DNA of 64,000 nucleotides from assembly GCA_963723495.1 (NCBI GenBank), contig CAVRQR010000009.1, forward strand, positions 712,627 through 776,626, in the 5' to 3' direction. Both the position numbers and the translations under genes were made by a program. The number at the start of each line of letters is the position of its first letter. The first letter of the stretch is position 1. The DNA comes from an uncultured Acidobacteriota bacterium. GTDB lineage: Bacteria > Acidobacteriota > Vicinamibacteria > Vicinamibacterales > UBA2999. Below are positions 1 through 64,000 of the stretch, piece by piece. Below the pieces are notes generated by a model. It made no database searches, was not told where the DNA came from, and saw only the letters and a program-made list of their open reading frames with translations.

Positions 1-491
1 GACCGCGACCGAGCGACGATACAACCCGCAGTCCTATCACAACGGCTCGATCTGGCCGCACGACAACGCAATCATTGCCGCGGGGATGGCGCGGTATGGC
101 TTCACCGGTGCGTGCGCGGCGGATTCTGACGGCGATGGCCGATCTGAGCGAAGCCGTCGATCTCCATCGTCTGCCCGAGTTGATTTGCGGTTTCCCGAGA
201 CGTGGTCGCGAATACCCCACGCTCTATCCCGTTGCGTGTGCGCCGCAGGCCTGGGCGGCGGGCGCGGTGTTCCTGCTGCTCGCGGCGACGCTTGGCGTGG
301 ACATCGACGCGCCGCGGCGCCGCATCACCGTCTCCCGTGGACGCCTCCCCGAGACGATCGACTGGGTCAGGCTGACCGATCTGGCGATCGGAGATGCACA
401 TGTCGACATCCGTCTCGAGCGCCATCCGCACGGCGTGGGTGTCACGGTCCTTCGTCGCGAAGGGCCGGTGGAGATCGTCAGCGTCAGTTGA
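1..491 (+). pseudogene. glycogen debranching enzyme / amylo-alpha-1,6-glucosidase family, 3' part (gene starts upstream of window), one frame change
   Basis: Frame 2 from nt 20 reads YNPQSYHNGSIWPHDNAIIAAGMARYGF. The continuation ARRILTAMADLSEAVDLHRLPELICGF..YPVACAPQAWAAGAVFLLL is in frame 0 (ORF 75..491). The frame switch lies within about 95-110. Confidence 0.65.
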
Positions 492-550
492 GCACCCGAA
501 GGTACGGGCGCGAACGTGCGATATGCTTCGCCGATGGAGGGCGGCGTCCG

Positions 551-1646
551 ATGACTTCAAGAGGCATCCTCGCGAGCGTTGTGTCAGTCCTGTTTCCGGT
601 TCTCGCGGTGGCGCAAGGGCAGCCTCCGCGTCTGCCAGCCGGTGCGACGACGACACCGCCGGCATCGGTGCAGGCGCCTGCCGACCCCGGTTACGAGGCG
701 TTGATCAAGATGTGCAAGACTCCACCGCCTCCTGGGAGAGGGCGAGGTGCCGGAGGGCGTGGTGGGGGTGCGGCCCCTGCGCAGGGCATCCGCGACTACA
801 CGGTGACGGAGATCCCAGGAGTCATCGCCGCGGGCCAGAAGTGGAAGTTCCTCTGGCAGGAAGCGGGCAACAACGGCGACGGCATCGTTGGGACCGATGA
901 CGGCGGGCTCCTCCTCGCGCAGAACGACAACAGCAGGGTCGTCAAACTCGACAAAGATGGCCGACCGACGGTCGCGTATTCGGATACGCATACCGGCGGT
1001 GCGCTGTCGATCAACAAGAAGGGCGCGATCTTCATCGTGCAGCGCGGCCTCCGCGCGACGGTGACGCAGCTGGCGCCGCAGCGCAGAGTGCTGGCCAACA
1101 GCTATCAGGGTGATCCGCTCGACTGCATCGGCGGCGTCATCAACGATCTGACCGCCGACAGCAGGGGTGGCGCCTATTTCACGATGGGCGGCGTGTACTA
1201 CGCGGATCCGAAGGGCGTGGTCACGAAGTACGGGCAGGATGTGACCCCTAACGGGATCGTGCTGAGCGCGGACGAAAAGACGCTCTACGTCACTGACGGG
1301 CCCGAACTGGCGGTGTTCGATGTCCAGGCGGACGGTTCGTTGACCAATCAGCGCGCATTCGGGAAATACGAAGGCAATGGTGATGGCCTCTCGATCGATT
1401 CGATGGGGCGCGTCTTACGTCACGACCAACCTGGGCGTCGTCGTGTTGAGCCCTGAGGGCAAGAATCTCGGTACCATCCCGACACCGCGCGGCATCATCA
1501 CCGGGGCGTTCGGGGGACCGGACAAGAAGACGTTCTTCATCCTGGCTCGCGGCGCGACGGATAACGATGGAACCGAGGTGGCCAACGCGGCACAGGTCTG
1601 GTCGATCCCGATGATTGCTCAGGGGTACCGAGGGCGCGCCAAGTAA
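551..1646 (+). pseudogene. SMP-30/gluconolactonase/LRE-like beta-propeller protein, secreted, one frameshift
   Basis: From ATG 551 within ORF 86..1456: signal peptide MTSRGILASVVSVLFPVLAVAQG, then PNGIVLSADEKTLYVTDG and GDGLSIDSMGRV. The C-terminal part YVTTNLGVVVLSPEGK..FGGPDKKTFFI is in ORF 1377..1646. An apparent 1-nt insertion lies near 1412 (gtc-t-tac). Confidence 0.7.
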
Positions 1647-1653
1647 GCGCGGG

Positions 1654-2289
1654 TTACCCCCTGATCAGAAGGCCGCGCTCTGCTGCGAACACGGCAAGCG
1701 CGGTCGCCTTGCGCACGCCGATTTTCTTCATCATCTTGTTACGGTGCACCGCCACCGTGTTCATGCTGAGGTTGAGCTCGCGGGCGATCTCGCGATTCGA
1801 CTTGCTCTGAGCGACGCGCAGCAGCACTTCCTTCTCGCGGGCGGTCAGCCGCTCGTAGCCGGTCTCCCAGCCAGATTCTCTTATTTGAGTCGCACTCGAC
1901 AGGCCTGGACTCAGATAGCGGTCGCCGCGATGGGCGAGGTGGACGGCTCGCCTCAAGTCCATGTCCGACGCGTCATCGAGCTCGACGCACCCGAGTGCAC
2001 CTGCAGTCAATATGGCGTCAGCAACCCGCGGGGTAGACCAGTGGGCCACACAGACGATTCTGACGTCTGCCGCCATTCGAAGCGTCGCGATCTCCGAGAC
2101 CCGTGTCGCGTCCCGATCGGTCGTCGCGCACATCACGACGACGTCCACATCCTGACAAGACAGCATCGCTGCCGCGTCACCCGCGTTCGAAGCCTCCGCG
2201 ACGACGGCGATGTCCGTCTCCTCCTGGAGTAGACGTCGGAACGCACTCCGCAGCAGAGCGGAGCGCTCGACCAGCAGCACGCGGAGCAT
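1654..2289 (-). CDS. LuxR/NarL-family response regulator with atypical (pseudo-)receiver domain
   Basis: ATG at 2289 inside ORF 1654..2580, with aggagg just upstream. C-terminal LuxR HTH: LTAREKEVLLRVAQSKSNREIARELNLSMNTVAVHRNKMMKKIG. N-terminal receiver-like fold: MLRVLLVERS..VDVVVMC. The start overlaps the stop of the upstream GntR gene. Confidence 0.8.
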   Translation of the reverse strand: MLRVLLVERSALLRSAFRRLLQEETDIAVVAEASNAGDAAAMLSCQDVDVVVMCATTDRDATRVSEIATLRMAADVRIVCVAHWSTPRVADAILTAGALGCVELDDASDMDLRRAVHLAHRGDRYLSPGLSSATQIRESGWETGYERLTAREKEVLLRVAQSKSNREIARELNLSMNTVAVHRNKMMKKIGVRKATALAVFAAERGLLIRG

Positions 2290-3014
2290 CAGGCCTCCTG
2301 ACGACTGCTGGAGTCTGTCGACGTTCTTCGCCGGCGGGCACGGAAGGAGCGTGACCGGGCGGGCGTGTTCGGGAACAGCGCAAGAGCCGCCATGGCTCGG
2401 GCACTGCCGGCCGAGAGATGGAGTGCCACAGCCTCTGCCGCCTTGATGGGGTCTCTGGACACGATGGCCCGCACCAGTTCCTGATGGGTGGCGTGATCGC
2501 CGGAGGGCCGCGCGATCTGTGAGAGCCAGAGCGCGGCAAACGCATGGCACTGATCGACGGCGTCGCAAAGCGGCCCGCATCGGCTGTACGCGGCGATCTG
2601 GCGATGGAACTTCCGATGCAGCGCCGAGTACTGCTTGACGTCCAGTCGGGCGCCGCGTTCATCCAGTTCCTGCGCGAGCGTCTCGAGGTGCTGCAGTTCC
2701 TGCGCGCTGGCCATGATCGCGGTTCGCACGGCGGCCTGCGTCTCGAGCGCTTCCCGGACCACGAAGTGGCCGGTCACATCTTCAGGTGAGGGTGTCCGCA
2801 CGCGCGTGCCGGCGCGCGGCCGGCTTTCGAGCAGGCCTTCGAACTCGAGGCGCTGGAGTGCCTGCGCCGCGGGCAGCAGGCTCGTGCTCATTTCCAATGC
2901 GATGCGACGGCGAGACATCGGCTGCCCGGGTTGCAGCACGCCGCTCAGGATCTGACGGCGCACGTTCTGATACACCCGCAATCCCAGGGTGGCTGCTCGT
3001 TGCGAGTCACGCAT
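2289..3014 (-). CDS. GntR-family transcriptional regulator (FadR/FCD-type)
   Basis: Within ORF 2289..3236. wHTH: LRVYQNVRRQILSGVLQPGQPMSRRRIALEMSTSLLPAAQALQRLEFEGLLESRPRAGTRV, followed by a helical FCD-like C-domain. Start placed at ATG 3014 (alternative 3104). Confidence 0.75.
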   Translation of the reverse strand: MRDSQRAATLGLRVYQNVRRQILSGVLQPGQPMSRRRIALEMSTSLLPAAQALQRLEFEGLLESRPRAGTRVRTPSPEDVTGHFVVREALETQAAVRTAIMASAQELQHLETLAQELDERGARLDVKQYSALHRKFHRQIAAYSRCGPLCDAVDQCHAFAALWLSQIARPSGDHATHQELVRAIVSRDPIKAAEAVALHLSAGSARAMAALALFPNTPARSRSFRARRRRTSTDSSSRQEA

Positions 3015-3069
3015 ACGGTTGTTTTGCCCGCGCCCGTCCGGGACCGCCGTTGCTCCAGCGGTACGATCG

Positions 3070-3082
3070 TTCGCAGTACGAA
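3070..3082. promoter_or_regulatory. palindromic box TTCGC-agt-ACGAA (one mismatch) in the GntR/tannase divergent region
   Basis: Read directly from the sequence. Member of the TTCGN-N3-GCGAA set. Confidence 0.35.
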
Positions 3083-3310
3083 ATTTGTTTCTCAATAAGA
3101 ACATCCCACGCTTTCGCCCGTCAAGCGATTCCGCGGACCCAGCAGTGGTAGGTTTCACGTCGTGTTGGACGGCGCCGGCCCGCCGATGGTTCACAACCCC
3201 AGCAGTTCGAGAGGCTGGTCCCGGCGCCGTGGGCATAAGATGATGCCGCCGCCGCGCTCAGACCGGTCGGGACGATCGCGGTGAGATGACGCTAAGCCGG
3301 AGACATCTGT

Positions 3311-4903
3311 ATGCGTGTGCTGGTTGTCGCCCTCATCACCCTTTGCGTGACCGCCTCTGCCGCGGACGCGCAGCCGTTCGCGAATGCGAAGAGTTCCCTG
3401 GCGGACTATACCGTCGCCCAGTCCACACCGCAGAAGGCGTGCGAGTCGCTGGCGACCTTCAAAGGCGAGGGAATTGACACGATTCAGGCGCAGGTCGTCC
3501 CGGCAAGCGCCGACGCCCCGCAGCACTGCCGTGTCAGTGGGGTCATCGCGCCCGAGATTGCCTTTGAGGTCAACCTGCCGGACCACTGGAATCAGCGGTT
3601 CTACATGATCGGCAATGGCGGGCATGCCGGTGAAGCGCTCGACGCTGCGGGACGTGTATCGCAGCGGTCCGAGGCGCTCGCCAACGGCTTCGTGATGGCG
3701 CAGACGAATACCGGGCACGACTCGCGAAAAGAGCCCGGTGCCTCGTTCGTGATGAGCAACCCGCAGAAGGCCGTCGACTACGCCTACCGCGCGGTCCATC
3801 TCACGGCCGACACGGCCAAACGAATCGCCACCGACTACTACGCGAAGCCGGTGTCCTATTCGTACTGGAACTCGTGCTCGAACGGCGGACGCCAGGGTCT
3901 CATCGAGGCACAGCGCTATCCCGACGATTTCGATGGGATCGTGGCCAACGCGCCATGGGTCGACCAGACCGGGTTCACGATTGGCGCGATGTGGAATCAG
4001 CGCGCCCTGACGGAGGCACCGGTGCCGCCGGACAAGCTGCGGCTCGTGTCCGACCAAGTGATCGCGAAGTGCGATGCGGTCGACGGACTGACAGACGGCC
4101 TCATCGACGATCCGCGTGCCTGTCGTTTCGATCCCGCTGCACGACGTCCCGGCGTGCAAGGAAGGGGCGGATGCCGCCGATTGCCTCACCCCAGCCCAGG
4201 CTGGAACGCTCAAGAAGATCTATGACGGGGTCTCGAGCAACGGGCAGAAGTTCTTCCCGGGCTTCATGATTGGCAGCGAAGTGGTCTCCTCTGCCCCGAA
4301 TGGGACGCTGTCGAGCGGCTGGGCCAATCTGATCGTCGCCACGAAGCCGGGTGCCAAGCCCGCCGATTTCAACCTGGCCGAGGGGACGATGCGCTATCTG
4401 GTGTTCGATCCGCCACGGCCGGAATACGACTACATGACGTTCGACTTCGATCGCGATCCCGCGTTGCTCGAGCGCTGGGGCAAGCTGGCGAACGCGAACA
4501 ATCCGGATCTCTCCGCGTTCCGCGAGAGCGGGGGCAAGCTGATCATGACCTACGGCTGGGCGGACGCGATCCTTCAACCCATGATGGGCGTCGATTACTA
4601 CGAGAAGGTCGTCGCGACGCATGGGTCCAGCACCGGTGACTTCGCGCGACTGTTCATGATGCCGGGTGTGGCTCACTGTGGCGGCGGCGTCGGGCCCGAT
4701 CGTCACGATGCGGTCACGGCGGTCATCGACTGGGTCGAGAAGGGAAAGGCGCCGGACTCATTGCTCGCCTCGAAGGTGACGGACGGAAAAGTCGTCCGCA
4801 CGCGTCCGTTGTGCCCGTACCCGCAGGTCGCGCGCTACAAGGGGCAGGGCAGCATCGACGACGCCGCGAACTTCAGTTGCGTCGCGCCGCAAGAGTGCCA
4901 TGA
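3311..4903 (+). pseudogene. tannase / feruloyl esterase family protein, secreted, frameshifted, 3' end uncertain
   Basis: ORF 3311..4225 (signal peptide, NQRFYMIGNGGHAG, SYWNSCSNGGRQGL) continues in ORF 4116..5150 (CLTPAQAGTLKKIYDG, FMMPGVAHCGGG, RPLCPYPQVARYKGQGSIDDAANFSC). The shift is near 4136. Frame 0 has no stop until 5150. The end at TGA 4901-4903 (ATGA with the next gene) is a guess. Confidence 0.7.
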
Positions 4904-6096
4904 AGAGGTGGTGGTCGTTCGTCCTCGTGGGAGCGTGCACCCTGGCATGGGCGTCCTCGTCCACCGTTGGCGCCCGACAGTCTCGCACTCAGATACTCGA
5001 CGAGAACGGCGCGCCGGTCTTCAAAGTGGATCCGTTCTGGCCGAAGCCGCTGCCCAACCGATGGAGCATGCAGCAGGTCACCGGCATTCACGTGGACCAC
5101 GACGATCACATCTGGTTCCTGAATCGCGCCGCCGCGGCCGAAGGCGATGAGGTCGGAGGAGATGGCACGCCGCCCCGGATCGATTGCTGCGTGCGCGGGC
5201 CCGAGGTCATGGAGCTCGATCAGGATGGCAAGGTAGTCCACGCATGGGGCGGCCCTGGCTACCACCCGCTCTGGCCGACCGCACTCCAGACCGTGATCGC
5301 CGATCGTCAGGGATTCGTGTGGGTAGGGGGCACGGCGCCGCAGGACAGCATCCTCAAGTTCACGCGAGACGGCAAATTCGTCTGGGACTTCGGCCATCGT
5401 CCGCCGCCGGGTGCGCAGCTGGCCGAGAACAACGAGCAGACCGATGTCCTCGTCTCGAAAGGCCGCTTTCAGCTCGACGAGGTCGCGCGCGAGATCTACA
5501 TCATCAACTGGAAGCGCGTGCTCGTGTACGACATGGACACCGGCGCCTTCAAGCGCGGCTGGGGCGGCCACGGCATGCCGTTGAGCGAGATCTCGAACGA
5601 TCCGATTCCGCCGTACAAGTGGACCGGGGCTCCGCCTCCGGCGGAGAAGAACTTCGTGCCTGACCTTCACTTCCTCGAGATTTCCCGCGACAGGCGCGTC
5701 TACATCGGCGAACGCGGGCAGAACCGAATCCAGGTGTTCACCACCGACGGTAAGTGGCTGCAGGACTTCCATGTGGCGCCCAACACACCCGCGCGCGGCG
5801 AGGGGTGCGGCGGCCTCAACAACACGAAGCTGCCTCCCTGCGGAACGACCTACAAGCTGGCGATCTCGCGCGACCAGTCGGAGAAGTACCTCTACGTCGC
5901 TGATGGCACCAACAACCGCGTGTGGATCCTCGATCGCCAGAGCGGCAAGACGCTCGGTTCATTTGGCGGCAATGGCCGTTACGCCGGCCAGTTGCACTGG
6001 ATCAACGCGATCGCGATGGACTCGAAGGGCAACATCTACACCGGCGAAGTCGAACACGCGAAGCGGATCCAGAAGTTCGAGCCGGTGATGAAGTAG
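4900..6096 (+). CDS. NHL-repeat six-bladed beta-propeller protein, secreted (PAL-like fold); paralogue of 48254..49459
   Basis: Intact 398-aa ORF with a signal peptide. FKVDPFWPKPLPNRW matches FEVDPFWPKPLPNHW in the paralogue. NHL-like blades: YVADGTNNRVWILD and GNIYTGEVEHAKRIQKF. Confidence 0.65.
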   Translation: MKRWWSFVLVGACTLAWASSSTVGARQSRTQILDENGAPVFKVDPFWPKPLPNRWSMQQVTGIHVDHDDHIWFLNRAAAAEGDEVGGDGTPPRIDCCVRGPEVMELDQDGKVVHAWGGPGYHPLWPTALQTVIADRQGFVWVGGTAPQDSILKFTRDGKFVWDFGHRPPPGAQLAENNEQTDVLVSKGRFQLDEVAREIYIINWKRVLVYDMDTGAFKRGWGGHGMPLSEISNDPIPPYKWTGAPPPAEKNFVPDLHFLEISRDRRVYIGERGQNRIQVFTTDGKWLQDFHVAPNTPARGEGCGGLNNTKLPPCGTTYKLAISRDQSEKYLYVADGTNNRVWILDRQSGKTLGSFGGNGRYAGQLHWINAIAMDSKGNIYTGEVEHAKRIQKFEPVMK

Positions 6097-6140
6097 GGCT
6101 CTGGGCTCAGCAGGGCGGAAAAACGCGTCCGTCCATCGCA

Positions 6141-6180
6141 TTCCAACTCCGGCTGACGGTGGAAGTTTGGTAGGAGTTGG
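6141..6180. repeat. degenerate mini-copy of the CCAACTCC/GGAGTTGG hairpin
   Basis: TTCCAACTCC..GGAAGTTTGGTAGGAGTTGG. Confidence 0.4.
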
Positions 6181-7859
6181 GCGCAGCCTCTGGGCTCTGG
6201 TCTCGGCTCTGGCCTGTGGGTGTTGTCCCGCAGCTTGACGTCGCGCGGGTGCCCGACGTATCACGGGGCGTGAGCCGTCGATCCAGGAAGCGTCCCGAGG
6301 CGCCGCAACCGCCATCAGCGCGACCTCCGTCCACCCCTGAGCCCCCGGTCGCCAGTCCGGAGTCTCGCATCGAGAATCCCGGCGCGCGTTGGATCGGCCT
6401 TGCGGGCGCCGTTCTCGCGGCCGGTGTCGCTCTGTTCGTTGTTTTCCGTCTGACCAGCGGCGGCGATCCCGATCGTCTGCCGCAGCCGCCCCGTCTGTCG
6501 GCCCAGCAGAAAGTCATTGAGGATCATCTGCGCGAGCGCTACGACGCCGCGGTCGAAGATCCCTCCTCGATTGAATCAGTCGGGACCCTCTGCATCGCGT
6601 ATCACGCAGACATGTTTTTCGATCAGGCCGAACGCTGTTACGACGTGGCGGCGTCGCTCGCGCCTGACGACTGGCGATGGATCTACTACCGCGCCGTCAT
6701 CCAGTCGGAGCGCGGTGGCGGGGAGGCACTGCTCGCCAACCTGCGCACCGTCGTCGAACGTGCACCGCAGCTCGGTCCAGCGTGGTTGCGACTGGGAGAG
6801 GCAGAGTTCAAGGCAGGTCGATACGACGAGGCGGCGAAGGCGTGGCAGAGGGCCCGCGATCTTCCCGCTGCCGCGGCAGAGACGAGCTCGCCGCGCCACG
6901 TCACCGAGGTCCCGCTGTCGGCATATGCGTCACTTGGCCTCGCGCGTATCGCGCTGGTCCGGGGAGAGTTCGATGCCGCTCGCACGACTCTCGAACAGGT
7001 CAACGCCGCTACGCCGAACTTCGGCCCTGCGCTGCGTCTTCTTGCCGACAGCTATCGCCGGCTCGGGCGCGAGGACGAGGCGACTCGCCTCGTGTATCGA
7101 GCAGGAAGGTTGCCACCGTACACGCCCTACGCCGATCCGGTGATCGACGAGCTCGCGCGCGAGTCGCGCAACAGCATCTTCCTTCTGCGGCTGGCCTCGG
7201 AAGCCAATCTCTCGATCAACGCCGAGTGGAGCGAATACCTCACCAGGCGTGCACTCGAGTTCGATCCGAACAATCCCGAGGTGGTGCTGAAGCTCGCAAG
7301 GATCCTTCGCACCGTCGAGCGCAACGAAGAGGCGCTGGTGCTGTTCGAGCGATACCAGGCGATGGTGCCCGGCGATTATCAGGTGCTCGCGCACATCGGG
7401 AGCTGTCTCAGCGCAATGGGCCGCCTCGGCGAAGCCGAGTCATATTTCCGCCAGGCGTTGAAAGGGCTCGACGATCCGGTGACGCACTACAACATGGGGC
7501 TGCTGCTGGCGCTCACCGGCCGTCTCAGCGAAGCGGTCAAGGAGTACGAGAAGGCGCTGGAGCGCGATCCGATGCACAGCGATGCGCGGTCGAATCTGGC
7601 CGCGGCTCTGGCGCGTCAGGGGCGGCTCGATCGCGCCGCCGCGGAGCTGCGTCGACTAGTCGAACACGATCCTGAGAACGCCGGTGCACGGACGAACCTG
7701 GGATTGGTCCTGCTCCAGCAGGGCCACCGCGAGCAGGCGAGAACACAACTGGAAGAAGCGCTCAGGCTGAATCCGCAGCTCACACCAGCCGCGGAAGCGC
7801 TGAGGGAGCTTAGGCGCTGGGCTCTAAGGCGATGTCGAGAGCCGAGCGTCAAGGAATAA
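6177..7859 (+). CDS. tetratricopeptide-repeat protein with N-terminal membrane anchor
   Basis: Intact 560-aa ORF. TM helix WIGLAGAVLAAGVALFVVF is followed by many TPR units (e.g. AWLRLGEAEFKAGRYDEAAKAWQRA, HYNMGLLLALTGRLSEAVKEYEKALERDP). The TTG start at 6177 lies inside a low-complexity repeat, so the true start may be further downstream. Confidence 0.7.
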   Translation: MGAASGLWSRLWPVGVVPQLDVARVPDVSRGVSRRSRKRPEAPQPPSARPPSTPEPPVASPESRIENPGARWIGLAGAVLAAGVALFVVFRLTSGGDPDRLPQPPRLSAQQKVIEDHLRERYDAAVEDPSSIESVGTLCIAYHADMFFDQAERCYDVAASLAPDDWRWIYYRAVIQSERGGGEALLANLRTVVERAPQLGPAWLRLGEAEFKAGRYDEAAKAWQRARDLPAAAAETSSPRHVTEVPLSAYASLGLARIALVRGEFDAARTTLEQVNAATPNFGPALRLLADSYRRLGREDEATRLVYRAGRLPPYTPYADPVIDELARESRNSIFLLRLASEANLSINAEWSEYLTRRALEFDPNNPEVVLKLARILRTVERNEEALVLFERYQAMVPGDYQVLAHIGSCLSAMGRLGEAESYFRQALKGLDDPVTHYNMGLLLALTGRLSEAVKEYEKALERDPMHSDARSNLAAALARQGRLDRAAAELRRLVEHDPENAGARTNLGLVLLQQGHREQARTQLEEALRLNPQLTPAAEALRELRRWALRRCREPSVKE

Positions 7860-8694
7860 TCGGGCTCGTCCGATCCACCTGCTCCTGATCTCCGACCATC
7901 AACGTGATCGCGTAGTTCGCCTGCTGGCACACATACTCGAAGAGCTCGGTGCCGTTCTCCCAGCGCAGGTTGAATCGAGCCGTCCACGGCGCGGTGTAGG
8001 CGCCTGAATCGTCGACCGTGACCTCATAGCGAATCGCTCCCGAGTCAACGCGTGTGAAACGCTCGACTGTGTGAAGCGCTTCGGTGTGCGGCAGCCCGCG
8101 GCGGTCGAGCCAGAAGCCTTCGTTGAAACCGGTGGTGTCGATGACGAGCGTGTCGCCCTCCCACCAGCCGATCGAATGACCGTAGAAGCTCGGCGTCAAT
8201 TTCGCGGGATGTGAGCGGCCGTCCATGTAGACCGTCCGGTAGGTGTGCGGGCCACCGACGTCGAAGATATAGAGACGCTGCAGCTCAGGCAGCTCGACGA
8301 ACTCGACACCGTACGGCGTCAGGAACTGACGTGCGACACCGGATGGCTTGCATCGCGTGTGCGGCTCGAGCTCATGTCCCTGGCGATCGTCGTACACCGC
8401 GCGCGCCCACGGCTTGAACGACACGGTCGGCAGCGGTGCGATCGGATCCGTGATACCGAAGACCGGGAGCCAGAGTCCTTTCTGCGTGGGCGTCGCGCCG
8501 GTGAGGGTCACTCTGCCCTCTGCATTTCGCGGCGCGGGCTGTGGCGGCGTTGTCGCGCGGGCAGTGCCGACGCCGCCGACGACTCCCTGTCCTCCCTGTC
8601 CCCCCTGTGCGGGTTGTTGTGCGAATGAAGGCGCAGAACTCATGACGAACAGGAGAACCAGAACGGGCGCAGCGAGTCTCATGGTCTTATCCAT
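7849..8694 (-). CDS. secreted protein of unknown function, 'WEGDTL-motif' family (paralogue P1)
   Basis: Intact ORF with signal peptide MRLAAPVLVLLFVMSSAPSFAQQ. Motifs: CKPSG, YMDGRSHP, GHSIGWWEGDTLVIDTTGF, YTAPWT, FEYVCQQAN. It aligns by eye to 24358..25360 and 50330..51403. I recognise no named family. Confidence 0.6.
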   Translation of the reverse strand: MDKTMRLAAPVLVLLFVMSSAPSFAQQPAQGGQGGQGVVGGVGTARATTPPQPAPRNAEGRVTLTGATPTQKGLWLPVFGITDPIAPLPTVSFKPWARAVYDDRQGHELEPHTRCKPSGVARQFLTPYGVEFVELPELQRLYIFDVGGPHTYRTVYMDGRSHPAKLTPSFYGHSIGWWEGDTLVIDTTGFNEGFWLDRRGLPHTEALHTVERFTRVDSGAIRYEVTVDDSGAYTAPWTARFNLRWENGTELFEYVCQQANYAITLMVGDQEQVDRTSPIIP

Positions 8695-8717
8695 AACCGA
8701 AATCGATTACCAAAATC

Positions 8718-8746
8718 TTGACAGGTATCCGTGACAAGCGTATACG
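8718..8746 (+). promoter_or_regulatory. candidate sigma70-type promoter of TBDR1
   Basis: TTGACA (8718-8723), 17-nt spacer ending AGCG, then TATACG (8741-8746). Confidence 0.5.
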
Positions 8747-8768
8747 TGTTCCGGCCTGAGAACACACT

Positions 8769-8781
8769 TTCGGTATGCGAA
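8769..8781. promoter_or_regulatory. palindromic box TTCGG-tat-GCGAA, 22 nt downstream of the TBDR1 -10
   Basis: Read directly. It is embedded in a longer palindrome, ACACACTTTCGG..GCGAAAAGTGTGT (8763-8789). Confidence 0.5.
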
Positions 8782-8876
8782 AAGTGTGTATCGGGATTCG
8801 TGCGCGTGGATCGGTCTTGATATCGACCGGACGCGGGCAGGTGACCAAGTCCGGACGGCATTAGATGGAGGCAGGC

Positions 8877-11800
8877 ATGCGAGGTTTGGTGAGAACCCTG
8901 GCTGTTCTCTCCGCAGTTCTCCTGGCGCCAGTTGTCGCGAGTGCGCAGCAGGCGTCGATATCAGGAGTCATCAAAGACGCATCCGGTGCAGTGTTGCCGG
9001 GTGTCTCAGTGGAAGCTACAAGCCCGGCCTTGACGGAAAAGGTCCGGTCGGTCGTCAGCGACGGTACAGGGCAGTATCGAATCGTCGAACTGCCTCCCGG
9101 CACATACGCCGTCACCTTCTCCCTTCCTGGATTCAACCTCGTCAAGCGCGAAGGCGTCGTGCTGACGGGAGCCCTGACCGCAAATATCGATGTCGAACTG
9201 CGCGTCGGCTCGCTCGAAGAAACCGTCACCGTGACGGGTGAGTCACCCATCGTCGACGTGCAGAGCGCGCGACGCCAGCAGATTATCGACGGAGACGTCC
9301 TTCAGACGATTCCGACCTCGCGTTCCTATAACAACGTCCTCCAGCTCGTGCCCGGCGTCGTCGCAGGCGACGGGCAGGTCCAGCTTCGCCCGACAATGTT
9401 GTTGTTCACGGCCCACGGGGGCAGCACCGAAGACGGTCGGCTGACTCTCGATGGCATCAACACTGGCGCGTCCCGCGGTGGCGCCGGCGTGTCTGGGTAC
9501 ATTCCCGACATGCAGAACGCCGCTGAGGTCACGTTCACGATTTCGGGCAATCTTGGCGAGGCCGAAACAGGCGGACCCCAGATGACGGTCGTGCCGAGGT
9601 CGGGCAGCAACACGTTCAATGGCTCCTTCTTCATCTCGGGACTGAACGACAGCATGCAGGGCGACAACTTCGACGCGCAGCAGCTGAGCGTGTTGGCGGT
9701 TCTCCTGCAAAGTCGCTTTTGCTCCGTGACTACCAGGTTTCCGTCGGTGGACCGGTCCTGCAGGACCGGATGTGGTTCTTCTTCAATCATCGGCGCATCG
9801 ATGCGGCCGATGCCCAGCCCGGCATCTTCGCAAACAAGAACGCTGGCGATCCCTCCAAGTGGACCTATGTGCCGGACTTCACTCAACAGGGCCGAATCGA
9901 TCAGAGCCGCAAGATCTACTCCCTGCGACTGACCACGCAGCTGACGCCCAAGAACAAGTTGATGCTGTTCTGGGACGAGCAGCCGCAGTGCAGCGGCGCC
10001 GCCTGGCCCGGCAGCTCCTCCGACGATGGCTGCATGTCGAACAAGGACGGCTGGATCTATGGCGGCAGCCAGATCAACGGCTTCTTCGGTCCCGGTCCGA
10101 ACTCGCCGGAAACCGGCGACTACGGCGACACCCATCAGAAGGTGCAGCAGGTGAAGTACACGGCGCCAGCCACCAACCGGTTGCTGCTCGAGGCGGGCTT
10201 CGGGACCTATATCTCGCAGTGGGGCTACATGGAGCGGCCGGGCAACCCGACCAAGGACCTTGTCCGCGTGCAGGAGCAGTCGGCCCAGATCTTCGACCGC
10301 AACGGAAACAAGGTCGCGACGGCGTGCGCGGACTGTCTGACCGTGGGCGGCAACCTGAAGTATCGCTCCTCGAACTGGCCGACAGGCTACATCTTCGCGC
10401 ACACCTGGAACGCGTCCGCGAGCTACGTCACCGGTGCCCACAACATGAAGTTCGGGTATCAGGGTGCGTTCCACCGTGACGATGACAACCTGTTCCCGAC
10501 GATCAGCAATGATCACCTGATGCAGTTGACCGTCAACAACGGTGTGCCGAACAACTTCACGATTCAGTCCGGCGCGTTCACAAGGAAGGTACGCACCGAG
10601 TACTACGCGTTCTTCGCACAGGAAACATGGACGAAGGATCGCCTGACGTTGCAGGGCGCGCTGCGATTCGATCGTGCGTGGAGCTCTTTCCCAGAGCAGG
10701 TCATCGGTCCGTCCGTCACGGATTACCGACAGCGATCGTGCTTCCACCGCAGGACGGCATTACCGGCTACAACGACATCAGCCCGCGCATTGGTGGCGCG
10801 TACGATGTGTTCGGTAACGGGAAGACATCGCTCAAGGCAAACGTCGGACGTTACCTGCATCCGGCCTCGAACCAGGGGCGCTACATCAACGCCAACCCTT
10901 CCGAGCTCGTCTCGACGATCACGGGACGTGCGTGGACCGACGCTAACGGCAACTACTGGCCCGACTGCAATATCCTCGACGGCCGACCGCAAAGCCCCGC
11001 GACAACGGGTTCGATCGACACGTGCGGCGTCTGGGCAGATCCGAATTTCGGGCGAGAACGTCCGAGTACCACGCTCGATGAGTCCATCCTCGGAGGCTGG
11101 GGAGCGCGGCCTTACGACTGGCAGTTCGGCGTCTCGGTACAGCAGGAAGTCATGCCTCGCGTCTCCGTCGAAGTCGGGTACTACCGTCGGTGGTGGCCCA
11201 TCTTCGGCGGGCACGACGTCACCGACAACGTACTGACCAGCGCATCCGACTACAGCCAGTTCAGTGTTGTAGCTCCATCCGACTCCAAGCTGCCAAATGG
11301 CGGCGGATACTCAGTCCCTGGTATCTACAACATCACGCCCGGAGCAGCGTTGCGCGGTGCTGAGAACGTTCAGTCAGCGGCGAACGACTTCGGCAATTAC
11401 AAACGATACTGGGATGGCTTCGACATCACGGCGCAGGCACGCTTCGCAACGGGCTGACGCTCCAGGGTGGAACGAGCAGTGGCCGACTCGTCGAGGACAT
11501 CTGCGACGTGCGCACGCAGGTTCCGGAGTTGTCGGCCGGTGCGGGGGGAGTTCTGGCGAGTCCGACCAATCCGTAGTGTCGGCAGTCCGAACCGCTGCTC
11601 ACAACCTTCAAGGGGCTGTTCAGCTATCTGATCCCGAAGGTGGATGTGCAGGTTGCGGGTACCTTCTCGAGCCGTCCCGGTGTCAGCCTGACGGCGAATC
11701 AGGTCTACACCAGCGCGCAGATCGCTAACCCGGCGTTCTCGACGCTCGGGCGTCCACTGGCACAGGTGGCGACCGTCACCGTCAATCTGGTCGAGCCGCA

Positions 11801-12017
11801 AACCGAGTTCGGCGACAGAATCGATCAGCTCGACCTCCGCTTCGGCAAGATCCTCCGATTCGGCCGGACGAGAACCAACCTCAACGTGGACATCGTCAAC
11901 GCGCTGAACTCGAACGACAATCTCGGGTACAGCACGACGTTCAGCCCGACGTGGCCAACACCGACGAGCGTGCTCACTGCCAGGCTCTTCCGTCTGAGCG
12001 CGCAGTTCGACTTCTAA
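8877..12017 (+). pseudogene. TonB-dependent receptor with N-terminal carboxypeptidase-regulatory-like domain (TBDR1); 3 frame changes plus one in-frame TAG
   Basis: The gene is pieced from ORFs 8865..9932, 9719..11236, 10627..11457 and 11640..12017. N-terminus: ISGVIKDASGAVLPGVSVEATSPALTEKVRSVVSDGTGQYRIVELPPGTYAVTFSLPGF. C-terminus: LRFGRTRTNLNVDIVNALN..ARLFRLSAQFDF. TAG at 11574-11576. The likely start is ATG 8877 (GGAGG-N6-ATG). Confidence 0.85.
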
Positions 12018-12028
12018 GGTCATCTGCT

Positions 12029-12102
12029 CAACTCCCGAACTCCGGACTTCCGAATCCCAAGTATCGGCTTGGTAGTTCGGGAGTTGGAGGTTCCGGGAGT
12101 TG
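12029..12102. repeat. low-complexity hairpin element, GGGAGTTGG family
   Basis: The arm caactcccgaactccggacttccgaatcccaag faces cttggtagttcgggagttggaggttccgggagttg. It lies just after the TBDR1 stop. Confidence 0.7.
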
Positions 12103-12147
12103 ACTCCCACCCCGCACCATGCGGGGATTTGTTACGATCCCCTCGGG

Positions 12148-13677
12148 ATGTCCCGCCTTTCCGCCATCCTCTTCTGCATTGCATTCGTTCTGTGTGGTCC
12201 TGTGCACTCGACTGCGCAGGTCAAGGACGCATTCATTCAGGGTGTGGCTGACTTCGTCAACGCCGCCAACGGATATGAGCGGCGACGAAGGTCCCGCTGC
12301 TGACGGCCGCCATCGACGCCATGGCTGCTGGTCTGGCGCAGTGGGACGCTGCCGTGGCGAAGGTCGAGGCAGGACTCACCGCTGAGATCGGGGAGGCTCC
12401 GCCTCCGTCGCCGCCCGTATGCGCGCGGCGCTTGGCGCCGTTTATCTGGAGCGCGGGCGCTGGATGCGGCACTCGAAGCAGTTCGATGCCGCCGTGGCCT
12501 CGACCCTCAGGTCGATGATGTTCAGCTATCTGCGTGGACTCCTGTACGTGCGTGCGAACCGGCCGAACGAAGCTGGTAGCCTTTCGCGCCGCGTTGCAGC
12601 AGGAGCCCGCGAAATGTCACGACCGCCTACCTGTTTCTTCGCGCGTCATCACAGCGTGCCGAAGCTGGTGAGACGAACGCCGCGATGAAGACGCTCTCGG
12701 AGGCAGTGGAGAGCGCGACCCTCTGCAAACCGTCCGCAGTTCATGGTCCTCGACTTTCTCGACGAGGCGTCGGTGGCTGCGCCCGTGTTCGTGCCTGCTG
12801 CTATATAGCGATGCGGCCGCGCTTCTCATGCAAGGCGAAGTACGACGAGGCCATCGCCTCGCTGCGAAAGAGGGCCGAGCAAGTCTCTTGCTGCCGCACG
12901 AGACGAACGTACGCGCCTGGCGGCGGCCGATGCGCGCGATCGAATCAGGAGATCCTCCGCGGCGCGTGCCGCGCTTGGAGGAGCGGTACGGGCATTCCCC
13001 AAGTCGGGACGGTCGCACTGGAAGCTGGGACGGCTTCAGAGCGACTCGGGGACGATGCAGCGGCGCTGAAGTCATTCCAGAGCGGCAGTCTCGCTGCCGT
13101 CTCTCGGTGGAGCGGCCAACGTGTACGCGCGCGATCGGGCGGATTCAACACAACCAACTCGATCTCGACGCCGCGATCTCGGCTTACGGACGCAGGGTCG
13201 AGCTCACGCCGAACGACGCGTTGGCGCATCTCGATCTGGGGGACGTGTATCGCGCGCAGGACCGACTGGATGACGCGCTCGCCGAGTATCTGATCGCCTC
13301 GCTTCTCGATCCGGCCAACGTCAGGGCGCTCGCCACCGCGGCGCAGATTCATGCCTCCGCCGGTCGCGATGATGCGGCGGTCCGGCTGCTGCGTCGGGCC
13401 GTCACGCTGGACTCGGCACATCTCGAGGCGCGTTACGCGCTCGGTCGCGCGCTGATGCGTCTTGGGCCAGATGGAGGAGGGACGGCGCGAGCTGCAGGTG
13501 TTCGAGCAGCTTCAGCAGAAGGCGATGCAGGACGAGAGGCGACGCTTTCAGGAGAACCAGATCAAGATCGAAGAGACGTTGAAGGCGGCACGCGGCGGGA
13601 GCCGGGCCGATGAGGTGTCTGGCCGCTGCGCTGACGACAGCGTTGGTGATTGTCATCGCCAACGACGATCGCGCTGA
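12148..13677 (+). pseudogene. tetratricopeptide-repeat protein, secreted, heavily frameshifted (>=6 frame changes)
   Basis: Signal peptide MSRLSAILFCIAFVLCGPVHSTAQ (ORF 12100..12303). TPR units are scattered over ORFs 12321.., 12419.., 12828..13613 (LDLGDVYRAQDRLDDALAEYLIASLLDPANV..) and 13462..13677. Confidence 0.6.
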
Positions 13678-15337
13678 TGCGCGATGGCAACCGAAATCAA
13701 GTGGAGCGTCCGCTCCGCGATGGGTCACGTTCGAGAACATCGCCGCCACCGCCGGCGTGACATTCGCGAATATCAATGGTGCCAGCCCCGACAAGTATCT
13801 CGTCGAGACGATGGGGTCGGGAGGGCTGTTCTTCGACTACGACAACGACGGTTGGATCGATCTCTTTCTCGTCGATGGTGGTTCGATCGCCGATACCACA
13901 GTGAACGCTCGCGCGCGGCATCGATTGCTTTCGCAATGCGGGCAACGGCATCTTCAAGGATGTGACGGACGGCGTCGGGCATCACGCACCGCGACTACGG
14001 CATGGGTGCATGTGCCGGCGATATCGACAACGACGGGCGAGTCGATCTGTACGTCACGAACTATGGGCCGAACATGCTGTATCGAAATATCGGGCAAGGG
14101 CGCCTTCACTGATGTCACGCGCGCGGCTGGTGTCGGTCTGAGTGGATGGAGCACCAGTTGTGCCTTCCTCGACGTCGATGTCGACGGCGATCTCGATCTC
14201 TTCGTCACGAACTACCTCGATGCGCACGAAGGCGAACAACCGCTTCTGCGGTGACGCGCAGCGTCGCATCCGCGTCTACTGCCATCCGCTCGTGTATCAA
14301 GGGCTGCCGAACGTCCTGTATCTCAACGATGGCAAGGGCACATTTACCGATGTGAGCGCGCAGGCTGGGCTCGGCGAAGTACATCGGCAACGGTCTCGGC
14401 GTCGCCGTGGGGGATTACGACGATGACGGCCGGCCCGATGTGTTTGTGGCCAACGACGGGGTGCCCAATTTCCTGTTTCACAACGAGGGTGGCGGGCGCT
14501 TCAGCGAAGTGGGTCTTCTCGCCGGCGTGGCCGTGGCCCGGGATGGCAAGCCGAGAGCGGGCATGGGCACCGAGTTCGCGGATTACAACGGGGACGGCCG
14601 GCTCGATCTGGTCGTCACCAATCACGAGTTCGAGACGACCAGTCTCTTCCGCAACGATGGCGGCGGGGTATTCGCGGATGCGACGCTCGAATGCAGGCAT
14701 CAGCGCGCCCACGCTGCCGTTCGTCGGCTTTGGCGTGGCTTCTTCGATGTCGACAACGACGCCGACCTGGATCTGTCGATCGTCAACGGGCACGTCATCG
14801 ACAACACCGCGATGTTTCGAGCCGGATCGACCCATGCGCAGCGGAAGCTGCTGTTCCAGAACACCAACGGGCGCCGGTTTGCTGAAGTCGGCCGGACCTC
14901 TGGCACTGGATTCACGCGAGACGCCGTCGGCCGCACGCTGATTGGAGGCGACATCGACAACGATGGCGATATCGATCTGGTCGTCACCAACAACGGTGGT
15001 GCGCCTGACGTGCTCCGCAACGGCGGTGGCAACGCGCGTCACTTCGATTCTGATTCGCGTCGCCGGGTCGACCAGCAATCGTGACGGGCTGGGCGCGCGG
15101 GTAACCGTTGCCGCCGGCGGGCGCACGCAGGTGCGAGAGGTGAAGTCGGGATCGAGCTATCTTGGTCAGAACGATCTGCGTGTGCACGTCGGCCTTGGTG
15201 AATCGACGCGCGTCGACCGGATCGACGTGCGCTGGCCGGCGGGAAAAACGGATACGATTCGCGATGTAGCCGCAAACCAGATCGTCACGATCACCGAGGG
15301 GCAGGGCGTGACGAGCCGTTCCCCGTTGTCTCGATAA
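13610..15337 (+). pseudogene. CRTAC1-family protein (FG-GAP/VCBS repeats + ASPIC/UnbV C-terminal domain), heavily frameshifted
   Basis: Pieced from ORFs 13610..14254, 14407..15084 and 14942..15337, plus short out-of-frame stretches. Motifs: GSGGLFFDYDNDGWIDLFLVDGG, DVDVDGDLDLFVTNY, GDYDDDGRPDVFVANDGVPNFLFHN, and the end GARVTVAAGGRTQVREVKSGSSYLGQNDLRVHVGLG. Confidence 0.8.
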
Positions 15338-15377
15338 GGTCGGGATTCTTGATTCGTCAAATCAACAATTGAGCGCC

Positions 15378-16271
15378 CTATCGTCTGGCCGGTCGTGGCG
15401 TCGCCGGTCGCTCGACCTTCTGTGCCGGCTGACCCACGCGCGCGACCCCGCGCGACCGCCCGTAGTCGGACGCGACCGACTCGACCGAGTTGGTCAGCTC
15501 CGGGTGCTGTGTGAGCATGCCCTCGATACGACGCACCGCCTGTCGAAGTACGGGCAGCCGCTTCTTGATCATCGTGTCGCGGTCCAGCCGATTGGTGACG
15601 TCGGAGCAGTTCGCAGCCGCGACGATCCGGCCATGCGGACCGAAGATCGGCAGCGCCACGGACACGATGCCGTAGTCGAGCTCATCCTGGATCGCTGCGT
15701 ACCCCTTGGTGCGCACATCTTTGAGAATGCGGCGCAGCGCAGCGGGATTGGTCTCCGTCTGCTCGGTCAATCGTCGCAACGTTGCGCGCTCGAAGTACGC
15801 GTCGACGGCCGATTCCGGCTGGAACGCCAGCAGGACCCGACCCATCGAGGTCGGATACGCCGGATACCGCGAGCCTGCTCCCGCCGTCAGGCGGATCGCG
15901 CGATTCAGCGAGGCGTGCGCGATATAAACAATGTCGATTTCGTCGAGGACCGTCACTGACGAGCTGCCGCCGACCTCGTTGACCACTTCCTGAAGGAAGG
16001 GCTGCAGAACGACCTCGGCGTTGATGGCGCTCAGATATCCAGTACCGATGGCCAGCACCTTGGGCCGCAGGAGAAACCGCCGACCGGTTCTGCCGACATA
16101 TCCAAGCTCTTCGAGCGTATGAAGCGATCGCCGTGCGGTCGCCGGCGTCAAACCGGTCAGCGCCGCCACTTCGCTCAGCGTGAGCTGGGGATACTCGCCG
16201 GAGAACGTCTGAAGCACCCTCAGCCCGCGCTCCAGGGACGCGACGAATTCAGCCTTTGAGTTTTTCGCCAT
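15378..16271 (-). CDS. IclR-family transcriptional regulator (PcaR/PobR-like)
   Basis: Intact 297-aa ORF. N-terminal wHTH: VASLERGLRVLQTFSGEYPQLTLSEVAALTGLTPATARRSLHTLEELGYV. The IclR effector domain follows (GSRYPAYPTSMGRVLLAF..). It is divergent from TBDR2. Confidence 0.85.
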   Translation of the reverse strand: MAKNSKAEFVASLERGLRVLQTFSGEYPQLTLSEVAALTGLTPATARRSLHTLEELGYVGRTGRRFLLRPKVLAIGTGYLSAINAEVVLQPFLQEVVNEVGGSSSVTVLDEIDIVYIAHASLNRAIRLTAGAGSRYPAYPTSMGRVLLAFQPESAVDAYFERATLRRLTEQTETNPAALRRILKDVRTKGYAAIQDELDYGIVSVALPIFGPHGRIVAAANCSDVTNRLDRDTMIKKRLPVLRQAVRRIEGMLTQHPELTNSVESVASDYGRSRGVARVGQPAQKVERPATPRPARR

Positions 16272-16276
16272 GCGAA
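16264..16276. promoter_or_regulatory. palindromic box TTCGC-cat-GCGAA centred on the IclR start codon
   Basis: The central cat (16269-16271) is the ATG of the minus-strand IclR gene. A TATAAT (minus strand, 16290-16285) lies 13 nt upstream. Confidence 0.5.
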
Positions 16277-16343
16277 GAGTCCAGATTATAGCCTGCTCTC
16301 AGGCCTAAATCCCTGCCTACCCTGCTTTTGGGGCTTGTAATCC

Positions 16344-16372
16344 TTGACACCGCGTGAGTCGAAGCGTATATC
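16344..16372 (+). promoter_or_regulatory. candidate sigma70-type promoter of TBDR2
   Basis: TTGACA (16344-16349), 17-nt spacer ending AGCG, then TATATC (16367-16372). Confidence 0.5.
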
Positions 16373-16395
16373 TTCCTCCGCTCCAGGAAAAGAGA

Positions 16396-16408
16396 TTCGT
16401 ATAGCGAA
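16396..16408. promoter_or_regulatory. palindromic box TTCGT-ata-GCGAA, 23 nt downstream of the TBDR2 -10
   Basis: Read directly. It is the second copy within the 176-bp IclR/TBDR2 divergent region. Confidence 0.5.
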
Positions 16409-16447
16409 AATCCACGAAGATTTCCTGAGCGTTCGCGGAGGACAAGC

Positions 16448-19400
16448 ATGCGAGAGCGAGCAATAGCCCTGCTCCTGACCCTGGGGGTCCTGGCACTTCC
16501 GTCGGTGACGTATGCGCAGGCGCTCGGCACTATCGCCGGGGCCGTGAGAGATGCATCCGGAGCCGTGCTGCCTGGCGTGACCGTCGAAGCGTCCAGCCCG
16601 GCGCTCATCGAAAAAGTTCGAACGGTGGTGACCGATGGAAGCGGTCAGTACCAGATCGTGAATCTCCCTCCCGGCACCGTACGCCGTCACGCTTCACGCT
16701 GCCCGGATTCAGTACCTTCAAGCGCGACGGCGTCGAGGTGTCGGTGAACTTCACGTCGACCATCAACGCCGAGATGCGCGTCGGCGCGGTCGAGGAAACC
16801 ATCACGGTCACCGGTGAGAGCCCGATCGTCGATATCCAGTCGGCCGCGCAAACCCGTTCGGTGACTCAGGACATCATCAAGCAGCTTCCCGGCGGCGGCT
16901 CGTGGATTCAGATGGCCGCGAGCGTGCCCGCCATCCGCGCCGAGCGTCACGGACGTCGGCGGCGTGCTCGGCGATCAGGTCGGCGCGCAGGTGCAGGCGC
17001 ACGGCAGCCTGAACGGCGACGGCGTGTCGCTCTTCGACGGTCTGCGCATCGGCAACATGTACATCAGCTCGAACCTGACGAACATGAGCCTGTCGCCGCT
17101 GCTGTTCGATCAGGTCGACGTGCAGCTCTCCGGACAGAGCGGCGAGACGGGCACCAACGGCGTCATCATGAATGCCATCCCGCGGTCGGGCGGCAACACG
17201 GTTCCAGGGGTCGGCGCTGGTCAGCGGCTCCGCGCCCGAGCCTGCAGGGCAGCAACATCACCGACAGGCTGGAGGCTCGTGGTGTGGCGGGCGCGTCCAC
17301 GACGCTCAAGAAGCTGTTCGACATCAACGGCGCCGTTGGCGGACCGATCAAGCAGGACAAGCTCTGGTTCTACTTCACCTCGCGCTATTTCACGAACGAG
17401 TTCTACCTGGCGGGCCTGTACTACGCGCAGGACCCGACGGCGATTCGCCGCGCCGAGGACCCAGGCAACCAGGCATTTGGCGGCACCTATACCTACGACA
17501 ACAACGGGCGCGTCACCTGGGGCATCAACGACAAGCAGAAGTTCACCGGTTGGTACGCGTATCAGTACAAGGTCGACCCGCACTGGACGATCGCCGCGGC
17601 AACCACTGCGCCTGAGGCGGTGCGCGTCACGACGTGGCACACGCAGCTGTCCACCTTCAAGTGGACGTACACGGCCACGAACCGTCTGCTCTTCGAGGCG
17701 GGCGTTGCACCGGGCGCGAGCCCCGACACGATCATCGCCGAGCCCGACCGCATCAATGGCATCTCCATTCAGGACCAGGGGAGTCCTGCGGGCAGCACGC
17801 TGGGCATCAGACCGCTGATCTATCGTGCGCCGCAGGGCTTCGACTTCGACGACCGGCTTCCGTCTCAGAGCTTCGCCGCGTCGTCGAGCTACGTCACCGG
17901 CAGCCACAGCGTGAAGGTCGGGTTCGACATGCAGCGCGGTTACTTCTGGCGCGGTGACAACAACGAGTCGACTGGCGGCATCTGGTACCGCACACGCGAA
18001 GTACGTGCCCGAACCTGGTCACGATTCAGGCGCCGAATGCAGGTTGGCAGAACAATCTCAACTACAACCTCGGCATCTACGCGCAGGACCGCTGGACGAT
18101 GAATCGCCTGACGGTGAGCGGCGGCATCAGGCTCGACATGCAGAACGAGTCTACGTCCGACTTCACGTCGCAGCCGCACCGCTGGTTGCCCACCCGCAAT
18201 GAGTTCTACCCCGCGGTCGAGAACGTCCCGAACTGGAAGGACATCAACCCGCGCGTCTCCGTGGCCTACGATCTGTTCGGCACTGGCAAGACGGCGATCA
18301 AGGCGAGCGCGAGCCGGGGCGTGGAGCAGGACTCGATCCGCTATGCGGCCGCCAACAATCCCGCCAACACGCTCGGTCACTCAGGTCAGCCGCGACGTGG
18401 AACGACACGAACAATCAACTTCACAGCCGCGACTGCGACCTCCTGCAATTCCCAGCCGAACGGTGAGTGTCTCGTGTGGCAGGATCTCGGCTTCGGCAGC
18501 TCCAGGGTGAGCACCTTCTACGATCCCCGCATGCTGGAAGGGTGGGGCGTGCGGGGGTATAACTGGGAGTTCTCGGCCGGCGTGCAGCACGAGATCATCC
18601 CGCGGCTCTCGGCGAGCGTCGGCGCTACTTCCGGCGCATCTACGGAAACTTCAACGTCCTGGACAACGAGGCGCTGAGCGCCTCAGACTTCACGCGAGTA
18701 CAGCGTCGTCGCGCCGACCGACGCGCGTCTGGAGCTCTGCGGGACAGACGAGTCGGCGGCATCTACGACCAGAACCGTGCCGTCGCGAACCGCAACGTCA
18801 TCAAGCCTGCATCCGATTTCGGCGACGTGAAATCGCACTGGAACGGAGTGGACTTCTCGATCGATACGCGGCTCCAGAACGGGGTGCTGCTGCAGGGTGG
18901 TATCAGCACCGGCAAGACACGTGAACGATTACTGCGACATCATCGACGAAGTGCCCGAGGTGCTTTCGTCGGCTGCCGCCCCGACAGGGGTTCTGCTGGT
19001 CGGAATTGGCGCACCGGCGGCGGCGTGGACGCCAGCGGGATTCTGTCACCAGGAGACGCCGTTCCTCACGCAGTACAAAGCGGTTGGCGCGTACACGCTG
19101 CCGTACGGCATGCGCATCAGCGGCACATTCCAGAGCGTGCCTGGTCCCGTCAGTCGCCGCCAACAACATCTACACGGCGGTGCCGCCCTCTCTCGGCCGG
19201 CCTTTCTTCGCCGGCCAGTCCACGGTGAACGTCGTCGAGCCGGGCACGTCGTATGGCGACCGGTTGAACCAGGTCGACTTGCGGTTCTCGAAGCTGTTCA
19301 ACCTGGGGCAGGGGCGGCTCGATCTGAACGTGGACCTCTACAACGCGTTCAACTCGGACGCGATCCTGACGCAGCAGAACGCCTACGGCGCGACATGGCA

Positions 19401-19462
19401 GAACGCCGCTGACGGTGATCCAGCCGCGATTCGTGAAGTTCTCCGCGCGTTGGGACTTCTGA
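16448..19462 (+). pseudogene. TonB-dependent receptor, CarboxypepD_reg type (TBDR2); about 10 frame changes
   Basis: Pieced from ORFs 16448..16747, 16738..18102, 16964..17818, 18099..18677, 18827..19228, 18897..19412 and 19006..19470. N-terminus: GTIAGAVRDASGAVLPGVTVEASSPALIEKVRTVVTDGSGQYQIVNLPPGT. The true C-terminus, TVIQPRFVKFSARWDF plus TGA at 19460-19462, is read in a frame other than that of the last listed ORF. Confidence 0.8.
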
Positions 19463-19497
19463 TCGGCTGAACTTCACTCCGTGGCACATTCGTGCAA

Positions 19498-19526
19498 GGC
19501 GCGCGGCACATTCTGTGTCGCGCGCC
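19498..19526 (+). terminator. possible terminator hairpin after TBDR2
   Basis: GGCGCGCG-13 nt-CGCGCGCC. There is no clear T-tract. Confidence 0.3.
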
Positions 19527-19575
19527 ACCTCTTCACCGCTTCTTCCATTTCACCCGCCTTGTTCCCTCCGCCGTC

Positions 19576-19604
19576 TTGACACCATATTTTGGGTAGCGTA
19601 AAAA
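19576..19604 (+). promoter_or_regulatory. candidate sigma70-type promoter of TBDR3
   Basis: TTGACA (19576-19581), 17-nt spacer ending AGCG, then TAAAAA (19599-19604). Confidence 0.45.
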
Positions 19605-19629
19605 GGTTAGTTCGATCTGAGAAATGCAC

Positions 19630-19642
19630 TTCGCATAGCGAA
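19630..19642. promoter_or_regulatory. perfect palindromic box TTCGC-ata-GCGAA, 25 nt downstream of the TBDR3 -10
   Basis: Read directly from the sequence. Confidence 0.5.
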
Positions 19643-19722
19643 ACTCGTGCCGTGGCTCGAGGTTAGGCGAGCCGTTATTAACACTTCACCAAGGGGACAG
19701 AGGCAGGATGAGAGGTAAGAGA

Positions 19723-22700
19723 ATGCGCGCAAGTGTACGAACGCTTCTTGTGCTGGTTTGTATGATCGCCGCCCCCGCGGCCGCGTGGGCGCAGGCCACG
19801 ATCGCTGGCGCGGTCCGGGACTCCTCCGGTGCCGTCCTGCCAGGCGTGACGGTTGAAGCCGCCAGCCCGGTGTTGATTGAAAAGGTTCGCACGGCGATTA
19901 CCGACGGCACGGGTCGCTATCGAATCGAGGATCTCCGGCCCGGCACCTACACCGTGACGTTCACGCTCCCCGGCTTCGTGACCGTGAAGCAGCGAAGGCC
20001 TCATCGTCAGCGGCACGGCCGTCACGACGGTGAACGGTGAACTGCGTGTCGGCGGTGTGGCGGAAACGATCACCGTGACCGGTGAGACCCCGATCGTCGA
20101 CGTCCAGAGCACCAGGCGTGAGATCACGCTCGACAACGAGACCATTCGAAATCTTCCGAGCACGCGCAGCTACAGCTACCTGCTCACCACCGTTCCCGGG
20201 CTGCAGACCAACAACAACAACGTCAACACCGGTCCGGTGTTCGCGATTTTCCCGATCCATGGCGGCCGCGGCGTCGAATCGCGCCTGACGGTGGACGGAC
20301 TCAACATCAGCAACCCGCCCGGCGGCAACCAGCCGTCGAACTACGTCGCCGACGTCGGCAACGCATCGGAAGTGACGATGACCACGTCAGGCGGCCTCGG
20401 CGAGTCGGAGACAGCCGGCCTGACGGTCAACATCGTGCCCAGGCAGGGTGGCAACACGATGTCGGGGATGGTGTTCTACTCCGGGTTCTCGAAGGGGATG
20501 CAGTCGAGCAACTACGATCCCGAGCTGGCAGCGCGCGGCGTGCTCCAGCCGAATCCCGTGTACCACGTCTACGACTTCAACACCGCAGTGGGTGGGCCGA
20601 TCGTCAGGGACAAGCTCTGGTACTACATGAGCGTCCGCTGGCAGGGGCAGCGGCAGAACACGCTGAACCTGTATGCCAACCAGAACGCCGGCAATCCGAA
20701 CGCATGGACCTGGGTGGGCGACTACGACACGCCGGCGTTCTCGGATCGCACGTGGGAGAACTACACCCCTCGCATCACGTGGCAGGCATCGCAGAAGAAC
20801 CGGTTCACGTTCGTGTGGGATGAGCAGCCGATCTGCCGCAAGTGCACCGGGACCACCTCGTTCAGCGGCTCGCCCTCACCGACGACCTCACCCGAGGCGG
20901 ACGGGCTTGGCGACTTCAACCCGCAGCGCGTCCAGCAGGCGAAGTGGACCTCGCCGATGACGAGCAAGCTGCTCCTCGAAGCGGGCCTCGGCACCAGCGC
21001 CTACCAGTGGGCCGGTAAGGAACGCGATCCCAACCCGACCCATGACCTCGTCCGAGTGGTGAACAACGGGCAGATTTTCGTGCCGGCTTCCGCGACGACG
21101 CCTGCCGTTGTCGGCAACATGACGTATCGCTCGCAGAACTGGTACGAGAACAGAACCGCCGGGGTGAACTGGACCGCGTCGGGCACGTACGTGACCGGTT
21201 CGCACAGCATGAAGTTCGGCTATCAGGGCTACTGGTGGAAGGACGACCGCCAGATGTTCGTCAACAGCCAGAGCCTGCAGTACACGTTCAACAGCGGCGT
21301 GCCAAACCTCATCGCTCAGTACCTCAACGGGTACAAGGTGAACGCGCGCGCGATGTCCACGTCGTTCTACGTGCAGGACCAGTGGACGCTCGGCCGCCTG
21401 ACGTTGCAGGGCGCGCTCCGATACGACAATCCGTGGAGCTGGTTCCCCGAAACGACGGTGCCGGGAAGCCGTTTCTTCGAGGGTGCCACCTTTTCGAAGG
21501 CTGACGGCGTGACCGGCTACCACGACATCACGCCGCGCATGGGTGCCGCCTACGATCTGTTCGGAAACGGCAAGACCTCGCTGAAGGTGAACCTCGGGAA
21601 GTACCTCCAGGGCGCCAGCGTGAGCAACCTCGCCTATGGCGCGAACCCGGCGTTGCGGATCCCCGGCGGCGACACGACGTTCGGCGGTACGTTCGCCCCG
21701 ATCGACGAACCGCAGCTGGACGGACAACGACCGCGACTTCGTTCCGGACTGCGACCTGAACAATCCGCTGGCGCAGGGTCCGGCAACCACCGGCAGCGTC
21801 GACAACTGCGGCCAGATCAGCAATCTCCAGTTCGGCACAACCCAGCTCGTGCCGACGACCAACTTCGATCCGGGGCTACTGTCTGGATGGGGCGTTCGTC
21901 CGTCCGACTGGTCGTTCGGCGTTTCAGTGCAGCAGGAGATCATCCCGCGCGCGTCCGTGGAGGTCGGCTACTACCGGCGCTCGTTCACTCAGTTTTTCAC
22001 CGGCGGCACGGTGACCGACAACCTTGCGATATCGCCGAACGACGTCGCCGCGTACACGATCACGGCGCCAAGCGATCCGCGTCTGCCCAATGGCGGAGGC
22101 TACACGGTTGGCCCGCTCTATAACGTCAACCCGAACGTGTTCGGTCAGTCGAATCTGCTGCTCAAGTCGACGAAGGATGTCGGCGACGACACGCGCGTGT
22201 TCAACGGTGTCGACGTCAACTTCAACGTGCGGCTGAGGAACAGCCTGACGTTCTCGGGTGGCACCAGCACCGGTAAAGTGGAAAACGACTGGTGCGAGAT
22301 CCGCGCGGCGGTTCCGGAGTTCGGGCAGTACCAGCTGAACCCGTACTGCCACACCGAGTCGCCGTTCCAGACGTCGTTCCGCGGGTTGGCGTCCTACACG
22401 ATCCCGCGCATCGACGTGCTGGTGAGCACGGTGTTCCAGGACAAGATCAACGTCGGCACCGACCAGATCATGTCGCTGCAGGCCAACTACGTGTTTACGC
22501 CAGCTGACCAGGCGGCAGCGGCCGCGCAGATCGGCCGTCCGCTGACTGTGGGTGGACTGCTCCAGGCCAACCTGATCGCGCCGGGTGAGGAATACGGTGA
22601 CCGCGTCCGTCAACTCGATATGTCGGTCAAGAAGATCATGCGCTTCGGTGGTCAGCGCGTGACGGTTGGACTGGACATGTTGAACCTGCTGAACAACAAC

Positions 22701-22811
22701 GTGACACTCGCGTTCAACCAGGCGTTCTCTCCGACCACGACTGGCTGGCTGACGCCGACGACCTACATGAATCCGCGCGTCTTCCGGCTGAACGGCGAAT
22801 TCACCTGGTAA
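19723..22811 (+). pseudogene. TonB-dependent receptor, CarboxypepD_reg type (TBDR3); 2 frame changes
   Basis: Pieced from ORFs 19708..20040, 20030..22123 and 21636..22811, with shifts near 19990 and near 21705. N-terminus: TIAGAVRDSSGAVLPGVTVEAASPVLIEKVRTAITDGTGRYRIEDLRPGTYTVTFTLPGF. C-terminus: PRVFRLNGEFTW. Confidence 0.85.
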
Positions 22812-22820
22812 TCCTTCCGC

Positions 22821-22855
22821 CCCGGGATCCGCTGCGTGCGGATCCCGGGTTCTTC
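22821..22855 (+). terminator. intrinsic terminator after TBDR3
   Basis: CCCGGGATCCGC-tgcgt-GCGGATCCCGGG followed by TTCTTC, 10 nt after the stop codon. Confidence 0.7.
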
Positions 22856-23218
22856 GATGTCGAAAGACATCGTCAGTACTGCGATTCCGCCCGCCCACTC
22901 CGCAGGACCTCGACCCGTTTCCGGCCTATCACGATCGGCTCGCCTTGCTGAACTGCACGTCGATGGTTTCAGGCTGGGAGTCGAATTTTCGCCACTATTA
23001 CGTGGAATTGAACGGATCCGCCCGTGAAACGGCGGTCAAAGTTCCGTCAAGCCGATGGAGGAGCCTCGCTACGGATCTCGACTCCACCCGACCTGTCGCT
23101 TATGATCCGAAAACGACCATCTGCCGGCCGTTTCGCAGGCCGAAGGGAGAGTCGTGTCGCGACGCGCGAAGGACCAGGTAGGTAGAGTGTCCGGCAACAG
23201 CCGGACCAGGCTAAAGGC

Positions 23219-24283
23219 ATGAGCACGCTGGTCAGGGGCATCCATCACATCACGCAGTGTCCGGGACCGGCACAGCAGGATCTCGACTTCTGCACGCAGG
23301 TGCTGGGGCAGCGTCTCGTCAAGCAGACCGTGCTGATGGACGGCAGCATCCCGATCTATCACTTCTATTACGGCAACGCCGACGCCGAACCCGGATCGAT
23401 TGCGACCTCGTTTCCATACAGTCGCAAGCCCGGCCGCCGCGGGTCAGGACAGATTTCCCGTTTGAGCTACGCCGTGCCGAAGGGCACGATGGCGTTCTGG
23501 AAGGATCACCTCGATCGACACTCGGTCGAGCACAGCGGGATCGAGGAACGGTTCGCGAGGAAGTACCTCCGGATGTGGCATCCCGCCGGCATGCAGTACG
23601 AGGTCGTCGAAGCCGATGACTCGCGCCGGCCCTGGACGACGAAGTGCATCAGCGCGGACGTCGCCACCCGTGGTTTCTTCGGCGCCGTGATGTCGGTGCG
23701 CAGCATCGAAGAGCAGGAGCTCTTCTTCGTCGATGCCCTGGGCTTCCGCAAGCTTGGCGTCGATGGCCCATATCACCGGTTCGAGGCCGCTGGGGGAGGG
23801 CCGGGCAGCATCATCGATCTGCACCACGAGCCTGATCTTCCGCCGGGGACCTGGGGCTTCGGCGCCGGCACGTTTCACCACATCGCGTTCAGCGTCGAGA
23901 ACGACGAGGCACTGTTCGCCCAGAAAGCGCACTACGAAGAACTGGGCTATACGGATGCCTCGGAAGTGAAGGATCGCTATTACTTTCACTCGATGTACGT
24001 GCGATCCCCTGGTGGCATTCTCGTGGAGTGCACCGCCAATGTGCCGGGTGGTTTCTATCAGGACGAGTCGGTGGAGGAACTGGGCACGAAGCTCACGCTG
24101 CCGCCGTGGTACGAGAGCCAGCGTTCCGAGATCCTCGCGATGCTCGAGCCGGTGACCGTGCCGGACGAGAATCGACCCGAGCGCACACATCGACCTTTCG
24201 CGGGCGCGACACCCGTGGGCGCTTCGACAACGAACATTCCACTCTCGCGGAGCAACCCCGACTTTGCGCGATATCAGCGCTAG
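23219..24283 (+). CDS. ring-cleaving dioxygenase, two-domain VOC family (MhqO / LinE / PcpA-like hydroquinone-type)
   Basis: Intact 354-aa ORF with no signal peptide. Motifs: GIHHITQCPGPAQQDLDFCTQVLGQRLVKQTV..IYHFYYGN and FHHIAFSVEND..YYFHSMYVRSPGGILVE. Confidence 0.7.
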   Translation: MSTLVRGIHHITQCPGPAQQDLDFCTQVLGQRLVKQTVLMDGSIPIYHFYYGNADAEPGSIATSFPYSRKPGRRGSGQISRLSYAVPKGTMAFWKDHLDRHSVEHSGIEERFARKYLRMWHPAGMQYEVVEADDSRRPWTTKCISADVATRGFFGAVMSVRSIEEQELFFVDALGFRKLGVDGPYHRFEAAGGGPGSIIDLHHEPDLPPGTWGFGAGTFHHIAFSVENDEALFAQKAHYEELGYTDASEVKDRYYFHSMYVRSPGGILVECTANVPGGFYQDESVEELGTKLTLPPWYESQRSEILAMLEPVTVPDENRPERTHRPFAGATPVGASTTNIPLSRSNPDFARYQR

Positions 24284-24357
24284 CGAGGCTGCGCTCGGTA
24301 AACTTGATTCGTTTTGTCAGCAGTCGAGCCGGTCAAGCCGGCCAGGGGACACCGATC

Positions 24358-25360
24358 GTGATACGTCGCAGTCTTGTCGTTGCCGCGGTAGTCGTTGGCG
24401 TCATTGGCCTGTCATACCGGCTCGAAACGCCGGTGGATGCCCAGGCGCAGTCGATCGTGGTCGGCGCCGCGCACGCCATGGGGACACCCGGATCTGCAGG
24501 GCACGTATTCCAACGACGACGAGACCGGCACGCCGATGGAGCGCCCGCGCGAGCTCGAGGGAAAGACGCTGACCGACATCACGCCGGAGGAACTGCAGAA
24601 GATCGTCAAGGAGCGCAACGAGCGCTTCGTCGAGGGCGTCAGCGGCGAGGAGTTCGCGGGCGGCCTCCGGCCACCGGCGCATCTGATTTTCGATACCTTC
24701 GATCGCAAGAACAAGCAGGCGTGGCTCGTCGTCGATCCGCCGGATGGACGCATTCCGCGACGCACCGACGTACAACCGCGCCGGCCGCGCGGCGGAATCA
24801 GCACGAACGCCAACCCGAAGGGTCCGTTCAACAGCTGGCTGGACATGGGGCTGTACGATCGCTGCATCACCCGCGGCATCCCGGCCTCGATGATGCCCGC
24901 CGGCTACGGCAGCCGCTACGACATCACACAGAGCCCGGATAGCGTGGTCATCCGCTACGAGATGATCCATGAAGCGCGGGTCATTCCGCTGGACGGTCGC
25001 AGCCGTGCGGCGCAGGGGACCCGCAAGTACCTGGGTGACGCTCGCGGCTGGTGGGAAGGCGATACGCTCGTCGTCGAGACGACGAACTTCCTGCCCGAGA
25101 CCGCACCGCAGGGCTCGACCGAGCATGTCCGCATGATCGAGCGCTTCACCGCGAAATCAGCTGAGATCGTCGAGTGGCGCGTGACCTTCGAGGACCCGAA
25201 CACCTGGACGCGTCCGTGGACGTTCTCCATGCCTCTCACGAAGGTCGATCGAACACAGCAGATGTTCGAGTACGCCTGTCATGAGGGCAATCTGGCCATG
25301 CGCAACATCCTCAGCGCGCAACGCGCGGAGGAACGGGCGGCCGCTGAGGCAGCGAAGTAA
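24358..25360 (+). pseudogene. secreted 'WEGDTL-motif' family protein (paralogue P2), one frameshift near the signal peptide
   Basis: GTG 24358 opens signal peptide VIRRSLVVAAVVVGVIGLS..AQAQ (frame 1). The body is ORF 24395..25360: TPWGHPDLQGTYSN, YDRCITRG, GDARGWWEGDTLVVETTNF, NTWTRPWT, FEYACHEGN. Confidence 0.6.
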
Positions 25361-25406
25361 GCAGGGTCCCCGACGCCACGCCTGCGCGTTGGGGCGGAAA
25401 GGTTCC

Positions 25407-26288
25407 ATGAAGATCACTCTTACGCGAGCCCTGGCGGCGTCGCTGCTGCTGTTGACCGGAAGCAGCTGGGCCGCGGCGCAAACCGATTTCTCGGGTGAAT
25501 GGACGGTCGTCCGCTCCATGGATAACACCGAGAATCCATGGGTGGGCGATTTCGTCGGCCTGCCGCTCAGCCCCGACGGACTGGTCCGCGCCGAGAGCTG
25601 GGATGCGTCGATCCTCAGCCTGCCCGAGTATCAGTGCCGACCGCACGGGTGGGCGTACATCTATCGCGGCCCGACGGCGCTGCGGATCACAAAGGAAGTC
25701 GATCCCTTCTCCCGTGAGGTCGTCGCCTACCAGCCGGAGTGGCACCAGTCGACCAACATGCCGGTGTACCTCGACGGCCGGCAGGCACCGCCTCCCGAGG
25801 CAAACCATACATGGGGAGGGTTCTCGACCGCGACGTGGGAAGGCGATGTACTCCGCATCAAGACGACGCACCTGAAGGAGGATTACATCCGCCGCAACGG
25901 CGCCATGGTCAGCGATCAGGCGACCGTGACGTCGTACTGGATCCGGCGCGGTGACATCCTGACCTGGATCAACATCATTCACGATCCGGTCTACCTGTCT
26001 GAGCCGCTGATTCGCAGTTCCGAGTACCGGCTTAATGTGAACTCACAGGTACCGGCACACCCGTGCACATCAGCCTTCGAAGGCCTCGAGAAGGGCAACG
26101 TACCCCACCATCTGCCGGGTGAGAACCCGTTCCTGAAGAACATCCGAGCGCGGTATGGCCTCGCGCCGAACCTGCCGACCGGGGGCGTGCAGACGATGTA
26201 CCCGGAGTACCAGAAGACGTTACAGCCGAGTGAGTGGACCGCCGGCGATCGCAGAGCAAACGCACCGGCGACGGAGGGCCGGCGATGA
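25407..26288 (+). CDS. secreted protein of unknown function, distant 'WEGDTL' relative (paralogue P3)
   Basis: ATG 25407 within ORF 25281..26288. Signal peptide MKITLTRALAASLLLLTGSSWAAAQ. Motifs: YQCRPHGW, VYLDGRQAPP, GGFSTATWEGDVLRIKTTHLKEDYIRRNG, HDPVYLSEPLIRSSEY. Confidence 0.55.
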   Translation: MKITLTRALAASLLLLTGSSWAAAQTDFSGEWTVVRSMDNTENPWVGDFVGLPLSPDGLVRAESWDASILSLPEYQCRPHGWAYIYRGPTALRITKEVDPFSREVVAYQPEWHQSTNMPVYLDGRQAPPPEANHTWGGFSTATWEGDVLRIKTTHLKEDYIRRNGAMVSDQATVTSYWIRRGDILTWINIIHDPVYLSEPLIRSSEYRLNVNSQVPAHPCTSAFEGLEKGNVPHHLPGENPFLKNIRARYGLAPNLPTGGVQTMYPEYQKTLQPSEWTAGDRRANAPATEGRR

Positions 26289-27358
26289 GACCGACGCGCG
26301 CACTCGGGGCACTGGCAGGCGCCGTTCTCGTCTGCCTGTCATGGGCAGCCGAACGCGATGTGCTCGCACAGGCGCAGGCGAAGCCGTCCTCGGGCGACCT
26401 CAGGGTGCTCCCAATACGCGGCAATATCTATCTCCTCGCGGGCGCTGGCGCCAACGTTGTCGCCTCGGTCGGGAAGGATGGCGTGCTGCTCGTCGATACG
26501 GGCGGTGCGCAGATGGCGGACACGGTGCTCGAGACCGTGCGCGCGCTGTCGCGTATGGTCACGGCATCACCGACACCCATGAAGTCGTGCGTCGGGGTGG
26601 CGCAGGGGTGCCAGTGGTGGTCGAGCTCGGAGTTGCTGCCGACCACAGCCGGCCCGCGTGCGCCGCGGCCGATCATCGGGATCATCAACACGAGCGACGA
26701 TCCCGATCACCTCGGCGGTAACGCCGTATTGTCTGCTGCCGGCCGCGCCTACGGCGTTCGAAATATCGACAACACGTTGCCAGGTGCCTACATCGTCGCG
26801 CACGAGAACGTGACGCTGCGTCTGAGCAAGGCGGGGCAGACGGCGCTCATCGCGAGCGAGACCTATTTTGGCAGCGAGAAGAAGCTGAACTTCGTCAATG
26901 GCGAAGGTGTCGTCGTCACGCATCCCGAGTCCGCGCACACCGACGGTGACAGCATCGTGTACTTTCGCGGGTCGGATGTGATCGTGGCCGGCGACCTGCT
27001 CGACATGACGAAGTATCCAGTCATCGACCTCGCGCGAGGTGGAAGCATTCAGGGTGTCGTCGACGCGCTGAACTGGATTCTCGACGTCACGGTCGTCGAG
27101 CACATGATGGAAGGCGGCACGCTGGTCGTGCCGGGGCATGGCCGGATGACCGATGCGGCCGATGTGGCCTACTACCGCGACATGGTCACGATCATGCGCG
27201 ATCGCGTGCGCGAGATGACCTCACGCGGGATGACCCTGGAGCAGATCAAAGGCGCGCGGCTCACGCGAGACTACGACGGCCGATTCGGCAAGAGCCCGTC
27301 GTGGACGCCTGACATGTTCGTCGAGGCGATCTACCGCAGTCTCAATCCCAAAACGTAG
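26285..27358 (+). CDS. MBL-fold protein, secreted, with degenerate metal-binding motif
   Basis: ATG 26285 overlaps the previous stop (ATGA). A signal peptide is present. Beta-lactamase-fold landmarks: NIYLLAGAGANVVASVGKDGVLLVDTG, INTSDDPDHLGGN (in place of HxHxDH), AHTDGDSIVYF, VVPGHG. Confidence 0.6.
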   Translation: MRPTRALGALAGAVLVCLSWAAERDVLAQAQAKPSSGDLRVLPIRGNIYLLAGAGANVVASVGKDGVLLVDTGGAQMADTVLETVRALSRMVTASPTPMKSCVGVAQGCQWWSSSELLPTTAGPRAPRPIIGIINTSDDPDHLGGNAVLSAAGRAYGVRNIDNTLPGAYIVAHENVTLRLSKAGQTALIASETYFGSEKKLNFVNGEGVVVTHPESAHTDGDSIVYFRGSDVIVAGDLLDMTKYPVIDLARGGSIQGVVDALNWILDVTVVEHMMEGGTLVVPGHGRMTDAADVAYYRDMVTIMRDRVREMTSRGMTLEQIKGARLTRDYDGRFGKSPSWTPDMFVEAIYRSLNPKT

Positions 27359-27360
27359 CG

Positions 27361-28183
27361 ATGTCGTTCATTCATCCACGCGTCCGCCGGCGGGTCCAGA
27401 ACGCAGGACCCGCCCTACTGGCCCTTGCTCTCATCATGGCGACGTCTGCACTCCACGCGCAGCAAGGCCAGCAACCGGCCGCGCCAGCCGGTCGCGGTGC
27501 GGGCCAGGCGCCGGCCGCAGCAGCGACCGGTCGCACTCAGGCGCCATACGACATCACCGGTTACTGGGTCGCGCTCGTGACCGATGACTGGCGTTATCGC
27601 ATGCTCACACCGCCCAAGGGGAACGCCGACTACATACCGGTGAATGCCGAGGCGAGACGCGTGATGGACATGTGGGATCCCGCCAAGGATGAAGCCAGTG
27701 GCGAAGCATGTCGCGCGTATGGTGCCGCGGGCGTCATGCGCCTGCCTGGCCGCCTGCACATCACCTGGGACGGTGACAACACGCTCAAGATGGATCTCGA
27801 CGCGGGGACGCAGTCGCGCCGTTTCGTGTTTGGCACGGCGCCTCCGGCAGGCGAGCCCTCGTGGCAGGGCACATCGACGGCGCGCTGGATGTTCCCTCCG
27901 GCCGGACGTGGCCGCGGAGCTCCTCCACAGACGGGACAGCTCGTGGTGATCACCAACGCGGATGCGTCCGGGATATCTGCGCAAGAACGGCGTTCCTTAC
28001 AGCGCGAATGCGACGCTCACGGAATACTTCATCAAGCTCGTCGACGAGGAGCAGGAGTACCTGGCGGTCACGATGATCGTGGATGATCCGCAGTATCTGG
28101 CGCAGCCGTACATCAAGACCTACCAGTACAAGAAGCAGACGGACGCGACCGGCTGGAATCCCACACTCTGCTCGGCGAAGTAG
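27361..28183 (+). pseudogene. secreted protein of unknown function related to P3 (paralogue P4), one frameshift
   Basis: ORF 27361..28086 (signal peptide, GEACRAYG, SWQGTSTARW) continues in ORF 27962..28183 (MRPGYLRKNGVPYSANATLTEYF..VDDPQYLAQPYIKTYQYKK). The shift is near 27960. The gene starts 2 nt after the MBL gene ends. Confidence 0.5.
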
Positions 28184-28234
28184 CCCTTCCGGATTTTGCG
28201 GCGCGACCGGCTCGGCAGCTATGATGCCGGCGGG

Positions 28235-29422
28235 ATGGAGGTGTTTCCCGACCTGCGCGCTGGCAAAACAGAACTCCAGATCAGTGGGATCGTCGAGTTC
28301 CAGTTCCCACGGCTGGAGCGGGTCGTGTCCGGCGCAGGCACGATCGACTCTCTGGCCTCCGAACTCGATCGTCGGGGCCTGACCCGCGCCATCATCGTCA
28401 CCGGCCGAACCCTCGGTGCGTCCTCGATCCTGAGTCGAATCACGCACCCGCTTGGCGATCGATGTGTGTTCGTCTTCAAGGAGTCCAGGCAGCACGTCCC
28501 GTCGAGCTCGGTGACCAACCTTGCGCGAGCCATTCGCGAGCACGATGCCGACTGCGTGATCAGCTTTGGCGGCGGCAGCCCGATTGACACCGTCAAGGCA
28601 GCGATTCACACCCTGATCACGACAACTGGACGTTCTGCATCGACCGATGATGGGCCCACCCACATTGCGATTCCGACGACGCTTTCCGCTGGCGAATTCA
28701 CCGGCGTCGTCGGAATTACCGATGACGCCACACGAGTGAAACGCGCTGTCTCAGATGCGAGGCTCGTTCCGCGCACGGTGTTCATCGATCCGACCGTGAC
28801 GCTCGAAACGCCAGCCTGGTTGTGGGCTGCCAGTGGCGTGCGCGCTCTGGACCACGCGGTAGAGACGATGTACTCGCCGCGTCATCATCCGATGGGCGAT
28901 GCGCTAGCGTCGCGTGGGCTCTCGATGCTGCTGCAGCATCTGCCGGCCAGCCTGTCTGCTACGGGAGCAGAGCAGCTGGAGCATCGCCTGCAGTGTCAGA
29001 TAGGCGCATGGCTGTCGATCTTCGGCCTCCCGAATGCGGGGCTTGGGCTCTCGCACGCGCTCGGCCATCAGATCGGGCCGCGCTGGAATGTCCCGCACGG
29101 TGTGACGTCGTGCATCACGCTTCCGCACGCGATGCGTCTGATGGCACGTGTGGCCCCCGAGCGTTTTGGCCCGATCGCCCGCGCGTTCGATCTTGCGTTC
29201 GACGACGAAAATCCTGGCAAGGCCGCGCTCGAGAGCGCGGATCGGATGGCGCTCTTCATCTCCCGATTCGACTTGCCGCAACGGCTGCGGGATGTGCAGG
29301 TACCGCAAGACGAAGTTCGCGAGGTCGCCGGTCTCGTGCACGACATCCTGGACAAGGCGCCGATCAGCGAACGGGCCGTCAGTCGCGAACAGGTTGAAGC
29401 ACTATTGACCGGCGCCTATTGA
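28235..29422 (+). CDS. iron-containing alcohol dehydrogenase family, maleylacetate reductase-like
   Basis: ATG 28235 inside ORF 28196..29422. Motifs: FQFPRLERVVSGAGTIDSLASELDRRGLTRAIIVTG, DCVISFGGGSPIDTVKA, GLSHALGHQIGPRWNVPHGVTSC. There is no signal peptide. Confidence 0.65.
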   Translation: MEVFPDLRAGKTELQISGIVEFQFPRLERVVSGAGTIDSLASELDRRGLTRAIIVTGRTLGASSILSRITHPLGDRCVFVFKESRQHVPSSSVTNLARAIREHDADCVISFGGGSPIDTVKAAIHTLITTTGRSASTDDGPTHIAIPTTLSAGEFTGVVGITDDATRVKRAVSDARLVPRTVFIDPTVTLETPAWLWAASGVRALDHAVETMYSPRHHPMGDALASRGLSMLLQHLPASLSATGAEQLEHRLQCQIGAWLSIFGLPNAGLGLSHALGHQIGPRWNVPHGVTSCITLPHAMRLMARVAPERFGPIARAFDLAFDDENPGKAALESADRMALFISRFDLPQRLRDVQVPQDEVREVAGLVHDILDKAPISERAVSREQVEALLTGAY

Positions 29423-29483
29423 AGACGAATTCCCCGGCACTTTTCATTGACCCCAGCCGCGAACTAGAATTTTTGTGTACTGT

Positions 29484-29507
29484 GCGAACGTTTTTTCGCA
29501 TAGCGGA
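29484..29507. promoter_or_regulatory. three-half-site box GCGAA-N6-TTCGC-ata-GCGGA upstream of MetE-like gene 29609
   Basis: Read directly. It lies 24 nt after a TAGAAT hexamer (29465-29470). Confidence 0.45.
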
Positions 29508-29530
29508 AAATTTGCGACACCCGGATATTT

Positions 29531-29584
29531 CAACTCCCAACTCCCAATCACCAACTCCCAAAAGGCATTCCGCTTGGGAATTCC
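29531..29584. repeat. low-complexity element, GGGAGTTGG family, left arm plus a short right arm
   Basis: caactcccaactcccaatcaccaactcccaaaa..cttgggaattcc, in the leader of the MetE-like gene. Confidence 0.6.
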
Positions 29585-29608
29585 ATCAAGAGTGAGGATT
29601 GCTCCGTC

Positions 29609-30789
29609 ATGTTGAAAGCCACTGCGGGGAAGATGCTGCCGACGACGATTACGGGGTCGTTGCCGCGGCCAAGCTGGTATACCGAGAACCTGGGGACGCG
29701 GTCGTTCCTGGATGCGATGGTGACGTCGCGGTTCCGGGAGCAGTATGTCGACGCGCTGTCGGCGTATCTGCGGGAACAGGAGGTCGCGGGGCTGGACATC
29801 GTGACGGATGGGGACTGCCGGTTCGACCAGGACATCGGCGGGCAGAGCTGGACGAGTTATCCGCCGCACCACATGAGCGGGTTCGAGACGACGCATCCGA
29901 AGCTGGCGAAGGTGGGGGCGGGGGGATCGCGTTTCCGCGCGGGCACATCCTGCACGACTACCTCGAGGCGCGGGTGATGCCGACGCTGGTGGGGCCGGTG
30001 GGGCGCGGGGAAATGCAGTATGCGGAGCTGTTCAAGGCGGCGCAGCGGCTGACGCACACGCCGGTGAAGTTCGGGACGGTGACGCCGGAACTGGTGGCGT
30101 TCGCGGTGCAGGACGAGCACTACACGACGCTGCCGGACCGCATCATGGCGTCTCGCGATGCGTTCAACGAAGAGCTGCACGACCTGGCGGATGCCGGGTG
30201 TCAGGTCATCCAGATGGAGGAGCCCCAGATTCACCTGCTGGCGGCCCGCGGGTATGTGGACAAGGTCATCAACCCGGAGTTCATGCTGAAAGTATTCAAC
30301 AACACGGTCAAGGGCCTGCGCGCGAAGACGGAAGTCTGGTGCCACACGTGCTGGGGCAACCCCTCGCAGCAGCGGATGTTTGGCAGCGTGCAGAGCTACA
30401 AGCCGGCGCTGGAGCTGCTGAACCAGGTCGATGCGGATGTGATCACGTTCGAGATGAAGAGCTCGAACATGATGGACCTGCAGGAGATCGGGGCGGCGAT
30501 CACGGACATGAAGGTGTGCATCGGGGCGATTGACCATCACACGCTGCAGGTGGAGGCGCCGACGGAGGTCGCGGACCTGATTCGGCAGGCCCTGACGGTG
30601 ATCCCGGCCGAGCGGCTGGTCCTGAGCTCGGACTGCGGGATGGGACGCGAGGGGATGAGCCGGCGGCATGCCTTCTACAAGATGGTGTCGCTGGTGCAGG
30701 GGACGAACCTGGTGAAGAAAGAACTGGGGCTGCCGGTGACGGAGAGCCTCGGGGCGGATCCGAAGTTCTCGTTGATCCGCACGACATAG
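29609..30789 (+). pseudogene. cobalamin-independent methionine synthase (MetE C-terminal domain)-like methyltransferase, one frameshift
   Basis: ORF 29609..29977 (LPTTITGSLPRPSWY..AGLDIVTDGDCRFD) continues in ORF 29599..30789 (QMEEPQIH, WCHTCWGN, SSDCGMG). The shift is near 29920. Confidence 0.65.
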
Positions 30790-30803
30790 GGGATCAGGAA
30801 CGA

Positions 30804-30897
30804 CAGTTCAAAGCGTCAAAAGTCAAGTGTTCGACGAGACTACGCCCGGATGGACTTCCCACTTACTGTTCCTACTTTGACCTTTGCCCTTTGAACT
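30804..30897. repeat. low-complexity inverted repeat, GTCAAAG/CTTTGAC word
   Basis: cagttcaaagcgtcaaaagtcaagt ... actttgacctttgccctttgaact, with about 45 nt between the arms. Confidence 0.55.
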
Positions 30898-30937
30898 TTC
30901 AGAGAGGTAAAGTCGGGCAGCCACGAAACAAATAGAC

Positions 30938-32230
30938 ATGCGGCTCTCGCGAACGGTCCTCACGGTCGTTGCGCTGTCGTTGCCAATAGTGCTCGGCGCT
31001 CAGAACCCGGCACCGCCAACCGCCGGTGTGTCCGATCGTGTGATTCCCCGTCCTCCGGCTCGTGAGTCCAATGCGCCCGCCGACGGGAGCGCGGCGCCAG
31101 ACGGTTACTCGCCGATTCCTCAGTGGTTGGGCCAGACGCGCGCCGCGCGCGTGGCCAAATCGGAAGCCTTCACCGTACAAACCGCGGTGTCTGGCATCAC
31201 CGGCGGCTTCTCCTTCCACTTCCTGCCCGACGGTCGAATTCTGATTTCCGAGCGGCCGGGTCGAATGAGGATTGCCGCGAAGGACGGCACGCTGTCCGAG
31301 CCGATCGGCGGGCTGCCCGAGCTCTACGCGAGTGGACCGCAGGGGCTCTTCGAAGTGATTCCCGATCGCGACTTCGCGAAGAACCGGCAGATCTACTTCG
31401 GCTACACGGCGCTGCCGGCAGGACCGCGGCCAGCGGTGCTCCCTCGTCTGGCCGGCCTGCTGATGATCGCGAGTGCTCGTCTCTCGGCGGACGACAAGCG
31501 CCTCGAGAACGTGCGTGTGCTGATGAACGCTGAAGGGATCAACGGCCGGATGATTCAAGCGCCGGACGGCACGCTCCTCATCACGTCCGGCATTCCCGCG
31601 GGCGTCGGGATCCACTCGCCGGACTGGCCGCAGCCGCAGCAGTTGACCAGCCGCATGGGCAAGGTGCTGCGCATCAACACGGACGGTTCCATCCCTCGTG
31701 ACAACCCGTTCGCGGGTCGAACTGACGCGCTTCCGGAAATCTATGCCCTCGGACTTCGCGACGACCAGGGCGTGGCACTCCATCCCCAGACCAGAAAACT
31801 GTGGACGAGCGAGAACGGTCCGAGGGGCGGCGACGAGATCAACGTCATCGAGGCGGGAAGAAACTACGGGTTTCCAATCATCAGCTACGGTCACGAGTAC
31901 AGCGGCAAACCGATCAACGGCGATCGGACGACTGAAGCGGGGATGCAGCAGCCGGTGTATTTCTGGACGCCGTCAGTCGCGCCATCAGGGATGACCTTCT
32001 ACAGCGGCCGTCTGTTCCCGGCCTGGCAGGGGAACCTGTTCGTGGCGACGCTTGCCGGCAAGCACGTCTCGCGACTCGTGCTCGAAGGCGAGCGCGTGGT
32101 GGGCGAGGAACGCTTGTTGACCGCGCTCGATACGCGGATGCGTGACGTGCGCCAGGGTCCCGATGGCGCGCTCTACGTCATGACGGACGGACCAGAGGGT
32201 CGAATCCTCAGGTTGGCCCCTCAGAACTGA
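30938..32230 (+). CDS. PQQ-dependent sugar (glucose/sorbosone) dehydrogenase family, secreted
   Basis: Intact 430-aa ORF. Motifs: LPDGRILISERPGRMRI, LRINTDGSIPRDNPF, EIYALGLRDDQGVALHP, LWTSENGPRGGDEINVIEAGRNYGFP. It is a paralogue of 34700..35998. Confidence 0.75.
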   Translation: MRLSRTVLTVVALSLPIVLGAQNPAPPTAGVSDRVIPRPPARESNAPADGSAAPDGYSPIPQWLGQTRAARVAKSEAFTVQTAVSGITGGFSFHFLPDGRILISERPGRMRIAAKDGTLSEPIGGLPELYASGPQGLFEVIPDRDFAKNRQIYFGYTALPAGPRPAVLPRLAGLLMIASARLSADDKRLENVRVLMNAEGINGRMIQAPDGTLLITSGIPAGVGIHSPDWPQPQQLTSRMGKVLRINTDGSIPRDNPFAGRTDALPEIYALGLRDDQGVALHPQTRKLWTSENGPRGGDEINVIEAGRNYGFPIISYGHEYSGKPINGDRTTEAGMQQPVYFWTPSVAPSGMTFYSGRLFPAWQGNLFVATLAGKHVSRLVLEGERVVGEERLLTALDTRMRDVRQGPDGALYVMTDGPEGRILRLAPQN

Positions 32231-32264
32231 GAGTCCCTTTTAGCACTGGCTTTCGGTGCCAGCG

Positions 32265-32520
32265 GCGGAGAGGCATACCGGTCCGCGGGCCGCGGACGCT
32301 GCGTCCGGGAAAGTCGCCGGCGCTCGTGCATTCTAACTGCCCGCGCGTCTAGGTGGTGACTCGTTCCGGCATCCGTTGCACGGCTCAAAACTTCGCAGCT
32401 ATTTCGTTGCAACTCGAACGCGGGAGCGGAAGACGCGCGGCTGAATCGCGCCGGCCACTTTCCAGCTTCGCCATGCGCTCGGCCTGGCGTACGCGGCCGC
32501 TGCCCGGTATGCCTCTCCGC
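32265..32520. repeat. non-coding element bounded by ~34-nt inverted repeats (MITE-like or structured RNA)
   Basis: 32265-32299 gcggagaggcataccggtccgcgggccgcggacgc pairs with the reverse complement of 32487-32520, gcggagaggcataccgggcagcggccgcgtacgc. The first 17 nt are identical. Confidence 0.5.
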
Positions 32521-32548
32521 GTTGAGAAATCGCCGCAGCGTGCCTTCT

Positions 32549-32687
32549 GAGAGCGCGACTGTGAGCGCCGTGACAGACGCGAAGCGGGGTAAAACGGGCT
32601 CGAAACGTGATGGCCGCGCAGCTCACGGAGCTGTGCGGTTACGTTGATGTGATGTGGAGAGCCAGTTTTTCCACGGCGTCGAACCGG
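32549..32687 (+). repeat. copy 1 of a ~75-nt intergenic repeat (split by a ~65-nt insert)
   Basis: gagagcgcgactgtgagcgccgtgacagacgcgaagcggggtaaaacgggc ... tttttccacggcgtcgaaccgg matches the reverse complement of 36041-36114. Confidence 0.55.
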
Positions 32688-32773
32688 AGCGCGGGGCAGA
32701 AGGTACGCTGCGGCGGGGAGTAGCAGCCGAGCGATTCAACGCTGGATCTCGAAATATGATCCTCGTTACGCAA

Positions 32774-34643
32774 ATGAAGACTTTACGCCCAGATCGTCCG
32801 GTTGGGGTCCTGACGGTAGTCCTGCTCTTGTGGATCGCCGCTCCCGCGCTGGCACAGGACGGTGGCGCGCTCTACAAGGAGCACTGCGCCAGCTGTCACA
32901 ACGGGAGCATCGATCGGGCGCCGAGCCTCGAGGTGCTCCGGGCGATGACGCCGCAGCGAATCCTGGAGGTGCTCGAGTTCGGATCGATGGTGTCGATGAC
33001 CCACGGCCGGACGACGGCCGAGAGGCGCGCGCTGGCGGAGTTCGCCAGCGGCAAGTCGCTCGGCGAGCGCTTCACGATCGAGCCGGCACAGAAGGCGATG
33101 TGTCGGACGAAGACGCCGTTCTCGATCGAATCCCTCGCAGCCCGTCTGGAACGGCTTCGGCCAGAACCTTTCGAACACGCGGTTCCAATCATCGAGCACA
33201 GGTCTGTCGGCGGCCGATGTCCCGCGGCTGAAGTTGAAATGGGCGTTTGGTCTTCCGGGCGACGTGCAGTCGTGGGCCGCGATCACCGTCGTCGGCGAGC
33301 GTGTGTTCGTCGGCAGCATCGCGGGCAACGTGTACTCGCTCGATGCGAGGACCGGCTGCGTGCACTGGGCCTTCGATGCCGGTGGCATCGTGCGAACCGC
33401 GGTCAACGTCGGCCGCATCGGCAGCGACGAACCGGCACGATACGGCGCGTTCTTCGGTGACGCGCGCGGCAACGCATACGCCGTCGATGCAGTCACCGGC
33501 CGTCTACTGTGGAAGGTCAGCGTCGACAAGTACCCGTCAGCTCGCCTGACCGGATCGGCCGTGTTGCATCGTGGCCGCCTGTACATCCCTGTTTCGTCGA
33601 GCGAGGAAGGTGCCGGCTCTCTGCCGGACTACGAATGCTGCCGCTTCCGCGGGAGCGTCGTCGCGCTCGACGCGGCGACGGGTCGTCAGATCTGGAAGAG
33701 CTACACGATTCCCGAAGAGCCGAGACCGTCTCGAAAGAACGCGCGCGGCACTCAGCTCTGGGGCCCCTCGGGTGGCGCGATCTGGTCCAGTCCGGTCATC
33801 GATGAGTCACGCAACGCGCTGTATGTCACGACCGGCAACAACTACAGCGATCCTGCGACGGCGACGAGCGACGCGTTCCTGGCAATGGATCTCGATAGCG
33901 GGAAGATCCTCTGGTCACACCAGGTCACCGCCGAACGACGCCTATGTCTCGGCCTGTCGCCTGACTGACAAGACGAATTGTCCGCAGGTCAACGGCCCGG
34001 ACTTCGACTTCGCGGCTTCGCCGATTCTCGTTTCGCTGCCCGAACGGCAAGCGAGCGCTCGTCGCCGGTCACAAGTCAGGCAACGTGTACGCCGTCGATC
34101 CGGATCAGCAGGGCGCACGCTTGTGGGAGACGCGCGTCGGCGAGGGTGGCTCGATGGGCGGTGTGCAGTGGGGATCCGCCGCCGATCAGCAGAACGTCTA
34201 CGTTGCGCTGTCCGATCTTGGTCGCGTGATGCTCACCTACACGCAGTTCACCGATGCGGATCGGCAAGCGCGGCGGCGGGATGTTCGCACTGCGGCTGGC
34301 CGACGGCACGCGCGTGTGGCACACGCCTCCGATCCCCTGCGACTCGCGACCACGCTGCAGTCCGGCGCAGTCGGGTGCGGTCAGTGCCGTTCCCGGGGCC
34401 GCGTTCGCGGGTTCGCTCGACGGTCACGTCCGCGCGTACGCAAGCGACACCGGAAAGGTCGTCTGGGACTTCGACACCGTGCGGGAGTACGAGACCGTCA
34501 ACGGTGTGCCGGCGCGCGGCGGGTCGCTCGACGGGCCCGGTCCGGTCATCGCCGGAGGGATGATGTTCGTGAACTCGGGATACACCGTCGACGGCGGAAT
34601 CCCGGGCAACGTGATCCTCGCGTTCTCAGTGGACGGCCGCTGA
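32774..34643 (+). pseudogene. PQQ-dependent dehydrogenase with N-terminal cytochrome c domain (polyvinyl-alcohol-dehydrogenase-like), 4 frame changes
   Basis: Haem site CASCHN in ORF 32654..33460. Propeller in ORFs 33234..33968 (vicinal Cys in YECCRFRGS), 33571.., 34085.. and 34254..34643. Shifts are near 33135, 33930, 34048 and 34262. Confidence 0.7.
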
Positions 34644-34699
34644 GTTCCGCACGGCGCGCAACGTGCGACAAGAGCTCTGTGGGTTGATGGAGGAACGGG

Positions 34700-35998
34700 A
34701 TGTTCGATGGACAGCGTGTGCGCGTGGGAGTTGGGATCGTCGGTGCTTTGCTTGCCGTCGGGGCAGCCATCGCTGACGGACAGGGAAATTCGGGTCAGCA
34801 GGCGCCCAAACCCGTACCGCAGAAGTATCCATATCCGGTGGTGCGCGATCTCAAGGGCGTGATTCCACCCGGTCCACGACCGCTTCCATCGCCGCCACTT
34901 GGCGCCGGCCCGTGGACCTCCCAAACAACGGAGGCAAAGATCCGTGTGTCGGTGGTGACGAAGGGGTTCTCCCATCCCTACGGTTTCACCTTTCTTCCCG
35001 ACGGAACCACGATCCTGATCACCGAACGCGCGGGTGCGCTGCGCGTCGTGCGCAATGGTGTCATCGATCCGAATCCTGTCGCCGGCGTGCCGAAGGTCAT
35101 TTACCGGGGAACCGAAGCCGGCCTGATGGACGTCGTGCTGCATCCCGGGTTCGAAAAGAACCGGTGGGTCTACTTCACCTACCACAAGCCGATTGGCAAC
35201 AACCTGGCGAGCAACGCCGTGGGACGCGGCACCTGGGACGGCAAGGCGCTCACGGATGTGAAGGAGATCTTCCTCTCCGATGACGTCGACACCGAGGTCA
35301 GCCGGATCGCGTTCGGTCGTGACGGCATGCTCTACATGACGATTGGCGGACCCGGCACCGGTCCCGCGCCGAGCCTCAACCGGCCGCAGAACGGCAACGA
35401 CTACGCCGGCAAGCTGTTGCGGATGCGCGACGATGGCAGCCTGCCTTCCGACAATCCGTTCGCGGGGAAGTCCGGCTACAAGCCGTACATCTACGCGATG
35501 GGCTTCCGCAATCAGCTGGGGCTGACGATCAATCCGTACAACGGTGAAGTCTGGGCCGCCGAGCAGGGACCGAACGGTGGAGATGAGGTCAACGTCATCC
35601 TTCCTGGTCGCAACTACGGATGGCCGTTGGCCAGCTACGGGCGCGATTACCTGGGCCCGCGCTTCAACGCGCAGCACACCGCGCAGGGGTTCGAAGAGCC
35701 GACCGTGTACTGGGTGCCGTCGATTGCCGTTTCGGGCATGACCTTCTACAACGGCGATCGCTTCCCGAACTGGCGGCGGAATCTGTTCGTTGGCGGGATG
35801 CGTGAGGGCGAGATGTCGCCGACCGGCAAGCTCGAACGCATCGTGTTCAATGACAAGTGGGAGGAGTTGCGCCGCGAGTCACTGCTGCGTGACCTGCACC
35901 AGCGCATTCGTGATGTCCGCCAGGGACCCGATGGACTCCTCTACGTCGTCACGGAAGAAGACGACGCGGCGCTGCTGCGCATAGAGCCTGTCGAATAG
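34700..35998 (+). CDS. PQQ-dependent sugar (glucose/sorbosone) dehydrogenase family, secreted
   Basis: Intact 432-aa ORF with GGAGG upstream. Motifs: LPDGTTILITERAGALRVV, LLRMRDDGSLPSDNPF, YIYAMGFRNQLGLTINP, VWAAEQGPNGGDEVNVILPGRNYGWP. Confidence 0.75.
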   Translation: MFDGQRVRVGVGIVGALLAVGAAIADGQGNSGQQAPKPVPQKYPYPVVRDLKGVIPPGPRPLPSPPLGAGPWTSQTTEAKIRVSVVTKGFSHPYGFTFLPDGTTILITERAGALRVVRNGVIDPNPVAGVPKVIYRGTEAGLMDVVLHPGFEKNRWVYFTYHKPIGNNLASNAVGRGTWDGKALTDVKEIFLSDDVDTEVSRIAFGRDGMLYMTIGGPGTGPAPSLNRPQNGNDYAGKLLRMRDDGSLPSDNPFAGKSGYKPYIYAMGFRNQLGLTINPYNGEVWAAEQGPNGGDEVNVILPGRNYGWPLASYGRDYLGPRFNAQHTAQGFEEPTVYWVPSIAVSGMTFYNGDRFPNWRRNLFVGGMREGEMSPTGKLERIVFNDKWEELRRESLLRDLHQRIRDVRQGPDGLLYVVTEEDDAALLRIEPVE

Positions 35999-36040
35999 CC
36001 GGCGGGACACCGAACCTCAGTTGCGTTCCGAACCGGCGCT

Positions 36041-36114
36041 CCGGTTCGACGCCGTGGAAAACGGGCCCCGTTTTACCCTTTTCATCTGTCACGGCGCTCA
36101 CAGTCGCGCCTCTC
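36041..36114 (-). repeat. copy 2 of the ~75-nt intergenic repeat
   Basis: The reverse complement reads gagaggcgcgactgtgagcgccgtgacagatgaaaagggtaaaacggggcccgttttccacggcgtcgaaccgg. Confidence 0.55.
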
Positions 36115-36363
36115 GGGGAACACAACTGAGCTTCGGTATGTGCAGGCCGGACACAGGCTGCGGCAGCGAACCTTGCGAGCGGCGCGTCGCACGCGAGAGA
36201 CGGGAAAACGCTTCGCAGGGGTGAATTCCGGCCAGGTCATGGACCTGGCCGGTTACGTGCTCGCGAGCCCGAAGAAGCGTTTTCCCGCGCCGTCGAGCGG
36301 TTCGCAGAGCAGCTTGTGTCCGGCCCACCGCACCGGCTCGAGACGGCTCTGCGGGCGACGTGA

Positions 36364-37742
36364 TTACCCGACGCGATACGCGGTTCGTGCTGGATCGCGC
36401 GTACGGGACCGGCGCGACGGTCGCGCGGATCTCGAGCTGCTCGTGGCGCTCGACGGTCGGCTTCGACGACCCGCCGCCTTCTTCACCCCACACGAACGTC
36501 ACCTGCGTGCCCGGCTCGCTGTGCTCGACGTCGAGGATCGCCAGCGTGAGCATCGCGCCCTCGTTCGCGCTGTATCCGCACCACGTCGAGACGCCGATGA
36601 CCTTGCCGTCCTTGACGACCTTGTCGTACGGCAGCGTCGAGTACACCGCTGACGGGAAGTCGAAGTACTTCGTTGCGCTTGCCCTGCTGGAACATCGTCG
36701 AGATGCCCCGCGTCACGTCGTCGCCGTTCAGTACGAGCGTGACCTTCTTGCGCCGCGGCTTCTCCGCAATCTTCTCGAGCGCCTCGCGCCCGATGAAGTC
36801 GTGATCGAACTTGACGGAGGGACCGTACCCCAGATCCCACGGCGTCAGGTAGTAGTCGCGGATGTCGTTGGAGTAGAAGCTGCCGCCGAGCGAGGCAATG
36901 GCTTCGTAGGTGTTTGCCGGCAGCCACTGGCGGTACGGCTTCATCTTGTCGCCCGTGTAGACCGCCGGGAGGGGCGACGGGATCCAGCCTGATTCGAGCG
37001 TGTTGCTCGAATACGTTCTGGCGCCCGACTGCCGGAGGCCGAATTCCTGACCGGCTTCGACGATCGCCGCCTTGACCGCCTCGCCGTCGTCCCACGGCCC
37101 AAACAGCTCGAAGCCCGGCTGGCCAACCATGCCGTGACGCAACGCGCGCACTCTTCGTCCGGCGATCTGAAAGTCAGTCATGTTGAAGAACTTCACGTCA
37201 GGCACCGGCTTGCCCGTGACCTTCTCCATGACCTTCAGCGCGTTCGGCCCCTGAACCTGGTAGCGGTACGCCTTCCGTACGATCGGGCCGGGCCTGGCGA
37301 CCGTGCGCTCGTCGCGTTCGATCTTGACGTCGTACTTGCCGGTCTCACAGTGATACTGGACCCAGTTGTGGATCGACGGTCGGCCGACGAGATTGAACCG
37401 GTTCTCTTCGAGGTGGAAGAGGATGACGTCGCCAATGACGAAGCCGTCGTGGTTGCAGGCGACGAACTGCTTCGCCTTGCTCGGGCCGAAGTTCTTGAAG
37501 CTGTTCACGCCGAGCATGGTGAGGACCTTGAGCGCGTCGGGCCCCTCCACGTACATGTCGGTCATGTGGTACGACTGATTGAAGAGGATGCAGGTCTCCC
37601 GCCACGCGCGCTGTTCATCCCGCCAGTTCGTGAACTCAGGGGGGACGACTGGGTAGATGTAGGGTCCGGTCTGCGAATTGCGCAGCAGCTGGACGGGATT
37701 GCCGGCGGCGTTCAGCACGTCCTCGAAGCTCTTGTGACTCAT
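36364..37742 (-). pseudogene. GcvT-fold THF-dependent aryl O-demethylase-like protein (LigM/DesA-like), about 2 frame changes
   Basis: ATG 37742 with AGGAGAAGG upstream, inside ORF 36483..37982: LRNSQTGPYIYPVVPPEFTNWRDEQRAWRETCILFNQSYHMTDMYVEGPDALKVL..TLESGWIPSPLPAVYTG. The tail is in ORF 36098..36646 (GYSANEGAMLTLAILD..VTFVWGEEGGGSSKPTVE). About 459 codons, larger than a typical GcvT. The end at TAA 36364-36366 is inferred in a third frame. Confidence 0.6.
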
Positions 37743-37763
37743 TCCTTCTCCTGTCAAAAAATC

Positions 37764-37839
37764 CGTCAACTCCCAATTTCCAACACCCAACTTCCAAACG
37801 TTCTCTTGGGAGTTGGGAGTTGGAGGTTGGGAATTGACG
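37764..37839. repeat. low-complexity hairpin element, GGGAGTTGG family
   Basis: cgtcaactcccaatttccaacacccaacttccaa - 8 nt - ttgggagttgggagttggaggttgggaattgacg, between the MetE-like and LigM-like genes. Confidence 0.75.
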
Positions 37840-37849
37840 CGCATTGGAA

Positions 37850-39019
37850 TCAAGCAACTCCAGCAGCGGCTCCCCACAGCTCCTGTGAGGCAATCTGTGC
37901 GCCCTCGGCCAGCACCTGCAATTTCGCCCACATCACCTGCGGGTGCACTCGCTGATAGGCCTCGAGCTGGGCAAAGCCGCAATCCGTGCTCGCGATCACA
38001 TTCTCACGGCCGACCAGTGTCGCAAACCGCACGATGCGATCGGCCACCAGGCGGGGATGTTCGACGCTCGTGGTGTGGTGTGTGACCACGCCGGGAATCA
38101 GGATCTTCCCGGGCGGCAACTTCACCGATTGCCACACACGCCACTCGTGCTCGTGCCGGACATTGGCTGCCTCGATGGAATACGCGCCGGCACGCACGCG
38201 CAACATGAGATCGACGATGGCATCGAGCGATGCGTCGGCGACGTGAGGGACGTGCCAGCTTCCGAAGCAGACGTGATAGCGAACGCGATCTTCGGGGATC
38301 CCGCGCAGCGCGTGGTTGAGCGCCTCGACGCGGAGCTCGGCCCATTGGCGGTAGCGCGCGGGACTGTCCTGCGTGAGCTCGTCGTACATGTTCGCCAGCA
38401 CCGCATCGTCGATCTGGAGGACCAGCCCGGAGTTGACAATCTCCAGATACTCCTCACGCAGTGCTCCGGCGATGGCGAACACGTAGTCGCGCTCGTCCTT
38501 GTAGTACTCGTTGGACGCGTCGTAGCCGGTGCTCGCGGGAGCCACGGCTGTCAGAAAGCCTTCTTCGACACCTGCGGCAGCGAGCGCAGACTTGAGATCG
38601 CTGATGTTGCGGCGTACAGCCGCGTGGCCCGTGTACGTGATCGGCCCGACGCAGGCGTGCCCGGGCGCGCCCGTCGCTCCGCGCGGGAACTGCGCCTTCA
38701 TGAATTCAGCAAAGCGAAACCGGTCGCGTCCGAGCCACACCGCTTCGTAGATCGTGTCGGGGCGCGGTTCGAACCCGGTCATGCGATCGAGCACGTAGTT
38801 CGCCCAGCTCGATTTGCCGTACTCCCCGTCGTTGACGATGTCGATGCCAGCGCCGCGCTGCTGTTGAACGACGTCAACAGTGGCCTGACGCAATGCGGTT
38901 TCGTAGCCTGCCTGATGCTGCTGGTCTTTCCGCGCTGCCGCTGCCTGTTCGAGGAGGTTGGCGGGGCGGATCAGGCTGCCGACGTGTGTGGTCAGAATGC
39001 GATCGGTACTGCGTCTCAT
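37850..39019 (-). CDS. cobalamin-independent methionine synthase (MetE C-terminal domain)-like protein
   Basis: Intact 389-aa ORF. Motifs: ILTTHVGSLIRP, GIDIVNDGEYGK, VLQIDDAVLA, YHVCFGSWHVPH, STDCGFA. It lies upstream of the LigM-like gene and in the same orientation. Confidence 0.65.
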   Translation of the reverse strand: MRRSTDRILTTHVGSLIRPANLLEQAAAARKDQQHQAGYETALRQATVDVVQQQRGAGIDIVNDGEYGKSSWANYVLDRMTGFEPRPDTIYEAVWLGRDRFRFAEFMKAQFPRGATGAPGHACVGPITYTGHAAVRRNISDLKSALAAAGVEEGFLTAVAPASTGYDASNEYYKDERDYVFAIAGALREEYLEIVNSGLVLQIDDAVLANMYDELTQDSPARYRQWAELRVEALNHALRGIPEDRVRYHVCFGSWHVPHVADASLDAIVDLMLRVRAGAYSIEAANVRHEHEWRVWQSVKLPPGKILIPGVVTHHTTSVEHPRLVADRIVRFATLVGRENVIASTDCGFAQLEAYQRVHPQVMWAKLQVLAEGAQIASQELWGAAAGVA

Positions 39020-39043
39020 GCGAACTTTGGTTCGTATTGCGAA
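39020..39043. promoter_or_regulatory. three-half-site box GCGAA-N6-TTCGT-att-GCGAA abutting the start of MetE-like gene 37850..39019
   Basis: Read directly. GCGAACTTTGGTTCG is identical to 40049-40063. Confidence 0.45.
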
Positions 39044-39101
39044 ATGATATTAATCCACAGCAGCATGGCGGGTCTGCTCTGTGGACCGGCCGCCACGCTA
39101 G

Positions 39102-39482
39102 CTATTGGCGCGACACCGGTGCTGCCACGAGGGTGCCGCGGGAAGCGGCCCGACGTGCCAGATGGCATTTACCCCAGCGCCAGAGGGTCTCGAACACCGG
39201 TTCCAGTGAGCGTCCGTATGGCGTGACTCGGTATCTCACGCCGAGTCTCGCAGGTACCAGTTCCTCGCGGGCGATGAGATCGTCGGCAACCATCTCGCGC
39301 AACTGTGCGCGCAGCACCTTCGTGGTCACTCGCGGCATCGCTCGGCGAAGTTCGCCGAAGGCGCGCGGCCGCTCCGCGAGGCGCTGAAAGATCATCGGCT
39401 TCCACCGTCCGTCTATCACCGCAATTGCCGTGTACAACGGACACGCGGCGCGTTCCTCGTAGATGTCCACTGGGTTGCTCAC
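39102..39482 (-). CDS. HxlR-family transcriptional regulator
   Basis: Intact 126-aa ORF. Signature: CPLYTAIAVIDGRWKPMIFQRLAERPRAFGELRRAMPRVTTKVLRAQLREMVADDLIARE..YRVTPYGRSL. Confidence 0.8.
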   Translation of the reverse strand: MSNPVDIYEERAACPLYTAIAVIDGRWKPMIFQRLAERPRAFGELRRAMPRVTTKVLRAQLREMVADDLIAREELVPARLGVRYRVTPYGRSLEPVFETLWRWGKCHLARRAASRGTLVAAPVSRQ

Positions 39483-39568
39483 CTTCGACCTCGCCGAAGC
39501 AGGGTACTTCGAAGGACCCGACTTGTCTGGCCGTTGCCGCCTGACTAGAGTTCGGCGCGGAGGTTCAG

Positions 39569-39982
39569 ATGGCGGGAGCGCGCATCTATCGAATCATCAT
39601 GCCGGTGACCGATCTGGAGGAGGCGGTGCGGTTCTACCGAACCCTGCTCGACCAGGAAGGGCATCGCGTTTCGCCCGGCCGCCATTACTTCGGGTGCGGC
39701 AACGTCGTCCTGGCGCTGTACAACCCGAAGGCTGACGGCGATCCAACCGAGCCGCGACCTAATTTCGAGCACGTCTATTTTGCCGTTGCGGACATAGAAG
39801 ACGCGTATCAACGAGCCGAGCGTGCGGGAGGACTGTCGACGGCGATGGGCGACGGTAACCTTCCGATGGGCGAAATCGCCCGCCGCCCGTGGGGTGAGCG
39901 CTCCTTCTACATGAAGGATCCCTCCGGTAACCCGCTCTGTTTCGTCGACGAGTCAACCACGTTCACGGTCGGGCTCGCCTGA
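39569..39982 (+). CDS. VOC/glyoxalase-family protein
   Basis: Intact 137-aa ORF with GGAGG upstream. Motifs: IMPVTDLEEAVRFYRTLL and WGERSFYMKDPSGNPLCF. It is divergent from the HxlR gene. Confidence 0.7.
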   Translation: MAGARIYRIIMPVTDLEEAVRFYRTLLDQEGHRVSPGRHYFGCGNVVLALYNPKADGDPTEPRPNFEHVYFAVADIEDAYQRAERAGGLSTAMGDGNLPMGEIARRPWGERSFYMKDPSGNPLCFVDESTTFTVGLA

Positions 39983-40048
39983 ACCACGAAGATCGCGAAG
40001 TCTCGACGATCTCGTGAACATCGTGGCCTCCGTGGTCCCAACTCAGGC

Positions 40049-40072
40049 GCGAACTTTGGTTCGACCTGCGAA
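40049..40072. promoter_or_regulatory. three-half-site box GCGAA-N6-TTCGA-cct-GCGAA upstream of the DUF1592 gene
   Basis: Read directly. A TAAAAT hexamer follows at 40080-40085. Confidence 0.45.
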
Positions 40073-40108
40073 AATCGGCTAAAATCAAGGTCTTTTCAGG
40101 CCAGTCGA

Positions 40109-42556
40109 ATGACTCGAGGACTCCTTGCGGCGTGCGTCATCTGGATCGCTTCTCTGAGCGTGGCTGTGCCACGTGCGTGGGCGCCCCCCCAGGCAACCCC
40201 GGCTGATACGTCGATCGTGACGGCTGCCGATCGCGCGGTGATCGACAGGTACTGCGTGACGTGTCACAACCAGCGGCTGAAAACGGCGAATCTCGAGCTC
40301 GATGCCTCGAACCTCAATGACATTGCGGCGCACCCGGACGTGTGGGAGAAAGTGATCCGCAAGGTCGAGGCCGGCATGATGCCTCCGGCCGGTGTCCCGC
40401 GACCCGACGAGGCGACCAGGCGAGCCTTCGTCACGCGCCTGCAGGGCGTCCTCGATCGGGCCGCCACGGCTCGACCAAGTCCAGGACGTCCGCTCGTGCA
40501 TCGGCTCAACCGCGCCGAGTACGGCAACGCGGTACGCGACCTTCTGGCACTCGACATCGACGTCTCGTCGCTGTTGCCGCCGGATGACTCGAGCGCCGGC
40601 TTCGACAACAATGCTGACGTTCTCGGTCTGTCGCCGGTGCTGCTCGAGAGCTATCTGACCGCGGCGGAGCGCATCAGTGCTTTGGCCATTGGTGATCCGA
40701 AGACGCCGCCGATGGGCGAGCTCTTTCGCGTTCGCCAGGACGCTTCGCAGGATCGCCAGATCGACGGATTGCCGCTCGGGACGATGGGCGGGCTCCTCAT
40801 CGAGACGACGCTTCCGCTCGACGGTGAGTATCAATTTCAGGTCAGGTTGTTCCGGACCAACCTCGGGACGATGCGCGGGCTCGAGTACGCACACCAGCTC
40901 GAGATCAGCGTGAATGGCGAGCGGGTGCATCTCGCGGCATTTGGCGGCGACAAAGAGATCGCCGCGTCGAGCGACAACCCGACGATCACGGGAGACGATG
41001 TCGATGGGCGGTTCACGGTGCGCGTGCCGCTCAAGGCCGGTCCTGCGAAGATCGGCGTCGCATTTCTCGAGAAGACCCACGCGCTGAACACGCGGCGTCT
41101 CCAGTCGTACGTGCGGAGCTCGTCGGACACGATCGACTTCTCCGGCTATCCGCACATCGACGAGGTGATTCTGACCGGGCCGTTCAAAGCGACCGGTGTC
41201 GGCGACACGCCGAGCCGTCGTCGCATCTTCGTCTGCCAGCCCAAGGCGGCGGCAGAAGAAGAGGCATGCGCCAGGAGGATCCTCACGACGTTGGCGCGCC
41301 GTGCGTATCGAGGTGACGTCGCACGAGAGGATGTGCCGACGCTGATGGAGTTCTACCAGCGTGGCCGTCGCGACGGCGGGACCTTCGATACTGGAATCGA
41401 TCTCGCGTTGCGCCGCCTGCTGGCCAGCCCGAAGTTCCTCGTCCGCGTCGAGCGCGATCCGGTGACTGTCTCCGCCGGTGCGGCCTATCGTCTTTCGGAT
41501 CTCGAGATCGCGTCGCGGCTGTCGTTCTTTCTCTGGAGCAGCATCCCTGACGACACGCTCCTCGACGTCGCAAGCAAGGGCGGGTTGAAGACTCCTGCAC
41601 AACTGGAGCAGCAAGTTCGTCGAATGCTCGCTGACCCGAAGTCGCAGGCGCTCGTCGACAATTTCCTCGCACAGTGGCTGCAATTGCGGAACCTGATCAC
41701 CAAGCAGCCGAACTCGCACGAGTTCCCCGACTTCGACGACAACCTGCGTCGTGCCCTGGCGACCGAGGTCGAGATGTTCTTCGCGTCGGTGATGCGCGAG
41801 GATCGCAGCGTCCTCGATTTGATGACGGCCGACTACACGTTCGTCAACGAGCGTCTCGCCCGGCATTACGGCATCCCGAATATCTATGGCACCCATTTCA
41901 GGCGGGTGACCCTCAAGGACGATGTGCGGCGCGGACTGCTCGGGAAGGGCGCCGTGCTGATGGTGACGTCTCACCCGCATCGCACCTCGCCGGTTCTGCG
42001 CGGGAAGTGGATCCTCGAGAACGTGCTGGGAGCCCCGCCGCCGCCTCCGCCCGATGTCGTGCCGCCGTTTGAAGAGGACGCCGGTGCGGCTAAACCGAAG
42101 TCAGTGCGCGAGCGTATGGAGCAGCATCGACGGAATCCGGCATGTGCGAGCTGCCATCGCATGATCGATCCCGCCGGCCTGGCGCTGGAGAACTTTGACG
42201 CCGTTGGCGCCTGGCGCACGCGGGACGGCGGCACGCGCGGGACCCCGGTCGATGCCTCGGGGCAGCTGGTGGACGGGACGCAGATCAATGGTGTCGTCGA
42301 GCTGCGCGCCGCTCTGCTGCGGGAACCCGAGACGTTCGTCCGGACAATGACCGAAAAGCTTATGACGTATGCGGTTGGGCGCGGTCTGACCGCCACGGAT
42401 ATGCCCGCAATTCGCACGATTGTGCGTGATTCGGCGAAGGATCAATACCGCTTCTCGTCGGTTATTCTTGGGATTGTACGGAGTGTGCCGTTCCAGATGC
42501 GCACAAAGTCGCCCGCAGGAGAAGCAGTTGGGAGTTCGGCGAGGTTGAACCAGTAG
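40109..42556 (+). CDS. DUF1592/DUF1588/DUF1585-type protein with N-terminal cytochrome c motif (PSCyt-like)
   Basis: Intact 815-aa ORF with a signal peptide. Motifs: CVTCHN, a second haem-like CASCH near the C-terminus, TSPVLRGKWILENVLG. It is the usual partner of the downstream DUF1552 gene. Confidence 0.75.
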   Translation: MTRGLLAACVIWIASLSVAVPRAWAPPQATPADTSIVTAADRAVIDRYCVTCHNQRLKTANLELDASNLNDIAAHPDVWEKVIRKVEAGMMPPAGVPRPDEATRRAFVTRLQGVLDRAATARPSPGRPLVHRLNRAEYGNAVRDLLALDIDVSSLLPPDDSSAGFDNNADVLGLSPVLLESYLTAAERISALAIGDPKTPPMGELFRVRQDASQDRQIDGLPLGTMGGLLIETTLPLDGEYQFQVRLFRTNLGTMRGLEYAHQLEISVNGERVHLAAFGGDKEIAASSDNPTITGDDVDGRFTVRVPLKAGPAKIGVAFLEKTHALNTRRLQSYVRSSSDTIDFSGYPHIDEVILTGPFKATGVGDTPSRRRIFVCQPKAAAEEEACARRILTTLARRAYRGDVAREDVPTLMEFYQRGRRDGGTFDTGIDLALRRLLASPKFLVRVERDPVTVSAGAAYRLSDLEIASRLSFFLWSSIPDDTLLDVASKGGLKTPAQLEQQVRRMLADPKSQALVDNFLAQWLQLRNLITKQPNSHEFPDFDDNLRRALATEVEMFFASVMREDRSVLDLMTADYTFVNERLARHYGIPNIYGTHFRRVTLKDDVRRGLLGKGAVLMVTSHPHRTSPVLRGKWILENVLGAPPPPPPDVVPPFEEDAGAAKPKSVRERMEQHRRNPACASCHRMIDPAGLALENFDAVGAWRTRDGGTRGTPVDASGQLVDGTQINGVVELRAALLREPETFVRTMTEKLMTYAVGRGLTATDMPAIRTIVRDSAKDQYRFSSVILGIVRSVPFQMRTKSPAGEAVGSSARLNQ

Positions 42557-42565
42557 GAGCCCGCG

Positions 42566-43882
42566 ATGTTCATAACGAAGACGTCCTTGTCGCGTCGAAC
42601 TGTTCTGCGAGGTCTCGGAGCGACTCTCTCTCTGCCGCTGCTCGAAGCCATGGTGCCCGCCATGACCGCGACGGCGAGGACCGCTGCGGCGCCGACCAAG
42701 CGCTTCGGCGCGGTCTTCGTGCCGATGGGTGAGCGGCCGAGCCACTGGACGCCCGCCACCACCGGCGTCAACTTCGAGTTCAGCCCGATCCTCAAGCCGA
42801 TTGAATCCTTCCGCGACCACGTCGTCGTCGTCTCGAACATCGACCGCCCGCTGCAGGGAACGCACGCCGTCAGCACCGGAACGTGGCTGACCGGAAGCGC
42901 GCCCAAGCGCACCGAGGCCGAGGACTTCGTCGCCGGCACGTCGCTCGATCAGATCATCGCGGGAAAGATCGGCGGCGACACCGTGTTCCCGTCGCTCGAG
43001 ATCGGCACTGAAGACTTCACGGGTTATGTGGGTGCATGCGACGTCGGGTACAGCTGCGCCTACATGAACACGATCTCGTGGAAGACGCCGACGACGCCGA
43101 TGCCGATGGAGACGAACCCGCGCGTCATCTTCGAGCGCATGTTCGGCCGTCCGGGATCGACTGAGGAGCGCGTGCGGCGCATGCAGCAGAACCGCAGCAT
43201 CCTCGACTCGGTGAAGGGCGACGTCTCGAGCCTCGAACGCGGACTGGGCGCACGCGACAAAGTGAGACTCGATCAGTATCTCGAGCACGTGCGCGAGATC
43301 GAGCAGCGCATCCAGCGCGCCGAGAAGCAGGCGACCTCGGAGATCACGCTGCCGGTGGCGCCGGTCGGCATCCCCGACTCATGGGAAGAGCACGCCACGG
43401 TGATGTTCGACATCATGGCGCTTGCGTTCGAGGCCGACATCACGCGGGTCTTCTCGTTCATGCTGAACCGCGAAGCCAGCCAGCTCGTGTTCCCGGACCT
43501 CGGATTCAACGAGCCGTGGCACCACGTCTCCCATCACGGCAACGAGGCCTACAAGCTCGAGCTGCTCGTGAAGTTGAACACGTGGCAGATCAGCCTCTTC
43601 GGGAAGTTCCTCGAGCGCCTGCGTGCGACGCCCGACGGCGACGGCACACTGCTCGATCACTCGGCGCTCGTGTGGGGCAGCGGCATGAGCGACAGCAACT
43701 CGCACTCGCCGCTCGACGTGCCGTTCCTCATGGTCGGCAACGGCGCCGGGTCGTTCACCGGCAACCGTCACCATGCCGCGCCGAAGGGAACGCAGCTGGC
43801 CGACGTGATGCTGACCATCGCGCAGAAGTACGGGGTCGAGATCGATCGCTTCGGTGTGAGTACAGGAGCGTTTGAGCTCTAA
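42566..43882 (+). CDS. DUF1552 domain protein (Tat signal)
   Basis: Intact 438-aa ORF with GGAG upstream. Tat-like N-terminus SRRTVLRGLGATLSLPLLEAM. Motifs: HHVSHHG and GSGMSDSNSHS. Confidence 0.75.
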   Translation: MFITKTSLSRRTVLRGLGATLSLPLLEAMVPAMTATARTAAAPTKRFGAVFVPMGERPSHWTPATTGVNFEFSPILKPIESFRDHVVVVSNIDRPLQGTHAVSTGTWLTGSAPKRTEAEDFVAGTSLDQIIAGKIGGDTVFPSLEIGTEDFTGYVGACDVGYSCAYMNTISWKTPTTPMPMETNPRVIFERMFGRPGSTEERVRRMQQNRSILDSVKGDVSSLERGLGARDKVRLDQYLEHVREIEQRIQRAEKQATSEITLPVAPVGIPDSWEEHATVMFDIMALAFEADITRVFSFMLNREASQLVFPDLGFNEPWHHVSHHGNEAYKLELLVKLNTWQISLFGKFLERLRATPDGDGTLLDHSALVWGSGMSDSNSHSPLDVPFLMVGNGAGSFTGNRHHAAPKGTQLADVMLTIAQKYGVEIDRFGVSTGAFEL

Positions 43883-43910
43883 GCCTCGCGCGACTCGAGA
43901 ATGAGGGCTG

Positions 43911-44072
43911 TCGTTCACACTTCAGTCTTCTCGCTTCTCGGTTCGTGTTCAGGTTCGGGTGGGTGAATTCGCACAGCGAGTCCCTGTCGAACGCTGCACA
44001 CTGAACCACGAACATGGAACCGAACATGAACGTGAACACGAACCGAGCAGTGAGAAGCGAGAAGCGTGAACG
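43911..44072. repeat. long low-complexity inverted repeat (GAGAAGC / GAACGTGAACA words)
   Basis: cgttcacacttcagtcttctcgcttctcggttcgtgttcaggttcg.. faces ..cgaacatgaacgtgaacacgaaccgagcagtgagaagcgagaagcgtgaacg. Confidence 0.65.
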
Positions 44073-45621
44073 ACGGTTCATTGCCCTCCTGCTTCTCGTC
44101 CTGGCAGCTGGACTTACGGCATTTGAAGGTGATAACCCGCTCATTGACGCCGTCAGGCGCGGCGATCACAACGCCGTGCGTGCGCAGCTGCGCGGAAAAG
44201 TCGACGTGAACGCACCGGCCGCCGACGGAACGACAGCGCTGCACTGGGCGGTGCAGGGCGACGACCTCGAGCTCGTGACGGTGCTGTTGCGGGCCGGCGC
44301 CAACGCGAAAGCCACGAATCGCTACGGGATGCAGCCCATCACGCTGGCCGCGACCAACGGCAGCGCGAAGGCGATCGAGGCGCTGCTTGCGGCCGGGGCC
44401 GATGCGAATACGACGACGCCCGAAGGCGAGCCGGTGATCATGACTGCGGCGCGCACGGGCACGGTCGACGCGCTCAAGGCTCTGATCGCGCGCGGCGCCA
44501 ACGTCAACGCGCGTGAGAAGTGGTTTGGCGAAACGGCGCTGATGTGGGCCGCCAGTGAGAATCACTCGGACGCCATCCGCGTGCTCGTCGAGGCGGGCGC
44601 GGACATCGACGCCAAGTCAGAGGTGCAGGAAGCTCCCGTCCTGGAGTTCCCGCGCAGCGGCGGTCCCAACTCTCCATTGCCGCGCGGCGGCTGGACGGCG
44701 CTGATGTTCGCGGCGCGCGATGGCGGAATCGATGCGGCTCGAACCATCGCCGATCTCGGTGCGAATCTGAACGCGACGGCGCTGCCGCAGACTGACGTTC
44801 CGCTCAAGCCGGAAGAGATCGCGGCGGCGCAGGCGAAGAACATCGGCACCTCGGCCCTGGTGTTCGCCATCATCAACGTCCACTACGACCTGGCCGCGAT
44901 GCTCCTCGACAAGGGCGCCGATCCCAACGTCGTCGACGGCGCCGGCATGGGCGCGTTGTACGCCGCGGTCGACATGAACAGCCTGCAGTGGGTGCAGGGG
45001 CGGCCGGCGCCGATTCTGGAAGATCAGCTCGACGGCGCCGATCTCGTGAAGCGGCTCCTCGCCAAGGGCGCGAATCCCAACGCGCGATTGACGGGCCGTC
45101 CGCTGAAGCGGCATCACGATGCCGGGTCGACGCTGAACTTTGGTGAAGGCACCACACCGCTCATTCGTGCAGCCAGGACGAACGACGTGGCCGTGATGAA
45201 AGCGCTGCTCGACAGCGGTGCCGATCCCTTCCTGACCCTTCCCGATCGCACCACTGCGCTCATGATCGCCGCCGGTCAGGGCTACGGCGGTCTGCGCGGC
45301 GAAGGCATTCGCATCGTCATACCGACAGCCGAAGGCGCGATTGAAGCCCTGACCCTGCTTCTCGATCGCGGCATGGACGTGGACGCCTTCAACAACGCCG
45401 GGAACACCGCTCTTCACGCGGCCGTGGGACGTGGTGATGACGTCGTCAAGTTTCTCGCCTCGCGCGGTGCGTCGCTGAATCTGAAGAACAAGGCCGGGTT
45501 CACGCCGCTCGATGTCGCGCTTGGAAAGGCCGGCGGCCGCGGTGGACGTGGTGCCGGTGTCGTGCGCGAGAGCACCGCGGCGCTTCTTCGCGAGCTGATG
45601 GAAACAAAGAAGGGCGCGTAG
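44014..45621 (+). CDS. ankyrin-repeat protein with N-terminal membrane anchor or signal
   Basis: Intact ORF with more than 10 ANK units (DGTTALHWAVQGDDLELVTVLLRAGANANA.., GNTALHAAVGRGDDVVKFLASRGASLN). The first ~12 codons are translated repeat DNA, so the true start is possibly GTG 44050. Confidence 0.8.
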   Translation: MEPNMNVNTNRAVRSEKRERRFIALLLLVLAAGLTAFEGDNPLIDAVRRGDHNAVRAQLRGKVDVNAPAADGTTALHWAVQGDDLELVTVLLRAGANAKATNRYGMQPITLAATNGSAKAIEALLAAGADANTTTPEGEPVIMTAARTGTVDALKALIARGANVNAREKWFGETALMWAASENHSDAIRVLVEAGADIDAKSEVQEAPVLEFPRSGGPNSPLPRGGWTALMFAARDGGIDAARTIADLGANLNATALPQTDVPLKPEEIAAAQAKNIGTSALVFAIINVHYDLAAMLLDKGADPNVVDGAGMGALYAAVDMNSLQWVQGRPAPILEDQLDGADLVKRLLAKGANPNARLTGRPLKRHHDAGSTLNFGEGTTPLIRAARTNDVAVMKALLDSGADPFLTLPDRTTALMIAAGQGYGGLRGEGIRIVIPTAEGAIEALTLLLDRGMDVDAFNNAGNTALHAAVGRGDDVVKFLASRGASLNLKNKAGFTPLDVALGKAGGRGGRGAGVVRESTAALLRELMETKKGA

Positions 45622-45670
45622 TGTCCGGCTCTCGTCTGCGTAGTGTCCGGCTGTAGCCGGACCTGATCCG

Positions 45671-46039
45671 GTGCGATTCGCCGACCTGACGATGGCGTTG
45701 TTGTTCGCCTTCGCCGCAGCCCTCCAATACAACGATCCCGACCCGATTCGATGGATTGCCGTTTACGGCTCTGCCTGCGTGTTGTCGCTGGTTGCTGGTT
45801 TCAGGCGTCGGGTGCCACCAGCCGCGGCAATCGCGGTCGGTCTGGTCGCGCTCGGGTGGGCGGCTTGGATTGCGTTGGGCGGCCCCGCCGCATCCGAATA
45901 CCGTCACATGTTCGACGCGTGGGAGATGAAATCGCCGTCAGTAGAGCAGGCGCGTGAGGCGAGCGGGCTGATCCTTGTCGCGGCGTGGATGACCGTGCTC
46001 TTCATCCGCGGATACCGTACCTCACCGGTTCAGGCATGA
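45671..46039 (+). CDS. small 4-TM membrane protein (TMEM220-like?)
   Basis: 122-aa ORF with a GTG start and four hydrophobic helices. The ALQYNDPDP motif is recalled from TMEM220-type proteins. The stop overlaps the next start (ATGA at 46036-46039). Confidence 0.4.
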   Translation: MRFADLTMALLFAFAAALQYNDPDPIRWIAVYGSACVLSLVAGFRRRVPPAAAIAVGLVALGWAAWIALGGPAASEYRHMFDAWEMKSPSVEQAREASGLILVAAWMTVLFIRGYRTSPVQA

Positions 46040-47334
46040 CTCGACGCGCGCTCGCATCGATCCTGGTGATCGTCATCGCGCTGGTCGCGCTGGTGTGGCT
46101 GTTTCGCGATCGGCTGGTTCCGGGCGGGCAGGAGTCGGATTCCGGCGCTTCCACAGCAGCCGCCCCTGCGAGCAGTTCCGCGAGCGCGCTCTTCGCCGCA
46201 CGCGCGATTGGCGATCCACCCAAGGGCGAGGAACGGCCGCAGATTGCGCACGTCGCGATCGTCGACCTCGATCGCGACGGCCTCAACGATGTCCTGGTCT
46301 CTGACTCTTTCCGCAACGTGGTGACCTGGGTTCGGCAGGCACCACGCGGCACGTTCACCGAGACCGTCGTTGCCGGCGTCTCGGCGCCCGCGCACGTCGA
46401 AGCCATCGACTTCGACCGCGATGGCGACCTCGACCTGGTTGTCGCGGCGCTTGGCTTCTTGTTTCCCAACAACAACCGTGTCGGCTCGGTGATCGTGATG
46501 GAGAACGACGGGCAGCAGAAATTCCGATCGCGGTACGTCGCCGATCGGATCGCCAGGGTTGCCGATGCCCGTGCCGCGGATCTCGACGGCGATGGCGATC
46601 TGGACATCAGCGTCGCCGGCTTCGGCTACGACGATGGGGAGACCAGCTGGTTGGAGAACCAGGGTGGCTGGACATTCAGACAGCACGTGCTGCAGCGGCT
46701 GTCCGGGCCGATCAATGCCATTCCCGCCGACATCAACGGCGACAAGCTCCCGGACATCGTTGCGCTCGTCAGCCAGGAGTGGGAAGAGATCTGGGCGTTC
46801 ATCAACGACGGCAAGGGAACGCTCGCACCGCGGATGCTCTGGGGCTCGACCAACGCCGACTTCGGCTCGAGCTGGATGACGCTGGTCGACATGGATCGCG
46901 ATGGCGATCCCGACATCCTCTACGCCAACGGTGATGCGTTCGAGTACGCACCACCGAACAGCCGGCCGTGGCAGGGCGTGCAGTGGCTGGAGAATCGCGG
47001 CGATCTCAAGTTCGAGTTGCATCGCATGATCGATCAGCAGGGCGTGACCAGTCCCGAGGCGGTCGATCTGGATGACGATGGCGATCTCGACGTGCTGCTG
47101 GTAAACGCGAACAACGACTGGGACAACCCTGAGGCGCCCAGCCTGTTGTGGCTGGAGAACGACGGGAAGATGCAGTTCACGATGCGCCCAATCGCCACCT
47201 CACCGACGCATCTGCTGACGCTAGCCGTGGGCGACCTCGACGGTGATGGCAAGCCCGACGCGGTCACTGGCGGGATGCACATCAGCCGGCCCTACGATCG
47301 TATTGGCCGCGTAACGGCGTGGTTTAGAAGATAG
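46036..47334 (+). CDS. FG-GAP/VCBS-repeat protein, membrane-anchored
   Basis: ATG 46036 inside ORF 45985..47334. Repeated motifs: DLDRDGLNDVLV, DFDRDGDLDLVVA, DLDGDGDLDISVAG, DMDRDGDPDILYANG, DLDDDGDLDVLL, DLDGDGKPDAV. Confidence 0.75.
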   Translation: MTRRALASILVIVIALVALVWLFRDRLVPGGQESDSGASTAAAPASSSASALFAARAIGDPPKGEERPQIAHVAIVDLDRDGLNDVLVSDSFRNVVTWVRQAPRGTFTETVVAGVSAPAHVEAIDFDRDGDLDLVVAALGFLFPNNNRVGSVIVMENDGQQKFRSRYVADRIARVADARAADLDGDGDLDISVAGFGYDDGETSWLENQGGWTFRQHVLQRLSGPINAIPADINGDKLPDIVALVSQEWEEIWAFINDGKGTLAPRMLWGSTNADFGSSWMTLVDMDRDGDPDILYANGDAFEYAPPNSRPWQGVQWLENRGDLKFELHRMIDQQGVTSPEAVDLDDDGDLDVLLVNANNDWDNPEAPSLLWLENDGKMQFTMRPIATSPTHLLTLAVGDLDGDGKPDAVTGGMHISRPYDRIGRVTAWFRR

Positions 47335-47549
47335 GACCGTCCCCGGGCGGGCATCGAGGGTGACGCCGGCGCGCCCGCGAGGCGGCGCGTGAAAAGACAG
47401 CGCTTCCAGCCGCTGATCGGTGGCACACGGTTTATCTTTCCAGCTAGTGGCAACGCCGTCGTTGCGTGGTAAGCTTCCAGCGCGATTTTTCCCACTTCGA
47501 TCATCGTCAGATGAGCAGACGATCCCGCCGGCGTCGCAGCAGGAGTATC

Positions 47550-47625
47550 GCAACTACCAACTCCCAACCTCCAACTCCCAAGTTTCCAGCTGTTTGGGAG
47601 TTGGGAATTGGAAGTTGGGAGTTGC
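47550..47625. repeat. low-complexity hairpin element, GGGAGTTGG family
   Basis: gcaactaccaactcccaacctccaactcccaa - 12 nt - ttgggagttgggaattggaagttgggagttgc, between convergent genes. Confidence 0.75.
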
Positions 47626-47633
47626 GCCCCTGG

Positions 47634-48248
47634 CTATCGGGCGGCGGGCTTTGAAAGATACGCCTTCGACGCGGCCTCGTCCTTGAGCGGTGTCACCTTG
47701 TCCGGATCGATCCGCACCATCAGGTACGTGATGTGGTCATCGATCTTCGTGAACCAGTGACCCGTTCCCGCGGGAATGACCACGACGTCGCCGGCCTTGA
47801 TGTTGTGCGCCACGCCGTTGCGAATGTCCGACCCGTTGTTGCCGGGGCCGTTGAACTCACGGACAGTGAGCAGCGTTGAAGGACGTCGCTGTCGATTGGT
47901 GATGTCCGGTCCCAGGACGAGTGTCGCCGAGCCGCTGATGATGTGGTAGACCTCGCTGACCAGGTCGTGTTCGGCGACCGAGTCCGGAGCCGGCTTGTCC
48001 AGTTTCGTGCGATGCACCATGCCGATGCCGATGTGCGCCTTGCCGATCTCGATGTCGCGCACCTGCTGGTCCGTCAGCTTTTCAGCAACCGCTTTCTTCG
48101 TGTACGCCTCCAGCTCACTGACCGGGACGTAGTAGCCCGGGCACATGCTGCACGTTGGCTGCGGATCGGTCGGGTTGATCTTGACCTGCGCCGCGATCGA
48201 GGCGACGCAGCATGCGACGCCGGCAAGTCCGAGAAGAATCTGTTTCAT
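47634..48248 (-). CDS. cupin-domain protein, secreted
   Basis: Intact 204-aa ORF with a signal peptide. Cupin core: EHDLVSEVYHIISGSATLVLG..GDVVVIPAGTGHWF. It lies 5 nt downstream of the NHL gene. Confidence 0.6.
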   Translation of the reverse strand: MKQILLGLAGVACCVASIAAQVKINPTDPQPTCSMCPGYYVPVSELEAYTKKAVAEKLTDQQVRDIEIGKAHIGIGMVHRTKLDKPAPDSVAEHDLVSEVYHIISGSATLVLGPDITNRQRRPSTLLTVREFNGPGNNGSDIRNGVAHNIKAGDVVVIPAGTGHWFTKIDDHITYLMVRIDPDKVTPLKDEAASKAYLSKPAAR

Positions 48249-48253
48249 GTTCG

Positions 48254-49459
48254 TTATCGATTCTGGGGCCAGGGCGGGCCCTGTTCTGCTTTCGAGACGG
48301 GGCCGACGCCCTTGTAGATGAAACGCTGCACGCGCGCGCCGGTATAGGTTTCCGCCGTGTAGAGGTTTCCCTTTGAATCGGTATCCAGGTTGTGCACGCC
48401 GAAGAACTGACCCGGCTGGCGGCCGCCGTCACCGAACGACGTGAGCACCTCGAGCGAGCTGCGCAGCAGGATGTTGACCTTCTGGTCCACGCCGTTGGCG
48501 GCGTAGATATACGTCTGCTGCGGATCGCGGGAGAACGTCATGTCCCACACCGATCCGGAGCGATACGTCTTGGGGTCGATGAACGCTTCCTTGACGAAGG
48601 TCCCGTCCTTGCGGAACACCTGGATGCGATCGTTGACGCGATCGCAGACGTAGACCAGCCCGTCGTTCGACACGATGACGCAGTGCACGGTGCTGAACTG
48701 CTTCGAGGGTGGCGCCGACGGGTTGTACGGCGGCATCTTCACGTCGTCCGGCTTGTTGCCGTACGCGCCCCAGTGGCGCTTGTAGGCGCCGGTGTTCGCG
48801 TCGAAGACGATGACGCGGCGATTGCCGTAACCGTCGGAGACGTAGACCTCATTGGCAGCGCGATCGTGAAAGATCTTCGTCGGCTGCCAGAAGTTGGCCG
48901 TGTCGTTGCTGCCGTTGTGCACGCCGTGCTTGCCGATTTGCAGCAGGAACTTTCCGGCGTCCGAGAACTTCAGGACCTGTGTGTCCTTTTGGCCGTTGCC
49001 GGCGATCCAGACGTTGCCGTTGTGGTCGACGGTGATGCCGTGGTTGCTGTCCGGCCACTCGTATCCCGCACCGGGCCCGCCCCAGGACTTCACGAGGTTA
49101 CCGGCCTGGTCGTAGACGAGTACGGGCGGTGCAACCTTGCAGCACTTGCCGATGGGATCTTTGGCGGGCGCACTTCCTTTCGCGCCCGGCTGCACCTCGT
49201 CGTCTACCGCCTCAGCAACCGTGAGATCCGCCGCCTTGAAGTTCGCTTCGACGGTACCCGGGCGATGGATCGTCCACACGCGGTCCTGGGCGTCGATCGA
49301 GAGGCCGATCGTCGAGCCCGTGACCCAGTGATTCGGCAGCGGCTTCGGCCAGAACGGATCGACTTCGAAGATCGGCGCCTGCGCAGCCGGCTTGCCCGAC
49401 TGTGCGTGAAGGGCACCGGCAGCAGCCAGGACCAATCCGATAAATATCGCTCGCTTCAT
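48254..49459 (-). CDS. NHL-repeat beta-propeller protein, secreted; paralogue of 4900..6096
   Basis: Intact 401-aa ORF. Motifs: FEVDPFWPKPLPNHW, YVSDGYGNRRVIVFD, YVCDRVNDRIQVF, GNLYTAETYTGARVQRF. Confidence 0.65.
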   Translation of the reverse strand: MKRAIFIGLVLAAAGALHAQSGKPAAQAPIFEVDPFWPKPLPNHWVTGSTIGLSIDAQDRVWTIHRPGTVEANFKAADLTVAEAVDDEVQPGAKGSAPAKDPIGKCCKVAPPVLVYDQAGNLVKSWGGPGAGYEWPDSNHGITVDHNGNVWIAGNGQKDTQVLKFSDAGKFLLQIGKHGVHNGSNDTANFWQPTKIFHDRAANEVYVSDGYGNRRVIVFDANTGAYKRHWGAYGNKPDDVKMPPYNPSAPPSKQFSTVHCVIVSNDGLVYVCDRVNDRIQVFRKDGTFVKEAFIDPKTYRSGSVWDMTFSRDPQQTYIYAANGVDQKVNILLRSSLEVLTSFGDGGRQPGQFFGVHNLDTDSKGNLYTAETYTGARVQRFIYKGVGPVSKAEQGPPWPQNR

Positions 49460-49479
49460 GGCGTCCTCCCCGTTCAGGA

Positions 49480-49502
49480 TCGACGCCGCGAACTATATCA
49501 CC
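49480..49502 (-). promoter_or_regulatory. 23-nt conserved upstream box (minus strand GGTGATATAGTTCGCGGCGTCGA) before the NHL/cupin operon
   Basis: Identical to 53994..54016. It contains an extended -10-like TGATATAGT, 20 nt before the start codon. Confidence 0.4.
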
Positions 49503-49538
49503 GGCCTTCTGATGGCGCTCGGCTCGAGCCGTGACGGC

Positions 49539-50126
49539 CTACGAAGAACTGGATTCGGGTTCGGGCAGAGCGTCGTGCAGCACGTCGACGACAAGATTTG
49601 CGAGCACGTCGATGATCAGCAAGTCCCGACCGAGGAACCGGTATTCGAGTTCCCCCGGTAATTCAGGCAGTCCCGCCAGCATGGATGGCCACATCACTGG
49701 CCCAGCATTCCACGGGACCGGTTCGGCTACGCATGGCGCCGCCGCAATCACGACTTCGTCCTCGTCGGGCGGCTCGAACGCTGTCGTCACATCGAGCCCC
49801 GTTTTCCGCACGAGCGCGTCAATGCGAGCGCGGAAATATCTCGCCACGGCCGGGGTGAAGACGTCGCCGACACGCGCAACGGGCCTGACCTCGCGCATCG
49901 CGTTGGCGAAACGCCGTTGCTGGCGGAGCATTGGCTCGGCGTCTGGCCACATGAGCGGTGGACCGAGTGACGTGATGACCGTGCGTTGAAGGGCGGCGTA
50001 GTAGTTCACGTAGTCGACGAATTCCGCGGGAACTGTCGGGTCTGTCTGTGTCCTTTCAGCCGCCTGGCCAGGTCCGGTCGTGAGAATGAACAGCAGGAGG
50101 AAGGATGTCTTTCGCAGGGCGGTCAT
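49539..50126 (-). CDS. hypothetical secreted protein
   Basis: ATG 50126 (GGAGG upstream) inside ORF 49539..50267. Signal peptide MTALRKTSFLLLFILTTGPGQA. No family recognised. Confidence 0.4.
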   Translation of the reverse strand: MTALRKTSFLLLFILTTGPGQAAERTQTDPTVPAEFVDYVNYYAALQRTVITSLGPPLMWPDAEPMLRQQRRFANAMREVRPVARVGDVFTPAVARYFRARIDALVRKTGLDVTTAFEPPDEDEVVIAAAPCVAEPVPWNAGPVMWPSMLAGLPELPGELEYRFLGRDLLIIDVLANLVVDVLHDALPEPESSSS

Positions 50127-50329
50127 AACGCCTCCGATTGACAGCTCAGCACGCATCAAGAGTGCCAACGCCGATGGGCCCTGATCGCGCCACCGGATCG
50201 ACATCCAGCCATGCATCGGAGGCGCGCACCGAGGGTTCTTTCGCACAGGCCGCTGGAAATGTCGCACCGGTGTGCGCCGTCTGTTCGCCCGGGACGCTGT
50301 ATCATTCCGGTCGATTTCAGGAGAACACG

Positions 50330-51403
50330 ATGAACCTTCGGAAACAGATGCTCGCGTGCGTTGCCACGCTGTGCCTCATGGCGTGGGTCTCGTCGTTCGA
50401 GACGGCTGCCCAGCAGGGCGCCGGTGCTGAGGGTGCGCAACCAGCGCCTCCCACCGCGCCGCCTGCAGGCGGACGCGGAAACTTCGTCCCCGAACCGGTG
50501 CCGCCGCCGCAGAACTTCGCGACGTCGAAGGAGCATTACGACTTCCTCTATCGCCTGCACAAGGGCGGCACGCGTCATACCTACGAGTCGATCCCGAAAT
50601 GGGAAGGCTTGTGGTCCGCCGCGGGCAACACGTCTTCGTCGCTCTTCGTAAAGGGAGGAACGGGCGGCGCAGGGGTGTCGGGCGAGCTCATTCCCGGCGT
50701 GCTCACGCCCGCGTACGAGGAGGCGTTCAAGAAGCGGCGAGCGCTCGGCGCCGATTACGACCGGTTGACGACGTGTGAGCCCGCAGGCTATCCGCGGTGG
50801 CTGCTCGAGCCCTACGTTCGCGAGTTCGTCAACACGCCATCGCAGTCGTGGTGGCTGAACGATCTCGGCAACGATACGCGCCGCATCTACATCGATCAGG
50901 AGCACAAGAACATCGATGGCACGCATTCACCTGAAGGTGACAGCGTCGGCTTCTGGGTGGATGACATGCTGATCGTTCACACCATTCACATCTATCCCGG
51001 TGACTACTTCCGCGGCCAGCCGCCCACCAGCAATCAGTTCGAGAGCGTCGAGGTCTGGCGCATGATTCCGCTGGCCAACGGTGAGCGACGGATCAGCGTG
51101 AACGTCACCTTCTACGACAAGATCTCCCTGACGCGGCCGGTCACGGCCACCTATACGTTCCGCCGGAACACCGAGCTCGAAGCCGGCGGCTATCGTCTGC
51201 GCCACTGGGAATGCGAGAGCAACGAGAATTCCTTCCTCGTGACCGATGACAAGGGCAATCCCAAGACACAGCTGCGTCTGCCTGGCGATCCCGGATTCGA
51301 TGATGTGCGTGGTGCTGACCCGCGACGGAATCCCGATCTGCCGCCCGACCTGCCCGGGCAGGCCAAGAACCCGATCTTCGACGATGCGGTGAAGGTGAAA
51401 TAG
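50330..51403 (+). CDS. secreted protein of unknown function, 'WEGDTL' family relative (paralogue P5)
   Basis: ATG 50330 (caggag upstream) inside ORF 50138..51403, with a signal peptide. Motifs: TTCEPAGYP, RRIYIDQEH, GDSVGFWVDDMLIVHT, LTRPVTATY, HWECESNEN. It aligns to P1/P2. Confidence 0.55.
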   Translation: MNLRKQMLACVATLCLMAWVSSFETAAQQGAGAEGAQPAPPTAPPAGGRGNFVPEPVPPPQNFATSKEHYDFLYRLHKGGTRHTYESIPKWEGLWSAAGNTSSSLFVKGGTGGAGVSGELIPGVLTPAYEEAFKKRRALGADYDRLTTCEPAGYPRWLLEPYVREFVNTPSQSWWLNDLGNDTRRIYIDQEHKNIDGTHSPEGDSVGFWVDDMLIVHTIHIYPGDYFRGQPPTSNQFESVEVWRMIPLANGERRISVNVTFYDKISLTRPVTATYTFRRNTELEAGGYRLRHWECESNENSFLVTDDKGNPKTQLRLPGDPGFDDVRGADPRRNPDLPPDLPGQAKNPIFDDAVKVK

Positions 51404-51413
51404 GAGAACAACG

Positions 51414-51872
51414 ATGACGAGACCTCGCATGTTGTTGTGTGCCGTACTCACCCTGGCCGCCGCGACGGCGGCCGTCGACGCCCACCACAGCTTCAGCATG
51501 TTCGACAATGGCAGGGAAGAGGTCGTCGTTGGCGACGTCGTGCGCTGGGGATTCAACAGTCCGCACACGCTGATGTACATCAAGGACGCCAAGGGAACGA
51601 CGTGGGGCTTCGAGGGCGCTGCACCACCCGCGCTCGTGGCGCGCAGTCCGAAAATCGACGGGTTCACGTTCAAGCCCGGCGACCGCATCACGATGATTCA
51701 TTGCCCGCTGCGCGACGGACGCTCGGGCGGGGCGATCGGATTCATCGTCACCAAGGACGGCACCTGGTACAACCCCGCTGACGGCGGCTGTCGCGCGAAT
51801 GAAGCGAACTGGAAGAAGTGGCTGGATGCTGGCTTCAGCTCGAAGGCGCAGGCCGAAGCGGGGAAGAAATAG
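51414..51872 (+). CDS. small secreted protein, DUF6152-like
   Basis: Intact 152-aa ORF with GGAG upstream. The signal peptide is followed immediately by HHSFSMFD. Family name is from memory. Confidence 0.5.
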   Translation: MTRPRMLLCAVLTLAAATAAVDAHHSFSMFDNGREEVVVGDVVRWGFNSPHTLMYIKDAKGTTWGFEGAAPPALVARSPKIDGFTFKPGDRITMIHCPLRDGRSGGAIGFIVTKDGTWYNPADGGCRANEANWKKWLDAGFSSKAQAEAGKK

Positions 51873-51917
51873 ACAGGTCAAGGGTCAGCCCCTCTCTCGA
51901 TCGTCGGTGCAGCATCG

Positions 51918-53969
51918 CTAAGGCAACCGAAGTGCGACGAGCGAGCCGGGATACCTCGCGCCCATGATCTGCAGCACGACGTACTGCTTGCCCTCGTGCA
52001 GGTAACCCATCATTCCGTACTGGGCGGGCGCCGGCAGCTTGACGGTGCTCAGACGTTTTCCGGTTGCCTTGTCGACCGCATACAGCAGCGCATCTGTGCC
52101 GCCGGGCGCCGTCATCAGCAACGTCGGCGTCACCATCATAACGGCGTGGCTTTGCTGGCCGGTGTTCGGCAACGTCACCCCTTTGAGAGCGGGATGGTTC
52201 TTGATGTGCTCAGGCGTATCGCCGTTTGGAATCTGCCACAGGTGCTCGCCGGTGTTCATGTCGATCGCGGTGATCGAGCCGTAGGGTGGCTTCCAGATCG
52301 GCAGCCCTTGCGGCCCGCGGAGATCTCCGCGATTGGAGACCACCCATTGCGACAGCGTCTTGCCCGTGGTCTTCGGGTCATTCGGTTTGTCCATCTGGGA
52401 GCCGGGGACAATGTTTTCCGCCCTGCACGCGCGTTCACTGGCGACGTAAACGATGCCCGTCCCGGGATCGGCGACGGTCGGTCCGTAGATGTTGCTCGCT
52501 CCCGAGGGACAACTCACGAACGACCGCAGCCCTGACGGATGCCCCACGTGTATCGGTGGATTGAACAACGGTCCAACCTTGTAGTTCTTGATGATCGTCA
52601 GGGCTTCCTGTCGGAGTTCGGGCGTGAAGTCGATAAGGCGATCCTCGGTAAGTTCCTGGATCTCGAACGCGGCCGGCCTGGTCGGGAACGGCTGCGTGGG
52701 CGACAGTTTCTCCCCGGGCAGATCCGACTGCGCGACAGGACGTTCCACGATCGGCCAGACCGGCTCCCCGGTGACCCGGTTGAAGGTGTATGCGAAACCC
52801 TGTTTCGTGGTCTGAACCAGAATCGGCGTCTGCCGTCCGCTCACGTTCACATTCAGCAGGACCGGTGCCGTCGGGTTGTCGAAGTTCCAGATGTCGTGGT
52901 GAACGGTCTGGAAGTGCCACACACGCTTGCCCGTCCTGACGTCGAGCGCGAGGATGCTGGTCCCGAACAGGTTGTTGCCCGGGCGGAAGCCGCCAAAGAA
53001 ATCGATCGTCGGCGGGTTGGTCGGAATGTACACGAGACCCCGCTCAGGATCGGCGGACATCGGCGCCCACGACGACACGTCCCCCGTGCGCTTCCAGGCA
53101 TCGTTCTCCCACGTGTCGTGACCGAACTCACCTGGCCGCGGGATGACGTGGAACTTCCACAGGTGTTTCCCGCTCCCGGCGTCGTAGGCGAGGATGTCGC
53201 CGGGGATGTTCTCGATGCGTGTCTGGTAGTAGCCCTGCTCGTGCACGTTGCCGACGACCACGACACCGTTCACGACGATGGGCGGCGATGAGGTCGACAG
53301 GTTGCCAAGCTCACGCGGGATCCCCTTTTCCGGGTCGTACTGGAGACCCGATGTGGTCCATGGTTCCCAATCCCTGACGAGATCCGGAAGCAGGTCGATG
53401 ACGCCGCTCCGGGGGAACCCACGTATCGGCACATGACTGCCCCAGTTCTCCAGGTGCTCGCCGGTCTTGGCGTCGATTGCGTGCAGGAAGAAGGCGGGTG
53501 AGGTGTAGTAGATCACGGCCCGGCCGTTCACCTCGCCGTAGGCAACGCCTTTGCCGTAGTTGTTGCGCATGCCGCGCTCGTACCGGGTCGTGTTCGGTTC
53601 ACGGTACGCCCACAGCGTTTCTCCCGTTGCCGGATCGATCGCGGCGACCGTACGGCGCTGCCCTGCAACGGTGTACAGGATTCCGTCGGCGTAGATGGGA
53701 GTCGAACGGAAAACGTAGTCCACGGCGGGGCCGAAATTGTCGCCACGCCAGACCCACGCGACCTGAAGCTTCTCGAAATTGCCGGCGTTGATCTGGTCGA
53801 GCGGCAGATAGCGCGTATGCCCCGCGTCGCCGCCGATGTAGCGCCACTCGCCCTTCGGGACGGCGCCCTGAGCGACGATCGGCGCATGCGTTGCGAGAAT
53901 GCCGAGGGCGGAGGAGAGACCACATGCGAGGCCCGCCAGCCTCGCGGCGCGGAGTGCTCGTGCACGCAT
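51918..53969 (-). CDS. PQQ-dependent dehydrogenase (glucose/quinate/shikimate-type beta-propeller), secreted
   Basis: Intact 683-aa ORF with a signal peptide. Motifs: WRYIGGDAGHTRYLPLDQINAGNFEKLQVAW, TPIYADGILY..AIDPATGETLW, HHDIWNFD. There is no vicinal Cys pair. Confidence 0.7.
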   Translation of the reverse strand: MRARALRAARLAGLACGLSSALGILATHAPIVAQGAVPKGEWRYIGGDAGHTRYLPLDQINAGNFEKLQVAWVWRGDNFGPAVDYVFRSTPIYADGILYTVAGQRRTVAAIDPATGETLWAYREPNTTRYERGMRNNYGKGVAYGEVNGRAVIYYTSPAFFLHAIDAKTGEHLENWGSHVPIRGFPRSGVIDLLPDLVRDWEPWTTSGLQYDPEKGIPRELGNLSTSSPPIVVNGVVVVGNVHEQGYYQTRIENIPGDILAYDAGSGKHLWKFHVIPRPGEFGHDTWENDAWKRTGDVSSWAPMSADPERGLVYIPTNPPTIDFFGGFRPGNNLFGTSILALDVRTGKRVWHFQTVHHDIWNFDNPTAPVLLNVNVSGRQTPILVQTTKQGFAYTFNRVTGEPVWPIVERPVAQSDLPGEKLSPTQPFPTRPAAFEIQELTEDRLIDFTPELRQEALTIIKNYKVGPLFNPPIHVGHPSGLRSFVSCPSGASNIYGPTVADPGTGIVYVASERACRAENIVPGSQMDKPNDPKTTGKTLSQWVVSNRGDLRGPQGLPIWKPPYGSITAIDMNTGEHLWQIPNGDTPEHIKNHPALKGVTLPNTGQQSHAVMMVTPTLLMTAPGGTDALLYAVDKATGKRLSTVKLPAPAQYGMMGYLHEGKQYVVLQIMGARYPGSLVALRLP

Positions 53970-53993
53970 CGTCGCGGCCTCCTTCTGCTACGC

Positions 53994-54016
53994 TCGACGC
54001 CGCGAACTATATCACC
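53994..54016 (-). promoter_or_regulatory. 23-nt conserved upstream box before the PQQ dehydrogenase gene 51918..53969
   Basis: Identical to 49480..49502. Confidence 0.4.
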
Positions 54017-54025
54017 CCATAGATG

Positions 54026-54912
54026 TCAGACCCGCTCTAAGGAGAGCGCATTCAGCCGGCGCGGACCGTGTCTCCACAGGACGGCAAGCACCAGCATCGT
54101 CAGGGTAAGCAAGAGCACCAGCGCCAGATGCATCGCGCGGGCGACCTCAAAGGACGGTCCCACCATCTCGCCATAGAGCCGCAGCGCGAACATGACCTGC
54201 ACGTAGATCAGCGACATGAACGTGAATCGCACACCCAGGCGGCGGTCGTGGAAGCCGAAGAAGTCACTGAACCGGCGATTGACGTTCGCATGAGCGATGA
54301 CGAGCAGGACGGCGGAAAAGAAGACGGGCGCGGCGAATCGAACCCAGAAACCTTGAGTCGAGTAGAGTTCCAGAGCTCCGACAACGACCCACGCAGTCAG
54401 GTGGACACCGATGAGCGCGTAGGTCCCCATCGACAGCCATCGAGGTGAAAAATCGTCGAGCGTGCGCGGCTTGAGAGAGGCGTGTCGGCGTTCCGCGAGC
54501 GGCACGTCTGTCCGCACGCGCCTCGAGGAGACGACAACGACGCCGAGGTAGTAGAGGAGCCCGACGATGAGGAGCAGTGAATGGGTGTCCTTCAGGAGCT
54601 CCCACGGCTGGCTTCCACGCGACGATGTCGACAGGAGCTGGGGCCACGCGCCGAGCTGGGCCGCCAGCAGAACAGGGCGACGCTCAACGCGCCCCACGCG
54701 TAACAGGACCACAGGAACCAGGTGCTGCCGACCATCCAGCGGCCACGCAGGAGCGTCGCAGCCCGCTCGTGGTTGGCTGCCAGCCAGTCGGCGTTGCGAT
54801 CGGTAACCATTTCCAGCGTCATCGCCTGAGCCCAGCCTGCGAAGACGAACCAGTACGACACGATCATCGCAGCGTAGATGGAAACATCAATCCATTCACT
54901 CATCGGCGTCAT
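54026..54912 (-). pseudogene. integral membrane protein of unknown function, one frameshift
   Basis: ORF 54592..54912 (MTPMSEWIDVSIYAAMIVSYWFVFAGW..) continues in ORF 54026..54712 (multiple TM helices). The shift is near 54680. The start overlaps the GntR stop (ATGA). Confidence 0.5.
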
Positions 54913-55295
54913 CCTTTGCGAGCTTCTCCGCTCAGCGCGGTGTTGAAGATGTCGGTGATCTCGCGGCGGCTCATGCCCTCGAGCATCAATGTCTTGATCA
55001 GGCGCCGCATCAGGCGTTCGGCGCGACCGGCCTTGACCTTCTCGATCTCGCGTGCCGCCTCGTAGCGGACGAACGTGCCCTTGCGCCCGGCGGTGAGGAT
55101 CACGCCCTGGTCTTCGAGCAGCTTGTACGCGCGCGCGACGGTGTTGCGATTGAGCCTGAGGTCACCGGCGAGCTGACGCACGGTCGGCAGCGGCGCATCG
55201 GGCTTGAGCTTTCCCGACTTCACCGCGTCGTGTATCTGCCGCACGATCTGCTCGTAGACGGGCTCGGGGGCGTTGACGTGAACCTCAATGTCCAT
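54909..55295 (-). CDS. GntR-family regulator, short YtrA-like type
   Basis: ATG 55295 inside ORF 54909..55331. wHTH: PVYEQIVRQIHDAVKSGKLKPDAPLPTVRQLAGDLRLNRNTVARAYKLLEDQGVILT. The C-terminal domain is short. Confidence 0.75.
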   Translation of the reverse strand: MDIEVHVNAPEPVYEQIVRQIHDAVKSGKLKPDAPLPTVRQLAGDLRLNRNTVARAYKLLEDQGVILTAGRKGTFVRYEAAREIEKVKAGRAERLMRRLIKTLMLEGMSRREITDIFNTALSGEARKG

Positions 55296-55331
55296 TTGTC
55301 CTATAATCACATAGGACAAAATAGGTGTCAA
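55296..55331 (-). promoter_or_regulatory. GntR(YtrA-like) promoter with overlapping 9+9 palindrome; apparently leaderless
   Basis: Minus strand: TTGACA (55331-55326), 17 nt, GATTAT (55308-55303), 7 nt, ATG (55295). The palindrome TTGTCCTAT-aatcac-ATAGGACAA spans 55296-55319. Confidence 0.5.
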
Positions 55332-55344
55332 CCTCGCCTCGCTG

Positions 55345-55371
55345 TTGACCTTTGACGTTTGAGCTTTGACC
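55345..55371. repeat. tandem TTTGAC(C/G) units (single arm of the CTTTGAC word)
   Basis: ttgacctttgacgtttgagctttgacc. Confidence 0.4.
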
Positions 55372-55420
55372 TACGTGGTTCTGTTCTGTAATGTCAGAAC
55401 CCTTTGGAGGAGGCATGGCG

Positions 55421-55978
55421 ATGAAAACCATTTCTGCAGTCGTGACCATCGCACTCGTGCTGCTGGCGGCGCCGGCCCTGGCGCAGACACCTGCGTTGAC
55501 TCCCGGGTGCACCGCCACGCCCGCCCAGCTCGAGGCCAATAAGAAGGTGGCAATGGAGTTCTTCCGTCCGGACGCCGATCGCGTAGCCCTGGCGGATCCG
55601 AGCTACAAGCAGCACAATCCGGCATTCGTGAAGGGCGGGCGTGAAGCCAAGCTCAGTGACTTCGAGTACTTCAAATCGCGATTTGGTGGACCACGCGCCG
55701 GCGGCCCCGGTGGTGGAGCAGCTGGTGGTCGTGGCGCGGCTGAAGGACCTCAGCCTCCCGCGGGGAATCCGCTCGAGATCGTCATGGCCGAGTGCGATCT
55801 CGTGACGATCATCCACAAGAACTTCCGTCAGGATCCCACGGCGGCGCCCGGGAACTTCTACGAAGTCTTCACCTTCGACACCTTCCGCGTTCGCAACGGG
55901 AAGCTCACCGAGCATTGGGATGGAGCGGTGATCAATCCGCCTGCACCAGCTGCGGCACCAGGGGGCCGAGGTAATTAG
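55421..55978 (+). CDS. SnoaL/NTF2-like protein, secreted, with Gly-rich insert
   Basis: ATG 55421 lies 7 nt after GGAGGAGG. A signal peptide is present. Motifs: NKKVAMEFF..YKQHNP, VFTFDTFRVRNGKLTEHWD. Confidence 0.55.
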   Translation: MKTISAVVTIALVLLAAPALAQTPALTPGCTATPAQLEANKKVAMEFFRPDADRVALADPSYKQHNPAFVKGGREAKLSDFEYFKSRFGGPRAGGPGGGAAGGRGAAEGPQPPAGNPLEIVMAECDLVTIIHKNFRQDPTAAPGNFYEVFTFDTFRVRNGKLTEHWDGAVINPPAPAAAPGGRGN

Positions 55979-56006
55979 TGTAATATCCCAAGGCCTTTCT
56001 GGAATA

Positions 56007-56028
56007 TCACACTGACAGGTCAGTGTGA
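56007..56028. promoter_or_regulatory. perfect 10+10 palindrome TCACACTGAC-ag-GTCAGTGTGA upstream of TBDR4
   Basis: Read directly. It lies 25 nt before the TBDR4 start, and no T-tract follows it. Confidence 0.4.
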
Positions 56029-56052
56029 CAACACGAACGGAGATGGAGCTGA

Positions 56053-59000
56053 ATGATTCGTAGCGTGGTGTCCTCGTGTATTACCCGCCGAACATCGCTG
56101 TCGCGCGGGGTTCTCGCTCTCATGTGCCTGATGCTGCCGCAGGTCGCGGCCGCACAGTCTATCGCCGGCGTCGTCCGGGATACATCCGGGGCAATATTGC
56201 CCGGCGTCACAGTGGAGGCGGCCAGTCCCGCCCTCATCGAAAAGGTTCGTACTACAGTCAGTGACGGAACCGGCCAGTACCGACTCGAGAACTTATCGGC
56301 CGGTGTTTACACGGTGACCTACACGCTACCGGGGTTCACAACCGTGCAGCGCACGGATGTCGAGTTGCAGACCGGTGTCACTGTGACCCTCAACGCAGAG
56401 ATGCGCGTCGGCGGTCTGCAGGAAACACTGACCGTGACCGGTGAGACGCCAGTCGTTGACGTACAGAACAGCACCCGTAACCAGCGCGTGCTGAGCGACG
56501 AGGTCGTGGCGGCCTTGCCGGCGTCACGAGGCTATGGAAACCTCCTGGCAGTCGCCTCGGGTATCCAGGCCAACGGTATCCAGAACAGCGGTATCGCGCC
56601 CGACATGATCTTCTTTACGTCGCGTGGCGGCCGTAGCAATGAAGGCACGGTCCAGATCGACGGCATGAACGTCGGCTCGGCCTTCAATGGTGGCGGAGTG
56701 GCCGGGTACGGCTACGACACATCGGGCGCTCAGGAAGTGCAGCTGACAGTGGCTGGCGGACTCGGTGAAGCCGATCGCGGTGGTCCGGCCTTCAATCTCG
56801 TGCCGAAGACCGGTGGCAACACGTTCAGCGGCACCTTCTTCGGCAACATCGCGGGCGAGTGGTCGCAGGGCGACAACGTCGACGATGAGCTGCGATCGTT
56901 CGGGATTCCGACGGCGGCCGCGCTCATCCGCAGCTGGGACACGAGCTTCTCACTGGGCGGCCCGATCGTGCGGGACCGCGTCTGGTTCTACGGCATGACG
57001 CGGACCTTCGGCGCATACACGGATATCGCCGGCCGCTTCGCAAACGCCAATGCCGGTGACGCCAATCGCTGGGACTACGTCTCCGATCCGGGCGTCACGC
57101 AGCGGTCGGCGTCGAGCCGCAAGATCGGTGGCGTACGCGTCACGGGCCAGCTCACGCCGCGGAACAAGGTGGGCGGCTACATCGACTATCAGAAGATCTG
57201 CGAAGGCAGCTCTTACGCGAAGGACGCCGAGCAGTGCCGGGTGCGCGGCGACGACTGGATTGGCGTTGGCGGATTCGGTACATGGTCTCCGGAGGCCACG
57301 CACTCGCGCGACAACTCCGAGAAGATCACGCAGTTCACGTACACCTCGACGGTGACGAGCAAGCTGCTGCTCGAGGCGGCGTTCTCGCAGTTCTTCAGCA
57401 ACTGGGGTGGCCAGACCCCGTCCGGCGCGCTCGATCAGTTGCCCTTCGTCCCGGTGACGGCACAGAGCATCGGAACGGTGACACCCGATGGCGTTCAGAT
57501 CGGTGTGCCCGTGACCACGATGGTGTACCACGGCTTTGGCGGTCTCAATAACAACCACCAGACGCACAACGTCTGGCGCGGAGCAGTGTCCTACGTCACG
57601 GGCGCTCACAGCATGAAGGTCGGTTACCAGGCCGCGTACGAAGTGACCGACATCTTCGGCAACTACGCCTCGCACGGTCTGCAGTACCGCTTCAGCAACG
57701 CTGCGACCGGCCTGATGGTGCCCAACCTGATCACACAGCGCATCACGCCATGGCAGCAGGCCAATCGCACGCGCTACGACGCGTTCTACGTGCAGGATCA
57801 GTGGACGGTCAGCCGGCTCACGTTGCAGGGCGCGCTCCGCTACGAGCACGCGTGGAGCTACTTCCCGGAGGGCAAGAACGGCCTTCTGGCTGACAGCGTG
57901 TTCGGCGGACCGGCCTTTACGCTGCCGGAAGCGAAGGGCGTCGAGGGCTACCACGACATCGCACCCCGTATGGGCCTGGCCTATGACGTGTTCGGCGACG
58001 GCAAGACCGCGGTCAAGGTGAACCTGTCGAAGTACTTCCAGTCGGCGGCCAACGACGGTGTCTACATCGGCACCAACAAGGCCTCGACGTTTGCGCAGAC
58101 GGCCACTCGCGCGTGGACGGACAACGGCAACTTCATCCCTGATTGCGACCTCAAGAGTCCGGCCGCGCAGGACAACCGGGCAACCGGCGGCGATTTCTGC
58201 GGCCAATCGGATCCGCTCAGCTTCTTCCAGTTCGCACAGACTCACTCGCTCGGTACCGCAACGGCCGTGAGCCCGTCGCTCCTGAGCGGCTGGAACGTGC
58301 GTCCCTACGACTGGCAGTTCGCCGCGTCGGTGCAGCAGCAGATCGTGCCGCGTGTCTCGGCGGAGTTCGGTTACAGCCGCCGGTCATGGGGGAACTTCAC
58401 GACCTGGGCCGGGTTCAACTTCACCGACAACCGCGCCATCACTGCGGACGACTTCGACACCTTCACGATGACGGTGCCGACCGATTCCAGACTGCCGAAC
58501 AGCGGCGAGACGATTTCGTTCCCGCTGCTGAAACCTGCGGCCTTCGGCAGGCAGGATAACTACCTCACGCGCGCCAGCGACTACGGCGATGTCACGTCCT
58601 ACTGGCAGGGGCTCGAGCTGACGGTCAACGCGCGGCCGAACAACGGTCTGACGCTGCAGGGCGGATTCACGACCGGCGGCGGCACCCGCGACAACTGCGA
58701 GGTAACGGCGCAGCAGCCCGAACTCCTGACGGTGCTCGGCGTGCAGCAGGCGATCTCGTCGTGTCACGTCGAAGAGCCGTGGCTGTGGGCATGGCGCGGG
58801 CTGGTCAACTACACGGTGCCGAAGATCGACGTCCAGGTGAGCGGCATTCTGCGCTCGATGGAGAACATCGCTGCCACCAACGACCCGGCATCGAATGGCG
58901 CATCGGCGGGTGCCAACCTGGTCGTGCCGAACAGCGTCGTGCAGGCGGCGCTCGGGCGGCCGTTGGCCGGTGGCGCGCAGAACGTGACGGTGAACCTTGC

Positions 59001-59256
59001 GCTGCCGGGTGATGTGTATCCCGAGCGGCTCAACACCGTTGACATGCGCGTCTCGAAGATCCTGCGCTTCGGCCGGACTCGCAGCAACGTCGGCATCGAC
59101 CTCTACAACCTGTTCAACTCCAACACGGGGACGGCGTTCAACCAGGTGTTCGGCACGATGCAGCCGAACGGCACGGTGAACAGCACGACGTGGCTGCGTC
59201 CGACGTCGATCCTCAACGCGCGGTTCGTGCGCTTCAACGCGACCATCGACTTCTAA
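56053..59256 (+). CDS. TonB-dependent receptor, CarboxypepD_reg type (TBDR4), the only intact copy
   Basis: Uninterrupted 1067-aa ORF. N-terminus: SIAGVVRDTSGAILPGVTVEAASPALIEKVRTTVSDGTGQYRLENLSAGVYTVTYTLPGF. C-terminus: LRFGRTRSNVGIDLYNLFN..ARFVRFNATIDF. Confidence 0.9.
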   Translation: MIRSVVSSCITRRTSLSRGVLALMCLMLPQVAAAQSIAGVVRDTSGAILPGVTVEAASPALIEKVRTTVSDGTGQYRLENLSAGVYTVTYTLPGFTTVQRTDVELQTGVTVTLNAEMRVGGLQETLTVTGETPVVDVQNSTRNQRVLSDEVVAALPASRGYGNLLAVASGIQANGIQNSGIAPDMIFFTSRGGRSNEGTVQIDGMNVGSAFNGGGVAGYGYDTSGAQEVQLTVAGGLGEADRGGPAFNLVPKTGGNTFSGTFFGNIAGEWSQGDNVDDELRSFGIPTAAALIRSWDTSFSLGGPIVRDRVWFYGMTRTFGAYTDIAGRFANANAGDANRWDYVSDPGVTQRSASSRKIGGVRVTGQLTPRNKVGGYIDYQKICEGSSYAKDAEQCRVRGDDWIGVGGFGTWSPEATHSRDNSEKITQFTYTSTVTSKLLLEAAFSQFFSNWGGQTPSGALDQLPFVPVTAQSIGTVTPDGVQIGVPVTTMVYHGFGGLNNNHQTHNVWRGAVSYVTGAHSMKVGYQAAYEVTDIFGNYASHGLQYRFSNAATGLMVPNLITQRITPWQQANRTRYDAFYVQDQWTVSRLTLQGALRYEHAWSYFPEGKNGLLADSVFGGPAFTLPEAKGVEGYHDIAPRMGLAYDVFGDGKTAVKVNLSKYFQSAANDGVYIGTNKASTFAQTATRAWTDNGNFIPDCDLKSPAAQDNRATGGDFCGQSDPLSFFQFAQTHSLGTATAVSPSLLSGWNVRPYDWQFAASVQQQIVPRVSAEFGYSRRSWGNFTTWAGFNFTDNRAITADDFDTFTMTVPTDSRLPNSGETISFPLLKPAAFGRQDNYLTRASDYGDVTSYWQGLELTVNARPNNGLTLQGGFTTGGGTRDNCEVTAQQPELLTVLGVQQAISSCHVEEPWLWAWRGLVNYTVPKIDVQVSGILRSMENIAATNDPASNGASAGANLVVPNSVVQAALGRPLAGGAQNVTVNLALPGDVYPERLNTVDMRVSKILRFGRTRSNVGIDLYNLFNSNTGTAFNQVFGTMQPNGTVNSTTWLRPTSILNARFVRFNATIDF

Positions 59257-59292
59257 AGCACGAAGAACACGAAGGATCGCGAAGGACGCGAA

Positions 59293-59328
59293 AAAGGGGC
59301 GGGTCCCATGTGGCCCGCCCTTTCTTCA
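59293..59328. terminator. bidirectional intrinsic terminator between TBDR4 and the histidine kinase gene
   Basis: AAAAAGGGGCGGG-tcccatgtgg-CCCGCCCTTTCTTC. An A-tract lies upstream and a T-rich tract downstream, between convergent genes. Confidence 0.7.
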
Positions 59329-59385
59329 TGTACCCGCGAAGTCCGGCTGAAGCCGGACTGCCAGGCCCGCCGGACCTTGCGAGTC

Positions 59386-61125
59386 TCAACGCGACGAAGC
59401 GTCGACAGTTTCCAGCCTGGAAACGAGTTCCGACGGCGCGAACGGCTTTGGAACGAACTCGAAGCTTCGCGCGCTGAGGTCGCGCATCGACAGCTCATCG
59501 TCGATATACCCCGAACAGACGACGACGCGACCGTCCGGACGAGCGGCCAGGTAATCGTCGATCAGCCGACGCGTACTGCCGCCTGGCATGATGCCGTCGG
59601 TCACCAGCACGGCGAACTCCACGCCACGCTCGCGAACCACGACACGTCCGGTTTCGACGTCGCCAACCTCGACGACGCGATGGCCAGCCTGCCGGAGAGC
59701 GCGGGCCAGGGTAGTGCGCACGTCTCGATCGTCCTCCGCCAGCAGCACAGCCTGCCCGGCACCGGTGCGTGAAGCGCGTGGTTCCTGAGCTGGAGTCGTA
59801 TCCACAGCGTGCGACAGCGGGAAGAACAACTTCACCGACGTTCCTTTCCCGGGTGAGCTCTGAATGTCGATCGCGCCGTGCGCCTGTTGAACGACGCCAT
59901 ACACCGTCGCGAGCCCGAGGCCGGTTCCGCGCTTGCCCTTGGTGGTGAAGAACGGTTCGAAGACCCGACTCTTCGTCTCGTCGTCCATGCCCGTTCCGGT
60001 GTCGGTCACTTCGATCTCGACGGCGCCGTCCTCGAATCCATCGGTGGCAGGTGGCAGTTCCTCACGCGACGCGAATTTCGCGATCACCGCGACGGTTCCG
60101 CCGGTCGGCATGGCATCTCGCGCGTTGAGGACGATGTTGAGCAGAACCTGACTGAGGTGGCCTTCATCCATGAGGATGGCGAGACCTGGAACCGTGCGCG
60201 CGACAATCGAGATGTCGTCTGGAAGGATTCGGCGGTACGACTTGACCAGCGCCGGCAGGAAATCGTGGAGCTCCACGCGTGTTGGCGCACACATCTCCGG
60301 CCGGCTGAACGTGAGCAGCTGGCGTGTGAGTCCGCGGCTTCGTTCGGCAGCGGCGCGAATCTGCTCGATCCCGTCGTGCATGTGCTGGGGTTCTTGCTCG
60401 CTGCGCAAGAGCTCGGTCCACCCGAGCACCACCTGCAACGTGTTGTTGAAGTCGTGCGCGACACCGCCCGCCAGCCGTCCGACGGCGTCGAGCTTCTGTG
60501 TCTGCTGAAGGGTGGCCTGCGCGCGCGTGAGCTCCTCCTGCGCGCGTTCGCGGAGCGCCTGTTCGGCGCGCAGACGTTCGAGTGCCTGCGCGCTGTGCTC
60601 GAGCGATCCCTCGAGGCGTCGCACGACGAACTGCACGAGGACGGTGAGCACCCCGGCCACGCACATGACATCGACCGCGCTCGACCATGGGCTGAAGCTG
60701 GCGATCGGTTCAGGGCGGCCGGCGATCGCGACGACAACTCCGACGAGGCCCAGGATGCTGAGCATGCCGGTGCGACCGAGGAACAGACCCGCGATCAATA
60801 CATTGAGTCCGAGCAGAAGGACCGGGGCGGCGGCGAGGCCGCGCAGGAACACGGCGCTACTGGCGGCGATGAAGCTGGCGGTCGACAGTGCGACTGCCTG
60901 CACTCGGTAAGAGAGCCCGTGGAGAAACCTCAGCGCCGCGACTCCGCCATAGCCGACGAACATGGCGATGAACGCCGGATGTCTCACGTCTACGAAGTCG
61001 AAGAAGACGGCGCGGATGGTGACGCCAATCGCGATGACGCCGCCAAAGAGGGTCGACCAATGGATCAGCGTGACCAGCAGCTGTTGACGCCACCCCCTGC
61101 CCTCGGACCTCGTACGCTCATCCAT
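59386..61125 (-). CDS. hybrid sensor histidine kinase / response regulator
   Basis: Intact 579-aa ORF. It has an N-terminal multi-TM region, the H-box LAGGVAHDFNNTL, HATPase motifs (NARDAM, TDTGTGMD, GTGLGL) and a C-terminal receiver (VLLAEDD..VLVTDGIMPG). Confidence 0.85.
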   Translation of the reverse strand: MDERTRSEGRGWRQQLLVTLIHWSTLFGGVIAIGVTIRAVFFDFVDVRHPAFIAMFVGYGGVAALRFLHGLSYRVQAVALSTASFIAASSAVFLRGLAAAPVLLLGLNVLIAGLFLGRTGMLSILGLVGVVVAIAGRPEPIASFSPWSSAVDVMCVAGVLTVLVQFVVRRLEGSLEHSAQALERLRAEQALRERAQEELTRAQATLQQTQKLDAVGRLAGGVAHDFNNTLQVVLGWTELLRSEQEPQHMHDGIEQIRAAAERSRGLTRQLLTFSRPEMCAPTRVELHDFLPALVKSYRRILPDDISIVARTVPGLAILMDEGHLSQVLLNIVLNARDAMPTGGTVAVIAKFASREELPPATDGFEDGAVEIEVTDTGTGMDDETKSRVFEPFFTTKGKRGTGLGLATVYGVVQQAHGAIDIQSSPGKGTSVKLFFPLSHAVDTTPAQEPRASRTGAGQAVLLAEDDRDVRTTLARALRQAGHRVVEVGDVETGRVVVRERGVEFAVLVTDGIMPGGSTRRLIDDYLAARPDGRVVVCSGYIDDELSMRDLSARSFEFVPKPFAPSELVSRLETVDASSR

Positions 61126-61197
61126 GAAGGCATCGTGGCTTACCCCTTACGGAATATCAAGGTATCCGTTGAATCCGTGAACCTCAGCCATGAACTA

Positions 61198-62763
61198 CTA
61201 TCCGTGCTCAGGAGTCTCCCGGGTGCCGCCAGCCATTTCCAGCCAGTCCAGTTCCTCCTCCATCTGATGAAACGCATCGTCGCCAATCTCGTCGTTGGCG
61301 CGCATGGCGAGGACGGCCTCACGTGCCGCTTGCACGGCTTCGCGATGAAGATCTCCATGAGCGGCGTCTCCCGGATCGGACGACTCGTGTGCGCCGCTGC
61401 GGATCTGAGATGTGCTGTGAACTCCTGCCGCACAGCCTTGGCAACCGGCGATTGGTCCCGGGAGAACCTGTCGAGCCCGGCATGCAGAGCGCGTTCACGC
61501 GCCGCGGCGAGCTCACGGCCAACCGGATCATCGTCTTGCAGATCGAGCGCGCGTAACAGCGGTTTGAGTGTGAGTCCCTGGATCACGAGCGTTCCGAGCA
61601 CGACAGAGAACGCTGTCAGCACGATCAGGTCGCGAAAGGGAAACGCCACTGGTAATGCCAGTGCCGCCGCCAGCGAGACAATGCCGCGCATGCCGGCCCA
61701 TGAGATGACCAGGCCGCTGCCGACCGTCGGTCGAAGCATCGGGCGTGGCGGACGAAAGCCAAGCCGGCGATCCCGCCATCTGATGACGGCATTGAACGAC
61801 ATGTGCCATCCGAGGCGCACGACGATGACCGTGACGAGGACTGCAGCGGCGACGATGAAGTACTGGCCCCGAACCGCGGGCTCCAGGCTGTCGAGGATTG
61901 GGCGAATCTGCAGACCGATGAAGATGAACGCCAGGATGTTGAGCACGAAGACGGCCGTTTCCCACACGGCGTAGGAGGGTATACGTATCCGCGCGGGAGT
62001 CTGCTCAGGCGCCGTTCGTGCCACGGTGATGGCATAGCACACCATCGTGAGCACGGCCGAAAGACCGAGCTCGTCGGCCAGGATCCAGACACCGAACGTG
62101 CGTGGCAAACTGAAGAATGATCGCGGTTGGCACGTGCCGCACACGGTCGATCACCTTCAAGAAGATCCACGCCAAGCCGGGACCGATGACAACGCTGCCG
62201 GCAACGGCGAATAGAAACGTTGGTGCGACCGCCGCGATGGAAAAGCCGTTCATGTGGCCACGGCGCCAACGGCAAGGCGATAAATCAGGAGCGCGGTCGC
62301 ATCATTCAACAGGCTTTCCCCCTCGAGGATCGTCAAAAGACGATGGGGAGGTCGCAGCCCGCGGAGCACGGCCGTGGCGGCTGCGGCGTCCGGTGGAGCG
62401 ACGACGGCGCCGAGCGCGATTGCCGGTGCCCAGGACATCCCGGTATCAAGTGTGCGTGCGACCACGGCGACCGCGGGCGGTCGTGAGGCCGACTGCGAAA
62501 ACGACGAGGCCTGTAACCGGCGCCCAGTTGTCTTTGAGGTCTCTCGGCGATGCGTCGTACGCCGCGTCGAGCAGTACGGGCGCGACGAAGAGGGCCAGCG
62601 CAAGCTCGGGCGGTACGGTAAAGGAAGGCGCGCCAGGAAGAAAGGCGAGAAGTGCGCCGCCGAGTGCCAGGAAGACGGGATAGGGTGCGCCCACCCGGCG
62701 CGCCGCAGCTGCCAGGAGCACGGCCGCGAGGAGCAGGCCAATAATTCCTTCGAGTTCCCTCAT
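61198..62763 (-). pseudogene. Na+/H+ antiporter (CPA1/NhaP-type), >=4 frame changes
   Basis: Pieced from ORFs 62446..62799 (start ATG 62763, MRELEGIIGLLLAAVLLAAAARR), 62250..62741 (LLTILEGESLLNDATAL), 62005..62253 and 61140..62144 (ISWAGMRGIVSLAAALALP). The C-terminus DDAFHQMEEELDWLE..PEHG plus TAG at 61198-61200 is read in another frame. Confidence 0.75.
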
Positions 62764-62858
62764 GTCTCCAATAAGGGGCGATACCGTCGATCCTCTCACA
62801 GTGCGCGTGTCACCTCGTCAGGGGTCCACCAGGGCAGAGGACGAACGCACAGGTACGC

Positions 62859-64000
62859 ATGACCGCTCTGGCCATGACGCTGCTCGCGTTGTGGGCGTCA
62901 GAGGCAGTAGGGCAGGACATCGACGCGGGAGTCGACGCCTCGAGATCGCCGATCTCCAGATCGAAGGTGTCCGGGCAGTAGATGAGTCGCAACTGCGGGC
63001 AGCGCTCCAGACGCGGCGCGCGGTCGTGGTGGCCCTGGGGAGAGAAGAGGTACTTCGAACGCGAGGTCTTCGAGGCCGATCTCAAACGAATCGCGGAGTT
63101 CTATCGGGAGCGTGGCTATCCGGGCGCACGCGTCGTCCAGAGTGACGTCCAACGGACGGACGATGAGGTCTCTGTTCGGATCGTCGTCGAGGAAGGAAAC
63201 CCGCTGCGCGTGGGGTCGCTGGAGTTCGAGGGCTTCGAGGCGATCGCGCCGAGCCGCATTCAGGCGATCCGCGAGCGTGCGCCGCTGAAGCCAGGAGATC
63301 CGCTTGCCACGGAGGCGCTGCGACAGACAGCGCAGATGGCTGCAGATACGCTCGGCGAAGCCGGCTACGCATACGGGCGCATCGAGATACGTCAGAGCCC
63401 GGCTCGAGCCGGAACACGTGGCGGTGGAATTCCGCGCTGAACCTGGCGAGGTGGGGTACTTCGGTCCGATAGAGATCGTCGGCAACCGCAGCGTGGAAGA
63501 CGAGGTCATCCGCCGACAGTTGGCCTATCTGCCGGGTCAGCGTTTCGGGTGTCCGCGCTGCGCGAGAGCGAGCGGCGACTCTCGCAGCTCGGAATGTTCC
63601 AGTCGGTGGCAATCGAAGTGGTCGTGCCAGAGCCGCCCATCCGGAAGTCTCGACGAGAATCACGGTCATTGAGGGAGATCTCAACCAGTTCACCTATTCG
63701 TTTGGCTACGACAGCGAGAAGCAGGTGTACGGCGACGCTCAATGGCGCCATCTCAATTTCCTCGGCGGCGGCCGCAGCACCACCATTCGCGGCCGATGGT
63801 CTTCGATCGATCGCGGAGGCGAAGGCGCTGTTCCATCAGCCGTATCTGTTCACTCCGCGCCTGTCGCTGCAATTCGGTGGCGGCGCGTGGCATGTGGACG
63901 AGCCCGTGATACACCCTGTTGTCGGCGCGGTGGAACGGCGAGCCTGAGCTACCTCGCTCGGGAGCGATCAATCGGGTGTCGACGACCTATCTGCACCAGT
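62859..64000 (+). pseudogene. BamA/Omp85-family outer-membrane protein, POTRA region (5' part, runs off window), several frame changes
   Basis: Signal peptide MTALAMTLLALWASEAVGQ from ATG 62859. POTRA-like segments lie in ORFs 62762.., 62982..63440 (FEADLKRIAEFYRERGYPGARV..VEEGNPLRVGSLEFEG), 63304.. and 63549... Confidence 0.6.

Follow-up and report, generated by a model that had tools for sequence, protein, structure and literature searches.

The closest described counterpart of the system presented here is PcaR of Corynebacterium glutamicum, whose operator is given as GTTCGC-N3-GCGAAC (Brinkrolf et al. 2006, as reported in work citing it). PcaR is a repressor both in C. glutamicum and in Rhodococcus opacus (PMC9582017); in C. 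glutamicum it controls pcaIJ and pcaFDO, which belong to the beta-ketoadipate pathway. For the group-1 IclR regulators more generally, the consensus GKTYCRYW3-4RYGRAMC was described (Suvorova and Gelfand 2021; PMC8222616), together with sites that consist of three boxes, or of tandem boxes 18-22 bp apart ascribed to tetramers, and with the usual control of the regulator's own gene. PcaU and PobR of Acinetobacter baylyi and PcaR of Pseudomonas putida likewise control their own genes, through motifs of the class GTNCG-N5-6-CGNAC arranged in three-box sites (a palindrome plus an external half-site, the latter being required for PcaU binding). These proteins are mainly effector-dependent activators, with binding sites at the -35 element or upstream of it. 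Finally, in Sphingobium sp. SHPJ-2, loss of the IclR repressor PheR raises the expression of aromatic-catabolic genes and of several TonB-dependent receptor genes; the PheR operator is a GCAACG core within a 44-bp, G+C-rich footprint (PMC13273656).

The DNA analysed here, a stretch of 64,000 nucleotides that we call the window, comes from another phylum than C. glutamicum (Acidobacteriota, order Vicinamibacterales). Its palindromic boxes have a TTCGC-N3-GCGAA core identical to that of C. glutamicum PcaR, a repressor of aromatic-catabolic operons, and the IclR-type protein encoded in the window falls in the same subfamily by best HMM match. The predicted targets are different: TonB-dependent receptors, MetE-like/DesA-like O-demethylation genes, a GntR regulator and DUF1592/DUF1552 genes, with no pca genes within the window. 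The sites have the group-1 features (a palindromic core, an extra half-site or tandem palindrome, and placement in the regulator's own promoter and before a divergent operon), and their 19-bp centre-to-centre spacing falls within the 18-22 nt class of tandem operators. The words 'Acidobacteri' and 'TonB' are absent from the main text of the 2021 paper, and the present regulon is not in that text. In contrast to the sites of PcaU, PobR and P. putida PcaR, most window sites lie downstream of the -10 element, and the boxes have N3 between TTCGC and GCGAA, whereas the half-site centre in those systems is ATWAT. Receptor control by PheR is known from transcriptomics, with no mapped operators, while each receptor gene of the window has its own conserved predicted operator. 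Judging from the sequence, a PcaR-like regulator of this soil Acidobacterium probably shuts off, through this operator, its own gene, three receptor genes and aromatic O-demethylase operons.

The palindrome and its chance background

The pattern TTCGNNNNGCGAA gave 12 strand matches in the window, at 10 distinct sites, against 1.20 ± 1.15 strand matches (maximum 4) in 100 dinucleotide shuffles. Each of the eight copies listed in a first-pass annotation of this DNA was read at its position, including the copy at 29495, which has one mismatch (GCGGA) already recorded there, and the copy at 3070, a minus-strand match to the pattern. The chance expectation of 0.2 per 64 kb proposed with that list was too low: the shuffles gave 1.2, and the looser palindrome TTCG-N5-CGAA had a density of 4.6 per 100 kb over 478 kb of unrelated loci from soil metagenomes, equivalent to an empirical background of 2-3 per 64 kb, for an overall figure of 1-3. 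That the copies are not background was upheld, both by the 12 strand matches for 1.2 expected and by their placement. Non-coding DNA makes up 9.7% of the window, and seven of the eight sites are wholly non-coding while the eighth spans the IclR start codon (binomial P = 6e-7), so that the copies are indeed intergenic or on a start codon. Within the 64-kb window, the box is concentrated at gene fronts and not in coding DNA.

A scoring matrix was built from 44 sites in related genomes only, the window being excluded from training. Its consensus, tTTCGCATAGCGAAa, fits the group-1 palindromic core TYCRY-W3-4-RYGRA. The matrix retrieved exactly the same eight sites, ranked top with scores of 13-37 bits; the best score among 20 shuffles was 13.2 bits. 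These specificity figures cover 64 kb of the genome. The 13-bp palindrome is confirmed as a real repeated element in the window.

Three exact matches, at 23132, 31709 and 34032, had been overlooked. The match at 31709 lies wholly within the GSDH gene and that at 34032 wholly within an open reading frame (33571-34563) with low GC3 and no Pfam match. All three have G+C-rich centres and matrix scores of at most 8.4 bits, compared with 13.2 for the best shuffle, and they are accounted for by the empirical background of 2-3 per 64 kb. The match at 23132, which precedes the dioxygenase-like gene 23219, was considered as a possible ninth site and rejected for its low score, its G+C-rich centre and the lack of a box at orthologues: in L004 and L016, two related loci, no box was found at the equivalent position before the orthologues of this gene (Glyox_23219). 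The operator that these two loci have before their hyp_25281 orthologue was searched for in the window and is absent.

The regulator gene and its own start site

The gene at 15378..16271 (minus strand) encodes an IclR-family regulator of 297 aa that resembles PcaR, PcaU and PobR according to Pfam, NCBIfam and structures. The protein contains PF09339 (HTH_IclR) at residues 12-61 and PF01614 (IclR_C) at residues 79-249. Its best NCBIfam match, TIGR02431 (pcaR_pcaU), leads the next family, BhcR (125 bits), by 139 bits; because the score of 264.4 bits lies below the curated cutoff of 284.75, we label the protein only as PcaR-like, and not as a certified member of the PcaR/PcaU/PobR group. Among solved structures, the nearest are 2ia2 and 8eju, a regulator of the Pca regulon. 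Neither the window nor the related loci showed pca or pob genes beside the boxes.

A box (TTCGCCATGCGAA, 16264..16276) is centred on the start codon of this gene and constitutes a putative autoregulatory site. As first read, its central 'cat' (16269-16271) is the ATG of the minus-strand ORF 15378-16271; this ATG is the first possible start past the upstream stop. The proposed autoregulatory placement was borne out in relatives, the box being kept on the regulator's own start in 19/19 orthologous Vicinamibacterales loci, including loci with a different neighbouring gene. At this position TTCGC is preserved despite a variable spacer to the -10 element, and the substitutions ATG>GTG and GCG>CCG, at the start codon and codon 2, spare TTCG/CGAA. 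The -10 hexamer of the IclR promoter, TATAAT (16285..16290, minus strand), stands 8 nt upstream of the box; in all 19 loci a TATAAT occurs 4-10 nt from the box, preceded usually by c (gctataat) and sometimes by a (gatataat). With transcription starts predicted from the hexamers, here and below, the IclR mRNA would have a leader of only ~5-7 nt and be near-leaderless.

The divergent region between the IclR gene and the receptor gene TBDR2 (16272-16448, 177 bp) does have two copies of the box, as had been noted, and 16 loci have the second copy too, in the leader of the divergent TBDR2 gene. Fixed-phase looping between the two was considered and discarded, given that the inter-box distance ranges between 106 and 440 bp across loci.

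Operators at receptor promoters and other gene fronts

The three TonB-dependent receptor (TBDR) genes of the window, TBDR1 (8865..12017), TBDR2 (16449..19412) and TBDR3 (19708..22811), are all on the plus strand and all frameshifted in this assembly; TBDR1 has a nucleotide identity of only 78% with its L001 orthologue, too low to show whether the frameshifts fall in homopolymers. Although the receptor paralogues share only ~30-45% protein identity, they have the same promoter-operator layout. The TBDR1 module (8718..8781, plus strand), found in 14 loci, comprises TTGACA (8718-8723), TATACG (8741-8746), a distal box (8750-8762) and a proximal box (8769-8781). For TBDR2, a TTGACA-N17-TATATC promoter was read at 16344..16372 (plus strand) and is followed on the same strand by a weak distal box (TCCGCTCCAGGAA, of the form TCCG-N5-RGAA, 16377..16389), lying over the predicted transcription start, and by the proximal box in the leader (TTCGTATAGCGAA, 16396..16408), which has the top matrix score (37 bits) and recurs in 16 loci. 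The TBDR3 module (19576..19642, plus strand) has TTGACA (19576-19581), TAAAAA (19599-19604), the distal box TTCGATCTGAGAA (19611-19623) and the proximal box (19630-19642). The strong box initially described is present at these genes, but it is only the stronger half of an operator that has two boxes or, at some other promoters, three half-sites; the weaker box 19 bp upstream had been missed.

Among 40 TBDR-type sites, the distal TCCG-N5-RGAA begins exactly 19 bp upstream of the proximal box, and its TCCG and GAA columns are conserved at 80-90%. A regex scan located TTGACN-N17/18-TANNNN at 37 of these sites, 22-25 nt before the box; it was used in place of a promoter scan demanding T at the last -10 position, which recovered 0 of these promoters. 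The box pair occupies the stretch from the conserved TTGACA-N17-TATAC promoter to the gene, as far as sequence can tell the position of a repressor.

At 3070, 29495, 39031 and 40060, a G[C/A]GAA half-site stands 6 bp from the palindrome. The first of these belongs to the operator of the GntR promoter (3070..3101, minus strand, by sequence and matrix), with a proximal box at 3070-3082 and a distal box, TTCTCAATAAGAA, at 3089-3101. The GntR/FCD regulator gene (2289..3014, minus strand; Pfam GntR and FCD) has its probable start at 3014, 56 nt downstream of the proximal box. A box directly precedes the GntR orthologues in L003, L004, L010 and L016, and in other genomes it accompanies GntR with no tannase gene adjacent. 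The GntR gene thus appears to be a box target and a possible second tier of control. Since the box travels with GntR and the tannase start is ~230 nt away, the link to the tannase is at best indirect, via GntR. In the single IclR-type regulon first proposed, the receptors, the demethylase/MetE-like genes and DUF1592/DUF1552 are retained, on the grounds of placement, conservation and consensus; the tannase would belong to it at most indirectly.

The operator before the MetE-like gene 29609-30789 (29484..29507, plus strand, 24.9 bits) consists of a GCGAA half-site (29484-29488) and the mismatched box TTCGCATAGCGGA (29495-29507), and is conserved in L019 (7544) and L004 (141). A second MetE-like gene (37850-39019) forms a minus-strand operon with a DesA-like gene (36483-37982; DesA/LigM profile match, 620/517 bits). 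In its operator, as read from the sequence (39020..39043, minus strand), the box at 39031-39043 comes right after a TAATAT -10 element and a third half-site, TTCGC, abuts the ATG. L020, L021 and L022, the three nearest relatives from metagenomes, share this arrangement. As only 4/73 metagenome homologues of MetE_37850 have upstream boxes, namely these three (84-86% identity) and L073, the association is lineage-specific and not a property of the gene family. The operator before the DUF1592/DUF1552 operon (40109-43882) lies at 40049..40072 (plus strand, 16.2 bits), with a GCGAA half-site at 40049-40053 and a box at 40060-40072 that overlaps the -35/spacer region of a TAAAAT -10 element. In L020 and L022 this operon is divergent from the MetE-like operon, with one common box.

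The suggested check of conservation upstream of orthologues, carried out on 19 related genomes and 3 metagenome contigs, was positive: in the related loci the box precedes every TBDR1/2/3-type gene, the GntR orthologues, the MetE_29599 orthologues and the MetE_37850/DUF1592 divergent region. Conservation at orthologous positions spans genomes with 70-97% IclR identity, and regulon membership differs between close relatives. In a separate lineage, L073, a MetE-like gene and an IclR paralogue (48% identical) are oriented divergently, with two perfect boxes 19 bp apart in the region between them.

Proposed repression, alternatives and reach

We consider it likely that the palindrome is the operator half of the PcaR-like IclR protein (15378-16271) and that a predicted tetramer of this protein acts as a repressor at the sites described above; in this scheme we infer the identity of the binder, its tetramer state, repression and the effector. 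TTCGY-N3-GCGAA would be the high-affinity half of the operator. At receptor promoters the weaker box, 19 bp upstream, would lie about two helical turns away, and the tetramer (a dimer of dimers) would cover approximately -3 to +30 of the sigma-70-type promoter TTGACA-N17-TATAC; at the non-receptor promoters the site would consist of the palindrome and, 6 bp from it, a single further half-site. The effector-free regulator would occupy these sites and block initiation or clearance, thereby repressing its own near-leaderless promoter, the three TonB-dependent receptor genes, the GntR regulator gene, two MetE-like methyltransferase operons (one with a syringate/vanillate O-demethylase homologue) and the DUF1592/DUF1552 operon. 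The regulator would be released on binding its effector, for which an aromatic acid derived from lignin or tannin is presumed.

The operator might be truly of IclR type and yet serve, as with PcaU, PobR and P. putida PcaR, an effector-dependent activator or a dual regulator; both kinds occur in the IclR family (PMC8222616). A weak -35 (TTGGTT), 18 nt before TAAAAT/TAATCC, is overlapped by the box at 40060 and, on the plus strand, by that at 39031, an arrangement compatible with activation; as the 40060 box, by overlapping the -35/spacer, takes a position also used by the activators PcaR (P. putida), PcaU and PobR, regulation might be positive at some promoters and negative at others. However, at 37/40 receptor promoters the site is downstream of a near-consensus TTGACA-N17-TATAC, from the predicted start to ~+30, and at the IclR and MetE_37850 promoters it begins 3-8 nt past the -10 element. 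A strong promoter with a downstream site is the arrangement typical of repression. We therefore regard activation or dual control as unlikely, all the more so as C. glutamicum PcaR, with its identical motif, is termed a repressor (PMC9582017).

Binding of the boxes by a different protein, either the GntR/FCD regulator (2289-3014) or an IclR paralogue encoded elsewhere, seems less probable still. Several loci keep the GntR gene in synteny, and it has a box of its own. GntR/FadR-type operators typically have a GT-N-AC core, and the box is without it, which we take to count against GntR as the binder. As for paralogues, the window covers only part of the genome, which may encode IclR proteins recognising the same consensus, and paralogues that share a consensus are common (PMC8222616). 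What favours the PcaR-like protein over either candidate is the tie between the box and its start codon in all 19 orthologues regardless of neighbours, the fit of the motif to the IclR group-1 consensus and, in L073, the renewed pairing of an IclR gene with boxes.

The receptor-gene boxes, being downstream of the predicted transcription starts, would be transcribed, and could in principle form a leader hairpin acting at the RNA level (as an attenuator or as a processing or stability element). We deem this very improbable: it is the sequence that is kept, and not the pairing (among 42 distinct variants, positions 4/8 are Watson-Crick in 11 and positions 5/7 in 6), the stem is merely 4-5 bp with a loop of 3-5 nt, some boxes precede or straddle -35/-10 elements, one lies on a start codon, both orientations are used, and an Rfam scan of the window gave no match. 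Chance or base composition may explain the 3/10 exact matches that look like background, but these, like copies of a dispersed repeat, are refuted for the eight listed sites by their placement, by their matrix scores, by conservation at orthologous positions and by flanks that are unrelated past ~32 bp.

The preferred reading, repression by the PcaR-like protein, amounts to a sound regulon prediction of a known type, with no new mechanism or regulatory principle; the motif, the three-box/tandem architecture and autoregulation are all already established for the IclR family. Vicinamibacterales are an abundant, almost uncultured soil order, and for this major lineage the prediction offers a concrete, testable regulon. 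It names receptor genes that are likely to import aromatic substrates, and ties the MetE-like and DesA/LigM-like demethylation genes, together with DUF1592/DUF1552 genes of unassigned role, to one signal. The compact promoter-operator module could also serve as a reusable aromatic-responsive switch. A further step, which we put forward only tentatively, is that a Vicinamibacterales PcaR-like repressor couples three TonB-dependent receptors to the tetrahydrofolate-type O-demethylation of methoxylated aromatics that derive from lignin or tannin, and controls DUF1592/DUF1552 as well. Our search of the literature on DUF1592/DUF1552 function and on aromatic uptake in Vicinamibacterales found nothing relevant. 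If this coupling is true, it would provide the first functional lead for the widespread DUF1592/DUF1552 pair, pointing to the uptake or oxidation of plant-derived aromatics.

Box occurrences and chance level

The first-pass annotation had listed eight copies of a 13-bp palindrome (TTCGN-N3-GCGAA, the box) and proposed a single IclR-type regulon. We found all eight in place, at 3070 (minus strand), 8769, 16264, 16396, 19630, 29495 (with the mismatch already reported), 39031 and 40060. In the minus-strand ORF 15378-16271, the IclR gene, the "cat" at 16269-16271 is indeed the earliest start codon available. Seven of the eight sites contain no coding sequence and the remaining one overlaps the IclR start, in a window (63.7% G+C) whose non-coding share is 9.7% by our gene map (binomial P = 6e-7).

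A pattern scan of the window with TTCGNNNNGCGAA returned 12 strand matches (10 distinct sites); the number expected from 100 dinucleotide-preserving shuffles was 1.20 ± 1.15 (maximum 4). In 478 kb of unrelated soil-metagenome loci, the looser palindrome TTCG-N5-CGAA had a density of 4.6 per 100 kb, to which a recurrent coding motif contributed, so that 2–3 background matches are to be expected per 64 kb; by either measure, the earlier chance estimate of 0.2 was too low. Three exact matches that had been overlooked (23132, 31709 and 34032) fit this background. With a scoring matrix trained on box sites of other genomes only, window sites being left out, the eight listed sites scored 13–37 bits (ranked 16396, 19630, 3070, 8769, 39031, 29495, 40060, 16264), the best of 20 shuffles reaching 13.2. 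The three extra matches scored at or below background and were rejected as real boxes.

Promoters and proposed operator architecture

When the sites were oriented toward the gene that follows and aligned, the box proved real but only one part of a two-box operator: a weaker, distal box (TCCG-N5-RGAA, with TCCG and GAA 80–90% conserved) starts exactly 19 bp before the strong, proximal one. The module preceding the TonB-dependent receptor genes TBDR1 (8865-12017), TBDR2 (16449-19412) and TBDR3 (19708-22811) reads cTTGACAg-N17 (ending aGCG)-TATAC, 3–6 nt, TCCG-N5-RGAA, 6 nt, TTCGY-N3-GCGAA-a, gene. Of 40 receptor-type sites, 37 carried TTGACN-N17/18-TANNNN; the proximal box lay 22–25 nt past the end of the –10. 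Given a start ~7 nt past the –10, both boxes would cover roughly –3 to +30. The receptor paralogues share only ~30–45% protein identity and the layout is nonetheless kept, which argues for selection and against recent duplication. A conserved aGCG stands right before the –10 hexamers of their promoters (aGCGTATAC; 8736-8746, 16362-16372, 19594-19604 and orthologous sites), which differs from the TGn of the usual extended –10.

At 3070, 29495, 39031 and 40060, the palindrome is accompanied by a third half-site, G[C/A]GAA, 6 bp away, and 3070 has an additional full weak box at 3089. The box starts 8 nt past the –10 of the IclR promoter and 3 nt past that of the MetE-like gene MetE_37850; at 40060 it overlaps the –35/spacer of TTGGTT-N18-TAAAAT. 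Such use at differing promoter positions, and in both orientations, makes it unlikely that the box acts as an RNA hairpin; it is the bases of TTCG/CGAA themselves that are conserved, pairing at the inner positions being seen in only 11 of 42 variants, and there was no Rfam match in the window. Most likely, the boxes are the operator of the adjacent PcaR-like IclR protein. As a dimer of dimers, the protein would bind two boxes separated by about two helical turns; it would thereby occupy the start of strong sigma-70-type promoters and the DNA immediately past it, and repress them.

Conservation in related loci

Scanning the IclR protein against one genome per species gave 19 loci, all from Acidobacteriota/Vicinamibacterales MAGs (70–97% protein identity). 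In 19/19, TTCGC-[AG]TG-[GC]CGAA sits on the IclR start codon, 4–10 nt past a conserved TATAAT. The TTCGC is non-coding and is kept, while the stretch separating it from TATAAT is variable; TTCG and CGAA are unchanged in two loci starting with GTG, not ATG, and in two where codon 2 is CCG instead of GCG. The box also persists where the divergent neighbor is a non-receptor gene (L006, L008, L010, L018 and L019). Its conservation is thus not a coding artefact. The IclR protein would probably autorepress through it. From the TATAAT-to-ATG distance of just 13 nt, we infer an IclR mRNA leader of ~5–7 nt, without a Shine-Dalgarno sequence.

Four loci (L003 370, L004 10012, L005 2279, L016 10012) have another exact box, TTCGAARGCCGAA, in codons 4–8 of the IclR gene, 16 bp past the one on the start codon; its window counterpart is the degenerate actcaaaggctgaa. 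The extra copy may serve as an auxiliary site, or may simply follow from conservation of the N-terminal peptide.

In the window plus the 19 loci, TTCG-N5-CGAA occurred 83 times in 368.5 kb, the density being 24 per 100 kb in the IclR loci vs 4.6 in unrelated loci. As the proposed regulon predicts, the box is conserved upstream of orthologues: it precedes every TBDR1-, TBDR2- and TBDR3-type gene in the related loci mapped, GntR orthologues in L003, L004, L010 and L016, and orthologues of the MetE-like gene MetE_29599 in L019 and, with one mismatch, L004. It also precedes a dioxygenase-like gene in L009.

A metagenome scan with MetE_37850 yielded 80 loci, of which the closest (L020, L021 and L022; 84–86% identity) keep the box in the layout –10, box, 6 nt, TTCGC; the more distant homologues do not. 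In L020 and L022, the DUF1592/DUF1552 and MetE-like/DesA-like operons lie back to back in divergent orientation and one box is common to both, so that DUF1592/DUF1552 membership in the regulon rests on more than the window. In the window, operators 39020-39043 and 40049-40072 have gcgaactttggttcg…tgcgaaa in common; between them lies a ~1-kb gene pair (flanking span 39102-39982) for an HxlR-type regulator (39102-39482, minus strand) and a glyoxalase-fold protein (39569-39982, plus strand). It looks as if the operator had been duplicated around an insertion.

In L073 (3819-6007), from another lineage, a MetE-like gene (63% identity) and an IclR paralogue (48% identity) are transcribed divergently; between them are two perfect boxes spaced 19 bp apart, at 4780 and 4799, and another at 4707. 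The full promoter-plus-box module also precedes the orthologue of hypothetical gene 25281-26288 in L004 (4284) and L016 (1016); the corresponding window region (~25330-25420) is unrelated sequence with no box, which means that even close relatives have gained or lost regulon members.

The regulator and its predicted regulon

Most of the earlier gene labels were borne out by Pfam and NCBIfam. The IclR protein (HTH_IclR and IclR_C) matched PcaR/PcaU/PobR (TIGR02431) best, at 264.4 bits, just below the cutoff of 284.75; the next family scored 125 bits. Its nearest solved structures are a Rhodococcus regulator (2ia2) and a Pca-regulon regulator (8eju), whose recognition-helix regions resemble its own, TPATARRSLHTL. 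Because the cutoff was missed and no pca genes were seen in the window and loci, we regard the protein as PcaR-like, not as a certified PcaR.

The other labels comprise a DesA/LigM-like O-demethylase (36483-37982; DesA, syringate, 620 bits; LigM, vanillate/3-O-methylgallate, 517 bits), MetE-like proteins (Meth_synt_2; 29599-30789 and 37850-39019), DUF1592-type (40109-42556) and DUF1552 (42566-43882) proteins, a GntR/FCD regulator (2289-3014), a tannase/feruloyl esterase (from 3311 onwards), and the three receptors, recognized by similarity to an intact fourth (56053-59256). This fourth receptor gene is preceded by a short gene for a GntR-type regulator (54909-55331) and has no box, nor do two paralogous PQQ-type glucose/sorbosone dehydrogenase genes (30938-32230 and 34700-35998) and a large PQQ alcohol-dehydrogenase-type propeller gene (51918-53969).

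TBDR1, TBDR2 and TBDR3 are each broken by several frameshifts, as is the tannase gene (3311-5150); 40109-59256 contains intact long ORFs only. Orthologous receptor genes are fragmented alike in four "MFD" MAG loci (L004, L007, L012 and L016) and intact in the remaining MAGs, which points to assembly errors in the MFD set, whose names suggest that they may be long-read assemblies, rather than to pseudogenes.

The suggested link to the tannase is at best indirect. Box 3070 lies closer to the GntR start (56 nt) than to that of the tannase gene (~230 nt), and in other genomes such a box adjoins GntR where tannase is not adjacent. With GntR as the target, tannase and other genes may be under indirect control.

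Suvorova and Gelfand (PMC8222616) give GTTCGC-N3-GCGAAC as the operator of C. glutamicum PcaR, GTNCG-N5-6-CGNAC as the site class of P. putida PcaR and A. baylyi PcaU/PobR, and GKTYCRYW3-4RYGRAMC as the IclR group-1 consensus. Three-box sites exist, the third being needed for PcaU binding; tandem sites 18–22 nt apart are attributed to tetramers; and own-gene regulation is general in the family (PMC8222616). The window operator appears to share all these features: motif, three-box sites, tandem spacing and own-gene site. Repression by PcaR is known from C. glutamicum and R. opacus (PMC9582017), and loss of a Sphingobium IclR repressor raises several TonB-dependent receptor genes (PMC13273656).

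To the limit of sequence analysis, a single IclR-type regulon is supported. The novelty lies in the host, Vicinamibacterales, and in the predicted regulon content: an own operator for each of three receptors, the MetE-like/DesA-like genes, the GntR gene and DUF1592/DUF1552. The main value, a modest one, lies in ecological and functional leads.

Follow-up and report, generated by a model that had tools for sequence, protein, structure and literature searches.

The pcp (pentachlorophenol) and lin (gamma-HCH) systems of sphingomonads each encode a two-domain Fe(II) dioxygenase, PcpA or LinE, together with a reductase of the Fe-ADH superfamily, PcpE or LinF. In Bacillus subtilis, dioxygenases of the MhqO type belong to the MhqR regulon and give protection from methylhydroquinone and catechol, i.e. 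they confer quinone resistance. Gentisate clusters, with gentisate 1,2-dioxygenase (GDO) and fumarylpyruvate hydrolase, represent another p-diphenol ring-cleavage route. The polysaccharide utilization loci of Bacteroidota (SusC/SusD) link a TonB-dependent receptor (TBDR), extracytoplasmic binding or processing and cytoplasmic catabolism in one co-directional cluster. Can the same logic serve aromatic compounds? TBDR-mediated uptake of a lignin-derived aromatic has a precedent in DdvT of Sphingobium sp. SYK-6, an outer-membrane receptor genetically linked to aromatic catabolic genes, and the abstract and section headings of that report name no periplasmic protein module of the kind described below (PMC6874591).

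The locus considered here is from an uncultured soil member of the Acidobacteriota. In the window (the whole stretch of 64,000 nucleotides that was analysed), six genes lie on the + strand where a sequence-only reading had placed them: a dioxygenase gene, VOC (23219..24283); P2 (24358..25360); P3 (25407..26288); a gene for an MBL-fold protein, MBL (26285..27358); P4 (27361..28183); and an Fe-ADH gene (28235..29422). The spacing was confirmed as 74, 46, -4, 2 and 51 nt, i.e. the end of P3 and the start of MBL share 4 nt, and MBL and P4 are 2 nt apart. Also as claimed, a receptor gene, TBDR3 (19708..22811, + strand), is immediately 5' of the cluster, with a gap of 407 nt. The genes are indeed co-directional, but the 3' limit drawn at Fe-ADH in the six-gene unit is arbitrary, because a MetE-like gene (29609..30789) comes next on that strand and occupies the position in relatives as well (L003-L006, L028, L032, L048 and L053-57). 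Promoter and terminator scans of the locus gave matches at chance level only. An IclR-family transcriptional regulator gene (15378..16298, - strand; IclR_C 1.2e-34, HTH_IclR 4.4e-16 in Pfam) is upstream of the TBDR genes and is a candidate regulator; an IclR-TBDR arrangement ahead of P3, MBL and P4 is also found in L002 and L008. Four TBDR genes and two PQQ-dependent sGDH-like genes are present in the window next to the cluster. With somewhat less than an even chance of being right, the locus may be read as a modular, TBDR-linked cluster for the catabolism of an aromatic p-diphenol (hydroquinone/quinone type), which consists of two separately conserved modules and has a proposed route of uptake and capture.

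The ring-cleavage assignment agrees with the LinE/PcpA type first proposed. The intact VOC open reading frame matches PcpA (4HUZ, E 2.4e-70) and MhqO (3OAJ, 4.2e-59) over the full length, and the PcpA iron ligands H11, H227 and E276 are all kept, aligned to H10, H221 and E270 of VOC. By these sequence criteria VOC is a genuine PcpA/MhqO-type two-domain Fe(II) hydroquinone dioxygenase, predicted to be cytoplasmic; in line with the earlier claim, the N-termini of VOC and Fe-ADH have no signal-peptide features. The maleylacetate-reductase claim fares less well. The intact Fe-ADH gene product belongs to the Fe-ADH superfamily (Pfam Fe-ADH 1e-30, ADH_Fe_C 2e-30), and its best PDB matches are 9ph0, labelled 'MAR1' (7.7e-44), and 3jzd (4.7e-41), which is deposited merely as an iron-containing alcohol dehydrogenase. 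Both are presumably of the maleylacetate-reductase type. Named maleylacetate reductases (3hl0/3w5s) score lower, at about 1e-30, than lactaldehyde reductases, at about 1e-36; no NCBIfam model reaches its cut-off on the protein, and it is not separable by score from lactaldehyde-reductase-type enzymes. On sequence, then, this putative cytoplasmic oxidoreductase is only marginally closest to solved maleylacetate reductases.

The pair is thus like PcpA-PcpE and LinE-LinF in its metal ligands and in joining a dioxygenase to a reductase resembling maleylacetate reductases, although the reductase assignment is not secure. In contrast to the pcp and lin systems, the two genes are parted by those for four exported proteins, the conserved module includes a TBDR gene and a MetE-like gene, no genes for a dehalogenase or hydroxylase are seen upstream, the host is an acidobacterium and the substrate is probably not a chlorinated xenobiotic. 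Might the cluster, by analogy with the MhqR regulon, instead detoxify quinones and hydroquinones, with exported barrels sequestering toxic quinones as a form of stress resistance and not of nutrient use? The relation of VOC to MhqO is as clear as that to PcpA, calycin-like barrels, as predicted for the exported proteins, would suit sequestration, and the cluster encodes no inner-membrane importer or other inner-membrane transporter. On the other hand, an energy-dependent outer-membrane importer is kept upstream, the downstream reductase and the complete gentisate-pathway genes (GDO and FAH) found in other lineages suggest carbon funnelling, and the nearby IclR-type regulator and O-demethylase are typical of catabolic loci. 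Detoxification is therefore considered distinctly unlikely.

What are the proteins encoded between the two enzymes? The N-termini of P2, P3, MBL and P4 all combine K/R at the start with a hydrophobic core and a site resembling AxA, so that, as had been claimed, all four look exported. P2, P3 and P4 are also as uncharacterized as they had been said to be: no described family was matched in Pfam, NCBIfam or PDB sequences, and the P2 homologues, at least 8000 in number, are all 'hypothetical', no relative of P2, P3 or P4 having an annotated or experimentally established function. Profile comparison (hhalign) aligns P3 with P4 over 190 columns, both Cys included (probability 99.7%, E 8e-27), and P2 with P3 (83.6%, E 8e-6); the three proteins form one superfamily, in which P4 is a paralogue of P3 and P2 a distant member. 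The P3 family has 4122 representatives at E<=1e-3. C77 and C220 of P3 are invariant, the Cys pair is kept in P2, P3 and P4, and a disulfide in P3 is likely. The AF2 model of P3 (pLDDT 77.7, pTM 0.75) has as its top Foldseek matches exclusively FABP, SAHS or avidin barrels, at borderline values (best E 1e-3; TM 0.55-0.62 normalized to the small targets, 0.3 to the query). P3 thus models as a calycin-like (FABP/lipocalin-type) barrel, and the three P proteins look like ligand-binding barrels and not like known enzymes. With the calycins (FABP, lipocalins, avidins and bacterial Blc/YceI-type periplasmic barrels), P3 shares the predicted antiparallel beta-barrel core, as well as export and the likely disulfide. 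It differs in lacking any sequence similarity to calycin families, in its roughly doubled size, with conserved long insertions and an extension at the C-terminus, and in always occurring with a paralogue and a protein of MBL fold, to which latter it is often fused.

The MBL protein, an intact open reading frame, matches Pfam Lactamase_B (38.7 bits, cut-off 22.7) but carries SDDPDH where the canonical motif is HxHxDH. Among 50 orthologues and fusions, His116 and His118 are present in only 8 and 9, respectively, as against D120 in 43, H121 in 44, H196 in 38, D221 in 41 and H263 in 41. Most members thus have SxDxDH in place of HxHxDH, and in some orthologues the motif is partly lost. Since the usual motif is SxDxDH, canonical di-zinc hydrolysis appears unlikely; the motif points to a carboxylate-rich metal site. 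The only named relatives, the SoxH-related 'quinoprotein relay system' zinc metallohydrolases (TIGR04558/TIGR04559), are likewise exported and of MBL fold, and give the best named match, but the score to TIGR04559 (67 bits) is far under the cut-off of 280, and motif and gene partners are different. The 'periplasmic processing' of the sequence-only reading accordingly loses ground, given the missing HxHxDH motif and the resemblance of the P proteins to ligand-binding barrels.

Of 45 species-level loci in genomes, 44 have P3, MBL and P4 together and in this order, with identities as low as 42-50%, and among the 150 best family representatives there are 31 fusions, 30 of barrel and MBL and one of P3 and P4. 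That the three genes invariably occur together, in frames that overlap or adjoin, and are often fused suggests that this widespread triad forms an exported complex, in which two calycin-like barrel subunits would sit on an MBL subunit. The second module is also conserved on its own. VOC-P2-ADH-MetE without the triad is found in L048 and in L061, 62, 65, 68 and 70, and TBDR3 orthologues (57-92% identity) precede the composite cluster, VOC-P2-ADH where it stands alone and loci that have only the triad (TBDR-triad without VOC in L002, L007, L016 and others). The TBDR3 product has a CarboxypepD_reg-type N-terminus, a Plug and an OMP_b-brl_4 barrel in Pfam; DdvT differs in this respect, as the receptor here is of an acidobacterial type. 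The MetE-like protein is of the Meth_synt_2/URO-D clan (Pfam Meth_synt_2, 4.7e-22) and scores well below cut-off against NCBIfam methionine-synthase models. It may have to do with the handling of methyl groups or C1 units, an idea based on a DesA/LigM-type O-demethylase in the window (DesA model, 620 bits; LigM PDB entry, 1.9e-132), which together with a second MetE-like gene lies 7 kb away. The exact composite order recurs in L003, L004, L005, L028, L053, L054, L056 and L057, so that a neighbourhood check places the six-gene order in at least four species genomes and four full metagenome contigs. In the composite, the triad has been inserted between P2 and ADH within a TBDR-VOC-P2-ADH-MetE module that is conserved in its own right. 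It is lineage specific, and the notion that the two enzymes bracket the exported proteins as one designed unit does not hold.

Is the triad then connected with aromatics at all? It could be that the two modules have nothing to do with each other and only share a TBDR-rich island for nutrient acquisition, and that the triad, together with DUF6152, assists TBDR uptake in the periplasm in a general way, for other cargo such as a metal, a cofactor like PQQ or a lipid. No ring-cleavage gene is recognizable within 10 kb of the triad in 26 of the 45 loci; where these genes are absent, its neighbours often include DUF6152, cytochrome c or genes of the DUF1552/1592 type. DUF6152 begins with a His-rich stretch (HHS), predicted at or beside the signal-peptide cleavage site, and is near the triad in 18 of the 45 loci; a TBDR is near the triad in 20. 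The receptors and sGDH-like genes next to the cluster, and the quinoprotein-relay relatives of MBL, are also in keeping with co-location. Against it stand the three ring-cleavage families that are found next to the triad or P2, in gene orders that vary with the lineage. A PcpA-like VOC adjoins the triad in 10 of the 45 loci (nine in the main tally and a contig-edge VOC fragment in L006). A gentisate 1,2-dioxygenase (2D40, 9e-119) does so in four and an FAH hydrolase in five more, and a third architecture is triad-P2-catechol-type extradiol dioxygenase-PrpF. P2 itself adjoins a ring-cleavage dioxygenase in locus types A-C and, by spacing, in D. In six species VOC is beside P3 where P2 is absent, directly in L006, L018, L024, L025 and L032 and with a TBDR between in L020, and the insertion of the triad into the VOC-P2-ADH array leaves gaps of only 46 and 51 nt. 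In Terriglobia relatives, the triad is embedded in a gentisate-type order, TBDR-FAH-GDO-DUF6152-P3-MBL-DUF6152-P4; the window has neither GDO nor FAH, and only distant orthologues (42-50% identity) show this association. The tie of the periplasmic genes to aromatic ring cleavage is thus recurrent and independently backed by other lineages, as the sequence-only reading would have it, though it does not extend to the more than half of triad loci that have no dioxygenase. Mere co-location is judged rather unlikely.

Several genes of the locus are broken, and one may ask if the cluster is decaying. The lengths of P2 (1003 nt) and P4 (823 nt) are not divisible by three, and their signal-peptide and mature parts are in different frames (frames 1 and 2 in P2; in P4 the frames join at 27955/27956, by comparison with intact homologues in L001, L002 and L003). 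TBDR3 truly starts at 19708, with its signal peptide and CarboxypepD_reg-like segment in the open reading frame 19708-20040, and is shifted near 20030 and 21700. The MetE-like gene is shifted near 29935, its N-terminus being in another frame. Relative to the closest relative, L003, there is one extra base each at ~24448 (P2), ~27958 (P4) and ~21700 (TBDR3). Were these single-base insertions, which are outside long homopolymers, genuine, the cluster would consist of pseudogenes in this host. However, at least nine frameshifts are scattered between 9 and 30 kb over unrelated genes (TBDR1, TBDR2, TBDR3, P2, P4 and the MetE-like gene), a pattern typical of error-prone long-read assembly, and similar breaks are present in related long-read MAG loci (L001, L028, L032). 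In-frame stops are absent except for those that the shifts create. Homologues in other genomes are intact, and dN/dS is 0.04-0.18 across all six genes (VOC, 0.06-0.09; P2, 0.04-0.07), the values for P2 and P4 together (0.04-0.12) being as low as in intact genes. The frameshifts are therefore most likely assembly errors, and decay is very improbable.

If the locus is a catabolic cluster for p-diphenols, how might it work? The TBDR would import an aromatic compound, and the periplasmic barrels P2, P3 and P4 would capture a poorly soluble or reactive ligand, which the MBL subunit might modify (e.g. by hydrolysis of a conjugate), unless it merely scaffolds the barrels. The compound would then reach the cytoplasm, where the PcpA-type Fe(II) dioxygenase, as its sequence supports, would cleave the (substituted) hydroquinone ring and the maleylacetate-reductase-like Fe-ADH may reduce the product. 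The best guess is that the periplasmic module binds or processes imported aromatics of the hydroquinone/quinone type, which may come from plants or from lignin. The term 'PUL-like' can be kept as an analogy only. The genes examined include no SusD-like lipoprotein, the cluster lacks an inner-membrane transporter and glycoside hydrolases, the exported proteins have no lipobox and the downstream enzymes are those of aromatic ring cleavage.

Fungi release hydroquinone, methoxyhydroquinone and dimethoxyhydroquinone from lignin-derived acids (PMC13559804). The source of the substrate of the acidobacterial cluster is probably lignin or humus. DdvT-type systems are not known to include a comparable periplasmic protein module. 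The cluster would represent a variant of TBDR-linked aromatic catabolism with a previously undescribed periplasmic module.

The region 23219-29422 carries six genes, all on the plus strand and separated by 74, 46, -4, 2 and 51 nt: the dioxygenase gene VOC (23219-24283), P2 (24358-25360), P3 (25407-26288), the MBL-fold gene (26285-27358), P4 (27361-28183) and Fe-ADH (28235-29422). The sequence-only reading had described such a co-directional, closely spaced array with export signals on its four middle proteins, and both points hold: P2, P3, MBL and P4 begin with segments that resemble signal peptides, which VOC and Fe-ADH lack. VOC, P3, MBL and Fe-ADH are intact open reading frames. P2 (1003 nt) and P4 (823 nt) are not multiples of three; compared with L003, the closest relative found (an Acidobacteriota MAG, about 86% identical in DNA), P2 has one extra base near 24448 and P4 one near 27958, and in each gene the signal-peptide segment and the mature segment lie in different frames. 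The earlier P2 and P4 coordinates thus each join two frames, which had gone unmentioned. The six-gene cluster is real and conserved, but two of its members are frameshifted here, and the unit reaches further, to a MetE-like gene (29609-30789, plus strand) that is itself frameshifted.

Do these breaks mark a decaying locus? At least nine single-base frameshifts lie between 9 and 30 kb (9186-30200), in P2, P4, the MetE-like gene and the TonB-dependent importer genes TBDR1 (8865-12014), TBDR2 (16738-19400) and TBDR3 (19708-22811, plus strand), and they affect any reading of the window that is based on open reading frames. TBDR3 starts at 19708 with a signal peptide and a CarboxypepD_reg-type domain and is shifted near 20030 and 21700, the latter by a single extra base relative to L003; the TBDR at 56053-59256 is intact. 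True pseudogenisation of the locus is the rival explanation for broken frames. However, the shifts are spread over many genes, comparable breaks occur in related long-read MAG loci, and all six cluster genes have dN/dS values of 0.04-0.18 when compared with three relatives. They are therefore read as presumptive assembly errors, neither decay nor recoding, and the pattern looks like that of an unpolished long-read assembly. P2 and P3 are the most constrained of the six (dN/dS 0.04-0.08), equally with or more strongly than the enzymes. Programmed frameshifting in P2 and P4 was ruled out, as the homologues are unbroken, the additional bases are confined to this lineage and many unrelated genes of the window are shifted too. 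An Rfam scan of the window at the gathering threshold gave no match, and so no riboswitch, of the cobalamin kind or any other, close to the TBDRs or the MetE-like gene. Promoter and terminator scans returned counts at the shuffled, i.e. chance, expectation and so are uninformative on operon structure.

Gene neighbourhoods were compared across 45 loci, one genome per species, all from MAGs and nearly all from Acidobacteriota (Vicinamibacterales and Terriglobia). Antisense frames produced by greedy ORF calling (families 2 and 10) proved to be shadow ORFs, and neighbours within 10 kb were tallied by tblastn mapping instead. The P3-MBL-P4 triad is complete and in that order in 44 of the 45 loci, down to 42-50% identity. 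Its neighbours are more variable: a TBDR in 20 loci, the small exported protein DUF6152 in 18, a MetE-like gene in 14, a PcpA-like VOC in 10 (nine tallied plus a contig-edge fragment in L006), Fe-ADH in six, a gentisate 1,2-dioxygenase in four, and an FAH hydrolase in five loci other than those with gentisate 1,2-dioxygenase. The window's order of six genes plus the MetE-like gene is found unchanged in four genomes (L003, L004, L005, L028) and, among metagenome contigs, in four of full length (L053, L054, L056, L057); L058-60 and L106 carry parts of it. The arrangement is thus not unique to the window. The view of the two enzymes as bracketing a periplasmic module fared less well. TBDR-VOC-P2-ADH-MetE occurs without the triad in close relatives (L048; L061, 62, 65, 68, 70), and the TBDR and triad occur without VOC, P2 and ADH in many loci. 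Since each module occurs alone, the bracketing is a composite, in which P2 and ADH belong to one module and the triad cassette between them to another. In all three arrangements, the composite, VOC-P2-ADH without the triad, and the triad without VOC, an orthologue of TBDR3 (57-92% identity) is found upstream, which argues for a shared cargo.

The triad itself appears to be a physical unit, given its invariant co-occurrence, its close or overlapping frames (P3 and MBL overlap by 4 nt; MBL and P4 are 2 nt apart) and its natural fusions. Among the best 150 representatives found with the P3 profile, 23 are P3-MBL fusions, seven join a P4-like barrel to MBL and one joins P3 to P4. Barrel-MBL fusions include five proteins of about 600 aa (P0369, P0376, P0384, P0388, P0410) and P0456 (787 aa), which has a further C-terminal domain beyond its P3-like barrel and MBL; in P0361 (501 aa) P3 is joined directly to P4.

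What are the exported proteins? P3 and P4 are plainly paralogous: hhalign matches 190 columns, two conserved cysteines among them, at 99.7% and E 8e-27. P3 aligns with P2 less well (83.6%, E 8e-6, 81 columns, with the common core 'DGR...WEGD.L.V.TT.F...DP') and the P4-P2 match is weak, so P2 is graded a probable, not certain, distant member of the superfamily. A fourth member, of 281 aa with a signal peptide and the motif 'GWWEGDTLVIDTTGF', is encoded on the minus strand at 7849-8694, divergently from TBDR1. None of the four has a credible Pfam match even at E<=10, a match in NCBIfam, or a relative in the PDB by sequence and profile searches at E<=10, and the earlier description of P2, P3 and P4 as proteins of unknown function stands. 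The families are large. At 90% clustering P3 has at least 1608 homologues and P2 at least 8000; the P3 profile finds at least 4122 representatives at 50% clustering, 456 of them below 1e-30. Most homologues of P2, P3 and P4 are unnamed, and the source name, where given, is always 'hypothetical protein'. The triad and the P2 family are undescribed, widespread and strongly conserved.

A first AF2 model of P3, from a shallow alignment of 36 sequences, reached pLDDT 59.9 and gave no significant Foldseek match. A usable alignment of 93 sequences in two clades, its diversity drawn from a homologue search with a divergent paralogue, yielded a model with pLDDT 77.7, pTM 0.75 and eight main strands. 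FABP, SAHS or avidin barrels account for every one of this model's top 30 Foldseek matches in the PDB, at borderline scores (prob 0.5-1.0, best E 9.7e-4, target-normalised TM 0.45-0.62), and searches at the sequence level gave no signal of calycin superfamily resemblance for P2, P3 or P4. The best structural reading, not a proven one, is that P3 would be a small-ligand-binding calycin-type barrel with long conserved insertions.

The MBL subunit passes the Pfam Lactamase_B model (38.7 bits, cut-off 22.7); its only named relatives in NCBIfam, matched far below cut-off, are SoxH-like 'quinoprotein relay' hydrolases. The HxHxDH motif (His116, His118, Asp120, His121) is absent from the window protein, which has SDDPDH instead and retains His196, Asp221 and His263 (AHTDGD, AGD, PGHGR). 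In 50 sequences, comprising orthologues and fusion domains, position 116 is Ser in 35 and His in eight, and position 118 is Asp in 29 and His in nine; Asp120 is present in 43, His121 in 44, His196 in 38, Asp221 in 41 and His263 in 41. The family motif is thus SxDxDH in place of HxHxDH, and this replacement makes a canonical di-zinc hydrolase unlikely. A metal site that is mononuclear or rich in carboxylates is possible, as is a scaffold role. The canonical motif is kept in a minority of triad MBLs (L030, L031, L034, L039, L040, L050), and in the L033 and L042 orthologues most of the metal ligands are gone; within one orthologous group, the site seems to be undergoing evolutionary change.

The assignment of VOC as a hydroquinone-type dioxygenase has held up at the level of sequence. 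VOC matches PcpA (4HUZ; phmmer E 2.4e-70) over its full length, query 5-307 on chain 6-311, and shares the two-domain VOC architecture of about 320 aa. Its H10, H221 and E270 lie opposite H11, H227 and E276, the 2-His-1-carboxylate Fe(II) ligands of PcpA, so that all three are kept. The sequence thus supports a PcpA/LinE/MhqO-type ring-cleaving dioxygenase. VOC also matches MhqO over its full length (3OAJ, E 4.2e-59), and quinone detoxification of the MhqO type is a rival to a catabolic role. Fe-ADH carries both expected domains (Pfam Fe-ADH 1e-30, ADH_Fe_C 2.1e-30), and no NCBIfam model reaches its cut-off. Its best PDB matches are 9ph0 'MAR1' (153 bits) and 3jzd (144 bits), with lactaldehyde reductases at 127 bits and the named maleylacetate reductases 3hl0 and 3w5s at 108-110 bits. 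VOC and ADH share one array here, and in L048 and the type B loci P2 alone lies between them. The label 'maleylacetate-reductase-like' (EC 1.3.1.32) is reasonable, not established. Linkage of such an enzyme pair to a TBDR is a known kind of system; the triad module may turn out to be a novelty by itself.

Lineages differ in the ring-cleavage enzymes encoded beside the exported genes, and three solutions are seen. Vicinamibacterales-like genomes have the PcpA-type VOC with or without Fe-ADH, and in six species VOC lies near the triad without P2. Terriglobia have the order TBDR-FAH-gentisate 1,2-dioxygenase-DUF6152-P3-MBL-DUF6152-P4, where the dioxygenase matches 2D40 at 9e-119 and FAH and DUF6152 are assigned by Pfam. 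A third arrangement is LysR / P3-MBL-P4-P2-catechol-type extradiol dioxygenase-PrpF, with a Rieske oxygenase nearby. The window also encodes an IclR regulator (15378-16298, minus strand) and, 7 kb downstream of the cluster, a DesA/LigM-type tetrahydrofolate-dependent aryl O-demethylase with an adjoining second MetE-like gene (36483-38003 and 37850-39049, both minus strand). The O-demethylase scores 620 bits against the NCBIfam syringate O-demethylase (DesA) model and 1.9e-132 against LigM (5x1i); of the model's 453 positions the match reaches only 1-360, so a truncation or frameshift in the gene is possible. Its pairing with a MetE-like gene suggests a role for MetE-like proteins in recycling the methyl-tetrahydrofolate that arises when methoxy-aromatics are demethylated. 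The gene contexts as a whole point tentatively to substrates from lignin that bear methoxy groups. Fungi are known to form hydroquinone, methoxyhydroquinone and dimethoxyhydroquinone from acids derived from lignin (PMC13559804), and import of a lignin-derived aromatic by a TBDR has a precedent in DdvT (PMC6874591). The literature search found no paper that joins hydroquinone dioxygenase, maleylacetate reductase, TonB-dependent uptake and Acidobacteria.

The O-demethylase, the IclR gene and the recurrent ring-cleavage neighbours support an aromatic-utilisation unit. Could a general TBDR accessory module, e.g. for a cofactor or metal, have come to lie beside catabolic genes by coincidence? More than half of the triad loci have no recognisable ring-cleavage neighbour within 10 kb; set beside this are the three ring-cleavage contexts. 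Seven triads without a dioxygenase (L009, L010, L011, L014, L027, L029, L031) have a di-haem cytochrome c-like neighbour and an apparent DUF1592/DUF1552-type pair, judged by sequence features only, a recurrent context outside the reach of an aromatic-catabolism model.

Other neighbours deserve mention. DUF6152, which repeatedly accompanies the triad and also P2-like paralogues, has 'HHS' after its hydrophobic signal segment, which probably places a His-rich stretch at the N-terminus of the mature protein or beside it. Two copies are interleaved with P3, MBL and P4 in some loci; it is found at about 9160-12680 in L034, L039 and L040, at about 12730-12780 in L009, L011 and L014, and at 19405-19812 in L002. 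It is absent from the window, and no mention of it was found in the literature searched. Immediately after the cluster come two genes for exported PQQ-dependent glucose/sorbosone-dehydrogenase-like proteins, with a cytochrome c-domain gene between them (30938-32230, 32654-33460 and 34688-35998, all plus strand), and sGDH genes of the same kind lie near the triad in L019 and L023. An ankyrin-repeat protein (44005-45621, plus strand) has weak NCBIfam matches to Legionella Ank effectors, which are due to the repeats only.

Beyond the dioxygenase identity, modular synteny, export signals, fusions and purifying selection, which are sequence-supported or directly seen, a mechanism may be sketched. 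The TBDR would import a p-diphenol or quinone-type aromatic, which P2, P3 and P4 would bind in the periplasm; a P3-MBL-P4 complex would modify the ligand or pass it on, Fe-ADH would act as a maleylacetate-type reductase and the MetE-like protein would handle methyl groups. The cluster encodes no inner-membrane transporter. In SusC/SusD PULs a SusD-like lipoprotein lies next to the TBDR, a feature not found here: no SusD-family Pfam match occurs among the ORFs scanned from 14.3 to 39 kb, the gap between TBDR3 and VOC (22812-23218) has no plus-strand ORF of at least 80 aa, and the cluster's exported proteins have no lipobox Cys. The PUL-like aromatic unit proposed earlier thus gains from the three ring-cleavage contexts but lacks a SusD partner in the scanned ORFs. 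A broader and rather speculative idea, on balance doubtful, is that the triad is an unrecognised, very widespread periplasmic machine of soil bacteria, which chemically prepares TBDR-imported quinones and hydroquinones, hydrophobic or reactive aromatics from lignin and humus, for cytoplasmic ring cleavage. It would consist of two calycin-like barrels on an MBL-fold subunit with a new SxDxDH metal site, with P2-type paralogues and DUF6152 as frequent partners, and would do for aromatic compounds what the SusD/binding-protein layer does in PULs.

Acidobacteriota are among the most abundant soil bacteria and are mostly uncultured; to our knowledge, little has been learnt about their uptake and use of aromatics from lignin and humus. 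In the cluster, three protein families that databases leave undescribed are tied to a TonB-dependent importer and to a hydroquinone ring-cleavage pair that can be assigned. The fusions predict a physical complex and the neighbourhoods predict a substrate class, p-diphenols or quinones, both testable with recombinant proteins. If confirmed, this would add a new periplasmic step to bacterial aromatic catabolism and put names to thousands of soil-metagenome proteins now labelled 'hypothetical'.
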